A stretch of 64,000 nt of DNA, taken from Candidatus Fimenecus sp. (GTDB taxonomy: Bacteria > Bacillota > Clostridia > Oscillospirales > Acutalibacteraceae). Positions 1-64,000 of this stretch are shown here, one piece after another. Position numbers and translations under genes: made by a program. Location of the stretch: contig JAZQBM010000007.1 of NCBI GenBank assembly GCA_045545735.1, positions 112,295-176,294 of the forward strand, given 5' to 3'. Every line of letters starts with the position of its first letter. The first letter of the stretch is position 1. The notes beneath the pieces were generated by a model. It searched no databases. It saw only the letters and a list, made by a program, of their open reading frames with translations, and was not told the origin of the DNA.

Positions 1-800
1 AGCTTGTAAATCAGTTGCAGTCGCCTGTTGTAGGTGTCACAAGTGTCTTGCCGTCTTTTTATGGAATGATTGCATCAGCACAACGTTTAATGGAAATTAC
101 AGAAATCAAGAGAGATAATACTGATTGTGATTTTAATGTTACATATGAGGAATTCAAAAGAATTAAGGCTGAAGATGTGTCGTTTGGTTATGGTGAAGAA
201 AAGGTTATTTCCAACGCAACCTTTACAGTTGAAAAAGGTGAGTTTGTAGGAATAAAAGGTCCGTCGGGTGCAGGAAAATCCACGATTTTCAAGTTGATTA
301 CGGGACTTTACTCGGCAAATAGCGGGAATATTTTTACAGAAACAGAGAAAGGCGATTATTCCTGCCAAAAAACAAGACATCTGTTCTCAGTTGTTCCGCA
401 AGGCAATATGCTTTTCAGCGGAACAGTAAAAGAAAATGTCACGCTTCTACGTCCGGAAGCAACAGATGAAGAAATAAATAATGCGATTTCTGATGCTTGT
501 GCAGAATTTGTTTATGAACTTGAAAACGGACTTGATTTTGTGTTGAGTGAAGATGGTGGCGGAATTTCAGAAGGTCAGGCTCAGCGACTTGCTGTTGCAC
601 GTGCACTTTTAGGCGAAGGCAAAATTCTTCTTATGGATGAATCAACCAGTGCTCTTGACAATGAAAGCGAAAAGAGATTGCTTGAAAATCTAAAAAAACG
701 AGAAGATATTACAGTGCTGTTTATTACTCATCGTGAATCAGTTCTTGAAAGATGCGACAGAGAAATTATAGTTTCTGACGGCAAAATTGAAGAAAGTTAA
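1..800 (+). CDS. ABC exporter, C-terminal ATP-binding domain (5' end outside window)
   Basis: The frame of ORF 15..800 stays open back to nt 3. Motifs present: Walker A GPSGAGKST, signature-like ISEGQAQRLAVARAL, Walker B ILLMDESTSALD, H-loop FITHR. Confidence 0.85.
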   Translation, partial: LVNQLQSPVVGVTSVLPSFYGMIASAQRLMEITEIKRDNTDCDFNVTYEEFKRIKAEDVSFGYGEEKVISNATFTVEKGEFVGIKGPSGAGKSTIFKLITGLYSANSGNIFTETEKGDYSCQKTRHLFSVVPQGNMLFSGTVKENVTLLRPEATDEEINNAISDACAEFVYELENGLDFVLSEDGGGISEGQAQRLAVARALLGEGKILLMDESTSALDNESEKRLLENLKKREDITVLFITHRESVLERCDREIIVSDGKIEES

Positions 801-897
801 ATATTTTATAAAAAAAGATTGCATAAAGCAACTTGCTTTGATATAATAGGTTGGATTAAAACACAACTTGGGATTTTGTGATAGGAGTGTTAATAAT

Positions 898-2412
<1,515 letters not shown>

Positions 2413-2425
2413 TTAAAAACAATTT

Positions 2426-2456
2426 ACAAACCGTACTTGTTGTACGGTTTGTTTTT
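2426..2456 (+). terminator. Rho-independent terminator
   Basis: Stem acaaaccgtac / gtacggtttgt followed by a T-run. Confidence 0.7.
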
Positions 2457-2485
2457 GCATACAGATTACTACAAGGATGTAAAAA

Positions 2486-3850
2486 ATGAGTGTTAAAGAG
2501 AATAAAATGGGAATAATGCCGGTGGGCAAACTGCTTGCAACAATGTCTGCTCCGATGATGGTTTCAATGCTTGTGCAGGCTTGTTATAATATTGTTGATA
2601 GTGTATTTGTTTCGCAACTCAGTGAAAATGCACTTAATGCGGTTTCGCTTTCATTCCCTTTACAACAGTTGATGATTGCGGTTTGTGGCGGTACAGCGGT
2701 AGGTATGAACGCTTTGCTTTCAAGGGCTTTGGGTGCAAAACAATTTGATAAGGCAAACAGAATTGCAAATACGGGAATTTTCTTGTTCATCTGCAGTTTT
2801 ATTGTGTTTGCTTTAATTGGATTTTTCTTTGCAAGACCGTTCTTTTTAGCACAGACCGATGTTGAAGAAATTGTAAGTTACGGAACGGATTACGCCTCAA
2901 TCTGTATGTGTTGTTCAATCGGAATTTTTGCACAGTTTTGTTTTGAAAAAATGCTTCAGGCAACGGGTAGAACTTTCTGCACAATGATAACTCATATGAT
3001 TGGTACAGTCGTAAATATTGTGCTTGACCCAATTCTTATTTTTGGCTTGCTTGGATTTCCGCGTCTTGAGGTTGCAGGTGCGGCGGTTGCAACGGTTGCA
3101 GGCCAGATGGCAGCAGGTCTTGTAGCAATCATATTCAACCTTAAATACAATAAAGATGTTCATATCAGCTTTAAGTTAATCCGTTTCAACAAAGAAATTG
3201 TTAAAGAGATTTATAAAATCGGTTTACCGTCAATCGTAATGCAATCAATCGGTTCTGTTATGACATTCTGTATGAACAAAATTCTTATTGCATTTACAAC
3301 AACGGCTACAGCGGTGTTTGGGGCATATTTTAAATTACAGAGTTTCGTTTTTATGCCTATTTTCGGGCTTAACAATGGTATGGTGCCGATTATTGCATAT
3401 AACTATGGTGCAAAGAAATATGAACGAGTGAAAAAGACTATTGTAATCACAATTGTTACCGCGGTTACCATTATGAGTATTGGCACACTTTTGTTTGAAC
3501 TTGTTCCGCATATTTTATTGGGCCTTTTTAATGCATCTGAAACAATGCTTGAAATCGGCGTTCCTGCATTGAGAATTATTGGTATTCATTTTGTGCTTGC
3601 TGGGTTCTGTATTATTGCAGGTTCGGTGTGTCAGGCAATCGGAAATCCAAATCACAGTTTATTAGTTTCGGTTTGCCGTCAGTTGTTCGTGTTGCTTCCT
3701 GCGGCGTGGCTTCTTGCACAGACTGACAGACTTGAACTTGTGTGGTTTGCATTCCCTATAGCAGAATGTGTGTCTTTAATCTTAAGTGCAATATTCTTAA
3801 AAAAGACATTAAACAGAGCTAAAGAAAAAATGAAAGAAATTATTGATTAA
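2486..3850 (+). CDS. MATE family efflux transporter
   Basis: 454 aa and polytopic. The N-terminus MPVGKLLATMSAPMMVSMLVQACYNIVDSVFVSQL is typical of MATE/NorM-like proteins, and the protein has two homologous halves. Confidence 0.85.
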   Translation: MSVKENKMGIMPVGKLLATMSAPMMVSMLVQACYNIVDSVFVSQLSENALNAVSLSFPLQQLMIAVCGGTAVGMNALLSRALGAKQFDKANRIANTGIFLFICSFIVFALIGFFFARPFFLAQTDVEEIVSYGTDYASICMCCSIGIFAQFCFEKMLQATGRTFCTMITHMIGTVVNIVLDPILIFGLLGFPRLEVAGAAVATVAGQMAAGLVAIIFNLKYNKDVHISFKLIRFNKEIVKEIYKIGLPSIVMQSIGSVMTFCMNKILIAFTTTATAVFGAYFKLQSFVFMPIFGLNNGMVPIIAYNYGAKKYERVKKTIVITIVTAVTIMSIGTLLFELVPHILLGLFNASETMLEIGVPALRIIGIHFVLAGFCIIAGSVCQAIGNPNHSLLVSVCRQLFVLLPAAWLLAQTDRLELVWFAFPIAECVSLILSAIFLKKTLNRAKEKMKEIID

Positions 3851-3856
3851 TTATTA

Positions 3857-3887
3857 GAGGGTAGTTTAAAAAACTGCCCTCTTTTTT
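3857..3887 (+). terminator. Rho-independent terminator
   Basis: Stem gagggtag / ctgccctc plus TTTTTT. Confidence 0.75.
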
Positions 3888-4003
3888 CGCAAAAAGTGAG
3901 AAAAATATGTAAAAAACAAAGAAAATATTTGAAAAAATGAGAAAAAATCTTTTTGCAGATTAAAAATGTCTCAAAACTGTTTCAAAAAGTCTTAAAAACT
4001 CCC

Positions 4004-4040
4004 TTGAAGTTCACGTGAACCTGTGATATAATCATATCAC
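4004..4040 (+). promoter_or_regulatory. Sigma-A-type promoter with two embedded palindromes
   Basis: TTGAAG (4004-4009), a 17-nt spacer, then extended -10 TGaTATAAT (4024-4032). A perfect 12-bp palindrome GTTCACGTGAAC (4009-4020) sits in the spacer. An inverted repeat GTGATAT-aatc-ATATCAC (4023-4040) overlaps the -10. Confidence 0.5.
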
Positions 4041-4059
4041 AACATAAGGGAGGTGGAGT

Positions 4060-4620
4060 ATGTTGGAATTAATACCAGGTACAGTGCTGAACTTTAACAG
4101 CGTTGCGGCAGAGAATTGTTATTCTGTCATTGCTCCGCTGTTAACAGTAACAAAAGGACTAACATTGGCACAGGTCAGAGAACTGACGGGGCTTGAAGCC
4201 TCAACAATTCAAAATTGGGTAAAACGTGGCTGGGTGAAAAATCCCGAAGGAAAACGTTATGGTGAAGAACAGGTTATGCGTATTATACTTATAAACATGA
4301 TGCGTGGCTCAATGCAACTCGAACAGATAGCTTTTCTGATGAGTTATATTAACGGCTCGGTGGATGACCGCTCAGACGATATCTTGCCCGACAGAGAATT
4401 ATTTAATATTCTGTGTAGTATAATTTATACGTGTCAACAGAACGCTGTTGCAGATACAGAATATCTCGACCGCGTGATAGACAATCGTCTTGAACACGCG
4501 AAAATCAGCGACGGTGTTTCTCAAAAGAAGTTGAGAACTGCCCTCAGGGCTATGGTGCTTGCAATTCTTGCAACACAAATGAAAGAATTGGCACAAAAGG
4601 CATTCGTTCAATTACTTTAA
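4060..4620 (+). CDS. MerR-like HTH protein (DUF1836-like)
   Basis: The motif LTLAQVRELTGLEASTIQNWVKRGWVKNPEGKRYGEEQVMRIILINMMR resembles the DUF1836/MerR-type HTH pattern. RBS GGGAGGTGGAG is upstream. Confidence 0.5.
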   Translation: MLELIPGTVLNFNSVAAENCYSVIAPLLTVTKGLTLAQVRELTGLEASTIQNWVKRGWVKNPEGKRYGEEQVMRIILINMMRGSMQLEQIAFLMSYINGSVDDRSDDILPDRELFNILCSIIYTCQQNAVADTEYLDRVIDNRLEHAKISDGVSQKKLRTALRAMVLAILATQMKELAQKAFVQLL

Positions 4621-4633
4621 GGAGGGGATTTGA

Positions 4634-4969
4634 GTGACAGACTTCTATGTATCAGTTTCACCGCAAGAGGCTATACGATTAATTGATAACGCCATTGTTG
4701 GAGGTTCAATTACAGGCGAAAAAATTGATGAATACGTAAACGATATGGGCAACGGCACAATGGTGGCAGTTGCGGTTTATGAAAAGCATTATTACCGTGC
4801 ATCAAATCGTCTTACCCTGACAGTTGTAATTGATAATCTTCGTAACGGCACACACGTTCACGTTGTAGGCGGTGGCGGAGGTCAAGGCTTATTCAAATTC
4901 GACTGGGGTGCGTCGGGAAGTTTTGAAGATACCGTAATGGATGCTCTTTACAAATATGTAGTCAGATAA
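4634..4969 (+). CDS. Hypothetical small protein (Gly-rich GGGGGQG loop)
   Basis: GTG start 8 nt after AAGGAGGGG. Tightly packed in an operon with its neighbours. No family recognised. Confidence 0.6.
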   Translation: MTDFYVSVSPQEAIRLIDNAIVGGSITGEKIDEYVNDMGNGTMVAVAVYEKHYYRASNRLTLTVVIDNLRNGTHVHVVGGGGGQGLFKFDWGASGSFEDTVMDALYKYVVR

Positions 4970-4981
4970 AGGAGTGAGATT

Positions 4982-5419
4982 GTGGAATACTTGGCAGAAA
5001 ATATGTGGGTGGTATGGACTGTTGTAGGAGTGCTTGCTCTTGTAATTGAAATGGCAACTGCAACACTTGTATCAATATGGTTTGTGCCCGCGGCAATACT
5101 TACTTGTCTTTTGTCTTTGGCAGTTGACAGTATTCTGGTTCAGATTGTAGTCTTTGTTGTGCTTAGTGCAATTTCAATGGTGATTTCTCGTAAAATATAC
5201 AAGAAATACATAAAGAAAAACAAAGACGAAATCAGTGCGGAGAGTAAATTAATAGGTAAAGTTGCAAAAACTACAGAAGAAACCGATGCTCATACCGGAA
5301 AAGTGCTTGTAGGTGATATTTATTGGAAAGCCATAAGTGAAACCGGTGAGAAAATCGGAAAAGACGAAACAGTAATTATTAAGGGTGTAAATGGTACAAC
5401 CCTTGTAATAAACAAATAA
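4982..5419 (+). CDS. NfeD-family membrane protein (short form, C-terminal OB-like domain)
   Basis: Two to three N-terminal TM segments plus the C-terminal stretch GKVAKTTEETDAHTGKVLVGDIYWKAISETGEKIGKDETVIIKGVNGTTLVI. It lies directly upstream of an SPFH gene, the classic NfeD-stomatin pairing. Confidence 0.75.
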   Translation: MEYLAENMWVVWTVVGVLALVIEMATATLVSIWFVPAAILTCLLSLAVDSILVQIVVFVVLSAISMVISRKIYKKYIKKNKDEISAESKLIGKVAKTTEETDAHTGKVLVGDIYWKAISETGEKIGKDETVIIKGVNGTTLVINK

Positions 5420-5438
5420 TTTATAAAGGAGAAAATTT

Positions 5439-6332
5439 ATGGAAATTTTAATTATTGCTACAGTTTTAATCGCTATTGTTATAGCAGTCATCGTATCAAA
5501 CGTACGAATTGTACCTCAGGCAAATGCATATGTTGTTGAAAGACTTGGTGCGTATCATACAACATGGGATACAGGTCTTCACGTAAAAGTGCCGATTATT
5601 GACAGAGTTGCAAAAAGAGTAAGTCTTAAAGAAGCAGTTGTGGATTTCCCACCACAGCCGGTTATTACAAAAGATAACGTTACAATGTCAATTGACACGG
5701 TTGTGTTCTACCGTATAATCGACCCTAAACTTTACACATATGGTGTTGAAAGACCAATGATGGCTATCGAAAATCTTACAGCAACAACACTTCGTAATAT
5801 TATCGGTGATATGGAACTTGACGCAACTCTTACTTCAAGAGATGTAATTAACTCAAAAATCACAACAGTCCTTGACGAAGCAACAGATGCTTGGGGTATT
5901 AAGATTAACCGTGTTGAACTTAAGAACATTATGCCTCCAAAAGAAATCCAGGATTCAATGGAAAAACAGATGAAAGCTGAACGTGAACGCCGTGAAAAGA
6001 TTTTGCAGGCTGAAGGTGAAAAGAAAGCCGCAATCCTTGTTGCTGAAGGTGAAAAGGAATCTGCAATTCTTCGTGCTGACGCTGTTAAAGAATCTAAAAT
6101 CCGTGAGGCAGAAGGTGAAGCTGCTGCAATCATCAAGATTCAGGAGGCAACTGCTGCCGGTATCGAAATGATTAACAAGGTAAATCCAAGTCAGGAATTT
6201 ATCAGCATTAAAGCACTTGAATCTTTTGAAAAGGCTGCTGATGGTAAGGCTACAAAGATTATTATTCCTTCTGAAATTCAAGGACTTGCAGGTCTTGCAA
6301 CATCCCTTACAGAATTAGCAAAGAAAGACTAA
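5439..6332 (+). CDS. SPFH/band-7 (stomatin/slipin-like) protein
   Basis: N-terminal TM segment, an SPFH core (VVERLGAYHTTWDTGLHVKVPIIDRV...TKDNV...YRIIDP) and an Ala/Glu-rich coiled-coil tail. Confidence 0.9.
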   Translation: MEILIIATVLIAIVIAVIVSNVRIVPQANAYVVERLGAYHTTWDTGLHVKVPIIDRVAKRVSLKEAVVDFPPQPVITKDNVTMSIDTVVFYRIIDPKLYTYGVERPMMAIENLTATTLRNIIGDMELDATLTSRDVINSKITTVLDEATDAWGIKINRVELKNIMPPKEIQDSMEKQMKAERERREKILQAEGEKKAAILVAEGEKESAILRADAVKESKIREAEGEAAAIIKIQEATAAGIEMINKVNPSQEFISIKALESFEKAADGKATKIIIPSEIQGLAGLATSLTELAKKD

Positions 6333-6351
6333 AATTCAAAAATAACGATAG

Positions 6352-6381
6352 GGCGGAAGCTTCGGTTTCCGCCTTATTTTT
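6352..6381 (+). terminator. Rho-independent terminator
   Basis: ggcggaagc-ttcg-gtttccgcc followed by ttattttta. Confidence 0.8.
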
Positions 6382-6551
6382 ATGCTAAAAATTTTTTAAA
6401 TTGTTAAAAAATAAACAAAATTATTCAAAAGTGTTTGCTATATGAATGAAAAATAAAAAAATAGGCGATTTAGACAACGAAAATAGTAAAAATTGTTGAT
6501 TAAAGTCGAGAAAACAAGAAAAAATCGTGTTCATATTTTGTTCAAATGTGC

Positions 6552-6581
6552 TTGACAAGTAGTACTGTAATAAGGTAAAAT
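6552..6581 (+). promoter_or_regulatory. Candidate promoter of the surface-protein operon
   Basis: TTGACA (6552-6557), an 18-nt spacer, then TAAAAT (6576-6581). It follows a long A/T-rich tract. Confidence 0.45.
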
Positions 6582-6640
6582 ATAATATCTATAATAGGAT
6601 TACTATTTATAGCCATCTTCATTTTTAGGAGGGTACTGTT

Positions 6641-7462
6641 TTGGCAGTATTTAACATTAAAAACGGCAATGACTACATAGAGTCATATTACAATAAAAAT
6701 ACGGGTTTTGAAATCGGTTGTTACACCGTAAAAGAAATGAAAGCCCTTTACCCCGACGGCGGTATTCGTGTTGTGGGGCAGGTGGCTTGCGGTAAAGACC
6801 AAATCGGCACAATCGTTTCAAATGAGATTGAAGAAATCGTCTACAAGCCAACTACTTCCGCAAGATACAAGACTGTTGGTTATGTCGAACTTGAATCAGG
6901 TTCGTTTATCGCAGTGAAAAAGGACAATCTTTTAGCAATAATTCTTTTGTTCCTTGTTGGTATTCTTGCTCTTGCAGGTTTGATTGCAGGTCTTTCATAT
7001 GTTATAAGCACAAGCGGTGAACCTGATGAAACCACAACAACACCAAATTATCTTGATGTTAATCAGCAACAGGGCTTAGGCGAACTCGATTTACCTGAAA
7101 AGGTTGAAGATATGGGTTCAAAGAGCGTTACAATGAATGGTATTGCTCAGATTAACTTTAAAGCAGGGCAGGTTGAGCAGAATTTCATTCTCTCAAACTC
7201 TGAAAAGAACAAAGATATCTGCTTTGTTGTATTCACAATTTATCTTGACAATAACGAAAACGGCGTAATTGATGCGGCTGACGAAACACTTTATCAGTCA
7301 GGACTTGTTCAACCGGGATATTCAGTTTCAAGATTTAACATTTCTCGTTCTTTAGAGGCAGGCGAATATAAAGCAATTGTTCATCAGCAACCATATTCAT
7401 TTGACCAGGCAAGAACACCACTCAACAACTTTGTTGTTAAAACAGACCTTATTGTAAAATAA
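6641..7462 (+). CDS. Bitopic membrane protein, unknown function (first gene of surface operon)
   Basis: TTG start 8 nt after AGGAGG. About 95 aa cytoplasmic N-domain, TM segment LLAIILLFLVGILALAGLIAGLSYVI, a Thr-rich linker, then an extracytoplasmic beta-rich domain of about 140 aa. Confidence 0.65.
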   Translation: MAVFNIKNGNDYIESYYNKNTGFEIGCYTVKEMKALYPDGGIRVVGQVACGKDQIGTIVSNEIEEIVYKPTTSARYKTVGYVELESGSFIAVKKDNLLAIILLFLVGILALAGLIAGLSYVISTSGEPDETTTTPNYLDVNQQQGLGELDLPEKVEDMGSKSVTMNGIAQINFKAGQVEQNFILSNSEKNKDICFVVFTIYLDNNENGVIDAADETLYQSGLVQPGYSVSRFNISRSLEAGEYKAIVHQQPYSFDQARTPLNNFVVKTDLIVK

Positions 7463-7501
7463 CTTACTTTATATAGATTAAAAACAGAAAGGAAGAAGAG
7501 C

Positions 7502-10500
7502 ATGAAGAAAAAATTATCTTCCAAAAAGTGCATAGCGCTCATATTGGCTGTTGTGATGATTATTACATCAGTTCCACTTATGATGGTCGGCGCAGTTACA
7601 ATAGGTGCTTACGACCCTGCACCATATTGGGGTGATGACCCTACAGATAAGTATGGTGCAATTAACACTAACTTTGTAGCTACACTTAATACTGATGGTA
7701 GTGTTGATATTTCATTCCCAAACGCTAATGCACAGAAAACATATAACGGTAGTGCTGATAAAACTATCGATAAGTATGTTTTCACACTTACAAAGTTGCA
7801 GGAGGACGGAACACGAAAAGAAATTTATTCTGAAGTGTTTACTGCTGCTCAGGTTGCAACAGGTACAGAGGGTGCTAAATATCCTAATAATATTTATTAC
7901 GGACCGGGCGGACTTGAATCACTTCCCGACTATGATGTGCAGTCCACATACGACGTAGCAATTATGGCAATAGATAGTGACGGTTGGTTCTCTGATAAAA
8001 TCCATACTCTTTTGACAGATACACCATATTACGACATCTCTGCAGACTTTTCACCAAATGAAACTTGGGTAGCCCGTGAAATGCTTCTTTTTGAGGGCGC
8101 GGGTAGTGCAGATATTAATGCAGAAGACCAAGGTAGCAGTACAACTGCTGACATTGACTACAAAATCTATTCGGGTTCGGCACTTGACACTAACGGTGCG
8201 TTTGCAGAAACAGGTTATGAAAAGAGCCAATCATACCGTTTCTGGATTAACTCAGCATATGACGGAACACCATATAGCGTGCAAACCACTTGGAGCCGTT
8301 CTCACTATAACTTTGAAAATGCAGAAGAAGCATGGTTCTATGTTGACTTTTCTCGTGTTGATTTTGCACAAGTAGCGTTTTCTTTGACAGCAAACGAAAA
8401 GAGATTTGTTCACTGGAAGAGTGGTAGTGAAGATAAGACTTGGTCAAGATACGGTGACCTTTTTTCTACAAAGTCAGTTGCTGGGGTAAATACAGGCGTT
8501 AAAGGTGATATTTACATTCAAAATGCTGATGGCCTTTGGGAAGAAACCACAATGACCGACGGTTATCTTACAGACCTTGCAGGTTATGAGGGATTTATCC
8601 GTATTCCAATTGAATACTTTGTATTACAGACAGACCAGTATATTAATGCAAGAAATACAGTAAGTACTGATTGGGATAAGAATGAGACAGGACTTACAAA
8701 TTATGCTAACTCGCTTCTTTTCCGTCAGGATAGCAGTAGTGGAATTATACTTGAACTTGAAGATGGCACACAAAGAACATCAACAGCTGTTACAATGACT
8801 TTTGATATAAATGACAGCACAGAGAATAAAGATGTATATCAAGTTTTAGTAAATCCAAAAGGCACGCCTGTTACAGATGCTTTAATTATCTATGACAGGT
8901 TTGAAAAGTTTCAAACAGGTGCACTTTTTTGGGAAGAAGAATATACACGTGGTACAGGTAAACAACTCCACACAGGAACAACTGTTACTGAAACAGCAAA
9001 CGCTGATGGTAAAATAACATATAAGATTAATGATGGCATAAAAGCTATTGAAGACCTTTGCTCTGCTGGTATTGAGGTTGCAAATTGGTCAGCAGACTCT
9101 GTTACTAAGAGTTTTTATATTGACCAGGTTATGTTCTGCCAGTGGGCAGAGGGTGCAACATTTAACGATGATGGTTCTGTTGCAACAACATCTTCAGTTA
9201 AATTCCCTGACGAAGGTGGCGATTTCGCAGGTGATTTAGGTAAAAAAATTGCAGGATATTATGACCGAACTGTTGAAGTTCCAAAGGCCGTTGCAAATTA
9301 CATTACAGAATATGTTGGTAAAACACCTTCTCTTGATGATGTTAATGCACTTGAAATGATTAATGAAATCATACTTACTTATCGCCAGTGTTTCCCAACA
9401 GTTTTATCAACAGATAATGATACAGCAACATTAGAAAAGGCAATTACTTATCTTAATACATTGGGTTATACAGATGCTTACAATAGATATGTAGCTGCAA
9501 AAACATTTATTGAAACATATATAAATCTGGGTGACACAGCAAGAAACTACAACGCAGTTATAGCTTTCGAATCAGGTGTTGAACTTTTACCTGACCCTGA
9601 ATTTGCCAATTATAATGACGAAGAACTTAAAGCTGAACTTGAACAGTTAATGGCTCTTTATAAATCTTTCAACTTGAGCCATTTCGAAATTCTTGGTGCT
9701 GAGGCAGAAAACAAGTTTACTGAACTTTATAGCATTATGATGGGTGAAGAGGTAAAGACTGGTTATTCAATTGGTGGTTACCCATATATTCCGTTTAATG
9801 ATTTTGAAAAGAATATTAGTGGTTATAATGCAAACTACTCACTTGGACAATTAAGTTTGCAATATTATGATGATTCGCCTAGAGTAGGAAACAAAGATTT
9901 AAGACCTACAGACGTGAACAACACAAAAAATCTAGTTACTTATGTTACTCCTGACATTATTCCACAGTCAGGACAGAACTGGATTGGTAATGCAAAAGCT
10001 GTTGGTTGGTCTGTTGCGGACTATCGTGCGACAGCAGATAATCTTTTGTCTGATTCCAATGAAATTTTTGATACGTCCGATTATTTTGGAAGAATGGACG
10101 CAGAAATTTCAAATAGTGGATTTGCAGGTTCACAGGGTGTGCAGATTAACCTTGATGGCGACATTACAACACTTGACGCTGATGATAATCCTAAATTTGC
10201 AACCGTTTCAACAACATATAAAGGTCAGAATGTAAACACTTGGACAGAACTACAAGGCCTTAATCTTGCGGCTCTTCAACTTACAGATACTTATGCTGAC
10301 GGAACAACTGCAAAAGATAATGAGCGTTACGGAACGACTTCAACAGGCGAACAGGTAACACCAAACTCGTTTGTTATGTATGTTGACTTCAGTGAAGTTA
10401 CAAATATAGCAATGAATATTAAGTTTATTCTTAATAACGGGTCAGGAACTGATGTAAACTGTTATTTCTGTGGTGGTAGTGAAACAGCAACACCAACAAT

Positions 10501-12844
10501 TTATGTTCTTGACGAAAACGGTGAATGGACAGATGTTCAGATTGCTGTTTCTGCAATTGATACTTCAAGTACATCTTTTGCTGCGGGCCTTTGTTCAATT
10601 GCTTCTGCGGGAACACCTCTTGAAGGTTATAAAGGATTTATCCGTATTCCACTTTCAATGTTCCGTATTCCAAAGCGTGACGGTTTAGAAGAAAACTATT
10701 TAATCCTTGAAAACAACCTTAATAATTATACAATTGCACAGGCAAAAGTTTCTTTCTGGGATTATGATACAGAAGATAAGAATATCGGTACAGAAATAAA
10801 CATTGACGCTATGGGCTTTACTTATGACCCTAACTGCGCAACCCGTATTCTTACAACAAGAGATGCAATCTTAAACCAGCTTAATAGCGACAATGGTCTT
10901 TCAACAACTGCAGGTACTAACATCAAGAATATGGACGAATATTTTGGTGTTAAGACAAACGACTCAGTTAATTTTGAAAAAATGGTTGCTGAACTTGACC
11001 CATATGAAGGCAAAGACGCTTTTGTAACTGCATACAATAATGCTAAAACAGCATATGATAAACTTTCCTTCTATCAAAAAGGTCTTGACGAAATTAAACA
11101 TAGTTATGATGATATTCTCATAGGAAAATATCGTGCTTTGGCTGATAATAATGGTGCAAATTACGAAACATTAATGGCTCAAGAGCCATGGGTTGCAAAA
11201 TATGCAACAGCAAGTGAGTTGTTGACAGACCTTAATGCACTTGATTCAAAAGCAACAAGTTTTGATATAACAAAAGACGAAAATGCACTCACAAAGCCTT
11301 ATAATACTGAAGATGGTACGATTACTTATACTGATTTAGGTATTGCAGATAAGGCGGCGGCAGAAGCTATAGTTGAAATGTATGAAAAAGGCTATCGCAG
11401 ATTGAGTGGTACTGAAAAAACAAATCTTTCGGCAGACGACCTTACAAAACTTGAGAATGCATATGCGGCAGCAAAACGATTACTTCTTCTTGAAGACTAT
11501 ATTACAGATATGAATAGTTTCAAGAATGAAATCATTCAGATTTATACTGTAGGAACTGCTGAACCGGACGTTAGAATGGTTTCTTATGCAAATCCTGACT
11601 TGCTTGAAGCTATTGACCATTACGAAGATATGAGCGTTTTCGCAAAGCAAATGCTCAGCACAACTAAGGATACAGCAAATGCTGGTTATCCTAATATGTA
11701 TGCAGCGGCTGAAGCAATCTACGATAACTCTCATACAATTACAATGTCAATTGGCACAGCAATTGATGGTGGTGTTCTCGTATTTGAAGAAAGAATGCAT
11801 ACTTGTGCAACAGATGTAGCAGAGAAAATTAGAACAAGAACAGTTCTTGATGATGCAACACTCAATGAAATTGAGTATTGTTTAGGTCAAACAGAAAGTT
11901 TCTTGCAGAGATATGCTCAGGTTGACGAAATCAACGTTGCATACCACGAACTTGCTGATTTACTTCCTGTTGCAGACATTGCATCAGTTGACAGTTCAAA
12001 TGCAGAACTCACAAAGATTACACTCAATAATGATTCAGCGGAAACAATGAAATGTACCGCGTACATTGATTTGAGTTATATCGCAACAAGACTTAACAGA
12101 AGCGTTGACCTTTATGCACAGTCAAGCCTTAAATGGACTCAGACAGGTGGTTCAACATACAACGCTTTTGAAGATTTGATGTATAACAGTGCTACGGCTG
12201 AAAGTCTTGCAGACTATCAAAATGCAGACGGAATAGTTACAGCCTTGGTTGGTTCTTATACTAACGGAAATTCAGCAAGTCTTGAAAAATATCCGTATGA
12301 AATCAGCGTTGATGCAACTGAGGCTGCAAAAGTGCCGACAGGTGCAACTTACACAGGCAAGGTTACATTCTATGCAGTTGATTCTGCTCTTGTTGCGGAA
12401 AAAACTGCTGATGGTACAGATGTTTCAACAGTACTTGCGGATGCAGAGAATGTTCTTGAAGTAATAGAAGTTGATGTTGAGTTCCAGTCAACAAACGGAA
12501 CAGACCCAATCATTTATGAGGTTGAAATCCCTGCAAAAGTCCAGGTTGCTTGGGATACTACCGATGCAGTAGATGTTTCATATTCAGTTGAAGCAACTCT
12601 TGGTAGCAACACACTTTCAGTAGGTGTAAGTGGAACTGATAAACTTATCAATGATGATACAAGAGTTACTTACGAATTAGCTTACTCAAAGGCTAATTTT
12701 GTCACGGAAACATTTACAGGCGACGTAGCAACTGGAACAAAACCAACCAATGCACCAAGCATTACAATTAAAGATTGGGATAGCGTTCCGGTTGGCGTAT
12801 ATAGTACACAGTTGACTTATACAGTCGACGTAACAAGTTCTTAA
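7502..12844 (+). CDS. Giant secreted protein (1780 aa), unknown function; C-terminal about 130 aa homologous to the downstream small paralogues
   Basis: Uninterrupted 5.3-kb ORF with RBS GGAAGAAGAG and signal peptide MKKKLSSKKCIALILAVVMIITSVPLMMVGA. Contains an internally duplicated module (motifs YVDFS.V and L.GY.GFIRIP at two places). Confidence 0.85.
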   Translation: MKKKLSSKKCIALILAVVMIITSVPLMMVGAVTIGAYDPAPYWGDDPTDKYGAINTNFVATLNTDGSVDISFPNANAQKTYNGSADKTIDKYVFTLTKLQEDGTRKEIYSEVFTAAQVATGTEGAKYPNNIYYGPGGLESLPDYDVQSTYDVAIMAIDSDGWFSDKIHTLLTDTPYYDISADFSPNETWVAREMLLFEGAGSADINAEDQGSSTTADIDYKIYSGSALDTNGAFAETGYEKSQSYRFWINSAYDGTPYSVQTTWSRSHYNFENAEEAWFYVDFSRVDFAQVAFSLTANEKRFVHWKSGSEDKTWSRYGDLFSTKSVAGVNTGVKGDIYIQNADGLWEETTMTDGYLTDLAGYEGFIRIPIEYFVLQTDQYINARNTVSTDWDKNETGLTNYANSLLFRQDSSSGIILELEDGTQRTSTAVTMTFDINDSTENKDVYQVLVNPKGTPVTDALIIYDRFEKFQTGALFWEEEYTRGTGKQLHTGTTVTETANADGKITYKINDGIKAIEDLCSAGIEVANWSADSVTKSFYIDQVMFCQWAEGATFNDDGSVATTSSVKFPDEGGDFAGDLGKKIAGYYDRTVEVPKAVANYITEYVGKTPSLDDVNALEMINEIILTYRQCFPTVLSTDNDTATLEKAITYLNTLGYTDAYNRYVAAKTFIETYINLGDTARNYNAVIAFESGVELLPDPEFANYNDEELKAELEQLMALYKSFNLSHFEILGAEAENKFTELYSIMMGEEVKTGYSIGGYPYIPFNDFEKNISGYNANYSLGQLSLQYYDDSPRVGNKDLRPTDVNNTKNLVTYVTPDIIPQSGQNWIGNAKAVGWSVADYRATADNLLSDSNEIFDTSDYFGRMDAEISNSGFAGSQGVQINLDGDITTLDADDNPKFATVSTTYKGQNVNTWTELQGLNLAALQLTDTYADGTTAKDNERYGTTSTGEQVTPNSFVMYVDFSEVTNIAMNIKFILNNGSGTDVNCYFCGGSETATPTIYVLDENGEWTDVQIAVSAIDTSSTSFAAGLCSIASAGTPLEGYKGFIRIPLSMFRIPKRDGLEENYLILENNLNNYTIAQAKVSFWDYDTEDKNIGTEINIDAMGFTYDPNCATRILTTRDAILNQLNSDNGLSTTAGTNIKNMDEYFGVKTNDSVNFEKMVAELDPYEGKDAFVTAYNNAKTAYDKLSFYQKGLDEIKHSYDDILIGKYRALADNNGANYETLMAQEPWVAKYATASELLTDLNALDSKATSFDITKDENALTKPYNTEDGTITYTDLGIADKAAAEAIVEMYEKGYRRLSGTEKTNLSADDLTKLENAYAAAKRLLLLEDYITDMNSFKNEIIQIYTVGTAEPDVRMVSYANPDLLEAIDHYEDMSVFAKQMLSTTKDTANAGYPNMYAAAEAIYDNSHTITMSIGTAIDGGVLVFEERMHTCATDVAEKIRTRTVLDDATLNEIEYCLGQTESFLQRYAQVDEINVAYHELADLLPVADIASVDSSNAELTKITLNNDSAETMKCTAYIDLSYIATRLNRSVDLYAQSSLKWTQTGGSTYNAFEDLMYNSATAESLADYQNADGIVTALVGSYTNGNSASLEKYPYEISVDATEAAKVPTGATYTGKVTFYAVDSALVAEKTADGTDVSTVLADAENVLEVIEVDVEFQSTNGTDPIIYEVEIPAKVQVAWDTTDAVDVSYSVEATLGSNTLSVGVSGTDKLINDDTRVTYELAYSKANFVTETFTGDVATGTKPTNAPSITIKDWDSVPVGVYSTQLTYTVDVTSS

Positions 12845-12864
12845 TAAGGGAAGGAGATGGTTAA

Positions 12865-13314
12865 ATGAAAAAAATCTTTTCGGCAGGCTTGGCAGTTGTA
12901 ATGTTTATTCTTTGCATTACACCCGTATTCGCTGAAAGTCAGTCAATGGAAATTTCCACAAAGGCTGACAGAGCAGAATACGAATTGTCTTACCCTGCAG
13001 ACATTGAAATTCCATGGCAGACAACAGCTATGGGAATCGGTGAAGTAAAAGCTGAAAAAATGCTTATTGAACCGGGTAAAATGGTAGCGGTTTCAATTTC
13101 TTCACATAACGATTTTAACTTGGTAAACGAAGCAGACAGCACAAAAGCTATTGCATACAGTTTATTAAGTGAAGACATCTCTTTCTTCCCTGGTGATTAC
13201 GGTGAAAGCTTCACTCTATCAGTAGAGGTTGAAGATAATGAATGGCTTCACGCCGCAAGCGGTAAACACAGTGATATTTTAACATTCACTGCTGAATACA
13301 CTGACGCGGTTTAA
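12865..13314 (+). CDS. Small secreted paralogue 1 (most divergent)
   Basis: Signal peptide ...ITPVFA/E. Shares YELSYPADIEIPW ... HSDILTFTAEY with the family. Confidence 0.8.
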   Translation: MKKIFSAGLAVVMFILCITPVFAESQSMEISTKADRAEYELSYPADIEIPWQTTAMGIGEVKAEKMLIEPGKMVAVSISSHNDFNLVNEADSTKAIAYSLLSEDISFFPGDYGESFTLSVEVEDNEWLHAASGKHSDILTFTAEYTDAV

Positions 13315-13352
13315 ATAGTATTTTTAATCTTTATATAAAGGAGAAAACAAGC

Positions 13353-13856
13353 ATGAAAAAGATTTTATCACTTGCAATGGCACTTGTTATGATAATGGCT
13401 GTTATGGTTCCTGCTTTTGCAGTAGAACTTAATGCAAATCCTGATAGTGCTGATGTAATTATCAACACAGACACATTAAAAGATACTGACGGCGACGGTA
13501 AGGGCGACACAGATGCAGAAGAATACACAGTTACAATTCCTGCAGATACAACAATCCCTTGGGGCCAGGAAACAACCGACGTTTCTTATAAAGTTGAATC
13601 TCACCTCAAGAGAAACGGTAATGTTGTAGTTATGGTTACAGGTGCCGGAGTTATGAAAACAACTGACGGTGCTTACGAAATTCCTTACACACTTACGGGT
13701 GAGGGCGTAGCATTCAGAGCAGAGGGTGTTCCTACAATTTACCCTGCAGCAACAAAAGCAGTTACAGTTACAATTTCTGCAGATGATTGGAATTCAGCAG
13801 TTGTTGAAGAATATAAAGATATTCTCACATATACAGCAGAAATTGAAAGAGCATGA
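13353..13856 (+). CDS. Small secreted paralogue 2
   Basis: Signal peptide MKKILSLAMALVMIMAVMVPAFA. Family motifs YTVTIPADTTIPW and EYKDILTYTAE. Confidence 0.85.
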   Translation: MKKILSLAMALVMIMAVMVPAFAVELNANPDSADVIINTDTLKDTDGDGKGDTDAEEYTVTIPADTTIPWGQETTDVSYKVESHLKRNGNVVVMVTGAGVMKTTDGAYEIPYTLTGEGVAFRAEGVPTIYPAATKAVTVTISADDWNSAVVEEYKDILTYTAEIERA

Positions 13857-13896
13857 GCTTAATTTATAAATTATTCTGAAAAGGAGACATATAATT

Positions 13897-14382
13897 ATGA
13901 AAAAAGTTATTTCTTTAGTAATGGCACTCGTTATGACGATGGCTGTTATGGTTCCTGCTTTTGCGGCTGAACTTAATGCGGCAACACCATCAGGTGAAGT
14001 AATCGTTAAAACAAGCACAGAACTTGAAGGTGGCGGAAGTGCTGAACGTTATGTGGTTACTATTCCGGCTAGTCCAACAACAATGGCTTGGGGTACAGCT
14101 TCAAAAGACCTTGTTTATTCAGTTGAATCACATCTTGCTTGGGGCAAGGCAGTTTCAGTTTCAGTTTCAGGTAACGGCATTATGACATACAAGCCTGACG
14201 CAAATAATACACTTGAACTTGTATACAAACTTGGTGGCGAAACAGCATTTACAGCTGACACTCCTACAATCTATCCTGCAGCAGATAAAACAATTACAGT
14301 TGCAGTTTCAGCAGACGCATGGAATGGTGCAGTAATCGGTGAGTATTCAGATACTCTTACATTTACAGCAAGCGTTGCTTAA
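13897..14382 (+). CDS. Small secreted paralogue 3
   Basis: Signal peptide MKKVISLVMALVMTMAVMVPAFA. Family motifs YVVTIPASPTTMAW and EYSDTLTFTASVA. Confidence 0.85.
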   Translation: MKKVISLVMALVMTMAVMVPAFAAELNAATPSGEVIVKTSTELEGGGSAERYVVTIPASPTTMAWGTASKDLVYSVESHLAWGKAVSVSVSGNGIMTYKPDANNTLELVYKLGGETAFTADTPTIYPAADKTITVAVSADAWNGAVIGEYSDTLTFTASVA

Positions 14383-14410
14383 TTTGATTACGAAATAAGG
14401 AGAATAAATT

Positions 14411-14890
14411 ATGAAAAAGATTTTATCACTTGCTTTGGCACTTGTTATGATGATGGCAATCTGCGTTCCTGCATTTGCAGGTACACTTGATGCATCAACA
14501 CCATCAAGCGACGTTCCGATAAAAACAGATATTAGTTCAATTACAACTGATGGTACTTATTCAGTTACAATCCCTGCAACAATGGATATCAAATGGAATG
14601 CAACAAAAACAGATTTTAACTACTCAGTAACAAGCCACCTTAAAGCAGGCAAAGCAGTAAATGTTACAGTTGCACAGAAAAACGCAGCAATGGTTGCAGC
14701 TGATGCAAATAATACTAGTACTATTGAATATTCACTTACAGGTACACTTAACGCAACAACAAAGAATCCTGTAGTTACAAACGCAGGTTTTGACTTCTCA
14801 GTTATAATTGACCAGTCAGAATTCGATGAAGCAGCAATTGCTGAGTATTCAGACAAAGTTACATTTACAGCAACAGTTGTAAATGCATAA
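14411..14890 (+). CDS. Small secreted paralogue 4
   Basis: Signal peptide MKKILSLALALVMMMAICVPAFA. Family motifs YSVTIPATMDIKW and EYSDKVTFTATV. Confidence 0.85.
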   Translation: MKKILSLALALVMMMAICVPAFAGTLDASTPSSDVPIKTDISSITTDGTYSVTIPATMDIKWNATKTDFNYSVTSHLKAGKAVNVTVAQKNAAMVAADANNTSTIEYSLTGTLNATTKNPVVTNAGFDFSVIIDQSEFDEAAIAEYSDKVTFTATVVNA

Positions 14891-14908
14891 GAAAGGGAGT
14901 ATTAAATA

Positions 14909-15388
14909 ATGAAAAAAGTTATTTCTATTGTTCTTGCACTTGTAATGATGATGGTAATTTGCGTTCCCGCATTTGCAGGTGAAATTAAAGAAACAGGTGC
15001 ACAATCAGGCACATCAACAGTTAAAACAGATACAAGCACAATGGGTTCAGGTACTTACACAGTAACTTACCCTGCTGAAATTTCTATTCCTTGGAATCAG
15101 ACAAAAAATGAAACTTACACAGTTTCAACACAGTTGCTCGTAGGTAAGCAGGTAACAGTTGCTGTTGCAGACGCAACAACTACAACTCACACAGGTGCTA
15201 TGACAGCTACTGGTACAACAGATACACTTGAATACACAGTTTCAGGTGATACAACTGTTGTTTACACAGGTGCCATGAATGAAACAGAAACACTTACATT
15301 TACAGTTACTGACTGGAACAAGACAATTGCTGAATATACAGGTACTGTTACATTTACAGCAACACTTGCTGATGTTACAACAGTATAA
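14909..15388 (+). CDS. Small secreted paralogue 5
   Basis: Signal peptide MKKVISIVLALVMMMVICVPAFA. Family motifs YTVTYPAEISIPW and EYTGTVTFTATL. Confidence 0.85.
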   Translation: MKKVISIVLALVMMMVICVPAFAGEIKETGAQSGTSTVKTDTSTMGSGTYTVTYPAEISIPWNQTKNETYTVSTQLLVGKQVTVAVADATTTTHTGAMTATGTTDTLEYTVSGDTTVVYTGAMNETETLTFTVTDWNKTIAEYTGTVTFTATLADVTTV

Positions 15389-15407
15389 TTTAAAGGGGTA
15401 ATTTACA

Positions 15408-15914
15408 ATGAAAAAGATTATTTCTATCGCACTTGCTCTTGTTATGATGATGGCAATTTGCGTTCCTGCATTTGCAGAAGTAGTAAATACTGATGGGGTA
15501 GCAGGTAATACAACAAATGTTGAAACATCATACACAGAAGCAACTGACACATCATACACAGTTACAATCCCTGCAACAATTTCAATTCCTTGGGGCAATA
15601 CAAACCCACAGAATGCAACATATACAGTTAAATCTCAACTTCTTATTGGTGCAAAACTTAATGTTTCAGCAACAGCAAATAACAATGGTACAATGACAGC
15701 TACAGGCACAAACGACGAACTTGAATTTACAGTTACAGGTGGAGATGTAGTAACATTTGATGCAGTTAATGTTGCAACAACAACAGCACCTGGTGTAACA
15801 GACGGCGAAAACGTAAAGGTTGCTATCTCTTCTTTTGACGGTAAAGCTGTTGGCGAATACACAGGTACAATCACATACACAGTTGAGTATGTTGCACCTA
15901 CAACTACTCCGTAA
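15408..15914 (+). CDS. Small secreted paralogue 6
   Basis: Signal peptide MKKIISIALALVMMMAICVPAFA. Family motifs YTVTIPATISIPW and EYTGTITYTVEY. Confidence 0.85.
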   Translation: MKKIISIALALVMMMAICVPAFAEVVNTDGVAGNTTNVETSYTEATDTSYTVTIPATISIPWGNTNPQNATYTVKSQLLIGAKLNVSATANNNGTMTATGTNDELEFTVTGGDVVTFDAVNVATTTAPGVTDGENVKVAISSFDGKAVGEYTGTITYTVEYVAPTTTP

Positions 15915-15951
15915 TTATTTATTTTCGAAATAGTTAAGGAGGTGGATTTCA

Positions 15952-17952
15952 TTGAAAAAAGCAATTAGTATCATTGTGGCTTTAGCTATGGTGCTTGTTA
16001 TGGCAGTGCCTTCGTTTGCCGGAAACACTGTTATTTCAACATCAGTGCCTTATGAGCATTCAGTTACCGTTACTTATAATGACGGCGGTTATGTGCTTGT
16101 AAATGGTAAGCTTTGCCCTGACGGTACACAATTTAATATCAACAGATTTGGTGAAATCGACCTTGGCGTAATTTACGAAAACGGCTATCACCTTGAAAGC
16201 GTTGAAGTAAATGGCGTTGACGTTACAGAACAATTTGTCAGTGGCAATCTTAAAATTGCAAATATTATTGATGACGTCTTTGTTGAAGTTACTTTTGAAA
16301 AATGTTCTTCTGACCCTGACGATAAGTGCGGCAAGGTTGATATGGAAGGTACAGTTTATCTTGGCGACAAAGAACTCGTTGGTGCTGAGCTCAGTTTTGA
16401 TTTTGGTAGTGTAACGGCAGAAACTGATAAAGACGGCAGATATTTTGTTGAAGATATTTTTGACGGAAAACATATTGTTACGATTTCAAAGGATGGCGAA
16501 GTTCTTTCTAATACATCTTTTGTTATTGAAAGAGCAGATGTTAAAGAGGTAACTCTTACAACAGCACCTGACGGAACACAGGTTGTACTTGTTCCTGTTG
16601 ATGCAGAAAAGATTTATCTTGATTTTAACATTGCTGATAACGATAAAAATGGAATTCCGGATAAAGACCCTGATGATACAGACCCTGGTGACCCTGATGT
16701 TCCTGAATTTAAAGACCCTGATGGTGACCCCGACATCCCAAATCCGAACGTAACTCCGGACCCTGATGATGACGGTGACGGAATTCTTGATAAGGATGAC
16801 CCTGACCACCCAAATCGTGATACAGATGACGACGGTTTACCGGACGCAATTGACCCTGATGACGATAACGACGGCCTTGATGACGACGAGGATTCAGATG
16901 ACGACGGCGACGGAATCCCTGACAAAGATGACCCAAATCATCCTGACCGCGACACAGATGGTGATGGTGTTCCTGACAGACGTGACCCTGACGATGATGA
17001 CGACGGTATTCTTGATACAGACGATACTGACGACGACAACGACGGCACTCCTGATAAGGACGACCCTGACCACCCTGACCGCGACACAGACGGTGACGGT
17101 ATTCCGGACAGCGTTGACGATGATGATGACAACGATGGTCTTCCTGACGGAAACGAGGATTTAAACAATATTCCTGACCCTGATGATGACGGCGACGGTA
17201 TTCCCGATAAAGATGACACTGACCATCCTGACCGCGACACAGACGATGACGGCGTTCCCGACAGAGTCGATGATGATGACGATAATGATGGTGTAAAGGA
17301 TGACGACGATTCAGATGATGATAACGACGGCACTCCTGACAAGGACGACCCGGACCACCCTGACCGCGATACAGATGGTGACGGTAAACCTGACAGAATC
17401 GACGACGATGACGACAATGACGGCATTGATGACGATAGGGACTCAGATGACGACGACGATGGAATTCCTGATGTAAATGACCCCGATAGTCCTGAACGCG
17501 ACACGGATGGTGACGGTACACCTGATAGCGAAGACGATGATGACGACAACGACGGTCTTCCTGACGGACCACTTTATGATGGTGACGAGGATGATGACGG
17601 CGATGATGATAAAAAGGATACAGACGGCGACGGTATTCTTGATAAGGATGACGACGATGACGATAATGATGGTATCCCTGATTCAAAAGACCCGGATTCA
17701 GATGGTGACGGACATATTGATGATTATGACGGAACACCTGACGGTGACGATGACAACGATGGCGTTATAATCACAATCGGCGGACCTAAAAAGGATGTTC
17801 CTATCATTCCTATTCCCGATACTTTCGTAGAGTTCTTTGAGAATCCGATTATAATAGGTTCCTTAATGGGATTAAGCTTGTTCTTCCTTATCCTTATTAT
17901 CTTCAAACGCAAAAAGGATGAAGAAGACGAACGCGAAATCATTGTTGAATAA
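15952..17952 (+). CDS. Membrane-anchored surface protein with thrombospondin-type-3-like Asp-rich calcium-binding repeats
   Basis: TTG start after AAGGAGGTGG and a family-like signal peptide MKKAISIIVALAMVLVMAVPSFA. Two N-terminal beta domains, the second resembling a carboxypeptidase-regulatory-like domain (DKDGRYFVEDIFDGKHIVTISKDGEV). About 380 aa of DxDxDGxxD repeats. C-terminal TM segment IIIGSLMGLSLFFLILIIF followed by KRKKDEEDE. Confidence 0.85.
   Translation: MKKAISIIVALAMVLVMAVPSFAGNTVISTSVPYEHSVTVTYNDGGYVLVNGKLCPDGTQFNINRFGEIDLGVIYENGYHLESVEVNGVDVTEQFVSGNLKIANIIDDVFVEVTFEKCSSDPDDKCGKVDMEGTVYLGDKELVGAELSFDFGSVTAETDKDGRYFVEDIFDGKHIVTISKDGEVLSNTSFVIERADVKEVTLTTAPDGTQVVLVPVDAEKIYLDFNIADNDKNGIPDKDPDDTDPGDPDVPEFKDPDGDPDIPNPNVTPDPDDDGDGILDKDDPDHPNRDTDDDGLPDAIDPDDDNDGLDDDEDSDDDGDGIPDKDDPNHPDRDTDGDGVPDRRDPDDDDDGILDTDDTDDDNDGTPDKDDPDHPDRDTDGDGIPDSVDDDDDNDGLPDGNEDLNNIPDPDDDGDGIPDKDDTDHPDRDTDDDGVPDRVDDDDDNDGVKDDDDSDDDNDGTPDKDDPDHPDRDTDGDGKPDRIDDDDDNDGIDDDRDSDDDDDGIPDVNDPDSPERDTDGDGTPDSEDDDDDNDGLPDGPLYDGDEDDDGDDDKKDTDGDGILDKDDDDDDNDGIPDSKDPDSDGDGHIDDYDGTPDGDDDNDGVIITIGGPKKDVPIIPIPDTFVEFFENPIIIGSLMGLSLFFLILIIFKRKKDEEDEREIIVE
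16630..17765 (+). repeat. Coding tandem repeats (super-repeat about 130-150 nt, six copies containing HP[DN]RDTD[GD]DG)
   Basis: Near-identical blocks such as gaccaccctgaccgcgacacagacggtgacgg recur at about 16936, 17068, 17221 and 17354. GAY-rich codons generate long spurious antisense ORFs. Confidence 0.9.
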
Positions 17953-17969
17953 AGATTTGACCAAAATTA

Positions 17970-17996
17970 AAAGCCACTCAATCGAGTGGCTTTTTT
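17970..17996 (+). terminator. Rho-independent terminator of the surface operon
   Basis: aaagccactc-aatc-gagtggcttt plus TTTT. Confidence 0.85.
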
Positions 17997-18030
17997 ATGT
18001 GTTTTTGTGTGGCAAATTGGAGTTTGTTTA

Positions 18031-18086
18031 ACAAAGTGCAAAATGTAAAACGCAAAGTGCAAAATGTCGGAACTGCGTTCCGTTAA
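18031..18086 (-). repeat. Intergenic motif locus A: hairpin followed by 2 x CATTTTGCACTTTG (read on - strand)
   Basis: CAAAGTGCAAAATG at 18032-18045 and 18053-18066, with hairpin cggaac-tgc-gttccg at 18068-18082. Confidence 0.8.
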
Positions 18087-18120
18087 AACAATTAAATAAA
18101 CGATACTTTACAGAATAATA

Positions 18121-18153
18121 TAAAAACAACCCATCTAAATAAATAGATGGGTT
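18121..18153 (-). terminator. Rho-independent terminator of the M15 peptidase gene
   Basis: aacccatcta / tagatgggtt stem followed on the - strand by gttttta. Confidence 0.65.
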
Positions 18154-18158
18154 AAATT

Positions 18159-18983
18159 TTATACTGCTTTCAAATATTCTTCCAAACAAAGATTATTCGA
18201 TTTCATTTCGTTTGCAACATCAATGCCAACATAACGCCAGTGCCAAGGCTGATAAATTATTCCCGTAATTTCCGTCTTATCTTCGGGATAACGAAGAATA
18301 AATCCATATTTATGAGCATTATTAACAAGCCATTTATATTCGTCAGTTGCCGAGAATCCTGCACTTGCACTTATAATATCAACGCTGAGCCCTGCACCGT
18401 TTTCACTACAGCCTGCAGGCTCAACTCTTTTTTCTGCATTAGTTTTTGCTTCGTCTTCTGTCATTCCTTGCAAAACAAAAGCCTGTACTTTGTTTTCATA
18501 GTTTGTTTGTTGACGTGAATAACTACAGTATGCTGAATATGGTGTCAATACATAACCTTGTTTCAATGCATCTGCATACATAAGTTTGTATGCATCAGAA
18601 ACTCTTGTGTCTGCAGTGACTGAACTACCGTCAACAACGGGGGCAAGTGTGGGACTGTACGTTTTACCTAATGGATATTTTTTGCTGATAAGGGTTATTG
18701 CCCAGTTTTCACTATTAAGGACTTCAACAGGGTTGTAATTGTCCCATTTAACAGGCGGTTTTGTTGTAGTTTCAGGTAAAGTTGTGCTCTCTTCCTCCGT
18801 AGTGGATTCTTCCGGTGTAGGGGGAAGTGTGGTGCTTTCCTCGGTTGTGGTTTCTGTTGTAATTTCAACTTCGTTGTAGTTACCGTCACGACAGAAAACT
18901 GCAAATAAAACCAACAGCAAACCAAGAATAGCAATCAAGGCAATAAGCAAGGCAAATCTTATTTTTAACTGTCTTTTTTTCAT
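18159..18983 (-). CDS. VanY/LdcB-type (M15B) D,D- or L,D-carboxypeptidase homologue, membrane-anchored
   Basis: KWLVNNAHKYGFILRYPEDKTEITGIIYQPWHWRYVG is typical of the family. N-terminal TM anchor and Thr/Glu linker. ATG 18983 (MKKRQ, RBS AAGGA) is preferred over 19019. Confidence 0.8.
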   Translation of the reverse strand: MKKRQLKIRFALLIALIAILGLLLVLFAVFCRDGNYNEVEITTETTTEESTTLPPTPEESTTEEESTTLPETTTKPPVKWDNYNPVEVLNSENWAITLISKKYPLGKTYSPTLAPVVDGSSVTADTRVSDAYKLMYADALKQGYVLTPYSAYCSYSRQQTNYENKVQAFVLQGMTEDEAKTNAEKRVEPAGCSENGAGLSVDIISASAGFSATDEYKWLVNNAHKYGFILRYPEDKTEITGIIYQPWHWRYVGIDVANEMKSNNLCLEEYLKAV

Positions 18984-19165
18984 ATTAATTTCCTTAATTT
19001 TATAAAAATCTCTTTTCAACAGTATATAGTTTATTCTTTTTTTTGCGTAATGTCAATATTTGCAATTTTTTTCAAAATAGTAGTGACTTAATAAAAAAAG
19101 TGTGCTAAAATAATTATAATTATATTATTGTGGCAAAATATTTTGCCTTTTTGGAGGTAATAGGT

Positions 19166-20434
19166 TTGAAAGCAAGCGAAAGTCATGCTCATTACGCTTC
19201 TAAAGTACGCGAGTGTTCAAACTTTGCAGTTCGTGAAATTAAAAGAGTGTGCGAGCAGGTAGGTCCTCGTCCCGCAGGCTATGAAGGTGAGAAAAAAGCT
19301 CAAGATTATGTTGAAAAGCTTATGACACCTATCGCGGATGAAGTTACAAGAGAAAAATTCACATTAAGCCCAAAGGCTTTTATGAGTTGGGTTACTATTG
19401 ATGGTATTTTGGCACTTGTTGCGGCAGTTTTAGGAATTGTAGCATTTACAGGTGCAGTACCTGAGTTAGCAAACGCATTCCATATTGCATCAATCGTGCT
19501 TTGCGTAATTGCAATTGTATTTCTTGTAGGCGAATTTTTACTTTACAAAAAAGTTCTTGACCCGTTCTTTAAAAAAGAAGAATCAAGTAACGTTATATGC
19601 AAAATTAACGCTAAAGGTGAAGTAAAAAGAAGAATTATTATCGGTGGTCATATTGACTCTGCTTATGAGTGGCGTTATACATATATGGGCGGACCTAAAA
19701 TGGTTACTGCAGTTGTTGCGGGTGCAGTTTTAGGACTTCTTCTCACACTTGTTGTAGGCATTGTTGGTATGTTCATTGAGAATGATAGTGCTAATATTGT
19801 GTTAATCGTGTTACAAGCGATTGTAGTGCCATTTTTGGCATCAGTAATCTTCTTTGTGAACTGGAAATTGGTAGTTGATGGTGCAAATGACGACTTAACA
19901 GGCGTTTTTACATCAATGGCGGTTCTTCTTTATCTTAAAAATAATAACATCAGTTTTGAAAATACTGAAGTTGTTGCAGTATCAATGGGTGCTGAGGAAG
20001 AAGGTCTTCGTGGCTCAAAGGCTTATGCAGAATTGCACGGTGACGAATTTAAAAATGACGGTGTTGAAACTGTTTTCGTAGCACTTGACACACTTCGCGA
20101 CTACGATTTTATGGGTATTGTTACAAAAGATATGACTGCAACGGTAAAACTTGACAAATCTGCTTGTGCTTTAATGAAAAAAGCCGCAGAAAATGCAGAT
20201 GTGCCCGTTAAATTCACAACTACACCACTTGGCTCAACTGATGCAGCTGCTATGCAACAGGGCGGAATTAAGTCAGTAGCATTTACAAGTATGGACCCTG
20301 CTCCTGCAAGATATTATCACACTCGTCTTGACAAGGTTAATATGCTTGAAATGAAAACTATTGAAGATACACTTAAAATTGTTCTTGAAACCGTGTTCTT
20401 GTTTGATGAACAAGGTCTTAAAGAACAATATTGA
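19166..20434 (+). CDS. M28-family metallopeptidase with membrane-spanning insert
   Basis: Motifs IIIGGHIDSAYEW and GAEEEGLRGSKAY, plus several TM segments. TTG 19166 lies 8 nt after GGAGG; the ORF track starts at GTG 19130. Confidence 0.7.
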   Translation: MKASESHAHYASKVRECSNFAVREIKRVCEQVGPRPAGYEGEKKAQDYVEKLMTPIADEVTREKFTLSPKAFMSWVTIDGILALVAAVLGIVAFTGAVPELANAFHIASIVLCVIAIVFLVGEFLLYKKVLDPFFKKEESSNVICKINAKGEVKRRIIIGGHIDSAYEWRYTYMGGPKMVTAVVAGAVLGLLLTLVVGIVGMFIENDSANIVLIVLQAIVVPFLASVIFFVNWKLVVDGANDDLTGVFTSMAVLLYLKNNNISFENTEVVAVSMGAEEEGLRGSKAYAELHGDEFKNDGVETVFVALDTLRDYDFMGIVTKDMTATVKLDKSACALMKKAAENADVPVKFTTTPLGSTDAAAMQQGGIKSVAFTSMDPAPARYYHTRLDKVNMLEMKTIEDTLKIVLETVFLFDEQGLKEQY

Positions 20435-20468
20435 GATAGTATAATTCACCGAAAGGGGAAAATATATA

Positions 20469-21644
20469 ATGAAAAAGAATGTTATGAGAATTATTAGTCT
20501 TGTTTTGGTTGTTGTTATGATGACAACTGCTTTTGCAGGATGTGGCACATCAGATGTTGTAAGACCAACAGCAGTTCAGGTTAAAACTGACTTGCAAGAT
20601 GTGTATTTTGAATTTACTTATGGTGAACTTAAAGAGATTTTACCGGGCGATAAACTTGCTACTCTTTTTGAAAACATCAATTCAAAAACTGACGACAAAA
20701 CTGTTGAGATTTCATACTATGAACTCGTTTCAAAATATGGCTCAGAGGACTACTTTGTAGACCTTCTTGCACTTGCGTCGGACGAAGAATGGGCACAGTT
20801 TACAGGTAATCAGCAGGGTATACTTGATTACTTTAACGGAAAAATCAATGAAATAAAAACAACAGGCGTTGCAAGAGTTTCATACAGCGAAAACTTCTGG
20901 ATTAATCACGGCGATGGTGTTGTATTCAAAGATGTTCAAGGCAACGAACTTGAAGGTCAGTCAGAATTAAAGGCGGCATTCCGTCTTTATGCAGATATGG
21001 CACTTAAAGACATCGGCAAATACCTTATGAACATTTCTAATGAAGAAAAATATCAGGTTAAAGAAGGCGACGAAGACAAACTTGTTGCTACTGATTTCAA
21101 CGAGGATTTAACAAATATTATCTACCCATTAGGTGAAAAGACTGCAAGTACTCTTACACTTGCTGACCTTTACACAGATAAAGAAACAAATACATATCCT
21201 ATTTATACATCAGTGGTGCCTACACTCGTTCACGACCTTGACGAAAAAGGCAACAATGCAGAAGATGAAGAGGGCGAATATATTTTTGTGCCGTCAGAAC
21301 TTTACAGAACAATCTGCATTATGGTAAAACCTGAAGAAACAAGCGTTAAAAAGGCATTTTCAGTTCGTGAAAAAGACGGCATTTTAGAGCAGTTCAAAGT
21401 TGCAGAAAGCTATTTGACTGTAAATTCTTTTGAAATTGCATTCACACCTTGCAAAATTATGGCAGGCTTTAACGCAGTAAATGACCAGATGACATATGCA
21501 ACATATGAGAAGAATATGGTTATTACTGCAAACGTAACATTTACAGGTGCACTTGCAGAATACGGCACAGTAGTTGTTGAATTCCCTTGCACATCTTCAC
21601 TTACATACAATTTCGGCTGGAAAACAGACGCTCCTGCTGAATAA
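20469..21644 (+). CDS. Lipoprotein, unknown function
   Basis: Signal peptide with lipobox TAFAGC. Confidence 0.7.
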   Translation: MKKNVMRIISLVLVVVMMTTAFAGCGTSDVVRPTAVQVKTDLQDVYFEFTYGELKEILPGDKLATLFENINSKTDDKTVEISYYELVSKYGSEDYFVDLLALASDEEWAQFTGNQQGILDYFNGKINEIKTTGVARVSYSENFWINHGDGVVFKDVQGNELEGQSELKAAFRLYADMALKDIGKYLMNISNEEKYQVKEGDEDKLVATDFNEDLTNIIYPLGEKTASTLTLADLYTDKETNTYPIYTSVVPTLVHDLDEKGNNAEDEEGEYIFVPSELYRTICIMVKPEETSVKKAFSVREKDGILEQFKVAESYLTVNSFEIAFTPCKIMAGFNAVNDQMTYATYEKNMVITANVTFTGALAEYGTVVVEFPCTSSLTYNFGWKTDAPAE

Positions 21645-21680
21645 TTGTAATATTTCACAAAAATAGGACAAATAATTTTA

Positions 21681-21712
21681 CAGCGGTACTCAAAAGGAGT
21701 GCCGCTGTTTTG
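21681..21712 (+). terminator. Rho-independent terminator
   Basis: cagcggtactc-aaaag-gagtgccgctg plus tttt. Confidence 0.8.
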
Positions 21713-21776
21713 TTGCTTTTTACTTTTTTCGGGTGTAAAATATTGGTATAAGATTTTTTCTTAAAGGGGAATTGTT

Positions 21777-23804
21777 ATGAAAAAGATGTTATCAGTTATT
21801 CTCGCAGTTCTTATAATTTTCTCGGCAGTATCTATAGGGGCTGTTGCGGGAACAGAAGAAAAAGTACCGGTTGTAATTTTGCAGGGCTACTCAGGTCCAG
21901 ACCTTGCCTATGCAGATGAAAACGGTGAGCCAATTGTTGATGAAAACGGAAACGTTCAACTTGCGTGGCCGTTGAATTTTGATAATCTTGGTGCAGATAT
22001 CGCCGAATTACTTGCAGATGTTACTCTTAGTCAAAGTGACCTTGGCGATGCAATCGTTGATGTGTTACAAGAGTATTTTGAACCACTCGAAATGCATCCT
22101 GACGGTACATCAAAGAATAATCTTGTGCCATACCCAAGTGGTGCGGCGGCAACACGTGCGTCAACTCTTATTGAAAACGGTATGGAAGAGTATATTCCTG
22201 AGGCTGTAGTTGCTGAAATGGCAATGGAAGAAGTGGGTGCAGAAAACGTTTTTGGTTTTACTCAGGACTGGCGACAAAGTCAGGTTGATTCTGCTGCTGA
22301 CCTTGATGCGTATATTCAAGAAGTAAAAGAAATTACAGGTGCAGACCAAGTTGACCTTTACGGATTAAGCCACGGTGGTCAGTATGGTACAAGTTATCTT
22401 TACTATTATGGTCATAAAGGTGATGTCAGACGAGCAATGTTTGGTGACCCTGCAACATTGGGAACATCTGCAGTAGGCTCATTCTTCACAGGCGAATATG
22501 TAGATGTAAACCTTGAAGATGTTATCAGGTTTGTTGAACATGGTTTTGAATATGAGCAAGACTGGGAATGGCTTTTGCAACTTCTTTTACTTGATGAAGC
22601 ACTCGTTGAAATAGTAAACAGTGCACTTGTAAATACGGATTTGCTTGAAGGTATTGTGCTTATTCCGTCCCTTTGGGACTTTGTTCCTTATAACTATTTT
22701 GAAGATGCTCTTCAGCATGTGGGATTAAATGAAACAGATAACGGAAAACTTTATAACGATACAGTTAAATTCCACAACGATGTTAATAATGGTGGGTTAA
22801 ACCTTGCAAACAAACTTTCTGCTCTTGAAAACAGCGGTATGAAAATCGGTTATGTTTGTGGAAGTGGCTATGATTCCATTAACGGCAAGTATAATTCTGA
22901 TATACTTATTGATACATATCTTTCATCGGGCTCAGATTGTGCACTTGCAAATGAGCGTTTCCCAGATGGCTATGTTCAAGCGGGAACAGTTTGTGATAAT
23001 CCAAATCATTATCATGTTTCACCTGAATTTGATATTGATGCGTCAACAGGATTTTTGCCCGACAGTACTTGGTATGTGAGAAATCAAGGACACGGTATGA
23101 TTATGCACGACGAGTACTCAAAAAATCTTGTTCACGACTTCTTGTGGGGCGATATTAAGGACGTATATTCAAGTAAAGAATACCCACAGTTCAATATGTC
23201 ACAGAATAATGGTGAAATTCTTTATGCACGATTTAACAATACAAGTTCGGGCTATCATTCAACTGATGACGATGCACTTGTAGTTAAAAATATGTCTGTT
23301 GAGTCTGATGTGGTAATCTGGTCAATTGAGGCAGTTGGTGCAGATGTTGATTTCAGTTATTCGGCGGGACTTACAATTCCAATGGGTAAGGTTTATAACT
23401 TTGAAGCGATAGATAATGATTTTGATAATGCGGAAATTCCGTTTGAAGTGCGTATTACATATTCACTTCTTAACACTCAACTTACATCTATAACATCTGT
23501 TTTCTGTTTCACACCTATGACAGATGCACAAATGACACAGTTCAGTTATCTTTCAAAAACTGCTGATGTTGTGCCTGACGAAACAACAACCGAAAGCACA
23601 ACCGCACCTGATGATATTACCGAAACTACAACTGAACCTACAACCGAATCCACTACAAGTGGTGACAGCGGAGATAATACAGAAAATGTTGAAGGCGACA
23701 TTCCAAAAACAAATCGTAGCATTTCAACGGTAATCACCGCAGTAGCAGTCCTTGCAGGCACAGCAATAACAGCAGGTATTGTAATTAAGAAAAAAGAAGA
23801 ATAA
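21777..23804 (+). CDS. Secreted alpha/beta-hydrolase (lipase/esterase-like) with Thr-rich stalk and C-terminal membrane anchor
   Basis: Signal peptide, nucleophile elbow GLSHGG, ETTTESTTAPDDITETTTEPTTESTT linker, and the C-terminus IPKTNRSISTVITAVAVLAGTAITAGIVIKKKEE. Confidence 0.7.
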   Translation: MKKMLSVILAVLIIFSAVSIGAVAGTEEKVPVVILQGYSGPDLAYADENGEPIVDENGNVQLAWPLNFDNLGADIAELLADVTLSQSDLGDAIVDVLQEYFEPLEMHPDGTSKNNLVPYPSGAAATRASTLIENGMEEYIPEAVVAEMAMEEVGAENVFGFTQDWRQSQVDSAADLDAYIQEVKEITGADQVDLYGLSHGGQYGTSYLYYYGHKGDVRRAMFGDPATLGTSAVGSFFTGEYVDVNLEDVIRFVEHGFEYEQDWEWLLQLLLLDEALVEIVNSALVNTDLLEGIVLIPSLWDFVPYNYFEDALQHVGLNETDNGKLYNDTVKFHNDVNNGGLNLANKLSALENSGMKIGYVCGSGYDSINGKYNSDILIDTYLSSGSDCALANERFPDGYVQAGTVCDNPNHYHVSPEFDIDASTGFLPDSTWYVRNQGHGMIMHDEYSKNLVHDFLWGDIKDVYSSKEYPQFNMSQNNGEILYARFNNTSSGYHSTDDDALVVKNMSVESDVVIWSIEAVGADVDFSYSAGLTIPMGKVYNFEAIDNDFDNAEIPFEVRITYSLLNTQLTSITSVFCFTPMTDAQMTQFSYLSKTADVVPDETTTESTTAPDDITETTTEPTTESTTSGDSGDNTENVEGDIPKTNRSISTVITAVAVLAGTAITAGIVIKKKEE

Positions 23805-23809
23805 GAAAA

Positions 23810-23836
23810 AAGACGGTCAAATGACCGTCTTTTTTA
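23810..23836 (+). terminator. Rho-independent terminator
   Basis: aagacggtc-aaat-gaccgtctt plus ttttt. Confidence 0.85.
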
Positions 23837-23837
23837 A

Positions 23838-23893
23838 TGCAAAACGCAAAACGCAAAGTGCAAAATGAAACGGGACACAATTTGTGTCCCGTT
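23838..23893 (-). repeat. Intergenic motif locus B: terminator hairpin followed by CATTTTGCACTTTG (read on - strand)
   Basis: CAAAGTGCAAAATG at 23854-23867. The hairpin aacgggacaca-att-tgtgtcccgtt at 23869-23893 also serves as terminator for the XRE gene. Confidence 0.8.
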
Positions 23894-23897
23894 AATT

Positions 23898-24116
23898 TTA
23901 TTTGTTCACTTTTGGATTATCTGTTAAGCCTAAAATATAATCTGCTGAGACACTATAAAATTTGCATAATTCATATAACATTTCTATTGGTAGACTTCTT
24001 TCATTTCTTTCATATCTACTATATACAGTTTGTGATGTGTTTAAAAATTCAGCAATAACTGTTTGAGACAAATCTCTATCTTCTCTAAGGATTCGAATTC
24101 TTTCAGCAACTTTCAT
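23898..24116 (-). CDS. XRE/Cro-C1 family HTH transcriptional regulator
   Basis: 72 aa; LSQTVIAEFLNTSQTVYSRYERNERSLPIEMLYELCKFYSVSADYILGL is a canonical HTH_3 domain. Confidence 0.85.
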   Translation of the reverse strand: MKVAERIRILREDRDLSQTVIAEFLNTSQTVYSRYERNERSLPIEMLYELCKFYSVSADYILGLTDNPKVNK

Positions 24117-24153
24117 AAAATCATCTCCTAAAAAATAATATCATAATATCAAA

Positions 24154-24190
24154 TGATACTATTGATTTTAGTATCAAACGGTGTTATAAT
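24154..24190 (+). promoter_or_regulatory. Promoter with overlapping palindromic operator candidate
   Basis: TGATACTA-ttgattt-TAGTATCA (24154-24176). TTGATT (24162-24167), a 17-nt spacer, then TATAAT (24185-24190). Confidence 0.5.
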
Positions 24191-24220
24191 ATTGCAAATT
24201 GCTTATTTGGAGATGATATT

Positions 24221-24502
24221 ATGACAAAAACTATTTCACAACTTTGGGGCGGTAATGTTGACCCTGTAAGGCATCTGGGAGAAAACAATTTAGAAATTGC
24301 CAAAATGGAAAAGCTTATGTCAGATAATTATGATAAACTCAAAGCAAAACTCAACGATGAAACAAAAGAGATTTTAGAAAAATATGCTGATTGCGTAAAT
24401 GATTATGTACTTTTAATCAGCGAACAATCTTTTTGCGACGGATTTTGCTTGGGAACAAAAATTTCAGCAGAAGCATTGGTTGTTGCGGAACAACTGTTAT
24501 AA
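24221..24502 (+). CDS. Hypothetical small protein, divergent from the XRE regulator
   Basis: 93-aa ORF with RBS TGGAGATG. No motif recognised. Confidence 0.55.
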   Translation: MTKTISQLWGGNVDPVRHLGENNLEIAKMEKLMSDNYDKLKAKLNDETKEILEKYADCVNDYVLLISEQSFCDGFCLGTKISAEALVVAEQLL

Positions 24503-24520
24503 ATATTTTTTAATTTATTG

Positions 24521-24548
24521 TTGACAAACGAATTATTTGTGTTATAAT
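24521..24548 (+). promoter_or_regulatory. Promoter of the infC-rpmI-rplT operon
   Basis: TTGACA (24521-24526), a 16-nt spacer, and an extended -10 TGtTATAAT (24540-24548). Confidence 0.7.
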
Positions 24549-24706
24549 AACAGAGCAAAATAAAGCAGAACAGATTTTTGTTCTCACCCGTCGGCTTCGA
24601 GTTGACCGGTCAATACTTAACTTTTAAGATTGATTTGTAATGGTGCGGGCAGAATTTCTGTCCGCATTTTTAATTTCGCCCATAGGGCTATGAGAGGTGT
24701 TTATTT
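24549..24706 (+). promoter_or_regulatory. infC leader with intrinsic attenuator (position and organisation of the Firmicutes L20 ribosomal-protein leader)
   Basis: About 160-nt untranslated leader. Contains the hairpin gcgggcaga-att-tctgtccgc plus attttta (24645-24672) just upstream of the infC RBS GAGAGGTG. Confidence 0.5.
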
Positions 24707-25225
24707 ATCAGTACCAAAGAATTGCAAATCAATGAAGAAATCCGTGACAAAGAGGTCAGAGTTATTACCGACGACGGTGAACAACTTGGAATTATGTCTG
24801 CTAAAGACGCTTGCAAAGAAGCCGAAAAACGCAGTCTTGACCTTGTAAAAATTGCCCCAAATGCTCAGCCACCGGTTTGTAAAATTATGGACTATGGCAA
24901 GTATCGTTTTGACAAGGCAAAAAAAGAAAAGGAAGCAAAGAAAAATCAGAAAGTTATTGAAACTAAAGAAATAAGACTTTCTGTCAACATTGATACTCAT
25001 GACTTTGATACAAAGGTAAATCACGCCCTTAAGTTCTTAAAGGCAGGCAACAAAGTTAAGGTTTCAATCCGTTTTAGAGGTCGTGAAATGGCTCACGCTC
25101 ATTTAGGTAACGGAATTATGGAACGTTTTGCAGTTGCTGTTGAAGAATTGGGCAATGTTGACAAACCTGCAAAACTTGAAGGTCGTCAAATGCTTATGTT
25201 CTTGTCACCAAAGGGCACGAAATAA
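24707..25225 (+). CDS. infC: Translation initiation factor IF-3
   Basis: INEEIRDKEVRVITDDGEQLGI...PPVCKIMDYGKYRFD. Probable non-AUG start ATC 24707, 7 nt after GAGAGGTG, giving the conserved ..KELQINE N-terminus. The ORF track begins at TTG 24722. Confidence 0.9.
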   Translation: MSTKELQINEEIRDKEVRVITDDGEQLGIMSAKDACKEAEKRSLDLVKIAPNAQPPVCKIMDYGKYRFDKAKKEKEAKKNQKVIETKEIRLSVNIDTHDFDTKVNHALKFLKAGNKVKVSIRFRGREMAHAHLGNGIMERFAVAVEELGNVDKPAKLEGRQMLMFLSPKGTK

Positions 25226-25261
25226 AGTAGTAAATCTAAATCAAATTAGGAGGATATTATT

Positions 25262-25459
25262 ATGCCAAAGATTAAAACACATAGCGGAGCTAAAAAAAGA
25301 TTTAAGCTTTCAAAGAACGGCAAGCCAATCAGAGCACACGCTAACAAGTCTCACATCTTAACAAAGAAGAGCACAAAGAGAAAAAGAGGACTTCGTCAGA
25401 CAGCTGTTGCTGATAAGACAAATACAGCACAGATTAAGCGTCTTATTCCTTACAAATAA
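25262..25459 (+). CDS. rpmI: 50S ribosomal protein L35
   Basis: [21 protein letters not shown]... Confidence 0.95.
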
Positions 25460-25611
25460 GAACCCGACCCGTCAGCGCATTGAAAATGCGGACGGGTGCC
25501 CCGGAACCTTGTTGTCTTACGACAATAAGAACCTGGCTCACGCCAGAACCTTGTTGCTTTGCAATAAAGCATAATATCAAATCGAAAGTACTACATCGGA
25601 GGTAAAGAGAA

Positions 25612-25968
25612 ATGGCACGTGTTAAAGGTGCGATGATGACTCGCAAAAGAAGAAATAAAGTATTAAAGCTCGCTAAGGGCTATTATGGTTCAAAGAGCAA
25701 ACTTTTCAGAACTGCAAAACAGGCAGTTATGAAGAGCGGTAACTATGCTTATATCGGTAGAAAGCAGAAGAAACGTGATTTCAGAAAACTCTGGATTACA
25801 AGAATTTCAGCTGCTTGCAAAATGAATGGTATGAACTACTCAACATTCATCAACGGTCTTAAAAAAGCTGGTATTGACCTTAACAGAAAAATGCTTTCAG
25901 AGATTGCAATTGCAGACCCTGCAGCATTTACAGCTCTTACAGAAAAAGCTAAAGAAGCACTTAAATAA
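25612..25968 (+). CDS. rplT: 50S ribosomal protein L20
   Basis: [29 protein letters not shown]... Confidence 0.95.
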
Positions 25969-26245
25969 TAGGGCGAGCATCGCCGAACGTTATATGTCGT
26001 AAATGCAGTCTTTTAGCGAATTTTCGCTCTTTCATAATTGTTTTGCGTAAGCAAAACTGCTTATTCAAAAGCAAAAATTCATCAAAAATTCAAGCATTTA
26101 CGATGTACGACAGTTTTTGACGAGTAGATTTTTGTCTGGTCGAGGCAAAAATCGCAGCAATACTGTCGTATTGTAAGAATTTTAACGAAGAACAGGCGAA
26201 AAGATGCCGTCAAAAACCATATGAGGTTCGGCGCTGCTCGCCCTA
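25969..26245 (+). repeat. 277-bp non-coding element bounded by 20-bp terminal inverted repeats (structured RNA or MITE-like)
   Basis: TAGGGCGAGCATCGCCGAAC (25969-25988) against GTTCGGCGCTGCTCGCCCTA (26226-26245), 19 of 20 complementary. Several nested internal helices are present. No ORF of 60 aa or more. Confidence 0.55.
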
Positions 26246-26247
26246 AT

Positions 26248-26285
26248 AACCACGCATGAGGAAATCACTCGCGCGTGGTTTTTCC
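26248..26285 (+). terminator. Rho-independent terminator (first one after rplT)
   Basis: aaccacgc ... gcgtggtt followed by tttcc gtttt. Confidence 0.65.
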
Positions 26286-26297
26286 GTTTTTTAAATT

Positions 26298-27080
26298 ATG
26301 ACAGATTTTATTATAACAGCTAAAAACAACCCGAAAATTAAAGAAATTAAGGTGCTTTTGACATCTTCAAAAGACCGTAAAAACAGTGGACTTTTCGTGC
26401 TTGAAGGTGTCCGCTTGTGTCTTGATGCTGTAAAAAGCGGATGCGAAATTGCGTCTGTTTTTTGCACTGAAAACTGTGCAGAAAAATATGCTGACAGTAT
26501 TGCTGACCTTAAAAATGCTTGTAAAGACTTTTACTTCGTAAGTGAAGATGTGCTTAAAAGCATCAGCGACACAGTAACTCCGCAAGGGGTAGTCTGTGTT
26601 GTTAAAATGCGTTCAAATGATTTTGAATACCAACAAGGCAAAAAATATATTGCACTTGATACAATACAGAACCCCGATAATTTAGGTGCAATTTCACGTA
26701 CTGCTGAAGCATTCGGCATTGACGGAATGGTTATCTGTGGTGGCTGTGATATTTACAATCCTAAAGCACTTCGTGCATCAATGGGTGCACTTTTCCGCTT
26801 GCCTGTTAAGGTCTGCAAAAGTCTAAGTGGAGAAATTGAAATCTGTAAAAATGTGGGTATTCAGAGCTTTGCAACTGTGCCTGACCGTGATGCTCACGAC
26901 ATTACAAAAACGGATTTTTCAAGCGGTGCACTTTGCATAATCGGTAACGAGGGTAATGGTGTATCCAAGGAAATTATTGATGCTTGTGACTACAAAATCA
27001 CAATTAAAATGCAGGGCAGAGCAGAATCCCTTAATGCCGCAGCAGCCGCATCAATAACAATGTGGGAATTGGTAAAATGA
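26298..27080 (+). CDS. TrmH/SpoU-family RNA 2'-O-methyltransferase (RlmB/YsgA-like)
   Basis: IALDTIQNPDNLGAISRTAEAFG...IGNEGNGVS...ESLNAAAAASI. It sits downstream of rplT, as ysgA does in Bacillus. Confidence 0.85.
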   Translation: MTDFIITAKNNPKIKEIKVLLTSSKDRKNSGLFVLEGVRLCLDAVKSGCEIASVFCTENCAEKYADSIADLKNACKDFYFVSEDVLKSISDTVTPQGVVCVVKMRSNDFEYQQGKKYIALDTIQNPDNLGAISRTAEAFGIDGMVICGGCDIYNPKALRASMGALFRLPVKVCKSLSGEIEICKNVGIQSFATVPDRDAHDITKTDFSSGALCIIGNEGNGVSKEIIDACDYKITIKMQGRAESLNAAAAASITMWELVK

Positions 27081-28276
27081 ATTACGATTTGTATTGGATT
27101 TGGTTGTCTTGTGGTTTAGGTGCAGGGGCATCTTGTCTTGATTTGGTTTCATACTATGAGTGGAATCCTTATGAGATATACGGTACAACCTTTAATGAAC
27201 TTTTCGGTTTAAATGTTTTGACTAAAAATCGAATTGAAAAGCTTAAAAGCTTCCCCATCGAAAAAGCGGAGGAGATTTTAAGAGTTTCAAAAGAAAATGG
27301 CTGGAAAGTTATAACCCCGTCAAGTGAATATTACCCGCCAAACTTACTTACTTTGCAAGATTTACCGTTGGTACTCTTTGTTGACGGCGATGAAACTGTC
27401 CTTACAAGTGAGGTGTCAGTTTCAGTTGTGGGTGCCAGAAAAGCATCTGATTACGGCGTTTCGGTAGCACGTGCGTTGTCTTCCGCTATGGCAAGCGTCG
27501 GTTTTACGATTGTTTCAGGCGGTGCGTTGGGTGTTGATAGTGCCGCACATAAAGGTGCACTTGATGAAAACGGCAAAACAATTTGCGTGCTTGGTTGCGG
27601 TCTTGGTACAAAGTACCTTATGGACAATGAAAAACTTCGCAGACAGATTACCAAAAATGGTGCAGTTATTACTGAATTTCCACCATTCACACCTGCAAGC
27701 CGAACAACATTCCCTCTTCGCAATCGAATTATTTCAGGTCTTACACTTGGAACAATTGTGGTTGAAGCAGGTGAGCGTAGCGGTTCACTTATTACTGCAA
27801 GATTAGCCAGTGAACAGGGTAGAGATGTGTTTGCAGTACCTGGTGATTTGGTTAGCTCCTCGTTTTTAGGCACAAACAATCTTATTCGTAACGGTGCAAG
27901 AGCAGTTTTTTCGCCTAACGATATATTAGAGGAATATTGCTACCGCTTTTATGATAAACTGAATATTAAGGAAAGATTTCCCGATGATGAAATCATAAGG
28001 CGTACACAGAAATATCTTGAAGAAAAGCAGGAAGAAAAGACTGTGGTTAAAGAAGAAAAACTGCAGTCACCAAAACCTGTTAAAAAACCTGCACCGTCAT
28101 ATTTAACCGAGAATGCGTTAAAAGTGTACGAGTTTATAGGTACAGAACCCGTCCATATTGATGAAATTACAACGGGTTGCAATCTCTCAACAGATAAAAT
28201 TTTATCTGCAATTACAGAACTTGAAATTTATGGTCTTGTCACTCAAATTAGCGGCAGACGATATAAGATAAATTAA
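27077..28276 (+). CDS. dprA: DNA-processing protein DprA
   Basis: VSVVGARKASDYG...IVSGGALGVDSAAHKGAL...FPLRNRIISGL...VVEAGERSGSLITA. ATG 27077 overlaps the upstream stop (ATGA). Confidence 0.9.
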   Translation: MNYDLYWIWLSCGLGAGASCLDLVSYYEWNPYEIYGTTFNELFGLNVLTKNRIEKLKSFPIEKAEEILRVSKENGWKVITPSSEYYPPNLLTLQDLPLVLFVDGDETVLTSEVSVSVVGARKASDYGVSVARALSSAMASVGFTIVSGGALGVDSAAHKGALDENGKTICVLGCGLGTKYLMDNEKLRRQITKNGAVITEFPPFTPASRTTFPLRNRIISGLTLGTIVVEAGERSGSLITARLASEQGRDVFAVPGDLVSSSFLGTNNLIRNGARAVFSPNDILEEYCYRFYDKLNIKERFPDDEIIRRTQKYLEEKQEEKTVVKEEKLQSPKPVKKPAPSYLTENALKVYEFIGTEPVHIDEITTGCNLSTDKILSAITELEIYGLVTQISGRRYKIN

Positions 28277-28306
28277 ATGAAATTTAACATATTAGGATGA
28301 TGATAT

Positions 28307-30430
28307 ATGTCAAAACTTGTTATTGTCGAGTCTCCATCAAAAGCAAAAAGCATTCAGAAATATCTTGGAAATGACTACAAAGTTGTTTCTTCAAAAGGTC
28401 ACGTTCGTGATTTGCCTGCGGCTAAGCTCAGCGTTGATGTAAAGAATGATTTTGCACCAAAATATATGGTAATCAAGGGCAAAGAAAAACTTGTTAAAGA
28501 ATTAAAAGAACTTGCCGATAAGTCAGAATCAGTTATTCTCGCAGCCGACCCGGACCGTGAGGGAGAAGCTATTTCTTGGCACTTGGCAACTTTGCTTGAC
28601 CTTGATTTGAATGGACTTAACAGAGTAAAGTTTAACGAAATCAATAAAAACAGCGTTACAAAGGGTATTGAAAATATCGAGAAAATTGATATTGACCTTG
28701 TAAACGCACAACAAGCAAGAAGAATTCTTGACAGACTTGTGGGTTATATGCTCAGTCCGTTTATTTCACAGAAAATCCGTCGCGGACTTTCTGCAGGACG
28801 AGTTCAGTCAGTTGCGGTACGTCTTGTTGTTGACCGTGAAAATGAAATCCGTGCATTTGTGCCTGAAGAATATTGGACTCTTGATGCAAAAATGCTTGCT
28901 CCGTCATCAAGAAAGGCTTTTGTAGCATCTTTTGTAGGTGATGAAACAGGCAAGGTTAAGATTACAAATAAAGAGCAGTCAGATTATTATCTTGCTCGCC
29001 TTGAAAATGCAGAATACACAGCAGTTTCAGTAAAAAAAGGTGTTCGTAATCGTCAGCCTGCACCACCATTTACTACTTCAACTCTTCAACAGGAAGCATC
29101 TCGTAAACTTAATTATCAGGCAAAGAAAACAATGAAAATTGCTCAGGAACTTTACGAGGGTGTTGAAATTCAGGGCATCGGTTCAACAGGTCTTATTACT
29201 TATATGAGAACTGACTCGCTTCGAATTTCAGAAGAGGCAAGAGCAGCAGGTAATGAGTTTATCAGAAAGAACTTCGGTGCAGAGTATCTTCCCGAAAAAC
29301 CTCGTTATTATAAGACAAAAGCAAATGCCCAAGACGGTCACGAAGCAATTCGCCCTACAATGATGGATTTAACTCCTGAAAAGGCAAAAGCAAGCCTTAC
29401 GGCAGAGCAATATAAAGTTTATAGTCTTATTTGGAAACGTTTTATGGCATCTCTTATGGCAAACTGTGTTCAAGATACGGTTAAAGCTGAAATTCAAGGT
29501 GCAAACGCAGAAGATAAAGCACAGGGTAAATATGTAGTATTCAATGCAAGCGGATATTCAGTTCGTTTTGACGGCTATACTTGTCTTTATGTTGCAGGCA
29601 CAGATGAAGACGAAGAAGACGAGGGTAAATTGCCAAAGATTAATGAGGGCGATGCACTCAAACTCAAAGAACTTGCGGGCAATCAGCACTTCACACAGCC
29701 ACCTGCACGCTATACAGAAGCATCTCTTATTAAAACTCTTGAAGAAACAGGTGTTGGTCGTCCATCAACATACGCTTCAATTCTTTCAACAATTACTCAG
29801 CGTGAATACGTTGTACGTGAGCAGAAACAGATTAAGCCAACTGAACTTGGTGAGGCTACAACAAACCTTCTTAAAGAAAAATTCCCTAAAATCGTAAACG
29901 TTAAGTTTACTGCAGGTATGGAAGCACAACTTGATGACGTTGAAAGCGGTAAGACTGATTATATTCAGATGCTTCACGATTTCTACGGCGATTTCGAGGC
30001 AACTCTTGCAAAGGCAAAAGTTGATATGCAAGGTCAGAAAATCAAACTTAAAGAAGACGAAACTGACGTAAAGTGCGATAAATGTGGCAGAAATATGGTT
30101 ATTAAATCAGGACGATTTGGCAAATTCCTTGCTTGTCCTGGCTACCCTGAATGTAAAAATACAAAGCCACTTGTTGTTGAAACAAAGGCTACTTGCCCTG
30201 TATGTGGTGGCAAGGTAATCGAAAAGAAAACTAAAAAAGGTTACGCTTTCTACGGTTGCGGAAATTATCCCGAATGCAACTTTATGACTTGGGATAAACC
30301 AACTGACGAAATCTGCCCACAATGTGGGAAATACCTTTTCAAGAAAAAGGGCGGAATGCTCTCATGCTTGAATGAGGGTTGCGGATTTGAAAAGAAAGCA
30401 GAAAGAAAAAGAAAGACTAAGGAAGAATAA
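28307..30430 (+). CDS. topA: DNA topoisomerase I
   Basis: Toprim N-terminus LVIVESPSKAKSIQKYLG, the ITYMRTDS active-site region, and C-terminal Cys4 zinc ribbons. Confidence 0.95.
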   Translation: MSKLVIVESPSKAKSIQKYLGNDYKVVSSKGHVRDLPAAKLSVDVKNDFAPKYMVIKGKEKLVKELKELADKSESVILAADPDREGEAISWHLATLLDLDLNGLNRVKFNEINKNSVTKGIENIEKIDIDLVNAQQARRILDRLVGYMLSPFISQKIRRGLSAGRVQSVAVRLVVDRENEIRAFVPEEYWTLDAKMLAPSSRKAFVASFVGDETGKVKITNKEQSDYYLARLENAEYTAVSVKKGVRNRQPAPPFTTSTLQQEASRKLNYQAKKTMKIAQELYEGVEIQGIGSTGLITYMRTDSLRISEEARAAGNEFIRKNFGAEYLPEKPRYYKTKANAQDGHEAIRPTMMDLTPEKAKASLTAEQYKVYSLIWKRFMASLMANCVQDTVKAEIQGANAEDKAQGKYVVFNASGYSVRFDGYTCLYVAGTDEDEEDEGKLPKINEGDALKLKELAGNQHFTQPPARYTEASLIKTLEETGVGRPSTYASILSTITQREYVVREQKQIKPTELGEATTNLLKEKFPKIVNVKFTAGMEAQLDDVESGKTDYIQMLHDFYGDFEATLAKAKVDMQGQKIKLKEDETDVKCDKCGRNMVIKSGRFGKFLACPGYPECKNTKPLVVETKATCPVCGGKVIEKKTKKGYAFYGCGNYPECNFMTWDKPTDEICPQCGKYLFKKKGGMLSCLNEGCGFEKKAERKRKTKEE

Positions 30431-30433
30431 AGA

Positions 30434-31732
30434 ATGAAAGTTGCTGTTATCGGCGGCGGACTTGCAGGTGTTGAGTGTGCAAAAGCACTTTCACGAAACG
30501 GCATAAAAGTGGATTTGTTTGAAATGAAACCACATAAAAAATCACCTGCCCATAAATTAGATACTCTTGCAGAACTTGTATGCTCAAACTCTTTAAAGGC
30601 AGAAAGACTTAATTCTGCCGCAGGACTTTTAAAACACGAAATGGCGTATTTAGGTTCAATTTGCGTTGAAACTGCATATGAGTGCAAGGTTGAAGCAGGC
30701 GGAGCGTTAGCCGTTGACCGTTATGAATTTTCAAAAATCATCACTGAAAAAATCAAGAGTGATGAAAATATAAATATTATCGAAAAAGAAGTCACAGAAT
30801 TACCACAAGGGTATGATGGCACAGTTATCTGTGCAGGACCGCTCGCTAGTGACGGACTTTCCCAGACAATCCGTAAAATGTGCGGTAACGGACTTTCGTT
30901 TTTTGATGCTGCCGCACCAATTGTCAGTGCTGACAGTATTGATATGGAATGTGCATTTACGCAGTCACGTTATGACCGTGGCGGTGATGCCGACTATATT
31001 AACTGCCCAATGAATAAGGCAGAATACGAAGCGTTTTACGAGGCAATTATAAACGCTGAAAGTGCCGAAACGCACTCTTTTGATAAGCGTAAAGATGTTT
31101 ATGAGGGTTGTATGCCTATTGAAGTGTTGGCAAGTCGCGGTAAAGATACAATGCGTTATGGTCCATTAAAACCTGTAGGACTTACTGACCCACGCACAGG
31201 CCACAGACCTTGGGCAAATTTGCAACTCCGTAAAGAGAATAAAGACGGTACAATGTATAATCTTGTAGGGTTTCAGACAAATCTTAAATTCGGTGAACAA
31301 AAACGAGTTTTCAGTATGTTCCCCGCACTTAAAAATGCAGAGTTTGTCCGTTACGGCGTAATGCATAGAAATACATTTATTGATTCTCCAAGACTTCTTA
31401 ACGGGGATTTCAGTTTGCGTAGCAACCCGCTTATTTTCTTTGGTGGTCAGATTACGGGCGTTGAGGGGTATATGGAATCTGCCGCAAGTGGTATTATGGC
31501 TGGCATAAATCTTGCAAAAAGACTTAAAGGCGAAGAAACCGTAATTCTTCCCGAAGATACAATGATTGGTGCGTTATCACGATATATAAGTGATGAAAGT
31601 GTAAAGAATTTTCAGCCAATGGGTGCAAATTTTGGTGTGTTACCACCACTTCCTGACAAGATTAAAGATAAACAAGAAAGATATATGCAACTTGCTGAAC
31701 GCGGAATGAACTCTTTGAAAAAGTTTAAGTAA
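30434..31732 (+). CDS. trmFO: Methylenetetrahydrofolate--tRNA-(uracil54-C5)-methyltransferase TrmFO
   Basis: VIGGGLAGVECA..., NLVGFQTNLKFGEQKRVF. Synteny dprA-topA-trmFO. Confidence 0.9.
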   Translation: MKVAVIGGGLAGVECAKALSRNGIKVDLFEMKPHKKSPAHKLDTLAELVCSNSLKAERLNSAAGLLKHEMAYLGSICVETAYECKVEAGGALAVDRYEFSKIITEKIKSDENINIIEKEVTELPQGYDGTVICAGPLASDGLSQTIRKMCGNGLSFFDAAAPIVSADSIDMECAFTQSRYDRGGDADYINCPMNKAEYEAFYEAIINAESAETHSFDKRKDVYEGCMPIEVLASRGKDTMRYGPLKPVGLTDPRTGHRPWANLQLRKENKDGTMYNLVGFQTNLKFGEQKRVFSMFPALKNAEFVRYGVMHRNTFIDSPRLLNGDFSLRSNPLIFFGGQITGVEGYMESAASGIMAGINLAKRLKGEETVILPEDTMIGALSRYISDESVKNFQPMGANFGVLPPLPDKIKDKQERYMQLAERGMNSLKKFK

Positions 31733-31878
31733 AATTGCCCACAGCACCATTTTTTCGTTCGGGGCGGCACTATTTTGTACAGCACCACTCACTTAAAATG
31801 GCACTGTGAACAATTTTCTTTCAAACTTAATTAGTATAATTGAGCTTGTTTCGAAATTAGAAAGGATAATAAATTAAA

Positions 31879-32544
31879 ATGACTGATTTTGAAAAGAAAA
31901 TCGGATATGAATTTAACGATAAAAAGCTTTTAGAAAGAGCACTTACTCACTCATCTTATGCAAATGAAAAGGGTACAGGGCTTGATAACGAGCGTCTTGA
32001 ATTTTTAGGTGACTCGGTTTTAGGTTTTATTACTGCCGAGTACCTTTTTGAACATTATAAAAACAAGCAAGAGGGCGAGCTCACTAAAAAGCGTGCCTAT
32101 GCGGTCTGTGAAAAAACACTTTTCGGTTATGCTGAAGAAATCGGTCTTGGTGATATGATTTTGTTAGGCAAGGGTGAGGAACATACAGGCGGCAGACAAC
32201 GTCCGTCAGTAGTTTCTGATGCTTTTGAGGCTTTAATTGCAGCAATTTACCTTGACGGTGGAATTGAATATGCTAAAAAATTCGTTCTTCCGTTTATTGA
32301 AATTGCAACAGAAACCAAACCCGTTTTCAAAGATTATAAAAGTACGCTTCAAGAAGTGTTACAGCAAAATCCAACAGAAAAATTTGAATATATTGTAGTT
32401 GGTGAAAGTGGCCCTGACCACAACAAAGAATTTGTTGTTGAAATTCATATGAATAGTAATGTTATTGGTACGGGTAAAGGCAGTAGCAAGAAAAAAGCAG
32501 AGCAACAAGCGGCAAAATCTGCATTGGAGTTAATGGGATTATGA
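31879..32544 (+). CDS. rnc: Ribonuclease III
   Basis: Signature ERLEFLGDSVL plus a C-terminal dsRBD (KKKAEQQAAKSALE). Confidence 0.95.
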   Translation: MTDFEKKIGYEFNDKKLLERALTHSSYANEKGTGLDNERLEFLGDSVLGFITAEYLFEHYKNKQEGELTKKRAYAVCEKTLFGYAEEIGLGDMILLGKGEEHTGGRQRPSVVSDAFEALIAAIYLDGGIEYAKKFVLPFIEIATETKPVFKDYKSTLQEVLQQNPTEKFEYIVVGESGPDHNKEFVVEIHMNSNVIGTGKGSSKKKAEQQAAKSALELMGL

Positions 32545-33542
32545 GCCATAGTAACATAAGCATTTTCGTGCCTCATAAGGGTTGCCCAAATGATTGCAGT
32601 TTTTGTAATCAACGTGCAATCAGCGGACAAACTGTTCCCGCTACACCCAAAGATGTTGAAAATGCAGTAAAGGTTGCAATTGAATATAATATTGACCCGA
32701 AGAATACTGAAATTGCGTTCTTCGGCGGTAGTTTTACGGCGATTGAAAGGGAATATATGATTTCTCTTTTAACCGCCGCAAAGCATTTTTTAGATACATA
32801 TAAATTTAAGGGAATTCGTGTATCAACCCGTCCTGATTGCATTAATAAAGACATACTTGAAACACTTAAAAACTACGGTATAACGGCTATTGAATTAGGT
32901 GCACAGAGTATGTGTGATGACGTTTTGCTTGCAAATCGTCGCGGACATACTGCAGACGATGTGAGAAAATCTTCAAAACTCATTAAAGAAAATGGATTTG
33001 AATTAGGTCTACAAATGATGACAGGACTTTATAAAAGTGATTTCCAGAAAGACGAATACACCGCACACGAAATCATAAAATTAAAGCCTGACACAGTGCG
33101 TATTTACCCCACAGTAGTTTTAAAAAATACCCATCTTGACAATTTGCAGGAAAAAGGTGAGTATATAGCACCGACGGCTGAAGAAACTGCACCATTTTGT
33201 GCAAAACTTCTCGAAATGTTTGAAGAAAACAACATTAAAGTTATAAAACTTGGTTTGCACAGTAGCGAAACTGTCGAAAGCGATATGGTAGGCGGTGCTT
33301 ATCATCCTGCATTCCGTGAACTTTGTGAAGGGCATATATATTTACAGAAAATCCTTGAAAAAATAAGCGAAAAAGACAAAAATCAGCAATATGTGATTTA
33401 TGTGAATAAAAAAGTGCTTAGTAAGGCAAAAGGACAGCAGAAAAGAAACGAAAAAGCATTGAAAAGTCAAGGATTTCATTGTATAATAAAGGGTAAAGAA
33501 AATTTAGAAGAATTTCAGATTGAGGTAGCAGATTTAATATGA
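32541..33542 (+). CDS. Radical SAM protein (ELP3-like family)
   Basis: CPNDCSFCNQ CxxxCxxC cluster near the N-terminus. Translationally coupled to rnc and smc. Confidence 0.8.
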   Translation: MSHSNISIFVPHKGCPNDCSFCNQRAISGQTVPATPKDVENAVKVAIEYNIDPKNTEIAFFGGSFTAIEREYMISLLTAAKHFLDTYKFKGIRVSTRPDCINKDILETLKNYGITAIELGAQSMCDDVLLANRRGHTADDVRKSSKLIKENGFELGLQMMTGLYKSDFQKDEYTAHEIIKLKPDTVRIYPTVVLKNTHLDNLQEKGEYIAPTAEETAPFCAKLLEMFEENNIKVIKLGLHSSETVESDMVGGAYHPAFRELCEGHIYLQKILEKISEKDKNQQYVIYVNKKVLSKAKGQQKRNEKALKSQGFHCIIKGKENLEEFQIEVADLI

Positions 33543-36500
33543 TTTTAAAATCAATCACAATGCAGGGATTTAAGTCTTGTCCCGACAAAACAGTACTTCA
33601 ATTTAATAAAGGAATAACAGGTGTTGTTGGTCCTAACGGTAGTGGTAAGAGTAATATTTCTGACGCGGTTCGTTGGGTACTTGGTGAACAGTCCACAAAG
33701 AGTCTTCGTGGCTCAAAAATGGAAGATGTTATTTTCAGCGGAACAAAACTTCGCAAGGCAACAGGCTTTGCGGAGGTAACACTCTGTCTTGATAATAGCG
33801 ACCGCACTCTTAACTGTGATAAAGATGAAGTAAATATTACTCGTCGTTTTTACAGAAGTGGTGACAGCGAATACAAGATTAACGGGGATAATGTAAGACT
33901 TCGTGATATTAATGAGTTGTTTATGGATACAGGTCTTGGACGTGACGGTTATTCAATGGTCAGCCAAGGCAAAATTGCCGAACTTATTTCTTCAAAGTCA
34001 GGCGAACGCCGTGAAATGTTTGAAGAGGCAGCAGGTATTTCACATTTCCGTTACAGAAGAAATGACGCACTTAAAAGACTTGGACAAGCCGAAGAAAACC
34101 TTGTTCGTTTAAGAGATATTCTTTCAGAACTTGAAAGTCGTGTTGGTCCACTTAAAACACAAAGCGAAAAGGCACAGAAATTTTTAGTTCTTGCTGAAGA
34201 AAGAAAAAATCTTGAAATCGGTATCTGGTTACATAATATTGAGAAAACTCAAGAAAAATTAAAAGAGCAAGATAGAAAAATTGATATCGCATCTGTTCAG
34301 TATAAAGATGCTCAAAAGCAACTTGAAGAAATTGAGCAGAAGATGAACGATATTATTGAGAAAACACACGAAATCAATGTGAAGATTGAAGAAGTGCGTT
34401 CATCAACATCTCATTTTGAAGAACAAGCATCTGAACTTGAGGCTCAAGCAAAGGTGTATGAAAACTCTATTGCTCACAATAATGAGTCTATTGAAAGACT
34501 TGAAAAAGATAAACTTACTGCAAATGCAGACGAAACTGATATTGATGCACAAATTCTTGAAACCGAAGAACAGAAAGCAAAAGCACAAGCAGGTCGTGAT
34601 GATGCAAATCAAAAACTTGAGGCACAAATCGGTGAAATCGAAAAATTACAAAGCGAAAATAACGAGTTTGCAACTATTGCGGCAGAACTTTCAAAAGAGA
34701 TTTCTTTACTTACAGTAAGTCTTGCCGATAATCGAGTAATCAGCGAAACTGCAAGTTCACAAATTGAAGAAATCAAAACAAGAATTACTGCTATTGACGA
34801 TATTTTGGGTAACCGCCGTGATGCAGTTTTAGCGTTGGAAGAAAAGAAGAACAACGCACAAAAAGCACTCCAAGAGTGTAACGAAAAAATTGACGGCTAT
34901 AAAAACGCAGTTGACGGTTATCGTATAAAGGTACAGACAAGAACTGAAAAAAGTGAAAAAATCAAAGTAGAAATCGCATCACTTGATAGTGAAATCGAAC
35001 GCAAAAACGAGCGTATTCGTGTGCTTGATGACCTTGAAAAGAATATGGAAGGTTATCAGGGTTCGGTTCGTAGTGTTATGAAAGAAAGCAAACGCGGTGC
35101 ACTTCGCGGTGTTCACGGTCCGCTTTCACAACTTATAACTGTTAAAGATAAATATTCAGTAGCAGTTGAAACTGCCCTCGGCATTGCAATTCAGAATGTG
35201 GTTGTTGATAATGAAAACGACGCAAAACGTGCAATTGCATATCTTAAAGAAACCCGTGGCGGTCGTGCTACATTTTTACCGCTTACTGCAATCAAGTCAA
35301 GAAGTCTTGATGAAAAAGATTTGGATGATTGCTTTGGATTTGTAAGTATAGCATCTGACCTTGTAACAACTGACAAAAAATATAAAGATATTATCGAAAA
35401 TCTTCTCGGTAAAACAGTTGTCTGTGAAGATATGGATTCGGCTATTGCAATCGCAAAGAAATACAAAAACCGTTTTAAGATTGTAACTTTAGACGGTCAG
35501 GTTATTAACGCAGGCGGTTCAATGACAGGCGGTAGTAAGGCTCAGGGCGTGGGTATGCTCTCTCGTTCAAATGAGATTGATAAACTCCGTGCATCTGTTA
35601 AAGACCTTGAAGATAAGAAAAATAACCTTGCAATACAAGAAAAAATGCTCGCAGAAGATTTGGCATCAGCCGTTGCTGACCTTAATGGTATTGAGGGCGA
35701 CATTCTTTCAGCAAATGAAGAAAAAATCCGTCTTGAAGGTGAATATAAACTTGCAGAAAGTGAATATGAAACTTCGTCAGGTGGCGTAAAAGAACTTATC
35801 GAAGAAGAAAGAATTCTGGAAGAACGTATTGAAAAAATCAATGTTGATAGTATTACTGCTCGCGAAACAGTAGAAAAACTCAACAGCGAAATTGCTGAAA
35901 AAGAAAAAAGTCTTGAAGCGGTCAGCGGTGATAGAGAAAGTCTTGCACTTGTTCGTGAAGAGCTTTCTCAAAAGGCAGAGCAAATTCGTCTTGAAATTTT
36001 AGGTTTTGAGAAAGATATGCAGTCTGCTGATGACAATATTCGCCGACTTAACATTCTTAAAGGCTCACATTCAAATCGTCTTGAAGAACTTGATGCTGAA
36101 ATTGAGGCATTTAAGAATAAAAACATCTGGCTTACAAAAGATATTGAGAGTTTGCGTGCATCTGCTGATGAACTTCGTAAACAATGTGGCAATGCAAAAA
36201 CTGATGTTGATGATTTGCTTGAAGCACGTGCACAACTTGAAAAAGAAAATACAGACCTTCGTAATCTTGAAAAAGAAAAGAGTTCTGAACGTGAGCGTGT
36301 CAGCGGAGAACTTGCCCGTCTTGAAGAACGCAAGGCATCAATGCTTAATGAGTATGAGGAGTACAATTCAAAACTTTACGACGAATATCAGCTCACAAGA
36401 CGTGAGGCAATCGCACTTGAAATTGTTATTGAGAATATTAGCGACGCAAGAACACGACTTTCAGCATTGAAGAATGAAATTCGCGGACTTGGTTCAGTAA

Positions 36501-37108
36501 ATGTTTCCGCTATTGACGAATATAAAGAAGTATCTGAAAGATATGAATTTATGTCAGAACAGATTGGTGACGTTGAAAAATCAAAAGCAGAACTTATTAA
36601 ACTCATTGACGAACTTACAACAAATATGAGCGTTCAGTTCCGTGAACAGTTCCAAAAAATCAATGTTGCATTCTCTGAAACGTTTGCAGAGTTGTTTGGT
36701 GGCGGTAAAGCTGAACTTATTCTTGAAGATGAAATGAATGTTCTTGAATGTGATATTGAAATTAAAGTTCAACCACCGGGCAAAAATGTTCAGAATATTA
36801 ACCTGCTTTCAGGTGGTGAAAAGGGACTTTCAGCAATTGCACTTCTTTTTGCAATTCTTAAAGTTACACCTGCACCGTTCGTAATCTTCGACGAAGTTGA
36901 AGCAGCTCTTGACGACGTAAACGTTGTTCGTTATGCTCAGTATGTAAGAAGAATGACAAAGAATACACAGTTTATTCTTATTACACATCGTCGTGGTACA
37001 ATGGAAGAAGCTGATATGCTTTATGGTGTTACAATGCAAGAAGAGGGCGTATCAAAGATATTAGAACTTCAAACCGCCGAAATGGCGAGAAAACTCGGTC
37101 TCGCTTAA
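33539..37108 (+). CDS. smc: Chromosome segregation protein SMC
   Basis: 1189 aa. Walker A GPNGSGKSN, long coiled coils, hinge, signature LSGGEK, Walker B FVIFDEVEAALD. Confidence 0.95.
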   Translation: MILKSITMQGFKSCPDKTVLQFNKGITGVVGPNGSGKSNISDAVRWVLGEQSTKSLRGSKMEDVIFSGTKLRKATGFAEVTLCLDNSDRTLNCDKDEVNITRRFYRSGDSEYKINGDNVRLRDINELFMDTGLGRDGYSMVSQGKIAELISSKSGERREMFEEAAGISHFRYRRNDALKRLGQAEENLVRLRDILSELESRVGPLKTQSEKAQKFLVLAEERKNLEIGIWLHNIEKTQEKLKEQDRKIDIASVQYKDAQKQLEEIEQKMNDIIEKTHEINVKIEEVRSSTSHFEEQASELEAQAKVYENSIAHNNESIERLEKDKLTANADETDIDAQILETEEQKAKAQAGRDDANQKLEAQIGEIEKLQSENNEFATIAAELSKEISLLTVSLADNRVISETASSQIEEIKTRITAIDDILGNRRDAVLALEEKKNNAQKALQECNEKIDGYKNAVDGYRIKVQTRTEKSEKIKVEIASLDSEIERKNERIRVLDDLEKNMEGYQGSVRSVMKESKRGALRGVHGPLSQLITVKDKYSVAVETALGIAIQNVVVDNENDAKRAIAYLKETRGGRATFLPLTAIKSRSLDEKDLDDCFGFVSIASDLVTTDKKYKDIIENLLGKTVVCEDMDSAIAIAKKYKNRFKIVTLDGQVINAGGSMTGGSKAQGVGMLSRSNEIDKLRASVKDLEDKKNNLAIQEKMLAEDLASAVADLNGIEGDILSANEEKIRLEGEYKLAESEYETSSGGVKELIEEERILEERIEKINVDSITARETVEKLNSEIAEKEKSLEAVSGDRESLALVREELSQKAEQIRLEILGFEKDMQSADDNIRRLNILKGSHSNRLEELDAEIEAFKNKNIWLTKDIESLRASADELRKQCGNAKTDVDDLLEARAQLEKENTDLRNLEKEKSSERERVSGELARLEERKASMLNEYEEYNSKLYDEYQLTRREAIALEIVIENISDARTRLSALKNEIRGLGSVNVSAIDEYKEVSERYEFMSEQIGDVEKSKAELIKLIDELTTNMSVQFREQFQKINVAFSETFAELFGGGKAELILEDEMNVLECDIEIKVQPPGKNVQNINLLSGGEKGLSAIALLFAILKVTPAPFVIFDEVEAALDDVNVVRYAQYVRRMTKNTQFILITHRRGTMEEADMLYGVTMQEEGVSKILELQTAEMARKLGLA

Positions 37109-37195
37109 AATTACTCATCTTGCACTTTTTAAGCTACGACAAAATAATGTAGAGGCGATTGGAAAATCGTCAAAAACAGAAAAAGGAAAATCATT

Positions 37196-38347
37196 ATGGG
37201 AATTTTCAAAAAAATCAACTTTGGTCTTACAAAGACAAGAAATAAAATGGCAGGGGCTATTGATGATATGCTCGATAGTTTCGACGAGGTAACTGACGAC
37301 CTTTACACCGAACTTGAAGAAATTCTTGTTATGGGTGACGTTGGTGTTACAACAGCCGTTGAAATTACAGAAAGATTACGCGAAGAAGTTTCAAAGGGCA
37401 AAATCAAAGGTTCTGAAGCAATCCGTAAACAGATTAAAACAATTGTTGCCGAAATGCTGTACGGCGGTGAAGATATGGGACTTATTACAGTTCCGTCAAT
37501 CATTCTTGTAATTGGCGTAAACGGTGTTGGTAAAACAACAACAATCGGTAAAATGGCATCTATGTATAAGGCACAGGGCAAGAGCGTAATTCTTGGTGCG
37601 GCTGATACTTTCCGTGCTGCTGCAATTGACCAGTTGCAAATCTGGGCTGACCGTTCAGGTGTTGACATTGTTAAGCACAAAGAAGGTGCTGACCCTGCTG
37701 CAGTTGTGTTTGATACAATCAGTGCTGCAAAGGCAAGAGACAGTGAAATTATCATTATTGATACTGCCGGTCGACTTCACAATAAGAAAAATCTTATGGA
37801 CGAGCTTAATAAAATTTACAGAGTTATTGACCGTGAATTACCATACTCTGACCGTGAAGTTTTGTTAGTGCTTGACGCAACAACAGGTCAGAATGCAGTT
37901 AATCAAGCTCGTGAATTTAAGTCGGTTGCAGACATTACGGGTATCGTACTTACAAAACTTGACGGTACTGCTCGTGGTGGCGTTGTTTTGGCTATTAAGA
38001 ATGAACTTGGAATTCCCGTTAAGTTTATCGGCGTCGGTGAACAGATTGACGACTTACAACCATTTAAGCCCGAAGCATTTGCAGACGGATTGTTTGATAA
38101 GATAGATTACAAAGAAGAGGAGGACATTCAACTTGAAACTGTCGAAGAGATTGTGGAAGAATTCGAAGACGCTAATGAAAATCTTTTACAAGAAGAATAC
38201 ACCAATGAAAACGGTGGAGCAGTTGAAGAAACTCCCGAAACAGATGGTGAAAGATACGAACAGGAAGAAGAGGTAGAACCTCAGCCTGAACAGAAAGAAG
38301 AAAAGAAAAAGAGGGGTTTCTTTGGACTTTTTAATCGCAACTCATAA
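37196..38347 (+). CDS. ftsY: Signal recognition particle receptor FtsY with C-terminal acidic extension
   Basis: NG domain (GVNGVGKTTTIGK, DTAGR, TKLDGTARGG) followed by a tail of about 80 aa rich in Glu/Asp and ending KKKRGFFGLFNRNS. Confidence 0.9.
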   Translation: MGIFKKINFGLTKTRNKMAGAIDDMLDSFDEVTDDLYTELEEILVMGDVGVTTAVEITERLREEVSKGKIKGSEAIRKQIKTIVAEMLYGGEDMGLITVPSIILVIGVNGVGKTTTIGKMASMYKAQGKSVILGAADTFRAAAIDQLQIWADRSGVDIVKHKEGADPAAVVFDTISAAKARDSEIIIIDTAGRLHNKKNLMDELNKIYRVIDRELPYSDREVLLVLDATTGQNAVNQAREFKSVADITGIVLTKLDGTARGGVVLAIKNELGIPVKFIGVGEQIDDLQPFKPEAFADGLFDKIDYKEEEDIQLETVEEIVEEFEDANENLLQEEYTNENGGAVEETPETDGERYEQEEEVEPQPEQKEEKKKRGFFGLFNRNS

Positions 38348-38915
38348 TATGAAAAAACAGGCAGAATTACAAAGAATTCTTGCCCCATTAGGAATAAATG
38401 TACTTACTGCCGATATGGCAGGAATTAGCCTTTCAGATGTAGAAGAAACAGGTACTACATTTGAAGAAAATGCTTTCTTAAAGGCAGATAGTGGTTGTAA
38501 AGAAAGCGGAATGGTCTGTGTGGCAGACGATTCAGGACTTATGGTTGACTACCTTGACGGTGCACCCGGTGTTTATTCGGCCCGTTTCGGTGGTGAACAC
38601 GGCAACGATGCAAAGAATAATGAAAAACTTTTAAATCTTATGAAAGATGTTCCCGATAGTGAAAGAACTGCACGATTTGTAAGTTGTGTATGTTGTTGTT
38701 TCCCTGACGGCAGAAGTTTTACAGTCCGTGGCACTTGTGAGGGTGTAATCGCACACGAAGTGCACGGTAACGGCGGATTTGGTTACGACCCAGTATTCCT
38801 TGTAGGCGATAAAACATTTGGCGAACTTTCAGCAGAAGAAAAAGACAAAGTAAGCCACCGCGGAAATGCCCTCCGCAAATTTGTAGAAGAATTACCGAAA
38901 TATTTAGGAGAATAA
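38322..38915 (+). CDS. rdgB: Non-canonical purine NTP pyrophosphatase (RdgB/HAM1)
   Basis: FLIATHNMKKQAELQRIL, FGYDPVF, SHRGNA. The TTG start overlaps the ftsY 3' end by 26 nt. Confidence 0.85.
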   Translation: MDFLIATHNMKKQAELQRILAPLGINVLTADMAGISLSDVEETGTTFEENAFLKADSGCKESGMVCVADDSGLMVDYLDGAPGVYSARFGGEHGNDAKNNEKLLNLMKDVPDSERTARFVSCVCCCFPDGRSFTVRGTCEGVIAHEVHGNGGFGYDPVFLVGDKTFGELSAEEKDKVSHRGNALRKFVEELPKYLGE

Positions 38916-38918
38916 TAT

Positions 38919-39221
38919 ATGACAAGTAAAGAAAGAGCATATTGGAGAGGTCAGGCAAACGGACTTCCCGCATTATTTCAAGTTGGTAAGGGTGGAATTT
39001 CAGACGCTCTCATTAAGCAGACTGATGATGCACTTAAAGCACGTGAACTTATTAAAATCAAAGTGCTTTTAGAAACAAGCCCTGAAAAACCAAAAGAAAT
39101 TGCACAAAAACTTGCTGAAGCAACAAACAGCGATTGCGTTGGTGTAATCGGTGGCAGTATGATATTCTATCGTTATAATCCTGAACTTCACAAGGACGAA
39201 AAAAAGAAGGGTAGAAAATAA
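38919..39221 (+). CDS. yhbY: YhbY/CRM-domain ribosome-assembly RNA-binding protein
   Basis: LTSKERAYWRGQANGLPALFQVGKGGISDALIKQTDDALKARELIKIKV. Confidence 0.85.
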   Translation: MTSKERAYWRGQANGLPALFQVGKGGISDALIKQTDDALKARELIKIKVLLETSPEKPKEIAQKLAEATNSDCVGVIGGSMIFYRYNPELHKDEKKKGRK

Positions 39222-39850
39222 TGAAAATAGGTATTTTCGGCGGAACATTCAATCCACCCCACAAGGGACACATGAGAATGATTGATAAAATGACAGAGGA
39301 GTTAGAACTTGATAAAGTTCTTATTATTCCCAACAAACTTCCAACACATAAGCGTTGTGACGATTTGGCTGACAACCGTGACCGTCTTGCTATGTGTAAA
39401 ATCGCGTTCAAAAATCCAAAATACGAAATCAGTACAATGGAAATGGACAGAGAAACCGACAGCTACACAATTTACACCATTGAGGAATTGAAGAAAAAGT
39501 ACCCAAATGACGATTTGTATTTGATTATTGGGTCAGATATGTTTCTTATTTTCCACAAGTGGTACAGACATAAAGAAATTCTTGAAAATTGCACAATTTG
39601 TGTTGCTTCAAGAAATACTGATGAAAACATTCAGTCCCTTCGTGCTTACGCTTTCGAAAAATTGGGTGTGTATATGCCTAAACTTGACGGTAAGAATATA
39701 CATATCTCACTTCTTGATGCTTACGAGGTAAGTTCAAGCGAAATAAGAGAGCGAATTGCCGATGAACGTAGTCTTTACGGAATAGTTGACCCTGAAATCA
39801 TTGAATATATGGAGAGCCACAAATTATATGGATACGGAAAGAAACGCTGA
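39221..39850 (+). CDS. nadD: Nicotinate-nucleotide adenylyltransferase
   Basis: GIFGGTFNPPHKGH, ISSSEIR-like VSSSEIR. Confidence 0.9.
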   Translation: MKIGIFGGTFNPPHKGHMRMIDKMTEELELDKVLIIPNKLPTHKRCDDLADNRDRLAMCKIAFKNPKYEISTMEMDRETDSYTIYTIEELKKKYPNDDLYLIIGSDMFLIFHKWYRHKEILENCTICVASRNTDENIQSLRAYAFEKLGVYMPKLDGKNIHISLLDAYEVSSSEIRERIADERSLYGIVDPEIIEYMESHKLYGYGKKR

Positions 39851-40403
39851 ATTTCTTGAAATACTAAAAACCCGTTTAACTCCGCAAAGACTGTATCACT
39901 CAATCTGTGTTGCCGAGCAAGCAAAACATCTGGCAGAAAAATTTGGCGGAGATGCTGACAAAGCGTACACCGCAGGTTTAATTCACGATATTATGCGATA
40001 TGAACCGCTTGACCAAATGCTTGAACTTATTGAAAATGACGGGCAAACTCTTACAGAAAGTGAAAAAAACATTACAGTTACTCTCCACGCCATAGCAGGT
40101 GAAGTTTTTCTTCGTAAAGAATTGAATGTAACTGATAGTGAAATTCTTTCAGCGGTGCGTTGGCACACAACAGGCAAAGAAGATATGTCACTTCTTGAAA
40201 AGATTATCTATGTTGCAGATTTGACATCAGAAGACCGTGAATACCCTGATATTCTTGAAGTACGGGCTATGGCAGAAGAAAGTCTTGATAAAACTTGTCT
40301 TCGCGGACTATCTTTTACAATTGAAGACAATGCAAAAAAATGCAGACCTATCCACATTGATACAGTTAAAGCGTACAATTATCTTGCAGAAAGGATAAAA
40401 TAA
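39828..40403 (+). CDS. yqeK: HD-domain protein YqeK (bis(5'-nucleosyl)-tetraphosphatase family)
   Basis: RLYHSICVAEQA...GLIHDI...HAIAG...WHTTG. ATG 39828 preferred. Synteny nadD-yqeK-rsfS. Confidence 0.85.
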   Translation: MDTERNAEFLEILKTRLTPQRLYHSICVAEQAKHLAEKFGGDADKAYTAGLIHDIMRYEPLDQMLELIENDGQTLTESEKNITVTLHAIAGEVFLRKELNVTDSEILSAVRWHTTGKEDMSLLEKIIYVADLTSEDREYPDILEVRAMAEESLDKTCLRGLSFTIEDNAKKCRPIHIDTVKAYNYLAERIK

Positions 40404-40750
40404 TGGACAGAACAGAACTTATGAAAAATATAGTTGCAACTCTTGACAACAAGAAAGCAACTAATATAAAATCACTTGAAATTACAGAACTTACTTCGGT
40501 TGCTGATTATTTCGTAATCGCAACGGGTACTTCAGGCACACATATCCGTGCGTTGTCTGACGAAGTTCAGGATACTCTCACAAAACAAGGCGTTGAGCCA
40601 AGAAATATAGAGGGTAAATCAACAGGTTGGATTTTGCTTGATTACGGCACAGTAGTTGTTCACCTTTTCACACCCGACCAACGCGAAACATACAGTCTAG
40701 AGCATCTTTGGGCAGATGCAAAAGAATACGAGTTGCATCTTGACGAGTAA
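40403..40750 (+). CDS. rsfS: Ribosomal silencing factor RsfS (iojap)
   Basis: ADYFVIATGTSGTHIRALSDEV...GWILLDYGTVVVHLF..ETYSLEHLW. Confidence 0.9.
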   Translation: MDRTELMKNIVATLDNKKATNIKSLEITELTSVADYFVIATGTSGTHIRALSDEVQDTLTKQGVEPRNIEGKSTGWILLDYGTVVVHLFTPDQRETYSLEHLWADAKEYELHLDE

Positions 40751-40919
40751 ATTTTCGCCATTCCGTTCCAAAATCCTCGTTAATACACAAAGTATTGCCT
40801 GCGGTTTTGAAACAAAATGGCATAAAATTTCTTTCGTCAATCTGCGTTTTCTAAGCTAGTGTTTAGAAAAATTGTATAATATTAAATTGGAAAAAATATC
40901 TTTAAAGAAGGTTATATAT

Positions 40920-43328
40920 ATGAATTACGATTTTAAAGCCACCGAACAAAAATGGCAACAGAAGTGGGAAAAAGCAAAAGTTTTTGAGGCTCAAGATAAT
41001 TCCGAAAAGCCTAAATTCTACGGACTTGTTGAATTCCCATATCCATCAGGTGCAGGTATGCACGTTGGTCACATTAAGGCTTACAGCGGTCTTGAAGTAG
41101 TATCAAGAAAACGCAGACTTCAAGGCTACAATGTGCTTTTCCCAATCGGTTTTGATGCATACGGTCTTCCAACTGAAAACTATGCAATCAAAACAGGTAT
41201 TCACCCAAGAAAAGTTACTGATATGAACATTGAAAAATTCACAAGTCAGTTAAAACGCGTTGGTTTCTCATTCGACTATTCAAGAGTAGTTGATACAACT
41301 GACGATAAATACTATAAATGGACACAGTGGATTTTCCTTAAAATGTTTGAAAACGGACTTGCATTCCGTGATAAAACTCTCGTTAACTACTGCCCATCTT
41401 GTAAAGTTGTTCTTTCAAATGAAGACTCACAAGGCGGTAAGTGTGACATTTGTCACAGCGACGTTGTTCAGAAGTCAAAAGACGTTTGGTATTTAAGAAT
41501 TACAGAGTATGCTGATAAACTTCTTGAAGGATTAAACGATGTTGATTATCTTCCAAATATCAAACTTCAGCAGGTTAACTGGATTGGTAAGTCACGCGGT
41601 GCATTCGTAAACTTTAACCTTAATGAAATACCTGAAGAATTGAAGATTTACACAACTCGTCCTGACACTCTTTTCGGCGTAACATTTATGGTTATGGCAC
41701 CTGAGCATCCAATCATTGATAAGTACGCTGATAAGATTTCAAATATGGATGAAATTCTTGCATACAGAACAGAATGTGCAAAGAAAACAGAGTTTGAACG
41801 TACACAACTTGTTAAAGATAAGACTGGTGTTAAAATTGCAGGCATTACTGCTAAAAACCCGGTAAACGGGAAAAATATTCCAATTTACATATCTGACTAT
41901 GTTATGATGGGCTATGGTACAGGTGCTATTATGGCTGTGCCTGCACACGACGACCGTGACTATGACTTTGCAAAGAAATTCGGTATTGATATTATCGAAG
42001 TTATCAAAGGTGGCAATATTGACGAAGCTGCATATGCAGGCGACGGCGAAATGGTTAACTCTGATTTCCTTAATGGTGTTGATAACAAGAAAGAATCAAT
42101 TGCAAAAATGATTGATTTCTTACAGGAAAAAGGTATCGGTGAGGGTGGCGTTCAGTATAAGATGAAAGACTGGGCGTTTAACCGTCAGCGTTATTGGGGC
42201 GAGCCGATTCCGATTGTTCATTGTGACAAGTGCGGTATGGTTGCTGTGCCTTACGAAGAACTTCCATTAAGACTTCCTGAAGTTGAAAACTTTGAACCGG
42301 GTACAGATGGTGAAAGCCCTCTTGCAAAAATTGAAAGTTATGTAAATTGCAAGTGTCCAAAATGTGGCGGAGATGCAAAGCGTGAAACCGATACAATGCC
42401 ACAGTGGGCAGGTTCATCATGGTATTTCTTAAGATATATCGACCCACATAATGATAAAGCTCTTGCAGATATGGATAAGCTTAATTATTGGATGCCTGTT
42501 GACTGGTATAACGGTGGTATGGAACACGTTACACGTCATCTTATCTACTCTCGTTTCTGGCATAAGTTCCTTTATGACATTGGTGCAGTACCTTGTGCAG
42601 AGCCATATGCAAAGAGAACTGCTCAAGGACTTATCCTTGGACCTGATGGTGTAAAAATGAGTAAATCACGCGGTAACGTTATTGACCCTAACGAAGTTGT
42701 TGACGTGTTTGGTGCTGACGTTCTTCGTACTTATGTACTCTTTATGGGCGACTATGAGCAGGCTGCTCCTTGGTCAGAAAGTTCAGTTAAGGGTTGTAAG
42801 AGATTTATCGATAGAATTTGGAATTTACAGGAAATCCTTGTAGATGGCAACGAATTTTCAAAAGAACTCTCATCTTCTTTCCACAAGACAATCAAGAAAG
42901 TTACAGAAGATATTGAAACTCTTAAATACAATACTGCAATTGCAGCACTTATGACACTTCTTAATGCGATTTATACAAAGGGTGCAATTAATAAAGCAGA
43001 ACTTAAAGCACTTCTTCTCCTTGTTAACCCATTTGCTCCTCACGTTACAGAAGAAATGTGGGAAGTTTGCGGCTACGGTAAAATGATGGCTCAAGACGGT
43101 GAATGGCCAACATATGACGAAGCAAAGTGTATTGATGAAACAATTGAGATTGTTGTTCAGATTAACGGTAAAATCCGTGCAAAGCTCAATGTGCCTGCTG
43201 AAATCGAACAGGCAGATGCTATAGCACTCGCAAAAGCAGATGAAAAAGTTGCAGCAGAACTTGACGGCAAGAATATTATTAAAGAAATTTACGTTAAGGG
43301 CAAGCTTGTAAATATCGTTGCAAAATAA
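40920..43328 (+). CDS. leuS: Leucine--tRNA ligase
   Basis: HVGH (HIGH) motif, KMSKS motif VKMSKSRGN. ATG 40920 gives MNYDFKATEQKWQQKWE. Confidence 0.95.
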   Translation: MNYDFKATEQKWQQKWEKAKVFEAQDNSEKPKFYGLVEFPYPSGAGMHVGHIKAYSGLEVVSRKRRLQGYNVLFPIGFDAYGLPTENYAIKTGIHPRKVTDMNIEKFTSQLKRVGFSFDYSRVVDTTDDKYYKWTQWIFLKMFENGLAFRDKTLVNYCPSCKVVLSNEDSQGGKCDICHSDVVQKSKDVWYLRITEYADKLLEGLNDVDYLPNIKLQQVNWIGKSRGAFVNFNLNEIPEELKIYTTRPDTLFGVTFMVMAPEHPIIDKYADKISNMDEILAYRTECAKKTEFERTQLVKDKTGVKIAGITAKNPVNGKNIPIYISDYVMMGYGTGAIMAVPAHDDRDYDFAKKFGIDIIEVIKGGNIDEAAYAGDGEMVNSDFLNGVDNKKESIAKMIDFLQEKGIGEGGVQYKMKDWAFNRQRYWGEPIPIVHCDKCGMVAVPYEELPLRLPEVENFEPGTDGESPLAKIESYVNCKCPKCGGDAKRETDTMPQWAGSSWYFLRYIDPHNDKALADMDKLNYWMPVDWYNGGMEHVTRHLIYSRFWHKFLYDIGAVPCAEPYAKRTAQGLILGPDGVKMSKSRGNVIDPNEVVDVFGADVLRTYVLFMGDYEQAAPWSESSVKGCKRFIDRIWNLQEILVDGNEFSKELSSSFHKTIKKVTEDIETLKYNTAIAALMTLLNAIYTKGAINKAELKALLLLVNPFAPHVTEEMWEVCGYGKMMAQDGEWPTYDEAKCIDETIEIVVQINGKIRAKLNVPAEIEQADAIALAKADEKVAAELDGKNIIKEIYVKGKLVNIVAK

Positions 43329-43339
43329 ATAAAACTAAC

Positions 43340-43371
43340 GGCGGTGGAGGAACTCCTCTACCGCCATTTTT
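43340..43371 (+). terminator. Rho-independent terminator
   Basis: ggcggtggagg-aact-cctctaccgcc plus attttt. Confidence 0.85.
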
Positions 43372-43383
43372 CAAGGTGTAATT

Positions 43384-44190
43384 ATGTTTATTTGTCCAAT
43401 TTGCAAATTACAACTGAATAAAGAAGAAAAGTGTTATCGCTGTGAGAATAATCATTCATTTGATATTGCAAAACAAGGGTATGTGAATTTGTTGCCTGTA
43501 AATAAAAAGCATTCCGATAACCCCGGTGACTCAAAAGATATGGTTTTGTCCCGTCGCACATTTCTCGAAAGCGGAAATTATGACTGCTTTGCAGAAAAGT
43601 TGGTTGAAATAATTGGCGAAATTTTTGCAAATAGTCAAAAAATATCTATAGTTGATTGCGGATGCGGTGAGGGTTATTATGACGGCTTGTTTGAAAAGTT
43701 AAAAATTAACTACGAATTATTTGGGTTCGATATTTCCAAAGAAGCAGTCCGTTTTGCATCGTCAAAATACAAAAATGGTAATTTTGCAGTAGGTAGTTGT
43801 TTTAATATGCCCGTCGCAAGTGATTGTTTTGACCTTGCAATCAACATTTTTGCACCTATGGTAGAAAGCGAAACCGCAAGAGTGCTAAAAAAAGGCGGTT
43901 ATTTAATATACGCTGTACCCGGTAAAAATCATTTGATGGGTTTAAAAGAACTTCTTTACGAAAAAACATATAAAAATGAAGAAAAACATACAGAATATGA
44001 TGGCTTTGAATTCGTTGGTAGGCATACGGTAAAGAATGAAATTACTCTTGATGGTGAAATGGGTGTAAATCTTTTCAAAATGACACCGTATTATTTCAAA
44101 ACTGAATTAGGTGCAGAAGAAAAAATCCGTAAAAACGGCGGATTTACAACGGAAATTCATTTTGACTTTCTTGTTTACAGAAAGCAGTAA
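43384..44190 (+). CDS. rlmA: 23S rRNA (guanine-N1)-methyltransferase RlmA family
   Basis: Zn-ribbon CPICKLQL...YRCENNHSFDIAKQGYVNLLP, SAM motif VDCGCGEGYY. Confidence 0.8.
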   Translation: MFICPICKLQLNKEEKCYRCENNHSFDIAKQGYVNLLPVNKKHSDNPGDSKDMVLSRRTFLESGNYDCFAEKLVEIIGEIFANSQKISIVDCGCGEGYYDGLFEKLKINYELFGFDISKEAVRFASSKYKNGNFAVGSCFNMPVASDCFDLAINIFAPMVESETARVLKKGGYLIYAVPGKNHLMGLKELLYEKTYKNEEKHTEYDGFEFVGRHTVKNEITLDGEMGVNLFKMTPYYFKTELGAEEKIRKNGGFTTEIHFDFLVYRKQ

Positions 44191-44232
44191 TATATGCTAA
44201 AATAAAATGATAAAAACTTTCGGGGTGATATT

Positions 44233-44841
44233 ATGAAAATCATTGATATTTCCAAAGATGTTATGACTTGTGCGGTGTACCCCGGTGACCCGTCACCAAG
44301 TCTTGAAAAAGTGAAAACTATTGACGATGATTGTGCGTTCAATTTGAGTAAAATCAATATGTGTCTTCATAACGGAACACATATGGACGCACCATTACAT
44401 TTTTTGCCGAATGGTAGTGATATAACCGAATTTGACCCCGAGATTTTCTTTGGGCCTTGCGTTGTTGTTGAGGTAGCAGAAGAATTTATAACAGGTGCGT
44501 TTGTTGAAGAATATTTCCCGAGAAATGCAAAAAGAATACTTATAAAAAGTCACGGTAAAGCAGTATTACACGAATCTGCAGCATCAGAACTCTCGCATAT
44601 GGGTTACGTGCTTGTTGGTACAGACTCTATGACAGTTGAGCCTGAGGGTAGTGATGGCAGAACTCACCGTATGTTTATGGTTGACAATATTGCACTTCTT
44701 GAAAATCTTGATTTAGAGAATGTGGAGACAGGTGACTATTTTCTTGCGGCAGCACCGATTAAAATTAGTGGTGCAGAGGCTGCTCCCGTAAGAGCTTTGT
44801 TGGTGTCTGACTATATCTTCTGGAGCGGAGACAACAAATAA
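44233..44841 (+). CDS. Cyclase-family protein (kynurenine formamidase-like)
   Basis: HNGTHMDAPLHF motif. Confidence 0.7.
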   Translation: MKIIDISKDVMTCAVYPGDPSPSLEKVKTIDDDCAFNLSKINMCLHNGTHMDAPLHFLPNGSDITEFDPEIFFGPCVVVEVAEEFITGAFVEEYFPRNAKRILIKSHGKAVLHESAASELSHMGYVLVGTDSMTVEPEGSDGRTHRMFMVDNIALLENLDLENVETGDYFLAAAPIKISGAEAAPVRALLVSDYIFWSGDNK

Positions 44842-44883
44842 GTTAAAATTTAACTAAAGCACAAATTAAAAGGGGAAAATGGA

Positions 44884-45432
44884 ATGGTTAAAAAATTACT
44901 AAGCCTGTTTTTGACCTTTGCAAAGATAGGTAGTATAACCTTTGGTGGCGGACTTACAATGTTACCGTTACTTACAAGAGAAATAGTCCAGAAGAAAAAA
45001 TGGGCAACTGAAGAAGAACTTTTAGACTACTACGCAGTTGGTCAATGCACACCGGGTATTATTGCGGTTAATACTGCTACTTTTATTGGTTATTATCAAG
45101 CGGGAGTGCTCGGCGGGATTTTCGCAACACTTGGAATGGTTGCACCATCAATTGTAATTATTACAATCATAGCATCAGTTTTGCAGAGCTTTATGGATTA
45201 CCCAATCGTTGCATCTGCACTTACGGGAATTAACGCAATTGTTTGTGCACTTCTTTCACATACAGTAATCACACTTGGTAAAAAAAGCCTTGTAAACGTT
45301 ATGTCAGTTGTGCTTTTTATAATTGGCTTGATTGCGTGCTTTGTGCTTGATATTACACCGATTTTGCTTGTGATTTTTGGTGGAGTTGTGGGTGTTGTTT
45401 ATAGTAAAATCAAGGAGGTAAAAGCAAAATGA
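44884..45432 (+). CDS. Chromate-transporter (CHR) family short-chain subunit 1
   Basis: FLTFAKIGSITFGGGLTMLPLL, polytopic, paired with a homologous half. Confidence 0.8.
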   Translation: MVKKLLSLFLTFAKIGSITFGGGLTMLPLLTREIVQKKKWATEEELLDYYAVGQCTPGIIAVNTATFIGYYQAGVLGGIFATLGMVAPSIVIITIIASVLQSFMDYPIVASALTGINAIVCALLSHTVITLGKKSLVNVMSVVLFIIGLIACFVLDITPILLVIFGGVVGVVYSKIKEVKAK

Positions 45433-45998
45433 CCTTCTTGAAATTGTTTTATGAATTTTTCAAAATCGGACTTTTCGCCGTTGGTGGCGGACCTGCTACA
45501 ATTCCATTTTTACAGGACTTGGCAAGAAGTGATTATGGCTGGTTTAACGAAGACCAATTAGGCGTAATGGTAGCCGTTGCAGAAAGCACACCCGGTCCAA
45601 TTGGCGTAAATATGGCAACTTACGCAGGCTATAATGCAGGTTTTGGTGAGTTCGGTACTTTAGGTGGAATTTTAGGTGGTATGGTTGCTACTTTAGGACT
45701 TGTAACACCATCAATTATTGTAATTGTTTTAGTTGCAGGTTTCTTAAAAGCATTCAAAGAAAATCAATATGTGAAAGGTGCTTTTTCGGGTATTCGCCCT
45801 GTAGTTACGGCTCTTGTTTTGTTTGCCGTTTTTGGAATTATCAAACCAATTTTCTATGTAAATGGTGAATTCGTACTTCCAGTAATCGCGATTTCCGTTG
45901 CAGTTTTCGCACTTATGTTTATTAAAAAACTTAAAAAATTACACCCTGCATTCTGGTTAGTCCTTGGGGCTGTGGCAGGTATTTTGTTAAAGTTATAA
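45429..45998 (+). CDS. Chromate-transporter (CHR) family short-chain subunit 2
   Basis: FFKIGLFAVGGGPATIPFL. Overlapping start/stop with subunit 1. Confidence 0.8.
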   Translation: MTFLKLFYEFFKIGLFAVGGGPATIPFLQDLARSDYGWFNEDQLGVMVAVAESTPGPIGVNMATYAGYNAGFGEFGTLGGILGGMVATLGLVTPSIIVIVLVAGFLKAFKENQYVKGAFSGIRPVVTALVLFAVFGIIKPIFYVNGEFVLPVIAISVAVFALMFIKKLKKLHPAFWLVLGAVAGILLKL

Positions 45999-46007
45999 GG
46001 TGTTTGT

Positions 46008-47354
46008 ATGTCACTCCAAAAAAATCAAGATATACAACTGAATATTGAGGGCTATACTGCCGAGGGTAATGGCGTTGGGCACTATAACGGGCAAGCTGTA
46101 TTTGTTTCGGGTGCGGCAAAAGGTGACACCATTATTGCTCATATTATCAAGGCAAAAAAGACCTATGCTATCGGTATTATCAAGCAAATTTTGAAAAAAT
46201 CTGATGATAGAATAGATGTTGATTGTCCACATTTCCGTTCTTGCGGAGGCTGTGCGTTCCGTCACATTTCTTATGAGGCAGAAAAGCAACTTAAAAGACA
46301 AAAAGTTGTTGATGCTTTTACTCGTCTTGCTCATTTAGATGTGCCGGTAAATGATATTATTACTTGCAAAACTGAGCGATACAGAAACAAAGCACAATAC
46401 CCCGTAGGATTTGAAAAAGAAGTTGTTGCGGGATTTTATGCTCAAAAAAGCCATAGAATAATAAATTCTTCAGATTGCGTTTTACAACCCGAAGAATTTG
46501 CCAGCATAGTTGAAATTGTGAAAAACTGGATGACCGAGTTTGGCATTTCGGCATATGATTCTGTAAATCATACGGGACTTGTCCGTCATATCTACATAAG
46601 AAAAGCATTCAAAACAGGGCAGATTATGGTGTGCCTTGTAATAAATGGTGATGAAATTCCTAAAGCACAAGAATTAGTTGACGATTTACTAAAAATTGAC
46701 GGATTAAAGTCATTTGTAATTAACATCAATAAAGAAAAAACAAATGTGATTTTAGGTAGCATTTGCAAAACCATTTGGGGTGCAGATTATATTGAAGATG
46801 TGCTTTGCGGAGTAAAAATCCGACTTTCACCGCTTTCGTTCTACCAAGTTAATCATGATTGTGCAGAATTTTTATATAACAAGGCGAGTGAATATGTTGG
46901 TGCTACGGGCAACGAAACCGTGCTTGATTTGTATTGTGGTGCAGGAACAATTGGTCTTTCAATGGCAAATAAGGTTAAAAAGATAATCGGTGTTGAAATT
47001 ATTCCCGAAGCTATTGAAGATGCAAAAGTCAATGCAAAGAACAATAATATTGAAAATTGTGAATTTTACTGTGGTGACGCAAAAGATGCAGTAAAAATTC
47101 TTAAAGAACAAAATATTGAGCCTGATGCGGTAATTCTTGACCCACCACGAAAAGGCTGTGATAAAGAAGTTTTGGAATATGTTGCAGAAATGAAACCGAA
47201 AAAAATTGTTTATGTTTCTTGCGATGTGTCAACCCAAGCCCGAGATTGTGCAATTCTCAAAGAATTAGGCTATGAAACAAAAGAAGTAACACCCGTTGAT
47301 ATGTTCCCAAGAACAAGTCATACGGAATCAGTCGCATTGATAATTAGAAAGTAG
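46008..47354 (+). CDS. 23S rRNA (uracil-C5)-methyltransferase, RumA/RlmD type with TRAM domain
   Basis: N-terminal TRAM-like domain, CPHFRSCGGCAFRH Fe-S Cys cluster, SAM motif LDLYCGAGTIG, DPPRKG, YVSCD. Confidence 0.85.
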   Translation: MSLQKNQDIQLNIEGYTAEGNGVGHYNGQAVFVSGAAKGDTIIAHIIKAKKTYAIGIIKQILKKSDDRIDVDCPHFRSCGGCAFRHISYEAEKQLKRQKVVDAFTRLAHLDVPVNDIITCKTERYRNKAQYPVGFEKEVVAGFYAQKSHRIINSSDCVLQPEEFASIVEIVKNWMTEFGISAYDSVNHTGLVRHIYIRKAFKTGQIMVCLVINGDEIPKAQELVDDLLKIDGLKSFVININKEKTNVILGSICKTIWGADYIEDVLCGVKIRLSPLSFYQVNHDCAEFLYNKASEYVGATGNETVLDLYCGAGTIGLSMANKVKKIIGVEIIPEAIEDAKVNAKNNNIENCEFYCGDAKDAVKILKEQNIEPDAVILDPPRKGCDKEVLEYVAEMKPKKIVYVSCDVSTQARDCAILKELGYETKEVTPVDMFPRTSHTESVALIIRK

Positions 47355-47364
47355 GAAAAATACT

Positions 47365-47853
47365 ATGAACGGAATGACAAGACGTGAGCGTCAGGTTACT
47401 GACATTAATGAGATTATTAAAATTCTTGATGAATCCAAGGTTGTGCATCTTGGTATGGTTGATGGTGACGAGCCGTACGTTGTGCCAATGAATTATGGCT
47501 ACATAATGGAAGATGGCAAACTCACAATTTATCTTCACGGAGCAAAACGTGGTAGAAAACTTGATTTAATTCGTAAAAACCCAAAGGTTTTCTTTGAAAT
47601 GTGTTGCGATATTGAGCCATTTGAGGGCGAAGTAGCTTGTAAATACGGCATTACTTATGCTTCAATTATGGGCAGGGGAATTGCTGAAATCGTTGAAGAT
47701 GTTGAAGAAAAGAAGTTTGCCTTATCTGCACTTATGAAAACGCAGACGGGCAAAGATTTTGAGTTTGAAGACAAAATGACAACTATTGTGTCAATTATTA
47801 AAATTACAACTCTTGAATATACCGCAAAACACCGCCCGGGGCCAAAGAAATAA
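47365..47853 (+). CDS. Pyridoxamine 5'-phosphate oxidase-family FMN-binding protein (NimA-like)
   Basis: MTRRERQVTDINEIIKILDESKVVHLGMVDGDEPYVVPMNYGY. Confidence 0.7.
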   Translation: MNGMTRRERQVTDINEIIKILDESKVVHLGMVDGDEPYVVPMNYGYIMEDGKLTIYLHGAKRGRKLDLIRKNPKVFFEMCCDIEPFEGEVACKYGITYASIMGRGIAEIVEDVEEKKFALSALMKTQTGKDFEFEDKMTTIVSIIKITTLEYTAKHRPGPKK

Positions 47854-47862
47854 GGAGTTATT

Positions 47863-48789
47863 ATGCTGACAATTCGTGATACATACAAAATTAAATATGC
47901 TTTTCACGATATTGATGGTACTCATTCTCTTATTCGCGATTGGCCACCTGTAATGAGTATCTGCCTTTATGATGTAATTGTAAATGGCTTGCCCGAAGAT
48001 TTTGACAGTATCGAAAATCAAAATCGACTTATTTCTCTTGCAGGTACAAAGAAATTACCTGAAACTGACCGGTTTTGCGTTGAATCGGCAGGGCTTTCTG
48101 CACTTACTCAAATGGAATGGGCAATTCGCCGTTCTGTTCAAGAGGGAAATATAAAAGTCAACTGCGATATGCAGACCAATTCTCAAATAATTGACCGAAT
48201 TAACAACGGAATTGAGTATTATGATGACTTGCCTGAAACTCTTGAAATGACCGAAATGTTAAAAGTGCAAACTCCTCGACTTTTTAAACTTTATGAGGCA
48301 GTACTTAACGGATTTTGTCGTGATAAAAACCTCAAGAAAGCAAAAGAAAACCCCAATGAGTTCAGAATAAACGGCTCAATGGAGTTCTTGCAATTTTTAA
48401 AAGATAATGGTGTTAAAAATTACTTTGTAACGGGTGCAGTAGTCCAAAAAGGTATGGGAATGCACGAGGAAGTTGAAACACTGGGCTATAAAATCGGTAA
48501 AGGCGAACTTGTTGAAGATATAATCGGCTCAACTTGGACGGAGAAAATGCCAAAAGATATGGTTATGAAAAAACTTCTCAAGGATTTAGGTGTTTCGGGT
48601 GAAAATGTGCTTGTAATAGGTGACGGCAGAGCAGAAATTCAGGCAGGGGTGCAAATGGGTGCGTTCGTTGTGAGCAGATTGCCCGAAAATGCAGATTTTC
48701 AACGAGAATTACACAAAAAACTCGGAACAAATATTATAATAAAAGACTTTTGCGATAAAGAATTTTTAAGTCTTTTCAAGGATGAATAA
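47863..48789 (+). CDS. HAD-superfamily hydrolase-like protein
   Basis: Motif I FHDIDGTHS, motif IV VIGDGRAE. Confidence 0.55.
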   Translation: MLTIRDTYKIKYAFHDIDGTHSLIRDWPPVMSICLYDVIVNGLPEDFDSIENQNRLISLAGTKKLPETDRFCVESAGLSALTQMEWAIRRSVQEGNIKVNCDMQTNSQIIDRINNGIEYYDDLPETLEMTEMLKVQTPRLFKLYEAVLNGFCRDKNLKKAKENPNEFRINGSMEFLQFLKDNGVKNYFVTGAVVQKGMGMHEEVETLGYKIGKGELVEDIIGSTWTEKMPKDMVMKKLLKDLGVSGENVLVIGDGRAEIQAGVQMGAFVVSRLPENADFQRELHKKLGTNIIIKDFCDKEFLSLFKDE

Positions 48790-49378
48790 TATGGATTTAT
48801 TTGAACGATACCCACAACTAAATATTTGTGCAAAAGACATTGAAAAAGCACTTGAACTTATGGTTGATACATATAAAAATGGTGGAAAAATCCTTGTTTG
48901 CGGTAACGGTGGAAGTGCATCTGATGCCGACCATATTGTTGGCGAGCTTATGAAAGGATTTCTCAAAGACCGAAAGGTAACTGACGAGAGAATACCACAA
49001 GAATTAAGAGAAAAACTTCAAGGTGCTTTGCCTGCGATTTCACTTTCTGCTCATACTTCACTTATGACTGCAACTATAAACGATAACGATGCAGATATGA
49101 TTTTTGCACAGCAAGTTTATGGGTATGCAAAAGAAAATGATTTGTTGATTGCGATTTCAACATCAGGCAATTCAAAGAATGTAGTTAATGCAGTAAAGGT
49201 AGCAAAAGCACTTAATGTAAAGGCGGTTGCCTTAACAGGTAAAACAGGTGGAATGTTAAAAAATATGGCAGATGTTACAATTTGTGCACCGTCTACCGAA
49301 ACCTACAAAATCCAAGAATACCACTTGCCAATATATCATTACTTATGTGCAAAAGTGGAAAAAGAATTTTTTGAATAA
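48782..49378 (+). CDS. SIS-domain sugar-phosphate isomerase (GmhA-like phosphoheptose isomerase)
   Basis: VCGNGGSASDADHIVGEL, ISTSGNSKNV. The start could be 48782 or 48791. Confidence 0.75.
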   Translation: MNNMDLFERYPQLNICAKDIEKALELMVDTYKNGGKILVCGNGGSASDADHIVGELMKGFLKDRKVTDERIPQELREKLQGALPAISLSAHTSLMTATINDNDADMIFAQQVYGYAKENDLLIAISTSGNSKNVVNAVKVAKALNVKAVALTGKTGGMLKNMADVTICAPSTETYKIQEYHLPIYHYLCAKVEKEFFE

Positions 49379-49417
49379 ATTGAAACAAAAAACGGAGCAA
49401 TTTGCTCCGTTTTTCTT

Positions 49418-51226
49418 TTATCCTAAATCGTGTTGATTTGTAATTGTAATTTCTGGCTTTTTCATACCCATTGTTTCAAGAACAACAATCTCATTGTCTT
49501 CTTTAAGAAGGCTACCCGGAAGATAAAGTGATTTCTGTGGTCCTACGCTCCAATATCTGCCAAGATTAAAGCCGTTAATCCATACATAACCTTTATCGAA
49601 ATTATCAAGATGAACAAAGCAATCTGCTTTACTGTTTGCTTTGAATGTGCCTTTGTAGAACACAGCACCCTTATCTTTGTTGAAACTTTCAACAGACTTG
49701 TATGTGAGCTTTTCAAGGTTATCAAGTGGAAGTGTCCATACCTTGTAGCCCATTTGACGTTGATTTGCAATATAAATGTCAGAAAATCCTTTTCTGTCCA
49801 TCATCTTTTCGCCGTAGTTTACGCGTCCCATTGTGTCAACAAGCAAGCCGATTTTCTTTTCGCCGTCAACAGAGCCGATAAATACAGTTGTAGTGTCTTG
49901 GTCGTCTTTTGTGAATTTCTTGAAGATTGAACCAAGTGAAAGTTTACCACGTTTTGTGTAAACTGTTCTGTCAATAAATTTCTTGTACTTATCATCAACA
50001 TAAACAAAGCCGAAATCGTGAACATTTCTAATCATTAACGGAATTGGGTCATAGTGACCTTTGATTACTGTTTCATAATAAATCATACCGAAATTCTGAC
50101 CAAAGTATTCCATACTTTCGGGAACAGCAACTTTGTGTTCTTCGCCGATATTATTAAGATTTTCGAAAAGACTTGCAGATTCAGTAAGTTCTACTGTACC
50201 GATTGTCTGTAATTCCGGTGATGGTGGAAGTTCTTGCATCTCAAGATTTTGATGCTTATGTAACAACTCTCGTACTGCGTGATAAGCAGGTGTGTAGTCA
50301 CCGTATTCATTAAGCAACGCACAGTAGTCATAACTTGTGATTGTTGGCTCATAAGCACTGCCGGGGTTGTGGTTTGCACCTGCGTTAAAACCAAAGTTTG
50401 TGCCACCGTGGAACATATAGAAATTAAAACTTGCACCGCAATCTAAAAATTCCTGAACTTCTTTTACAACGGAATCGGCTTTTCTTGTGTGGTGTTTATC
50501 ACGCCAATGGTCAAACCATCCGCACCAGAATTCGCCACACATATTAGGACCATCATTCTGGAAATCCTTTAAGCAGTTAAATGCAGTTTTAGCTCTTGAA
50601 CCAAAGTTGAGAACTTTATAAATATGTGGTAATGAACCACCTGAAAGCATATTTTTCCAGTTGCCGTCAGATGTGAAAAGCGGAACATCAACACCGCAGT
50701 TTCTTGTCAAATCTTCAACGAATTTAAGGTATTCCTTATCATTACCGTAAGAGCCATACTCGTTTTCAACCTGCATCATAATAATATTGCCACCATTTGT
50801 CTCTAAAAGTGGTTTTAATCTGCCAAGCAGTTCTTTGTAATAACGCTCAATACAAGCAAGAAAATCGGGGTACATACAACGGATTTGCATATTCTTGTCT
50901 TTAAGTAACCATGCAGGAAGTCCGCCGAAATCCCATTCAGCACAGATGTATGGACCGGGTCTTACAATACAGTAAAGACCAACCTTCTGTGCAGTTTTTA
51001 CGAAACGCTCAATGTCAAGCATACCGTCAAAGTGGAATTCGCCGGGGCGTGGCTCGTGTAAATTCCAACAAGTGTATGTTTCAACTGTGTTAAAGCCTGC
51101 AAGTTTTAATTTTGTAAGACGGTCTTCCCAATATTCAGGTAATGTGCGGAAATAATGCATAGCACCTGAATAGATTTTTATAGGTTTACCATCCATATAA
51201 AATTCTTTGTTTTTAATTTCAAACAT
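49418..51226 (-). CDS. Beta-galactosidase, glycoside hydrolase family 35
   Basis: YSGAMHYFR, MQVENEYGSYG, GPNMCGEFWCGWFDHW. Confidence 0.9.
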   Translation of the reverse strand: MFEIKNKEFYMDGKPIKIYSGAMHYFRTLPEYWEDRLTKLKLAGFNTVETYTCWNLHEPRPGEFHFDGMLDIERFVKTAQKVGLYCIVRPGPYICAEWDFGGLPAWLLKDKNMQIRCMYPDFLACIERYYKELLGRLKPLLETNGGNIIMMQVENEYGSYGNDKEYLKFVEDLTRNCGVDVPLFTSDGNWKNMLSGGSLPHIYKVLNFGSRAKTAFNCLKDFQNDGPNMCGEFWCGWFDHWRDKHHTRKADSVVKEVQEFLDCGASFNFYMFHGGTNFGFNAGANHNPGSAYEPTITSYDYCALLNEYGDYTPAYHAVRELLHKHQNLEMQELPPSPELQTIGTVELTESASLFENLNNIGEEHKVAVPESMEYFGQNFGMIYYETVIKGHYDPIPLMIRNVHDFGFVYVDDKYKKFIDRTVYTKRGKLSLGSIFKKFTKDDQDTTTVFIGSVDGEKKIGLLVDTMGRVNYGEKMMDRKGFSDIYIANQRQMGYKVWTLPLDNLEKLTYKSVESFNKDKGAVFYKGTFKANSKADCFVHLDNFDKGYVWINGFNLGRYWSVGPQKSLYLPGSLLKEDNEIVVLETMGMKKPEITITNQHDLG

Positions 51227-51227
51227 A

Positions 51228-51629
51228 TTAATACACCTCTAATGTATTTGCATATTCTTTAAGAATATCAAGAATTAACTGTTCATTATCATAAAAGAAA
51301 TTGTCACACTCTTCAAGAATGTTATCAAGTTCTTCGTTTTCTTCATCAGCAGATTTTAGAAAAACGTCATAAGCCTTTTGCAGGTTGTCACCTAAATCTG
51401 ACGGTAAAACTTCGCAAAGATTTGTGATTGCTTTTGCTAAATCACCACAATTTGAAACATTATAGAAAAACTGTGCGTGACCACCGTTGTTGATTTCGCT
51501 GTCATAGGTCATAAGTGCATCATATGGTGCACCAATTTCTTCTTGTGACCATAATTCCCACAAGTAATTCCACTTAATCTGCTCTTCTGTAAGTGGCTCT
51601 TTCTTTTTGAAAATATTAAATAATCCCAT
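51228..51629 (-). CDS. DUF4375/DMP19-like domain protein
   Basis: EINNGGHAQFFYN motif. 133 aa and acidic. Confidence 0.5.
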   Translation of the reverse strand: MGLFNIFKKKEPLTEEQIKWNYLWELWSQEEIGAPYDALMTYDSEINNGGHAQFFYNVSNCGDLAKAITNLCEVLPSDLGDNLQKAYDVFLKSADEENEELDNILEECDNFFYDNEQLILDILKEYANTLEVY

Positions 51630-51644
51630 AATTTTCTCCTTAAA

Positions 51645-52712
51645 TTATAACTTCCAGAAAATTTTTATAATTGGAATTTTTGTCATAATGAAACTTACAA
51701 AAAGGCTTATGGCAAAAATTGCAACTGAAAGAACAGTGATTGAAACAATAGGGTTAAATGATAAAGAGTCAATTCCCAATTTCAAACCAATTTGTTCAAT
51801 GACAAATGGGTGAAAAAGATAAACACCCATAGTTAAAGCAGATATTTTTTGAATAATTTTATTGATTTTTTCTTTTTTGAAAGAGTTTAATCCAAGGCTT
51901 TGGAAAAATGCAAAAATCAGAATTGCTTCTAGACAAACAGGTAACATAAAATTGCCATATAAAATATTACTTACTTTGTTTGTTTTAAGGGCGTGAAGCT
52001 GACAGATTATTGTCGAAATTAACGCAACACCCATAAAGCAGAAGACTGCAATTGTCTTTTTAATCTTTATAGGCTTTTGGTTTACTATGTAATATCCTAA
52101 TATCATATAGCCCGACACACCGGTCATTTCAATTGAAAGTTTGTTTATAATTGATGGTAGGAGTTCAACGCCGTTTAATGTAGTTGATAAAGTAGGTTGA
52201 ATGATTCCAAATATTAAAAAGCAAATTAAATAGTATGGTGTATATTTTCCATTCTCAAAATGAACGATTGCATACATAATCGGTTGCAGTATATATGCAC
52301 CAATGAGTGATGGTATAAACCACAGATGAAATTTGCTTTTTACAACGGCTTTTGCAAAATCCAATAAAGAAGTGTTGAAAATTTCGGTGAGGCCAATAGT
52401 GTCAACTGCGTAAAGCACAGACCAAACTGTGTAAATAAGTGCTAATGAAAAAATTTTACCGTATAACTTTTTGAAGTTTGCTTCCTTTTTTAACATAAAA
52501 GCACCACTCAACATAAAAAACAATGGAACAGCACTTCTTACAAAACTGTCATAGAGATTCATAGCAGCCCAACTGATTGTGTCAGGTGGAGTAGAAGACC
52601 AATTTTTACCTGATACATGAAGAACAACTACCATAAATGCCGCAAATATTCTCAATAAGTCATATCTTATGTCACGCGTTTTTTGAGGAGATAGAATAAC
52701 TGTGTTTTCCAT
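51645..52712 (-). CDS. Acyltransferase-3 family membrane protein (O-acyltransferase)
   Basis: RYDLLRIFAAFMVVVLHV, about 10 TM segments. ATG 52712 (MENTV) preferred, RBS GAAAGGAAAG. Confidence 0.8.
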   Translation of the reverse strand: MENTVILSPQKTRDIRYDLLRIFAAFMVVVLHVSGKNWSSTPPDTISWAAMNLYDSFVRSAVPLFFMLSGAFMLKKEANFKKLYGKIFSLALIYTVWSVLYAVDTIGLTEIFNTSLLDFAKAVVKSKFHLWFIPSLIGAYILQPIMYAIVHFENGKYTPYYLICFLIFGIIQPTLSTTLNGVELLPSIINKLSIEMTGVSGYMILGYYIVNQKPIKIKKTIAVFCFMGVALISTIICQLHALKTNKVSNILYGNFMLPVCLEAILIFAFFQSLGLNSFKKEKINKIIQKISALTMGVYLFHPFVIEQIGLKLGIDSLSFNPIVSITVLSVAIFAISLFVSFIMTKIPIIKIFWKL

Positions 52713-52713
52713 A

Positions 52714-53868
52714 TTATGCTTTCCTTTCAATCAAACACACACATTCAACATGGTCAGTATGTGGAAACATATCGACTGGTTGAATTTTACGTACTTTGTA
52801 TCCATTTTTGCTTAAATACAATAAATCTCTTGCAAGAGTTTCAGGATTGCAGCTTATATAAACCACTTTTTTAGGACTAAGTTTCACAAGTGATGACAAA
52901 AATGGAATATCACTACCAGCACGGGCAGGGTCCATTATTACCGCGTCGATTTTTTCGTTACTGCTTGCTAAATCCACCATAAACTTGCCTGCATCAGCGG
53001 TGAAAAACTTTATATTTTCAATGCCGTTGAGTTTTGCATTTTCTTTTGCGTCTTTTACGGCATCTTTATTAATTTCAACACCTAAAACGTTCTTTACATT
53101 CTTGCTTGCAATAAGGCCGATTGTTCCCGTGCCACAGTAAGCATCAATAATTTGCTCGTTGCCTTTGAAATCTGCATATTCAAGTGCTTTGTTGTAAAGA
53201 GTTTCAGTTTGTACGGGGTTAATCTGATAAAACGCTTTTGGTGAAATGCGGAATTTTAGCCCACAAAGTTCTTCTGTGATTTTTCCGTCGCCGTAAAGAA
53301 TTTCACTTTTATCGCCTAACACCATACTTGTAAATTTGTTGTTGATATTTTGCACAATTGTTGTGATTTCAGGGTGTCTGCCTAAAAGTGCGTTTATAAA
53401 TGAACGCTTTGACGGGAATTGCGGTGTTGCAGTTACAAGTACTACCATAACTTCACCACTGCGAAATGCAGTTTTGACTAAAACGTGACGCAAAAAGCCC
53501 TGTCTTGTAACTTCATCATAAGGTTTTAACTTAAAGCTTTTAAGAAGCTTCTTCACTGTGTTTGCAATTTCATCAGCTTTAGGGTCTGTTAATATGCAAC
53601 TTTCAATATCAACAATTTTATGAGTTGATGATTGATAAACACCTGCAACTGTCTGCCCATTTCTGCCACGACCAAATGCGTATTGTGCTTTGTTGCGGTA
53701 ATTATATGGATTTTCCATACCTATAATTTCTTCTACATGACAAAATTTGCCTAAAAGTCGAATAACTTTGACTTGTTTATGTCTTAACTGTTCTTCATAT
53801 GAAAGATTTAATAATTGACACCCACCACACTTTTTTGCGTGGGGACAGATTTGTTTTGATTTATTCAT
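52714..53868 (-). CDS. TrmA/RumA-family RNA (uracil-C5)-methyltransferase (no TRAM domain)
   Basis: CPHAKKCGGCQ Cys cluster, IDAYCGTGTIG, DPARAG, YISCN. ATG 53868 overlaps the upstream stop. Confidence 0.85.
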   Translation of the reverse strand: MNKSKQICPHAKKCGGCQLLNLSYEEQLRHKQVKVIRLLGKFCHVEEIIGMENPYNYRNKAQYAFGRGRNGQTVAGVYQSSTHKIVDIESCILTDPKADEIANTVKKLLKSFKLKPYDEVTRQGFLRHVLVKTAFRSGEVMVVLVTATPQFPSKRSFINALLGRHPEITTIVQNINNKFTSMVLGDKSEILYGDGKITEELCGLKFRISPKAFYQINPVQTETLYNKALEYADFKGNEQIIDAYCGTGTIGLIASKNVKNVLGVEINKDAVKDAKENAKLNGIENIKFFTADAGKFMVDLASSNEKIDAVIMDPARAGSDIPFLSSLVKLSPKKVVYISCNPETLARDLLYLSKNGYKVRKIQPVDMFPHTDHVECVCLIERKA

Positions 53869-53870
53869 AA

Positions 53871-54203
53871 TCAACCTATTTTTCTACCATTTTTTATTTC
53901 GAATTTACCAAAGAAAGGCACTTTAATGTAGCCTTTAAATGTTGTATCGCTCGTGAATTCAACAAAAATTTGAACAGTAACTTTGCCCATAAGTTCAATG
54001 TCCGCTTTACCACTTAAGGTGTTATCTTTTTCAACTATTTCATAAACCGTAAAATTAGGAATAGTTTTAATAGAATCAGTTTCGACAGAAAATGCGTATT
54101 CTCCGTTATTGTCAGTAATTTCAACAATAGCACTTCCGCTAATCATAGGTGTTTCAATAGTGCCTGTCCATCTGCCTAAACCAATCATATTCAAAACCTC
54201 CAT
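53871..54203 (-). CDS. Hypothetical small beta-rich protein
   Basis: 110-aa ORF translationally coupled to the downstream methyltransferase. No motif recognised. Confidence 0.5.
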   Translation of the reverse strand: MEVLNMIGLGRWTGTIETPMISGSAIVEITDNNGEYAFSVETDSIKTIPNFTVYEIVEKDNTLSGKADIELMGKVTVQIFVEFTSDTTFKGYIKVPFFGKFEIKNGRKIG

Positions 54204-54352
54204 ACTTAATCAATATAATTTTAACATTTAGCACCTTAAATGTAAAGTGAAAGAATAAAATAATACGCAAATAGATGACACTTTTCGTTGACAATGTTTA
54301 TAAATGAGAGTAAAATATTCATTAATAATAACTATTTATGAGGTGAACTTTT

Positions 54353-56221
54353 TTGAATAAATTTTTTACTCGCTCAAGAATACAACAACTATTGATGATT
54401 GTGCTTGATATTATTATAGTCAATGGTTCATATTTTCTTTCGGTGTATCTTCACTGCTTGTTTCGTATGCCGTCTGAAACTTTTCATCGCCTTTTAGCAA
54501 GAATACCGTATGTAACGATTGTTTATGTAGGGTTGTTTATCATTAGAAAACTTTATAAAAACCTTTGGAAATATATGGGGTTCTATGAACTTACAAATAC
54601 CGTGCTATGTGCGGGATTTGCTACTGCAATATGCTGGACAATCGACTACATATTTATGAAAGCAGGGTATGTTTTTGGTATTAACTGCTTACCGTTTATT
54701 GCGTATGTTGATTCGTTTTTGTTCATTTGTTGCTTCTGTGCAGGTGTAAGAACATTTTATAAAGCATATCGTGCAATGCGTTCAGATAAAAAACGTCGCC
54801 GTGGTGTTGCAAATAAACGTATTATGATTATTGGTGCCGGTGATATGGCAAACTCAGTCCTTTATGAAATGAGTATTTCTGGCTATAAATTCGGCTCACC
54901 TGTTGTAATTGTTGATGATGACAAGTCAAAGCAAAAACTTAGAATTCGCGACATTCCTGTTGCGGGTGGAATTAATGATATTCCTGAACTTGTAAAAGCG
55001 TATGACGTAAATGAGATTATTTATTGCATTCCGTCGGCAGATGCTGGGCGTAAACGTGAAATTCTTGAAATTGCAATGTCAACAGGATGTAACCTTAAAA
55101 CAGCACCGAATATTGACGAACTTGGCGGACCAAACAAGTCATATACAGATAAAATCCGTAAAGTTGACGTTCTTGACCTTCTTTCACGTCCTGAGGTTAA
55201 ACTTGACCCCGACGTTTGTAAATATGTTACAGGCGAAACTGTACTTGTTACAGGTGGTGGCGGTTCAATCGGTAGTGAACTTTGTCGTCAGATTGCAAAG
55301 TATAACCCTGAAAAAATTGTTATTTTTGATATTTACGAGAACAACGCGTTTACACTTAAAAATTCTCTTGATAGAAAATATTGTGGTGCACCGCAAATTG
55401 AAATTCGCATTGGTTCTGTTCGCGATATTAACAGACTTCGCGAAATTTTTGAAGAATTCAGACCATCTTCAGTATTCCATGCTGCAGCACACAAGCACGT
55501 TCCTCTTATGGAAGACAGCCCTTACGAAGCAGTTAAGAATAATATTTTAGGTACATACAATACTGCATTCTGTGCTAATGAATACAATGTAAGAAACTTT
55601 GTTCTTCTTTCAACAGACAAGGCTGTTAACCCCACAAACGTTATGGGTGCAACAAAACGTGTCTGCGAACTTGTTGTTCAGCATTTCAGTAAGGTTTCAA
55701 AGGGTACAAAGTTCGCTGCAGTTCGTTTTGGCAACGTTCTCGGTTCAAACGGTAGTGTTATTCCGATTTTCAAAGAACAGTTAGAACAAGGCGGACCAAT
55801 TACAGTTACTCATCCTGATATTACACGTTACTTTATGACAATTCCTGAAGCAAGCCAACTTGTTGTACAAGCAGGAGGCTTGGCAAAGGGTGGCGAAATC
55901 TTTGTTCTTGATATGGGTGAGCCTGTAAAGATTGTTTCACTTGCTGAAAATCTTATCAGACTTTCAGGCTTTGAGCCATATAAAGATATTGAAATTCAGT
56001 TTACAGGTCTTCGTCCCGGCGAAAAACTTTACGAAGAACTTTCAATGGAAGAAGAACTTGACGAAAGACAAAAAACAGGTAATGACAAGATTTTCGTTAC
56101 AAAGCCCTTGGCTATTGATGATGAACAACTTGAAAAAGATATTAAAGCAATTGCAGACTTAAAACCTGACGAAGTGCGTAATTATCTTAAACGTCTTGTT
56201 CCTAATTACAGACCAAAATAA
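54353..56221 (+). CDS. Membrane-bound nucleotide-sugar 4,6-dehydratase/epimerase (CapD/PglF/EpsC family)
   Basis: Four N-terminal TM segments, VLVTGGGGSIGSEL Rossmann motif, HAAAHKHVPLME, STDKAVNPTNVMGATKR. Confidence 0.85.
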   Translation: MNKFFTRSRIQQLLMIVLDIIIVNGSYFLSVYLHCLFRMPSETFHRLLARIPYVTIVYVGLFIIRKLYKNLWKYMGFYELTNTVLCAGFATAICWTIDYIFMKAGYVFGINCLPFIAYVDSFLFICCFCAGVRTFYKAYRAMRSDKKRRRGVANKRIMIIGAGDMANSVLYEMSISGYKFGSPVVIVDDDKSKQKLRIRDIPVAGGINDIPELVKAYDVNEIIYCIPSADAGRKREILEIAMSTGCNLKTAPNIDELGGPNKSYTDKIRKVDVLDLLSRPEVKLDPDVCKYVTGETVLVTGGGGSIGSELCRQIAKYNPEKIVIFDIYENNAFTLKNSLDRKYCGAPQIEIRIGSVRDINRLREIFEEFRPSSVFHAAAHKHVPLMEDSPYEAVKNNILGTYNTAFCANEYNVRNFVLLSTDKAVNPTNVMGATKRVCELVVQHFSKVSKGTKFAAVRFGNVLGSNGSVIPIFKEQLEQGGPITVTHPDITRYFMTIPEASQLVVQAGGLAKGGEIFVLDMGEPVKIVSLAENLIRLSGFEPYKDIEIQFTGLRPGEKLYEELSMEEELDERQKTGNDKIFVTKPLAIDDEQLEKDIKAIADLKPDEVRNYLKRLVPNYRPK

Positions 56222-56262
56222 TTTTACAATTCTTTTAAATTCACATATTGGAGATGTCGCAA

Positions 56263-57327
56263 ATGCAAATCAGAATTGAAAAAACAACTGCCCCAAAGGC
56301 AAAACCAGATTGGAAAAACTTAGGCTTCGGTCACATTTTCACAGACCATATGTTTATTATGGACTATGATGAGGGTATGGGTTGGCACGATGCAAGAATC
56401 GTACCTTATCAGCCACTCGTTCTTGACCCGTCAGCACTTGTTTTCCACTACGCACAGGAATGTTTTGAAGGACTTAAAGCATATCGTTGTGCAGACGGTA
56501 GTGTTCAGCTTTTCCGTCCTGACAAAAATGCTGAAAGAATGCAGTCAACTCACGACAGACTTTGTATTCCACAGATTCCTGTTGAAGATTTCGTAGATGC
56601 AGTTAAAGCTCTTGTTTCAGTTGATAAAGATTGGGTTCCTGCAGAACCTGACACAAGCCTTTATATTCGTCCGTTTACAATCGCAACTGAACCGATTTTG
56701 GGCGTTAAAGCATCAGCAAGTTATCAGTTTATTGTAATCTGCTCACCATCAGGTGCTTATTATGCAGAAGGTCTTAATCCTGTCAAGATTTATGTTGAAG
56801 ATGAATATGTTCGTGCAACACCGGGCGGAACAGGCTATATTAAATGTGGCGGTAACTATGCAGCATCTATTGCGGCAGGTGAAAAGGCACATAAACTTGG
56901 TTATTCACAAGTTCTTTGGCTTGATGGTGTTGAAAGAAAATACGTTGAAGAAGTTGGTGCTATGAACATTATGTTCAAAATGGGTGGAGAAATCTACACA
57001 GCAGCAACAGTTGGTACAGTTCTTCCCGGTATTACAAGAATGAGTTGTATTGAACTTCTTAAAAACTGGGGCTACAAGGTGAACGAAGGTAAACTTGCAA
57101 TTGATACTGTTATGGACGCAGGCAGAAACGGTACTCTTGAAGAGGTATTCGGTACAGGTACCGCGGCGGTAATTTCACCGGTTGGTTCACTTATGTATGA
57201 AAAAGAAGTTGTTGAAATCAATAATTTTGAAATCGGCGAACTTACACAGAAACTTTATGATACTCTTACAGGTATTCAGTACGGTAAAATCGAAGATACA
57301 TTCGGTTGGACAATTAAAGTTGACTAA
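56263..57327 (+). CDS. ilvE: Branched-chain-amino-acid aminotransferase
   Basis: FHYAQECFEGLKAYR, GGNYAAS, GITR, EVFGTGTAAV. ATG 56263 lies 9 nt after GGAG. Confidence 0.9.
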   Translation: MQIRIEKTTAPKAKPDWKNLGFGHIFTDHMFIMDYDEGMGWHDARIVPYQPLVLDPSALVFHYAQECFEGLKAYRCADGSVQLFRPDKNAERMQSTHDRLCIPQIPVEDFVDAVKALVSVDKDWVPAEPDTSLYIRPFTIATEPILGVKASASYQFIVICSPSGAYYAEGLNPVKIYVEDEYVRATPGGTGYIKCGGNYAASIAAGEKAHKLGYSQVLWLDGVERKYVEEVGAMNIMFKMGGEIYTAATVGTVLPGITRMSCIELLKNWGYKVNEGKLAIDTVMDAGRNGTLEEVFGTGTAAVISPVGSLMYEKEVVEINNFEIGELTQKLYDTLTGIQYGKIEDTFGWTIKVD

Positions 57328-57349
57328 TTTTGATGTCTAAAAAACACAG

Positions 57350-57391
57350 ACCCCTCGCAAGAGGGGTTTTCATTTTGCACTTTGCACTTTG
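57350..57391 (+). repeat. Intergenic motif locus C: ilvE terminator hairpin followed by CATTTTGCACTTTG CACTTTG
   Basis: acccctc-gcaa-gaggggt (57350-57367), then ttt, then CATTTTGCACTTTG (57371-57384). Confidence 0.8.
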
Positions 57392-57402
57392 TATTCAGCA
57401 TT

Positions 57403-58038
57403 TTAATGATATTCCATTCCAAAAAATTCAACATAAACGGGAGAAAGTCTGTCGTTTATTAGTGAATAAAAATCAATGTCATTTGAATTTTTATAATTAT
57501 GCACTTTATGGAAAATCATAACAGCACGGGTTTCGGTAGGGGATTGCTCAATAAAAAATCTGCCTTTTGACTTTTGACAAACACTGCGGACAAAATTAAG
57601 TCCAAGCCCGTTATAGTTATTTATAAATGCACCGCCACTATGCACTTCTAATCTTACAAAATTGCTCATTTCAATAGTTTTTACAGTTACAAGTTTTTCA
57701 CAACCATAAAGATAGGCATTTGATAATAGGTTTAATAAAGCCTTTGTTGCAAATCGTTGATTGCATAAAACGGGCGAAGTGTCATTCCCACAATATATAA
57801 ATGAAATGCCGGTTTCTGCTACAATAATATCGCAAGCAACAGTTATGCTTTCGGCAAGTGCTGAAATGTTAACGATTTCATTATCAAAATCTGTTTCGGA
57901 ATGTAGTTCAAGTTGACGCAACTTTTTATATTGTTCACGAAGCCCTGACTTGTTGCCGTCGTAAAAAGAACGGTCAAAAAGTAGTTGTAATCGTTCACGC
58001 TCATCATTTTTGCAAGGATTAGTGCCGTTAAAGTGCAT
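57403..58038 (-). CDS. Orphan HATPase_c (GHKL) domain protein, histidine-kinase-like but lacking sensor and recognisable H-box
   Basis: N-box ALLNLLSNAYLYG, G-box GLGLNFVRSV. No TM segments and no HExxxP phospho-acceptor motif. Confidence 0.55.
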   Translation of the reverse strand: MHFNGTNPCKNDERERLQLLFDRSFYDGNKSGLREQYKKLRQLELHSETDFDNEIVNISALAESITVACDIIVAETGISFIYCGNDTSPVLCNQRFATKALLNLLSNAYLYGCEKLVTVKTIEMSNFVRLEVHSGGAFINNYNGLGLNFVRSVCQKSKGRFFIEQSPTETRAVMIFHKVHNYKNSNDIDFYSLINDRLSPVYVEFFGMEYH

Positions 58039-58231
58039 TTTTACACCCCCATACTATAAATTTTATACCCATTTTGGCGGAATATTCACCGATTTTTGAA
58101 CAGATTGACAAAAAGTTCACAAAAAACCAAATTTTTCAAAAATACTCTTGCATATTTGCTCGAAAAGATATAAAATAATACTGCACTAATGCGAAATAAT
58201 ATTAGTATTAATTTATTTGGAGGAATTCAAA

Positions 58232-59266
58232 ATGTCAGTTAAAGTTGCTATTAACGGTTTCGGCCGTATCGGACGTCTTGCATTCAGACAGATGTTCGGC
58301 GCAGAAGGCTATGATGTTGTTGCTATCAACGACCTCACAAAGCCATCAATGCTTGCTACTCTTCTTAAGTACGACACAGCTCAGGGCGGTTACTGCGGAA
58401 GAATCGGCGAAGGTCTTCACACAGTTGAAGCTGACGACGAAGCAGGTACAATCACAGTTGACGGTAAAACTCTTAAAATCTATGCTATGGCTAACGCTGC
58501 TGAACTCCCATGGGGTGAAATCGGTGTTGACGTAGTTCTTGAATGCACAGGTTTCTATTGCTCAAAGGCAAAGAGCCAGGCTCATATCGATGCTGGTGCT
58601 AAGAAAGTTGTTATTTCTGCTCCTGCAGGTAACGACCTTAAGACAATCGTTTACTCAGTAAACGAAAATACTCTTACAGCTGATGACACAATCATTTCAG
58701 CTGCATCTTGCACAACAAACTGCCTTGCTCCTATGGCAAAGGCTCTCAATGACTTCGCTCCAATCCAGAGCGGTATCATGGCTACAATCCACGCTTACAC
58801 AGGCGACCAGATGATTCTCGATGGTCCTCACAGAAAGGGCGACATGAGAAGAGCACGTGCTGGTGCTGCTAATATCGTTCCTAACTCAACAGGTGCTGCA
58901 AAGGCTATCGGTCTTGTTATTCCTGAACTCAACGGCAAACTTATCGGTGCTGCACAGAGAGTTCCAGTTCCAACAGGTTCAACAACAATCCTTACAGCAG
59001 TTGTTAAGGGTGCTGACGTTACAGTTGATGGCATCAACGCTGCTATGAAAGCTGCATCTTCAGAAAGCTTCGGCTACAACGAAGACCCAATCGTTTCTTC
59101 AGACGTTATCGGTATGAGATACGGTTCACTCTTCGATGCAACACAGACAATGGTTGCTAAGATTGCTGACGACCTCTATGAAGTACAGGTTGTTTCTTGG
59201 TATGACAACGAAAACAGCTACACATCACAGATGGTTAGAACAATCAAATACTTCGCAGAACTTTAA
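58232..59266 (+). CDS. gap: Glyceraldehyde-3-phosphate dehydrogenase
   Basis: [20 protein letters not shown] active site, WYDNE. Confidence 0.95.
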
Positions 59267-59286
59267 TTCTTAATTAAATAATGCGA

Positions 59287-59319
59287 GAGCAGATATCATA
59301 AAGATATCTGCTCTTTTTT
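59287..59319 (+). terminator. Rho-independent terminator
   Basis: gagcagatatc-ataaa-gatatctgctc plus tttttt. Confidence 0.9.
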
Positions 59320-59379
59320 GTTGCTCTTTTTCGTTTCTTGTGCTATGATAAATATATAAATTTTCAAGGGGATTTTGTT

Positions 59380-61812
59380 ATGGCTAAGTTTACGGAAAAA
59401 ATCGTTGTTGGTGCTATGAAATTAGGTATGAAAATCATTGGTGCTGATGTTTCACAGGAAGAAGCCGTACAGGCTTTAGGCGAAGTAACCGTTACTGACG
59501 GTATGCCCGAAATCTTGCGTGAGGCAGCGGCAGAAACTGCAATTCTTCTTAAAAATGAAAACACATTACCATTCGCAAAGGGCAGTCGTGTTTCTGTTTT
59601 TGGCAGAGTGCAGAATGATTGGTTTTTCACAGGTTACGGTTCAGGCGGTGACGTAAAAAAACCATACGGCGTAAATCTTATTGATGGTCTTAAAAACTGT
59701 GAAGATTTGAGTTTGAACACAGAACTTTCAGATTTATATGAGACTTGGTGTGGTGCAAATCCCGTTGACCATGGCGTTTGGGGACATTGGCCAAGATTTT
59801 ATGACGAAATGCCGTTGACTGCAGAAATCGTTAAAAATGCAAAAGAAAACAGTGACCACGCTCTTTTTGTAATCGGTCGTTCATCAGGTGAAGACCGTGA
59901 AAATACACTTGAAAAAGGTAGTTTTTATGTGACTGATGAAGAAAAAAATGCACTTCACAGAATTTGCGAACAGTTCGATAAAGTTACACTTCTTCTCAAT
60001 ATCGGCTCTGTTATTGATATGAGTTGGATTAGAGAATTTGAAGGTAAAATCGGCGCAATCTTAATAGTATGGCAAGGCGGTATGGAAAGTGGCAATGCGG
60101 TTGCTGATTTGCTTTGTGGTAAGGTAACACCAAGTGGTAAACTTACTGATACTATTGCAATTAAATATGAAGATTACCCGTCAGCAGAGCATTTCGGTAA
60201 TCTTAAATACAACGAATATGTTGAAGATATTTATGTTGGCTACCGTTGGTTTGAAACCTTCGCAAAAGACAGAGTTCTTTACCCATTCGGTTACGGACTT
60301 TCATATACAACATTTGATATTTCAACTGAAAAGTTTGATTATAAAGATAAAGAACTTACATTTACTTGCACAGTTAAGAATACGGGTGATTACAAGGGCA
60401 AAGAAACAGTACAAATTTATGTCGAAAAACCTTGTGGTGCTCTTGGCAACCCTGCTCGTGAACTGATTGGCTTTGCAAAAACAAAAGAGTTAGCACCGAA
60501 TGAGTGTGAAACTCTTGTGATTACAATCCCTGAAAATCGCATCTGGTCTTATGATGATAGTGGCAAGAGTGGTTACGCTCGCGCTTATGTAATGGAAAAG
60601 GGCGAATACAAATTTTATGTTGGCAACTCTATTCGTGACGCACAGTGTGTATGTGGTTTTGCAGTAAAGAATACTGAACTTAAAGAACAACTCACACAAG
60701 CAGGTGCACCACAAGTGGCATTTGAAAAATACATAGCGATTGAAGAAAACGGTGTTCGTCGAGCAGTTAAAGAAACTGTAAAACTTCGTGAATACGACTT
60801 AAAGCAAATTATTCTTGATAACATTCAAGAGGGTATAGCACAAACATGCGACAAGGGTGTTAAACTTCAAGATGTTAAAGATGGTAAAGCAACACTTGAC
60901 GAATTTGTAGCACAATTAAGTCTTGACGAACTTGAAGCAATTTCTCGTGGCGACTACAAAATGGATAGCCCCCTTGGTGCAAAAGGCAACGCAGGTGCTA
61001 TGGGTGGCGTGTTGCAGAGTTTACGCGATAAGGGTGTCCCACCAATGATTACAACTGACGGACCGTCAGGTATTCGACTTCTTTCATACTGTTCACTTAT
61101 TCCAAACGGTACTGCACTTGCAAGTACATTCAATACTGACCTTGTTGAAAAAGTTTATACAAAAATCAGCGAAGAATTAAAAGAAAAGGGCAGCGATATT
61201 CTTCTCGGCCCCGGTATGAATATTCACAGAAGTCATCTTTGTGGTAGAAATTTTGAGTATTATTCAGAAGACCCAGTTGTAACAGGACTTATTGGTGCTG
61301 CTGCAGTTAAGGGTATTCAACATAACGGCAGAAAGGCATGTCCAAAACATTTTGCTTGTAATAACCAAGAGGTAAACCGTACCCGTAATGATTCAAGGCT
61401 TTCTGAAAGAGCATTGCGTGAAATTTATCTTAAAGGATTTGAAATCTGTATTAAAGAGGCAAAGCCACAGACTATTATGACCTCATATAATAAGATTAAC
61501 GGCGTTTGGGGACATTATAACTATGACCTTTGCAAACGTATTCTTCGTGATGAGTGGGGTTATGAAGGTCTTGTTATGACTGACTGGTGGATGCGTCCGT
61601 CAAAGAGTCCTGAATTCCCGAAACTTCGTGACCAGGCATATCGTGTGCGTGCAGGTGTAAATGTGCTTATGCCGGGTGGTGAGCGAGTAACAAATGGTAA
61701 GCCCGACGGTACACTTCTTAAAACTTACGGCAAAAAAGACGGAATTACCCTTTACGAAATGCAAGAAAATGCAAAATGGGTATTAAAACTTTGCTTAAAG
61801 AAAGATAACTAA
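59380..61812 (+). CDS. Glycoside hydrolase family 3 beta-glucosidase with permuted domain order
   Basis: The sandwich domain (ILLKNENTLPF...FGYGLSYTTF) and an Fn3-like domain precede the catalytic barrel (KHFACNNQE..., nucleophile motif LVMTDWW). Confidence 0.85.
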   Translation: MAKFTEKIVVGAMKLGMKIIGADVSQEEAVQALGEVTVTDGMPEILREAAAETAILLKNENTLPFAKGSRVSVFGRVQNDWFFTGYGSGGDVKKPYGVNLIDGLKNCEDLSLNTELSDLYETWCGANPVDHGVWGHWPRFYDEMPLTAEIVKNAKENSDHALFVIGRSSGEDRENTLEKGSFYVTDEEKNALHRICEQFDKVTLLLNIGSVIDMSWIREFEGKIGAILIVWQGGMESGNAVADLLCGKVTPSGKLTDTIAIKYEDYPSAEHFGNLKYNEYVEDIYVGYRWFETFAKDRVLYPFGYGLSYTTFDISTEKFDYKDKELTFTCTVKNTGDYKGKETVQIYVEKPCGALGNPARELIGFAKTKELAPNECETLVITIPENRIWSYDDSGKSGYARAYVMEKGEYKFYVGNSIRDAQCVCGFAVKNTELKEQLTQAGAPQVAFEKYIAIEENGVRRAVKETVKLREYDLKQIILDNIQEGIAQTCDKGVKLQDVKDGKATLDEFVAQLSLDELEAISRGDYKMDSPLGAKGNAGAMGGVLQSLRDKGVPPMITTDGPSGIRLLSYCSLIPNGTALASTFNTDLVEKVYTKISEELKEKGSDILLGPGMNIHRSHLCGRNFEYYSEDPVVTGLIGAAAVKGIQHNGRKACPKHFACNNQEVNRTRNDSRLSERALREIYLKGFEICIKEAKPQTIMTSYNKINGVWGHYNYDLCKRILRDEWGYEGLVMTDWWMRPSKSPEFPKLRDQAYRVRAGVNVLMPGGERVTNGKPDGTLLKTYGKKDGITLYEMQENAKWVLKLCLKKDN

Positions 61813-61818
61813 AGGATT

Positions 61819-62472
61819 TTGATTATGAAAACTAAAGTTATATCAATTGTATTGTGTTTTGTTCTTATAATAACTGCTTTTGCAGGTTGCAAGAGAAATG
61901 AAGAAGAAAGCACAACTACAACAACCACTACAACTACAGAAACTACAACCGAAACCACAACTGAGGAGCCTACTTCCAATACATCTTCTTCAAATAAAAA
62001 AGTACAGCGGGATAGTCGTCTTGTGGGCAAATGGCGTGCAGAAACAAAAGTACCTGTTGACGAAAACGGAAATACAGTAATATCAAGATGCACCGTTACT
62101 TTTAAGAAAGACGGTACATTTTCACAGATTACAACTGAAGCACAAGCAAGACAAGTGATAGTTGATACATATCTTATCACATTTGGTTGCAAGAATGAAA
62201 AAGAACTTGACCAGTATATCCGTAAAACTACAAATCTTACGTTAGAGGCTTATATTGCTATGGCGATGGCTGAAATGACAGAAGATGATTTCAATATAAC
62301 GGGTACTTGGAAAACTGAAAACAAAAACACTCTTTATGAAACCACATTTAACGGTACAAGAAATAGTACAGAGATTGTTCCTTATACGGTTTCGGCTGAC
62401 GGCAATACTGTTAAAATCAGTATGGATGACGGTGCTGGCGGAAAACTTACAATGGTACTTACAAGAGCATAA
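61819..62472 (+). CDS. Lipoprotein with poly-Thr linker, unknown function
   Basis: Lipobox TAFAGC, STTTTTTTTTETTTETTTEEPTS. Confidence 0.7.
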   Translation: MIMKTKVISIVLCFVLIITAFAGCKRNEEESTTTTTTTTTETTTETTTEEPTSNTSSSNKKVQRDSRLVGKWRAETKVPVDENGNTVISRCTVTFKKDGTFSQITTEAQARQVIVDTYLITFGCKNEKELDQYIRKTTNLTLEAYIAMAMAEMTEDDFNITGTWKTENKNTLYETTFNGTRNSTEIVPYTVSADGNTVKISMDDGAGGKLTMVLTRA

Positions 62473-62476
62473 AATA

Positions 62477-62506
62477 AAACCTCGGTATTAACCGAGGTTT
62501 ATTTTT
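62477..62506. terminator. Bidirectional rho-independent terminator
   Basis: aaacctcggt-atta-accgaggttt flanked by A-run and T-run, between convergent genes. Confidence 0.85.
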
Positions 62507-62750
62507 ATTCTTTATCTTTTCCGTATTTTTTGTTTCGCTTTTCTACTCGTTTTTCGCGGATTTTTTCAAACGCAATTTCCATAACTACGAAAAGTACAAT
62601 TACAAGAATTGCAAAGAAAATACGAATAGGTGTAACCGTTAATTCATTCCCATACTTAACTGTTTTTTCTGCGAATGCCGTTACGGTAAAACTGAGGCAT
62701 AAAATCACCGAAAACAGTATAGTATTCAGTTTTTTTATGCCGTTTCTCAT
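62505..62750 (-). CDS. Small membrane protein, unknown function
   Basis: Signal peptide ...TVTAFA/E, a second TM segment and a Lys/Arg-rich tail. Tightly follows aspS. Confidence 0.5.
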   Translation of the reverse strand: MRNGIKKLNTILFSVILCLSFTVTAFAEKTVKYGNELTVTPIRIFFAILVIVLFVVMEIAFEKIREKRVEKRNKKYGKDKE

Positions 62751-62752
62751 TT

Positions 62753-64000
62753 CTATTCCTCTGTTTCTTTAACTGCAATACCGAGTTCGTCAAGTTGAAG
62801 TGTATCAACAGGTGACGGACATTCTGTCATTGGTTCGCTTGCGTTCTGGAGTTTAGGGAATGCGATAACATCACGAAGTGAGTCTGCACCAATCATCTGC
62901 ATAACAAGTCTGTCAAGACCAATACCCATACCGCCGTGTGGTGGTGGACCAAATTTGAATGCATCTGTCAAGAAACCGAATTTTTCATAAGCCTCTTCGT
63001 CTGAAAGGCCAAGGAGTGTAAACATTCTCTTTTGAAGTGCAGGGTCTGTAATTCGGATTGAACCTGATGACAACTCAACACCGTTGAGAACAAGGTCATA
63101 AGCCTTTGCACGAACTTGTGCTTTGTCTGTTTCAAGATATTCCAAACATTCATCCATTGGTGAAGTGAATGGGTGGTGCATAGCAACAAAAGTCTGTGCA
63201 TCCTCGTCCCACTCGAAGAATGGGAATTCTGTAATCCAAAGAAGATTGAATTTGTCAGTTGGGATAATATCAAGTTTCTTTGCAACTTCTTGACGGAGTG
63301 CACCAAGAACTGAAAGAACACTGTTTTTCTTTGTGTCAGCAACAATAAGAACAACGTCGCCTGTTTGGGCACCTGCTTTATTAAGGAGTGCTGTCATTTC
63401 GTCTTCTGTAAGGAATTTTGCGAATGAAGATGCAAGACCATCAGGCATAAGACGAGCAAATGCAAGTCCTTTAGCACCAATACCACGAACAAATTCTGTT
63501 AATTTGTCAATTTCTTTTCTTGTGAGAGTATTAACCGCATTTTTAGCTGTGATACAGTAAACTGCACCGCCGTTTTCAAGTGCAGATGTAAATACACCGA
63601 AACCGCAACCTTTAACTACGTCGCCAAGGTCACAAAGTTCCATTTCATAACGAGTGTCGGGCTTGTCAGAACCGTAACGTTCCATAGCGTCTTTATAAGT
63701 AAGTCTTGGAAGTGGCAACTGAATATCAACGCCCATAGCTTCTTTGAATACACGCTGAATATAACCTTCACCCATATTCATAACATCGTCAACGTCAACG
63801 AATGACATTTCAAGGTCAATCTGTGTAAATTCAGGTTGACGGTCAGCACGTAAATCTTCATCACGGAAGCAACGAGCAATTTGCATATAACGGTCAAAAC
63901 CTGCTACCATTGAAAGTTGTTTATAAAGTTGTGGTGATTGTGGAAGTGCATAGAAACTGCCGTTGTGAATTCTTGATGGCACAAGGAAGTCGCGAGCACC
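62753..64000 (-). CDS. aspS: Aspartate--tRNA ligase (N-terminus outside window)
   Basis: GARDFLVPSRIHNGSFYALPQSPQ (the frame stays open to nt 64000), FRDEDLRADRQPEFTQID, GGMGIGLDRLVM. Confidence 0.95.
   Translation of the reverse strand, partial: GARDFLVPSRIHNGSFYALPQSPQLYKQLSMVAGFDRYMQIARCFRDEDLRADRQPEFTQIDLEMSFVDVDDVMNMGEGYIQRVFKEAMGVDIQLPLPRLTYKDAMERYGSDKPDTRYEMELCDLGDVVKGCGFGVFTSALENGGAVYCITAKNAVNTLTRKEIDKLTEFVRGIGAKGLAFARLMPDGLASSFAKFLTEDEMTALLNKAGAQTGDVVLIVADTKKNSVLSVLGALRQEVAKKLDIIPTDKFNLLWITEFPFFEWDEDAQTFVAMHHPFTSPMDECLEYLETDKAQVRAKAYDLVLNGVELSSGSIRITDPALQKRMFTLLGLSDEEAYEKFGFLTDAFKFGPPPHGGMGIGLDRLVMQMIGADSLRDVIAFPKLQNASEPMTECPSPVDTLQLDELGIAVKETEE

Follow-up and report, generated by a model that had tools for sequence, protein, structure and literature searches.

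A conserved nine-gene operon of Oscillospirales encodes a candidate surface assembly with a predicted pilin-like domain

We describe an operon of nine genes (G1–G9), within a 64,000-nt stretch of DNA from Candidatus Fimenecus sp. (the window), that encodes a bitopic membrane protein, a predicted secreted giant, six small paralogues and a membrane-anchored stalk protein, and in which we found none of the known machinery for surface assembly. We propose, at about an even chance, that the operon's products form an ordered surface fibre or complex of several subunits, built independently of sortase, in which the subunits would be strand-complemented, the giant would serve as an adhesin, and the whole would be tethered by G9 and/or G1.

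Results

Organization of the operon

The nine ORFs share one strand (Table 1) and are separated, from G1 to G9, by 39, 20, 38, 40, 28, 18, 19 and 37 nt. A GGAG-type Shine-Dalgarno sequence lies ahead of the start codon in 9/9 genes, in agreement with the original prediction of nine same-strand ORFs with gaps of 18–40 nt and a ribosome binding site each. The strong terminator that it had placed after the ninth gene was also recovered, and the terminator-like matches inside the operon are all weak (5–9 pairs). The proposed promoter upstream of G1 stood only as a motif: the candidate matches well and sits in the intergenic gap, 3' of the terminator of the upstream operon, but promoter-like sites occur in the region at chance frequency (41 found, 40.4 expected), so that this site is weak evidence alone. 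The in-frame read-through of G6 into G7 contains two stop codons.

Table 1 Features of the nine-gene operon and its flanks (positions in the window).
Feature	Position (nt)	Strand	Basis or description
Terminator of upstream operon	6347-6378		14-bp terminator
Sigma-70-like promoter candidate upstream of G1	6552-6581	+	TTGACA, 18 nt, TAAAAT; 11/12 positions match
G1	6641-7462	+	ORF call; 273 aa
TM segment of G1 (aa ~98-123)	~6932-7009		
G2 giant	7502-12844	+	ORF call; 1780 aa
C-terminal domain of giant, predicted pilin-like (aa ~1652-1780)	12455-12841	+	Alignments with small proteins; hmmsearch coordinates
G3	12865-13314	+	ORF call; 149 aa
G4	13353-13856	+	ORF call; 167 aa
G5	13897-14382	+	ORF call; 161 aa
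G6	14411-14890	+	ORF call; 159 aa
G7	14909-15388	+	ORF call; 159 aa
G8	15408-15914	+	ORF call; 168 aa
G9	15952-17952	+	ORF call; 666 aa
DxDxDGxxD repeats of G9	~16657-17810		19 motifs
C-terminal TM of G9	~17845-17904		
Intrinsic terminator ending operon	17969-17994	+ (also reads as terminator on -)	11-bp stem, 5 GC pairs, T-run

All operon products are acidic (pI 4.1–4.7), and their signal peptides are of the ordinary MKK…AFA type. Pfam and NCBIfam searches with all nine proteins returned no match at the cut-off, and a motif scan found W.L and LP.TG absent from all nine. The claim that the operon lacks a sortase, LPXTG proteins, an ATPase and a signal peptidase was thereby upheld, as was its description as an uncharacterised surface system (export being predicted) without machinery in a clostridial host.

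Conservation across genomes

We scanned genomes for related loci using G3 orthologues as the query. The order G1, giant, G3-type, G4- to G7-types, G8-type and G9 is kept in 57 other species-level genomes, the carriers being Candidatus Fimenecus and other Oscillospirales, a recurrence that goes beyond chance. Nearly every complete locus starts with G1. Each locus has an ordered series of 3–12 small paralogues, which opens with a G3-type gene in 57/58 loci and closes with a G8-type gene in 52/58. By sequence comparison, G3–G8 are ordered orthologous subfamilies. The flanking genes are conserved in close relatives only, and the order of the operon holds even where the flanks differ.

A compact version of the locus is found on the megaplasmid pRUMAL01 of the cultured strain Ruminococcus albus 7 (at about 386–393 kb; WP_013483626–WP_013483634), just before a gene encoding a dockerin-repeat protein. 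In the Ruminococcus loci, genes like G1 and G3 persist alongside small-domain proteins, and a G9-like anchor is encoded in three of the four examined. A phage origin of the family was considered and rejected, as viral proteins match the fold less well and in a generic way; the sole "phage" record with the family is a faecal scaffold that is neither verified nor annotated.

The domain shared by the small proteins and the giant

The six small proteins align with residues ~1650–1780 of the giant, with invariant Y, P-A, W and T.T positions, which bears out the prediction that they share a domain with its C-terminus. The domain constitutes an unannotated family of ~900 clusters at 50% identity. G3 is the most conserved small paralogue (…SGKHSDILTFTAEYTDAV), and G8 ends in …ITYTVEYVAPTTTP. 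The most conserved segments of the domain are its terminal strands, rather than a surface patch, and among 129 diverse members of the small family, 118 keep the Thr of the N-terminal strand. The linker between this strand and the core is of varying length (5–39 aa, with one subunit as an exception), and in G4 it contains a DTDGDGKGDTD loop. The upstream strand of the Ruminococcus subunits, like that of the giants, lies only 3–5 residues ahead of the first core strand and could pair in cis.

The giant G2 comprises 1780 residues, ~1650 of which have no detectable relatives, and contains two weakly similar GY.GFIRIP modules. Its counterparts in related loci span 1365–1982 aa, and across 57 giants the domain lies 0–9 residues from the C-terminus. 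The domain is also attached to BspA-type LRR or ubiquitin passengers and to beta-helix-like passengers, and in Ruminococcus it is found at the N-terminus of passengers as well.

No WxL, DUF916, pilin or adhesin family emerged from Pfam searches with the 129 small members or with 19 giants. PF13731 was unreported for the nine operon proteins (E<=1) and was not among the 25 most frequent families for the 129 members (E<=10). PDB sequence searches with the small-family profile, the giant and the giant profile yielded only signal-peptide or noise matches, the exact-sequence look-up of G3 gave no record, and our literature search found no description of the family.

Predicted structure and strand complementation

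The AlphaFold2 model of G5 is a confident beta-sandwich (pLDDT 93.5, pTM 0.77). In the PDB, Foldseek ranks chaperone-usher pilins highest (FimG with donor strand, CfaB and the CsuE pilin domain), while the TasA fibre 8aur is a weak match (E 0.12, probability 0.41) and cohesins rank low (probability 0.14). For a complementation model, the mature N-terminal 25 aa of G7 were fused to the C-terminus of the G6 core. The resulting model (pTM 0.82) displays a complete Ig fold in which the added G7 segment, which the alignment does not cover, adopts a strand of 13 residues (pLDDT ~82). The C-terminal strand spans 13 residues in the fused model and 6 in the unfused G5 model, and PDB matches at E<=1e-3 increase from 0 to 102, in a single comparison that mixes different paralogues (G5 versus G6+G7). 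In an alignment for a separate G6+G7 fusion, nearly all homologues fall on the first half.

The top matches of the fused model are donor-strand-complemented EcpA, CfaE, CooA and CfaB fusions and self-complemented CsuA/B (E 4e-7 to 4e-5, TM-score 0.5–0.6). The 8aur fibre is not in its top 50, and neither model has a WxL-named entry among its top 50 PDB matches. Since the TM-scores are 0.5–0.6, and PapD-like chaperone and MSP Ig domains score about as well as the pilins, we interpret the similarity as a shared fold and not as homology. The models indicate that the shared domain has a pilin-like fold. The pairing in the fused model may, however, be one that AlphaFold2 gives to any tail prone to form a beta-strand when an edge strand lies exposed.

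The membrane proteins G1 and G9

G1 consists of a conserved cytoplasmic N-domain (aa 1–95), a TM segment, a Thr/Pro linker and an ectodomain of ~105 aa that ends in LNNFVVKTDLIVK. The ectodomain family comprises 1082 clusters (~1100) at 90% identity, including short forms of 181–199 aa in Ruminococcus. Pfam searches with 14 G1 ectodomains found no relatives, and specifically no WxL, DUF916, pilin or adhesin family, and the PDB sequence search with the G1 profile gave only signal-peptide or noise matches. A relationship of the ectodomain to the small family was sought with hhalign, which found none (probability 0.5%).

In G9, a signal peptide is followed by a conserved N-terminal segment (NTVISTSVPYEH), two beta-domains, Asp-rich repeats, the TM helix and a KRKKDEEDE tail. 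Sub-threshold Pfam matches suggest that the second beta-domain is prealbumin/CarboxypepD_reg-like. The Asp-rich repeats and C-terminal TM anchor that the original prediction ascribed to this protein were confirmed, with 46% Asp over aa 236–620. Orthologues range from 293 to 669 aa, most of them 293–400 aa, with stalk length as the main difference. Neither DUF916 nor DUF3324 was matched by G9 and eight orthologues (Pfam, E<=10).

The N-terminus of G9 (NTVISTSVP) and the C-terminus of G1 (VVKTDLIV) were considered as carriers of the small-subunit donor motif, but a PSSM scan did not support this idea, which is thus speculative. The position-weight matrix of the small-subunit N-terminal motif gave a median best score of 13.4 bits for small subunits and 2.5 bits for background, and its scores at the G9 N-terminus (4.4 bits) and the G1 C-terminus (3.4 bits) were not significant; strand donation by G9 or G1 is therefore without support.

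Comparison with known surface systems

Surface fibres known from Gram-positive bacteria comprise sortase pili, type IV pili, TasA-type fibres and spore appendages. Like the assembly proposed here, sortase pili are fibres on the Gram-positive surface that consist of an adhesin, minor subunits and a base; unlike in those pili, covalent assembly is not indicated in the operon, as Pfam, NCBIfam and motif scans found no sortase, LPXTG, pilin motif or E-box in its proteins. The hallmarks of type IV pili were likewise not found, with no prepilin signal and, by Pfam and NCBIfam, no ATPase or peptidase gene in the operon.

The best structural matches come from chaperone-usher pili of the alternate/class 5 (CFA/I CfaB/CfaE, CS1 CooA), EcpA and archaic Csu types. 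As in these pili, an Ig-like subunit would become regular only with an added strand beside its C-terminal strand, as the fused model suggests, the C-terminal strand carries a conserved motif, and a putative adhesin with a C-terminal pilin-type domain is accompanied by several ordered minor subunits. In contrast, the hosts here are presumably monoderm, and so lack both a periplasm and an outer membrane, we found no similarity in sequence, and membrane anchors stand where the usher would be. No operon protein has a Pfam or NCBIfam match to a PapD-like chaperone or an usher.

The chaperone-free donor-strand filaments of the TasA superfamily and its like (TasA/TapA of B. subtilis, archaeal threads, AbpA/AbpX, cannulae) share with the assembly proposed here Sec-exported subunits that polymerise outside a single membrane and need no chaperone. 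Anchor proteins of TasA-superfamily fibrils are predicted to join by donor-strand complementation (bioRxiv 10.64898/2026.01.04.697558), and in TasA-type and other chaperone-free filaments the anchors lie in the same gene cluster, with calcium involved in some (bioRxiv 10.64898/2026.01.04.697558, 10.1101/2024.12.30.630787). However, the assembly proposed here would be heteropolymeric, ordered and giant-bearing, and 8aur is a weak match. No Pfam match to TasA/camelysin (Peptidase_M73) is listed for the nine proteins and 129 members, and no SipW-type peptidase gene was found in the operon.

The WxL/Csc systems of Lactobacillales and Bacillales, to which the operon had originally been likened, proved similar in architecture, but none of our sequence tests linked the two. 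To our knowledge, the mechanism of WxL clusters is still unclear. Both are single operons of predicted exported proteins without a dedicated enzyme. In each, small proteins are made up of the shared domain alone, a large protein ends in that domain, and a partner, here G9, combines a signal peptide and two beta-sandwich domains with a TM helix at the C-terminus (PMC9772566, PMC10599100). The large proteins have adhesin-like passengers, and LRR passengers occur in both. According to published AlphaFold2 predictions, the WxL beta-sandwich is completed by a strand from its membrane partner, WxLIP (PMC10599100), much as we suggest for a partner strand here. In contrast, the operon shows no W-x-L motif and no PF13731, DUF916 or DUF3324 signal, belongs to Clostridia instead of Bacilli, is of a kind that encodes 3–12 ordered paralogues per locus instead of 1–2, and adds the bitopic G1 and an acidic repeat-rich stalk, with no LPXTG partner.

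Discussion

We propose that all parts of the system except G1 would be exported via Sec with ordinary signal peptides. G3–G8 would act as specialised, ordered subunits of pilin-like Ig fold, bound by beta-strand complementation to one another and to the giant at its C-terminal domain, whereby the N-terminal strand (h-x-[IV]-x-T), carried on its variable linker, would pair with the C-terminal strand (Y.DTLTFT) of a neighbour. Both this strand exchange and the polarity of the resulting assembly are inferred. The giant would be the displayed adhesin or effector. G9 would tether the assembly to the membrane by its C-terminal TM helix, and its acidic, probably Ca-binding stalk could span the wall, while G1 would be an obligatory membrane-tethered partner, as a second anchor or as an assembly or chaperone factor. 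A bolder version, which we put forward tentatively and regard as somewhat unlikely, is that these loci represent a new class of ordered heteropolymeric donor-strand-exchange pili of monoderm Clostridia, unrelated in sequence to chaperone-usher, TasA and WxL systems, with a "dark" giant adhesin on the shaft, G1 as chaperone or usher and the Ca-binding G9 as base.

The architecture shared with WxL clusters could instead reflect a similar, non-polymeric wall complex, in which the domain would bind peptidoglycan or a wall polymer and G9, as the WxLIP analogue, would hold each protein one-to-one, perhaps with one strand inserted; the complex would not grow into a fibre, and the small paralogues would be alternative platforms. 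Most G9 orthologues are close in length to WxLIP (337–365 aa), the passengers on the domain are diverse, and the PSSM test lent no support to a chain ending in G9. We nevertheless judge this unlikely, since six to twelve ordered orthologous paralogues per locus are hard to explain as wall platforms, no wall-binding motif or sequence link to WxL, DUF916 or DUF3324 was found, and the fold and the strand-completion model point to pilins.

The position of the domain at the extreme C-terminus of unrelated passengers, together with the acidity of all products, would also be consistent with a mere envelope retention or sorting module, comparable to SLH or CWB2, with the small paralogues as independent, non-interacting proteins such as antigenically varied decoys or binding proteins. 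The conserved subfamily order, the co-inheritance of G1 and G9, the N-terminal placement of the domain in Ruminococcus, and conservation that peaks in the terminal strands make this doubtful. Least probable is a cohesin/dockerin-type or nutrient-capture scaffold, in which the small proteins would act as cohesin-like or carbohydrate-binding modules to organise enzymes or to capture substrate on the cell, as the fibre-degrading habit of the Oscillospirales hosts, the dockerin-repeat neighbour in R. albus and the GY.GFIRIP modules might suggest, given that no cohesin, dockerin or CBM family reached threshold in the nine proteins or 19 giants and that cohesins scored poorly against the G5 model.

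The locus reveals large protein families, wholly without annotation, in gut Oscillospirales that are abundant and for the most part uncultured. If, as in the assembly that we favour, the subunits do form strand-complementation polymers, monoderm gut commensals would have a previously unrecognised means of displaying adhesins of very large size, and WxL-type systems would gain a mechanistic template. The pilin-like domain would be a modular display handle, because LRR, ubiquitin and beta-helix passengers are already attached to it, and the idea can be tested directly in the cultured Ruminococcus albus 7, which has the compact locus.

The operon encodes a conserved, unannotated surface system

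The operon G1-G9 encodes a genuine surface system, which is conserved and has no annotation. The nine consecutive + strand ORFs have the coordinates given in the original prediction. Intergenic gaps are 18-40 nt, and a GGAG-type ribosome-binding site stands ahead of every start codon. Terminator-like matches inside the operon are weak. Promoter-like sites are not enriched in the region (41 vs 40.4 in shuffled sequence), and thus the site upstream of G1 ranks as a candidate promoter only. The two hairpins between the operon and the VanY-like gene are terminator-like on both strands. The N-termini of G2-G9 read MKK, followed by a hydrophobic stretch and A-x-A; in the PDB, the family profile matched signal peptides retained on recombinant Fab chains. 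G1 has a single internal TM segment and no signal peptide. None of the nine proteins reached Pfam or NCBIfam cut-offs, and W.L and LP.TG motifs are absent from all nine.

Coordinates of the operon, its flanks and related loci (window positions unless a record is named)
Feature	Position	Strand	Details
Terminator	6347-6378		14-bp; closes NfeD/Band_7 operon upstream of G1
Promoter candidate	6552-6581		TTGACA-18-TAAAAT; upstream of G1
G1	6641-7462	+	273 aa
G1 cytoplasmic N-domain	6641-6925		aa 1-95
G2 (giant)	7502-12844	+	1780 aa
Giant GY(E/K)GFIRIP(I/L) module	8570-8600		aa ~357-369
Giant GY(E/K)GFIRIP(I/L) module	10610-10640		aa ~1037-1049
G3	12865-13314	+	149 aa
G4	13353-13856	+	167 aa
G5	13897-14382	+	161 aa
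G6	14411-14890	+	159 aa
G7	14909-15388	+	159 aa
G8	15408-15914	+	168 aa
G9	15952-17952	+	666 aa
ORFs overlapping G9	16486-17770		- strand 342, 203, 107, 103 aa; other + frames 132, 97 aa
Terminator closing operon (hairpin)	17969-17994		11-bp stem + T-run
Second hairpin	18127-18154
VanY-like gene	18159-19019	-	convergent with operon
Compact R. albus 7 locus	pRUMAL01, NC_014824.1, about 386.6-393.0 kb		L062 9567-15945
Ubiquitin fusion	P0227
Ubiquitin fusion	L062 14107-14847		WP_013483628
Ubiquitin fusion	L063 14630-15370
Ubiquitin fusion	L064 10568-11293
LytS-type kinase + response regulator	L065 7608-9705
LytS-type kinase + response regulator	L066 292-2389
Signal peptidase, sortase, SpaA-domain pilin cluster	L064 16858-20549

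Gene set and order are shared across genomes

Searching one genome per species, with G3 orthologues as query, gave 57 loci, mostly in Candidatus Fimenecus and other Oscillospirales MAGs, with one in Eubacterium sp. CAG:180. In an ORF and HMM survey, almost every complete locus had the same order: G1 (262-304 aa), giant (1365-1982 aa), a gene closest to G3 (G3-type), 2-11 further small genes and a G9-type gene (293-669 aa). Close relatives retain the operon between Band_7 and VanY, and distant loci carry it in other genomic contexts; the co-occurrence across genomes on which the original prediction depended is therefore borne out, also with different flanks. When small genes were typed by the nearest window paralogue in 58 loci, the first was G3-type in 57 and the last G8-type in 52, with a usual order of 3-4-5-6-7-8 and duplications in the middle. 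The paralogues are therefore specialised, ordered subfamilies rather than recent random copies.

The small domain and its family

The six small paralogues (G3-G8) and giant residues ~1650-1780 align over their full length; Y, P-A, W and T.T are invariant. The terminal motif noticed originally is real and reads (E)Y.D.LTFTA. The domain profile matched 651 clusters of a 90%-identity collection, all unnamed or "hypothetical" and from Clostridia, Ruminococcaceae or Oscillospiraceae MAGs, and 906 clusters of a 50%-identity library; our literature searches found no paper describing the family. Its members are small proteins (150-200 aa), giants (1226-1866 aa) that carry the domain at their very C-terminus, and mid-size proteins in which it follows BspA-type LRRs or a ubiquitin domain. 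In Ruminococcus it also lies N-terminal to beta-helix-like passengers.

Three library proteins of 462-473 aa (P0126, P0141, P0169) place BspA-type LRR_5 repeats before the pilin-like domain, a layout that parallels LRR-WxL proteins such as ElrA. The secreted ubiquitin fusions carry, besides a signal peptide and the pilin-like domain, a complete ubiquitin domain (PF00240, E 2e-26), and look like a bacterial ubiquitin fold displayed at the surface. The G4 linker between N-terminal strand and core (aa ~40-56) holds one DTDGDGxGDTD loop, the same Ca-binding-type motif as in the G9 stalk; this linker loop recurs in G4-type orthologues (e.g. P0002, P0130, P0152). Six unannotated copies of the domain occur in MT836423.1 ("UNVERIFIED: Bacteriophage sp.", 10.5 kb, human faeces; L067); this record is most likely a piece of the operon from a bacterium that was deposited as phage.

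Predicted structure and strand complementation

Structure prediction and Foldseek searches, proposed with the original prediction, point to a pilin-like Ig fold with chaperone-usher pilins as the best matches. The AlphaFold2 model of mature G5 (62 sequences) is a confident beta-sandwich (pLDDT 93.5, pTM 0.77), in which the VIVKT segment conserved at the N-terminus does not form a regular strand and the C-terminal strand has only six residues. It had no PDB match at E<=1e-3; the best matches above this value were FimG with donor strand, CfaB, the CsuE pilin domain, SafA, the PapG pilin domain and PapA, and the TasA fibre matched weakly.

We also modelled a "donor-strand-complemented" construct, the G6 core minus its own N-terminal segment plus the first 25 mature G7 residues (pTM 0.82). 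The appended segment, which had no alignment coverage, forms a 13-residue strand, TGAQSGTSTVKTD, at pLDDT ~82, and the C-terminal strand also reaches 13 residues. This model had 102 PDB matches at E<=1e-3, led by dsc-EcpA (4e-7), CfaE, CooA (TM 0.61), CfaB fusions, self-complemented CsuA/B and PsaA, where TM-scores of 0.5-0.6 to pilins denote fold similarity, not homology. PapD-type chaperone Ig domains were also matched, while viral structures gave poorer, merely generic matches. The models support a pilin-like Ig fold that would be regular only with an extra strand beside the C-terminal strand, in a comparison that spans two different paralogues (G5 vs G6+G7) and relies on a program that can attach any beta-prone tail to an edge strand.

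The giant and the membrane proteins

The giant is conserved collinearly across 19 diverged orthologues, and outside its C-terminal domain no relatives were detectable. Two modules with a common GY(E/K)GFIRIP(I/L) motif (BLASTP E 1e-5 over 45 aa) suggest, from sequence comparison, that a beta-rich module was duplicated within the 1650-aa region, which is otherwise "dark". The K-T type N-terminal motif is absent from most giants; in 37/57 the HMM match begins at profile positions 21-28. Giants have another strand 3-5 residues ahead of the core, for which pairing in cis and pairing in trans are both conceivable.

G9 comprises a conserved N-terminal segment, two beta-domains, a variable-length stalk, a conserved pre-TM motif, a TM helix and a charged tail (KRKKDEEDE in the window). 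The second beta-domain gave repeated sub-threshold prealbumin/CarboxypepD_reg matches in 7/9 orthologues. The window stalk is 46% Asp, with 19 DxDxDGxxD motifs and DNA repeats of 132-417 bp. The long ORFs overlapping G9 are of low complexity, with compositions biased towards His/Arg/Tyr, Ser or Met/Thr, and seem to be side products of the GAT/GAC-rich Asp repeats, not genes.

In Fimenecus-type loci, few parts of the operon are as conserved as the cytoplasmic N-domain of G1. This domain has no known relatives and is missing from Ruminococcus forms; it may link assembly to an intracellular component or process. The G1 ectodomain (~105 aa) has no relatives in Pfam or PDB and is unrelated to the small family. 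A donor motif of the small subunits was suspected at the G9 N-terminus or G1 C-terminus, but both scored near background with a position-weight matrix from 118 aligned small-subunit segments.

Compact loci in Ruminococcus

A tblastn search of plasmids matched Ruminococcus albus 7 pRUMAL01. The locus of this cultured bacterium begins with a short G1-like protein (183 aa, TM and ectodomain), followed by several small-domain proteins, including ubiquitin and beta-helix-like fusions, then a G3-like subunit and lastly a G9-like anchor of 188 aa (signal peptide, ATIGTEVPETH, a single domain, Ser-rich linker, TM, KDEEE). The locus has no giant and is broken up by a gene with a PI-PLC domain and by a gene fragment of 65 aa. 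A G1-ectodomain profile search gave 1082 clusters. Three more neighbourhoods, one in R. albus SY3 and two on Ruminococcus-type metagenome contigs, start with a G1-like gene, after which come small-domain proteins and a G3-like gene; two of the three also have a G9-like anchor. One minimal locus comprises no more than a G1-like gene, one ubiquitin fusion and a G3-like gene. Thus, the conserved core consists of the G1 ectodomain, proteins that bear the small domain and a G3-type subunit; a G9-type anchor is usually present as well.

Two Ruminococcus-type loci (L065, L066) have, directly upstream of the G1-like gene, genes for a LytS-type histidine kinase (PF06580) and a response regulator, which may regulate the system. 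On one metagenome contig (L064), a sortase/SpaA cluster lies ~5 kb from the minimal locus, and therefore both kinds of surface system coexist in one genome.

Comparison with known surface systems

TasA-superfamily and archaeal filaments, with chaperone-free donor-strand exchange, are the closest mechanistic precedent in single-membrane cells, and anchor-fibril complementation is predicted for TasA-superfamily filaments (bioRxiv 10.64898/2026.01.04.697558); the TasA fold itself only weakly matches the operon's domain. The WxL-like assembly originally proposed holds for the cluster logic, which WxL/Csc clusters share (PMC9772566, PMC10599100), but not for the proteins, which have none of the sequence features of WxL membership; in published AlphaFold2 models of WxL/Csc clusters a partner strand completes the WxL sandwich. 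Chaperone-usher pili are alike in fold, but no chaperone or usher was detected here, and the hosts presumably have no outer membrane.

We propose that the pilin-like subunits most likely form an ordered, non-covalent fibre or complex that would carry the giant as adhesin and be tethered by the membrane proteins. We regard this full mechanism as evenly balanced, and hold with more confidence that the proteins function together as a surface complex. A distinct new class of Gram-positive pili seems rather doubtful. The system is related in kind to donor-strand fibres and WxL-like clusters, as a new variant.

What the first reader, a model, noticed from the sequence alone, without database searches (positions are those of the whole stretch)
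12452..15914. One fold-sized domain occurs seven times: six tandem stand-alone secreted paralogues plus the C-terminus of the 1780-aa giant
My manual alignment of the six small proteins and residues about 1651-1780 of the giant (nt 12452-12841) shows the same ordered motifs.
- An N-terminal strand: [VI]x[VI]xT.
- Y-x-[VL]-x-[IY]-P-A-x(3-4)-[IMV]-x-W. Instances are YTVTIPADTTIPW, YVVTIPASPTTMAW, YSVTIPATMDIKW, YTVTYPAEISIPW, YTVTIPATISIPW, YELSYPADIEIPW and, in the giant, YEVEIPAKVQVAW.
- Y-x-V-x-[ST]-x-L, then V-x-V-x-V, then [EY]-[YF]-x-[LV].
- A D-W or equivalent position.
- A C-terminal strand EY..[DT][LVI]T[FY]T[AV]. Instances are EYKDILTYTAE, EYSDTLTFTAS, EYSDKVTFTAT, EYTGTVTFTAT, EYTGTITYTVE, HSDILTFTAE and, in the giant, VYSTQLTYTVD.

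The mature small proteins consist of essentially just this domain.

A large effector or adhesin carrying the same module as a set of small subunits is the hallmark of systems where the module mediates co-assembly or common anchoring. Examples are tip adhesins with pilin domains, and large versus small WxL proteins. The terminal YTGT[VI]T[FY]T strand resembles my recollection of the terminal WxL motif (..LTW.L..) with W replaced by F/Y.
Basis: partly seen in the sequence, partly recalled or inferred. Interest (0 to 1): 0.8.

Follow-up and report, generated by a model that had tools for sequence, protein, structure and literature searches.

The report
Pilin-like surface assembly operon in Clostridia
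Six small secreted proteins and the tail of a 1780-residue protein share one uncatalogued domain whose predicted fold resembles Gram-negative pilus subunits. They sit in a conserved operon of gut Clostridia that probably builds a membrane-tethered surface fibre or complex without the usual pilus assembly machinery.

Summary
Genes at 12865-15914 encode six signal-peptide proteins whose mature part is one ~135-aa beta domain. The last ~125 aa of the 1780-aa protein (7502-12844) carry the same domain: 44 bits (E 9e-10) against a profile of the six, 72 bits against the family profile.

The domain matches no Pfam, NCBIfam or PDB sequence family. An exhaustive search finds ~900 clusters. Named sources are uncultured Clostridia/Oscillospiraceae and Ruminococcus albus 7. 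Copies are stand-alone or fused to giants, BspA-LRR or ubiquitin.

A confident AF2 model (pLDDT 97.5) resembles chaperone-usher pilins most, with Csu/SCPU pilins among the closest. Scores are weak (TM ~0.5). Profile-profile comparison with SCPU is only suggestive (probability 37-56%).

The genes form a conserved operon: bitopic membrane protein U, the giant, 3-7 pilin-like genes in colinear paralogue order, and the C-terminally membrane-anchored protein A.

Every copy has a conserved N-terminal strand ([VI]-x-T). A similar signature ends U and begins mature A.

Best reading: a beta-strand-complementation fibre or complex on a monoderm cell, without chaperone or usher. Its architecture parallels WxL clusters and TasA/TapA, but it is not a WxL member. 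The mechanism is inferred, not shown.

The parts
6552..6581 (+). Promoter-like site upstream of the operon (TTGACA-18-TAAAAT).
   Evidence: This is the best sigma-70-type match in 6200-18300, at 11 of 12 positions. It lies between the terminator of the preceding gene (6347-6378) and the start of U. It is a consensus match only.
6641..7462 (+). U: a 273-aa bitopic membrane protein. It has an N-terminal cytoplasmic part, one TM helix (aa ~88-124) and a ~140-aa extracellular beta domain. The last strand, NFVVKTDLI (aa 263-271, nt 7427-7453), resembles the pilin N-terminal strand.
   Evidence: U is the first gene of the cassette in the window, L001-L004, L008, L009, L010 and R. albus 7. The hydrophobic segment is shown. 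In all five U orthologues scanned (window, L001, L008, L009, L010), the best match to the pilin N-terminal-strand PSSM is the extreme C-terminal strand, at 7.8-12.3 bits. There is no Pfam, NCBIfam or PDB sequence hit.
7502..12844 (+). Giant secreted protein (1780 aa, signal peptide). Its N-terminal ~1650 aa have no known family. It is the cargo of the system.
   Evidence: ORF. No Pfam, NCBIfam or PDB hit, even with a profile of 18 giants. Full-length homologues of 1635-1866 aa occupy the same operon position in other loci.
12452..12841 (+). C-terminal pilin-like domain of the giant (aa ~1651-1780; the profile match covers aa 1656-1778).
   Evidence: 44.4 bits with the six-protein profile and 72.3 bits with the family profile. 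The strand before the domain (VIEVDVEF) aligns with the N-terminal strand of the small proteins but lacks the conserved Thr.
12865..13314 (+). S1: the paralogue type that always follows the giant (149 aa). It has a short N-terminal strand, SMEISTKAD, at aa 27-35.
   Evidence: S1-type orthologues are first after the giant in the window, L001, L008, L009 and L010.
13353..13856 (+). S2: pilin-like paralogue (167 aa). N-terminal strand DVIINTDTL at aa 34-42, followed by an 18-aa Asp/Gly-rich linker.
13897..14382 (+). S3: pilin-like paralogue (161 aa). N-terminal strand EVIVKTSTE at aa 34-42. This is the protein that was modelled.
   Evidence: AF2 model with pLDDT 97.5 and pTM 0.83. Foldseek matches.
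14411..14890 (+). S4: pilin-like paralogue (159 aa).
14909..15388 (+). S5: pilin-like paralogue (159 aa).
15408..15914 (+). S6: the paralogue type that comes last before the anchor gene (168 aa). C-terminus ..YTVEYVAPTTTP.
   Evidence: Its best matches in L001 and L009 are the last small gene of those loci.
15952..17952 (+). A: a 666-aa protein. It has a signal peptide and a mature N-terminus NTVISTSVP (aa 25-33, nt 16024-16050). Beta domains follow, then 22 DxDxDGxxD motifs (aa 272-590, nt 16765-17721), a C-terminal TM helix (aa ~631-653) and a KRKKDEE tail.
   Evidence: Orthologues of 188-384 aa end the cassette in L001-L005, L009, L010, L011 and L012. The N-terminal [IML]-x-T-x-V-P-x-x-H motif is kept in all six aligned orthologues. 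The Asp-rich repeats match a TSP3-repeat OmpA-family protein (5wtl) and, weakly, thrombospondin-1.
17969..17994 (+). Intrinsic-terminator-like hairpin that closes the operon.
   Evidence: 11-bp stem with a T run, 17 nt after the stop of A. No strong hairpin (10 or more stem pairs) lies between 6641 and 17952 on the + strand; only weak 5-9 bp consensus matches do. Gaps between the nine genes are 18-40 nt, and each gene has a Shine-Dalgarno sequence.

Best explanation
The seven copies are one pilin-like Ig-type domain. It belongs to an uncatalogued family whose named sources are all Clostridia (Oscillospiraceae/Ruminococcaceae-type).

The nine genes 6641-17952 form one operon, a conserved cassette for a cell-surface assembly. 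The shared domain is the co-assembly module.

Proposed mechanism (inferred):
1. Subunits are exported by Sec.
2. Outside the membrane, the conserved N-terminal strand of one subunit pairs with the beta-sandwich of another (donor-strand complementation). This gives a fibre or stalk built from several specialised paralogues.
3. The giant joins through its C-terminal domain, with the S1 type next to it, and is displayed as cargo.
4. Cargo proteins encoded elsewhere (BspA-LRR or ubiquitin fusions) can join the same way.
5. The membrane end is provided by U and/or A. U has an N-terminal TM helix and an extracellular domain ending in a pilin-like strand. A has a pilin-like N-terminal segment, a variable stalk and a C-terminal TM helix. 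Either may act as anchor, terminator or nucleator.

No chaperone or usher is involved, which fits a cell without an outer membrane.
For: Shown:
- The seven copies are significantly related.
- The family has ~903 clusters at 50% identity. Among the 150 best-scoring cluster representatives, 124 are stand-alone proteins under 200 aa. In the 26 larger proteins the domain sits at the extreme C-terminus (giants, BspA-LRR, ubiquitin).
- The AF2 model has pLDDT 97.5. Roughly half of its 50 best PDB matches are chaperone-usher pilus subunits: CsuA/B 7zl4, CsuE pilin domain 6fjy, CfaB, CS17, PapG pilin domain, FimG, PapA, Caf1. TM is 0.4-0.52 and Foldseek probability mostly 0.8-1.0.
- The cassette U, giant, 3-7 small genes, A recurs in different genomic neighbourhoods. 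Giant-less versions occur on the R. albus 7 plasmid. A mislabelled faecal contig carries the end of a giant, seven small genes and an A-type protein.
- Paralogue types are colinear across loci, with S1 first and S6 last. This indicates specialised, non-redundant subunits.
- The genes form one transcription unit.
- The N-terminal strand is as conserved as the core: position 40 is V/I/L in 151/151 and position 42 is T in 137/151. The linker behind it varies from about 2 to 45 residues.
- All five scanned U orthologues have their best match to this strand motif at their very C-terminus. All six A orthologues keep [IML]-x-T-x-V-P at the mature N-terminus.
- The C-terminal halves of the family and of SCPU pilins align in register. 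Probability is 37-56%, P is 1e-4 to 4e-4, and the score exceeds 120/120 block shuffles.

Inferred:
- Strand complementation, by analogy with CU pilins, TasA/TapA and the AF2 prediction for WxL/WxLIP (PMC10599100).
Against: - No multimer model or experiment was possible, so no inter-subunit contact has been seen.
- The Foldseek E-values are weak (5e-3 to 5e-2) and TM is about 0.5.
- Sequence homology to SCPU is not established. Most of the hhalign score comes from the last 16 columns.
- The giants, LRR fusions and ubiquitin fusions also carry the strand ahead of the domain. In R. albus the strand is only 2 residues from the first core strand. The strand could therefore be an ordinary in-cis edge strand of a complete domain.
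- In the monomer model the strand is not assigned as beta yet has high pLDDT. I could not inspect coordinates to explain this.
- The A N-terminal motif is short, resembles mainly the S1 type, and does not score with the general strand PSSM.
- Whether the product is a long fibre or a small complex is unknown.
Confidence: 0.5

Rival explanations
1. WxL-like platform rather than a polymer. Each domain keeps its own N-terminal strand in cis but has a gap. A strand from a membrane protein fills that gap: the C-terminal strand of U or the N-terminus of A. Small and large proteins are thereby docked individually at the cell surface, and no fibre forms.
For: - The architecture is the same as in WxL clusters: small protein, large protein with a C-terminal domain, and a signal-peptide-to-TM partner. 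For those clusters AF2 predicts a partner strand completing the WxL sandwich next to its N-terminal strand (PMC10599100, PMC9772566).
- U and A carry strand-like motifs.
- Giants and fusions keep the strand ahead of the domain.
Against: - There are six to seven small genes but only one U and one A per operon, which makes one-to-one docking stoichiometrically odd.
- The colinear paralogue order suggests an ordered assembly.
- The fold is closest to polymerising pilins.
- No WxL, DUF916 or DUF3324 signal was found.
Confidence: 0.2
2. The domain is a complete, self-sufficient Ig-like module with no strand exchange. The six paralogues are independent secreted or surface binding proteins or variants. 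The giant merely shares a C-terminal module that binds a common ligand such as wall polysaccharide.
For: - The monomer AF2 model is very confident as a single chain.
- Generic Ig-like Pfam families give weak hits.
- The strand lies close to the core in R. albus members.
Against: - This reading does not explain the strict operon with two membrane proteins.
- It does not explain the conserved paralogue order.
- It does not explain the near-invariant Thr in a strand separated from the core by a linker of very variable length.
- It does not explain the same signature at the termini of U and A.
Confidence: 0.15
3. The domain is a divergent true WxL domain that binds peptidoglycan non-covalently.
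For: - The [LVI]-T-[FY]-T-[VA] end strand mimics the second WxL motif.
- There is an N-terminal strand plus an unstructured linker, as described for WxL (PMC9772566).
- The small and large arrangement is the same.
Against: - Pfam WxL (PF13731) does not hit any of 131 members, the family consensus or the window proteins.
- There is no Trp-x-Leu pair.
- The domain is ~135 aa against 160-190 aa for WxL.
- There is no DUF916/DUF3324 or LPXTG partner.
- The source is Clostridia, not Lactobacillales or Bacillales.
Confidence: 0.07
4. The cluster is phage-derived or is a spore-appendage locus.
For: - S2 gives a weak Pfam hit to a prophage tail-fibre N-terminal family (E 0.004, below cut-off).
- One homologous contig is deposited as 'Bacteriophage sp.'.
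Against: - That contig carries metA-like and prfB-like genes and no phage genes, so it is probably bacterial.
- Foldseek against viral models gives nothing informative.
- The window is chromosomal, with TopA, SMC and LeuRS.
- Signal peptides and TM anchors indicate Sec export to the cell surface.
Confidence: 0.03

Closest known systems
Archaic (sigma) chaperone-usher pili: Csu pili of Acinetobacter baumannii; SCPU domain, Pfam PF05229
   Same: - It is among the closest folds: CsuA/B 7zl4 and the CsuE pilin domain 6fjy rank 2-4 of the PDB matches, at TM 0.48.
- There is an N-terminal strand with alternating aliphatic residues.
- The C-terminal strand G-x-Y-x-D-T-L-x-[VF]-T-V aligns in register.
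- Several specialised small subunits are combined with a large protein whose C-terminal domain is the pilin domain, as in CsuE.
   Different: - No PapD-like chaperone and no usher are present in the cassette.
- The host is a monoderm Clostridia lineage.
- The Pfam SCPU model does not hit.
- The conserved disulfide of SCPU pilins is absent; the six window proteins have no Cys in their mature part.
- Two membrane-anchored partners take the place of the outer-membrane machinery.
- The cargo is ~1650 aa rather than a ~150-aa adhesin domain.
WxL (Csc) clusters of Lactobacillales and Bacillales: small WxL, large WxL, WxLIP (DUF916-DUF3324-TM)
   Same: - The small protein is essentially the domain alone. 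The large protein has the domain at its C-terminus behind host-binding domains.
- There is a partner with a signal peptide and a C-terminal TM helix.
- An N-terminal strand is joined by an unstructured linker.
- A predicted partner strand completes the sandwich (PMC9772566, PMC10599100).
- LRR cargo occurs in both systems.
   Different: - There is no sequence match to WxL, DUF916 or DUF3324.
- There are no Trp-x-Leu motifs.
- The cassette has 3-7 small paralogues instead of typically one.
- It has an extra N-terminally anchored protein, U.
- There is no LPXTG protein.
- It occurs in a different class of bacteria.
- Peptidoglycan binding is untested.
TasA/TapA biofilm fibres of Bacillus subtilis
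   Same: - These are chaperone- and usher-free donor-strand fibres on a monoderm cell.
- An accessory protein (TapA) supplies a strand that starts or anchors the fibre (titles and abstracts of PMC9674648 and PMC10151520, listed).
- This is the role proposed here for U or A.
   Different: - The fold and family are different: no TasA/Peptidase_M73 hit appeared in the Pfam scans.
- TasA is one major subunit, not a set of ordered paralogues.
- There is no giant cargo.
- A dedicated signal peptidase (SipW) belongs to that operon (own knowledge). None is present here.
Pam pili of Candidate Phyla Radiation bacteria (bioRxiv 10.64898/2026.03.03.709456)
   Same: This is a recently found Ig-fold, donor-strand-exchange pilus outside classical Gram-negative bacteria.
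   Different: The authors report it as CPR-exclusive, with operon-encoded chaperone-like and usher-like factors. I made no sequence comparison with the Pam proteins.

Membership tests
WxL domain (Pfam PF13731) | Match to the family profile. | tested here: not met
   No WxL hit for the six window proteins or the giant at E<=1, for 131 family members at E<=0.01, or for the family consensus at E<=10.
WxL domain (Pfam PF13731) | Two conserved Trp-x-Leu motifs on adjacent strands. | tested here: not met
   The only near-invariant Trp (column 65, 151/152) is followed by G-x. The C-terminal strand is [LVI]-T-[FY]-T-[VA], with F/Y in 152/152 and no Trp.
WxL domain (Pfam PF13731) | The domain makes up the mature small proteins and sits at the C-terminus of large proteins in one cluster. 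| tested here: met
   The published definition is in PMC9772566.
WxL domain (Pfam PF13731) | The cluster contains a DUF916-DUF3324-TM protein (WxLIP). | tested here: not met
   A has a signal peptide and a C-terminal TM helix but no DUF916 or DUF3324 hit at E<=1. It is analogous in layout only.
WxL domain (Pfam PF13731) | Non-covalent peptidoglycan binding. | not testable with these tools
   This needs recombinant protein and cell-wall binding assays.
SCPU / archaic chaperone-usher pilins (Pfam PF05229) | Match to the family profile. | tested here: not met
   No PF05229 or Fimbrial hit. A clean SCPU HMM against family sequences gives at best 15.8 bits.
SCPU / archaic chaperone-usher pilins (Pfam PF05229) | Remote homology by profile-profile comparison. 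| tested here: inconclusive
   hhalign gives probability 21% with a narrow CsuA/B alignment and 37-56% with 97 SCPU sequences, P 1e-4 to 4e-4. The native score of 28.2 exceeds the reversed profile (10.9) and 120/120 block shuffles (maximum 23.5). About 22 units come from the last 16 columns alone. Searches are void because of a contaminated alignment.
SCPU / archaic chaperone-usher pilins (Pfam PF05229) | Pilin-type Ig fold. | tested here: inconclusive
   CU pilins make up roughly half of the top 50 Foldseek PDB matches (Csu, CFA/I, CS17, Pap, Fim, Caf1). However, TM is 0.4-0.52 and E is 5e-3 or weaker. I could not inspect the model coordinates for an open groove.
SCPU / archaic chaperone-usher pilins (Pfam PF05229) | N-terminal donor strand used for polymerisation. 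| not testable with these tools
   A conserved N-terminal strand is present.
SCPU / archaic chaperone-usher pilins (Pfam PF05229) | Operon-encoded periplasmic chaperone and outer-membrane usher. | tested here: not met
   None of the nine operon proteins hits PapD_N, PapD_C or Usher. Related loci list no such Pfam families.
Sortase-dependent Gram-positive pili | C-terminal LPXTG sorting signal and a sortase in the locus. | tested here: not met
   There is no C-terminal LPXTG-like motif in any operon protein and no sortase among the operon genes.
TasA-type fibres | TasA/Peptidase_M73 family subunit. | tested here: not met
   No such Pfam hit in the window proteins or in 131 members.

The most novel reading that the evidence does not exclude
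Clostridia of the Oscillospiraceae type build a pilus from Csu/SCPU-like subunits by donor-strand exchange, with no chaperone and no usher.
- A membrane protein with a built-in pilin-like strand (U and/or A) starts or ends the fibre.
- The fibre is tipped by a ~1700-aa protein of unknown function.
- It can also take up cargo-fused subunits (BspA-LRR, a eukaryote-like ubiquitin) encoded elsewhere in the genome.

This would make it a modular display fibre. It would put chaperone-usher-type pilins in monoderm bacteria and might connect them to the WxL clusters of lactic acid bacteria.
Probability: 0.35. Interest if true: 0.85.

Novelty: new variant of a known kind. Interest (0 to 1): 0.72.

Why it matters
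Strand-complemented pili are best known from the chaperone-usher pathway of Gram-negative bacteria. Chaperone-free versions have been described for TasA, archaeal threads, bundling pili and cannulae, and CPR Pam pili.

A family of about 900 sequence clusters in abundant gut and rumen Clostridia with a CU-pilin-like fold, and with its own conserved four-part operon, would add a further assembly route.

It would also give functions to several protein families that currently have no annotation at all:
- the pilin-like domain;
- U;
- A;
- the ~1700-aa giants.

It would explain how these uncultured gut bacteria display very large proteins, leucine-rich-repeat proteins and a ubiquitin-like protein on their surface.

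Ruminococcus albus 7 carries a compact version on plasmid pRUMAL01, so the idea can be tested directly in a cultured organism.

Tried and rejected
1. **Shallow-alignment AF2 run.** A 38-sequence alignment gave a useless model (pLDDT 44). Only the 131-sequence alignment worked.

2. **PDB sequence searches with family profiles.** They returned only signal-peptide matches to Fab constructs.

3. **The search for related loci.** I used the look-up of encoding contigs instead.

4. **My error with the SCPU alignment.** The broad 'SCPU' alignment was picked by protein-id range. It accidentally included P0347-P0390, which are members of this very family returned. The resulting hhalign probability of 96% is void. 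I detected this and repeated the test cleanly.

5. **U ectodomain and A N-terminal region.** hhalign shows no relationship to the pilin family or to SCPU (probability below 1%).

6. **'Giants lack the N-terminal strand, like CU tip adhesins.'** Not upheld. Giants score low with the strand PSSM (-1 to 8.7 bits, against a median of 12.2 for small proteins). However, they do have a different strand at that position, h-x-V-x-[FY].

7. **General strand PSSM against the N-terminus of A.** It does not pick it out. The resemblance is to the S1 type only.

8. **Isopeptide or ester cross-links.** No invariant Lys, Asn, Asp, Gln or His pattern is present.

9. **Giant protein function.** Nothing was found in Pfam, NCBIfam or the PDB, even with an 18-sequence profile.

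10. **Viral fold library.** Nothing informative.

11. **Literature.** Seven full-text searches found no description of this family or cassette.

Full report
**Observation**

The ORF list confirms the giant at 7502-12844 (1780 aa, signal peptide). Six tandem genes follow: S1 12865-13314, S2 13353-13856, S3 13897-14382, S4 14411-14890, S5 14909-15388 and S6 15408-15914. Each encodes a 149-168-aa protein with a signal peptide.

Mature small proteins match each other in BLASTP down to 1e-30. Matches between small proteins and the giant are marginal. A profile built from the six hits one further ORF among the 653 ORFs of the window, the giant's C-terminus, with 44.4 bits and E 9e-10 for a nominal database of one million. 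A profile of 130 family members that excludes the giant gives 72.3 bits over giant residues 1656-1778.

**The family**

Neither Pfam nor NCBIfam recognises any of the nine proteins of the region. PDB sequence searches with family profiles return only signal-peptide matches.

A word-indexed search found 433 relatives, all unnamed or 'hypothetical'. The few source names are Clostridia or Ruminococcaceae/Oscillospiraceae MAGs. The exhaustive HMMER search over 1.84 billion cluster representatives found 903 at E<=1e-3 and 257 at E<=1e-10.

Of the best 150 representatives, 124 are stand-alone proteins under 200 aa. The other 26 carry the domain at the extreme C-terminus:
- giants of 1635-1866 aa;
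- BspA-type leucine-rich-repeat proteins (P0126, P0141, P0168);
- a secreted ubiquitin-domain protein (P0227).

None of 131 members hits a Pfam family consistently, and WxL, SCPU and Fimbrial are all absent. One named source is Candidatus Fimenecus. A tblastn search of plasmids found the family in the cultured Ruminococcus albus 7.

**Fold**

AF2 with a shallow alignment failed (pLDDT 44). With 131 sequences the S3 model reached pLDDT 97.5 and pTM 0.83. It shows nine strands and one short helix.

Roughly half of the 50 best Foldseek matches in the PDB are chaperone-usher pilus subunits. They include CsuA/B in the Csu pilus (7zl4), the pilin domain of CsuE (6fjy), CfaB, CS17, the PapG pilin domain, FimG, PapA and Caf1. 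The scores are modest: TM 0.4-0.52, E 5e-3 and weaker. Given how many Ig-like chains the PDB holds, the enrichment for pilus subunits is informative, but it establishes fold class, not homology. The viral library gave nothing.

**Sequence relationship to Csu/SCPU pilins**

I checked the CsuA/B sequence against 7zl4_A. Its C-terminus, QGDYKDTLLVTVNF, resembles the family consensus GEYSDTLTFTV.

hhalign of the family against close CsuA/B homologues gave probability 21% and P 1e-3. The C-terminal halves aligned in register.

A broader comparison gave 96%, but that result is void. My id-range selection had pulled in members of this very family, which I detected. The clean repeat with 97 SCPU sequences gives probability 37-56%, P 1e-4 to 4e-4 and score 28-31.

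Controls, against the native score of 28.2:

| Control | Score |
|---|---|
| Reversed profile | 10.9 |
| Column shuffles | 11.1 +/- 2.3 |
| 8-column block shuffles | 15.3 +/- 2.9 (maximum 23.5) |
| Last 16 columns kept, rest shuffled | 21.9 +/- 2.1 |

Most of the signal is therefore the terminal strand, and the remainder adds about three standard deviations. The result is suggestive, not proof. The invariant disulfide of SCPU pilins is absent here.

**The operon**

A strong terminator (6347-6378) ends the preceding Band_7 gene. The best promoter-like site lies at 6552-6581. No strong hairpin (10 or more stem pairs) occurs until the hairpin at 17969-17994. The nine genes are separated by 18-40 nt, and each has a Shine-Dalgarno sequence.

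The unit consists of three further components besides the small genes:
- **U** (6641-7462) is bitopic: one TM helix and a C-terminal extracellular beta domain.
- **The giant**, followed by S1-S6.
- **A** (15952-17952) has a signal peptide, beta domains, 22 DxDxDGxxD motifs, a C-terminal TM helix and a basic-acidic tail.

The same order recurs in near relatives (L001-L004). It also recurs in diverged loci with different neighbours: L008, L009 and L010, with a partial version in L005. In those loci U is 263-278 aa, the giant 1635-1866 aa, there are 3-7 small genes, and A is 322-346 aa.

R. albus 7 plasmid pRUMAL01 has a giant-less version. It contains a short U, four pilin-like genes, a ubiquitin fusion, and a 188-aa A-type protein. 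One of the pilin-like genes carries a C-terminal ~245-aa Gly-rich extension.

A faecal contig deposited as 'Bacteriophage sp.' carries the end of a giant, seven small genes and an A-type protein. Ordinary bacterial genes sit next to them.

Best-hit analysis shows colinear paralogue types. The S1 type always follows the giant, and the S6 type comes last in the loci that have one. The LRR fusion P0126 is a solitary gene elsewhere in its genome. The window itself is chromosomal.

**The N-terminal strand**

Over 152 small members, profile position 40 is V/I/L in 151/151 and position 42 is Thr in 137/151. That matches the conservation of the core positions P58, A59, W65, Y150 and T155.

The segment between this strand and the first core strand is highly variable:
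- 2 residues in R. albus;
- 7-18 residues in the window;
- about 45 proline-rich residues in L008.

A PSSM of the strand finds its best match at the extreme C-terminal strand in all five scanned U orthologues (7.8-12.3 bits). The background frequency of scores of at least 8 bits is 4.7e-4 per position. The R. albus U ends in a similar strand, NVETVLIAK.

The mature N-terminus of A keeps [IML]-x-T-x-V-P-x-x-H in six orthologues. It resembles the S1-type strand: compare MTIST in A of L005 with MTIST in S1 of L010. It does not score with the general PSSM.

Giants have a strand at the equivalent position without the Thr signature. LRR fusions retain the signature. Among ubiquitin fusions, P0227 retains it, while the R. 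albus ubiquitin fusion has the aromatic short-linker type of strand instead.

**Mechanism**

Four things are shown:
- a shared pilin-like module;
- a conserved operon with two membrane proteins;
- specialised paralogues in a fixed order;
- a conserved strand signature in all three protein classes.

The mechanism itself is inferred. Subunits would be joined by beta-strand complementation, as in chaperone-usher pili, TasA/TapA fibres, and the AF2 prediction for WxL with its partner WxLIP (PMC10599100). The giant and other fusion proteins would be displayed as cargo. U and/or A would tie the assembly to the membrane. The variable stalk of A would span the wall: Asp-rich calcium-type repeats in the window, a Pro/Thr-rich segment in L012, and short in other loci.

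I cannot decide between a long fibre and a short complex. I also cannot exclude that the strand stays in cis.

**Comparison with known systems**

- **Archaic Csu/SCPU chaperone-usher pilins.** By fold, this is the closest group. The system here lacks the chaperone, usher, disulfide and Pfam match.
- **WxL clusters.** By architecture, this is the closest system: small WxL, large WxL with the domain at its C-terminus, and a TM-anchored partner (PMC9772566, PMC10599100). None of the sequence-defined features of WxL is met.
- **TasA/TapA.** By logic, this is the monoderm precedent for chaperone-free donor-strand fibres (PMC9674648, PMC10151520, listed).

Seven full-text searches found no description of this family.

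**Verdict**

I classify it as a new variant of a known kind, strand-complemented surface assemblies. The mechanism is unverified but testable, and a cultured host is available.

Noticed in passing
window 16765-17721 (A, aa 272-590): There are 22 tandem DxDxDGxxD calcium-binding-type motifs, similar to thrombospondin type 3 repeats; Asp makes up 47% of the 375 residues aa 226-600. The orthologues have 0-1 such motif, and one orthologue (L012) has a Pro/Thr-rich stalk at a different position. G+C rises to 0.45 in this stretch. This looks like a lineage-specific expansion of the stalk.
   Followed up: partly
window 12865-15480 and 15952-16020 (signal peptides of S1-S6 and A): The signal peptide MKK..S..LA.VM..A.CVPAFA is among the most conserved parts of the family across 150 cluster representatives: M13 in 126/150, P20 in 121, F22 in 144, A23 in 148. 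A shares ..VPSFA. This could point to a dedicated processing or targeting step. I did not examine it further.
   Followed up: no
P0227; L011 11107-11847 (R. albus 7 pRUMAL01, RUMAL_RS21475): Secreted proteins consist of a signal peptide, a eukaryote-like ubiquitin domain (Pfam ubiquitin, E 2e-26) and the pilin-like domain. The P0227 cluster has 118 member sequences from many gut samples. This suggests ubiquitin displayed on a bacterial surface structure.
   Followed up: partly
L011 6567-12945 (R. albus 7 plasmid pRUMAL01): This is a compact cassette in a cultured strain: a short U, pilin-like genes and an A-type anchor. One pilin-like gene has the domain at the N-terminus followed by a ~245-aa Gly-rich extension. 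A PI-PLC-domain gene sits in the middle. A 60-aa ORF is a chimera of a pilin N-terminus and the U C-terminus. A dockerin protein is encoded next door.
   Followed up: partly
L012 (GenBank MT836423.1, 'UNVERIFIED: Bacteriophage sp.'): The 10.5-kb record holds the end of a giant, seven tandem pilin-like genes and an A-type anchor. Bacterial metA-like and prfB-like genes (identified by eye) follow. It is very probably bacterial DNA, not a phage.
   Followed up: yes
window 7502-12451 (giant, aa ~278-370 and ~960-1050): The giant contains two similar modules, each ending in G-Y-[EK]-G-F-I-R-I-P. Both are conserved across 18 giants (for example G364, R367 and P369; Y1043, G1045 and P1050). Long helical stretches separate them. 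No known family matches them.
   Followed up: partly
window 20469-21644 and 21777-23804: Two ORFs of 391 and 675 aa have no Pfam hit. They are syntenic downstream of the cassette in the near relatives L001-L004 but not in the diverged loci.
   Followed up: no
L008 13568-14290: This pilin-like paralogue has a ~45-residue proline-rich spacer between the N-terminal strand and the core domain. It is the longest linker seen.
   Followed up: no
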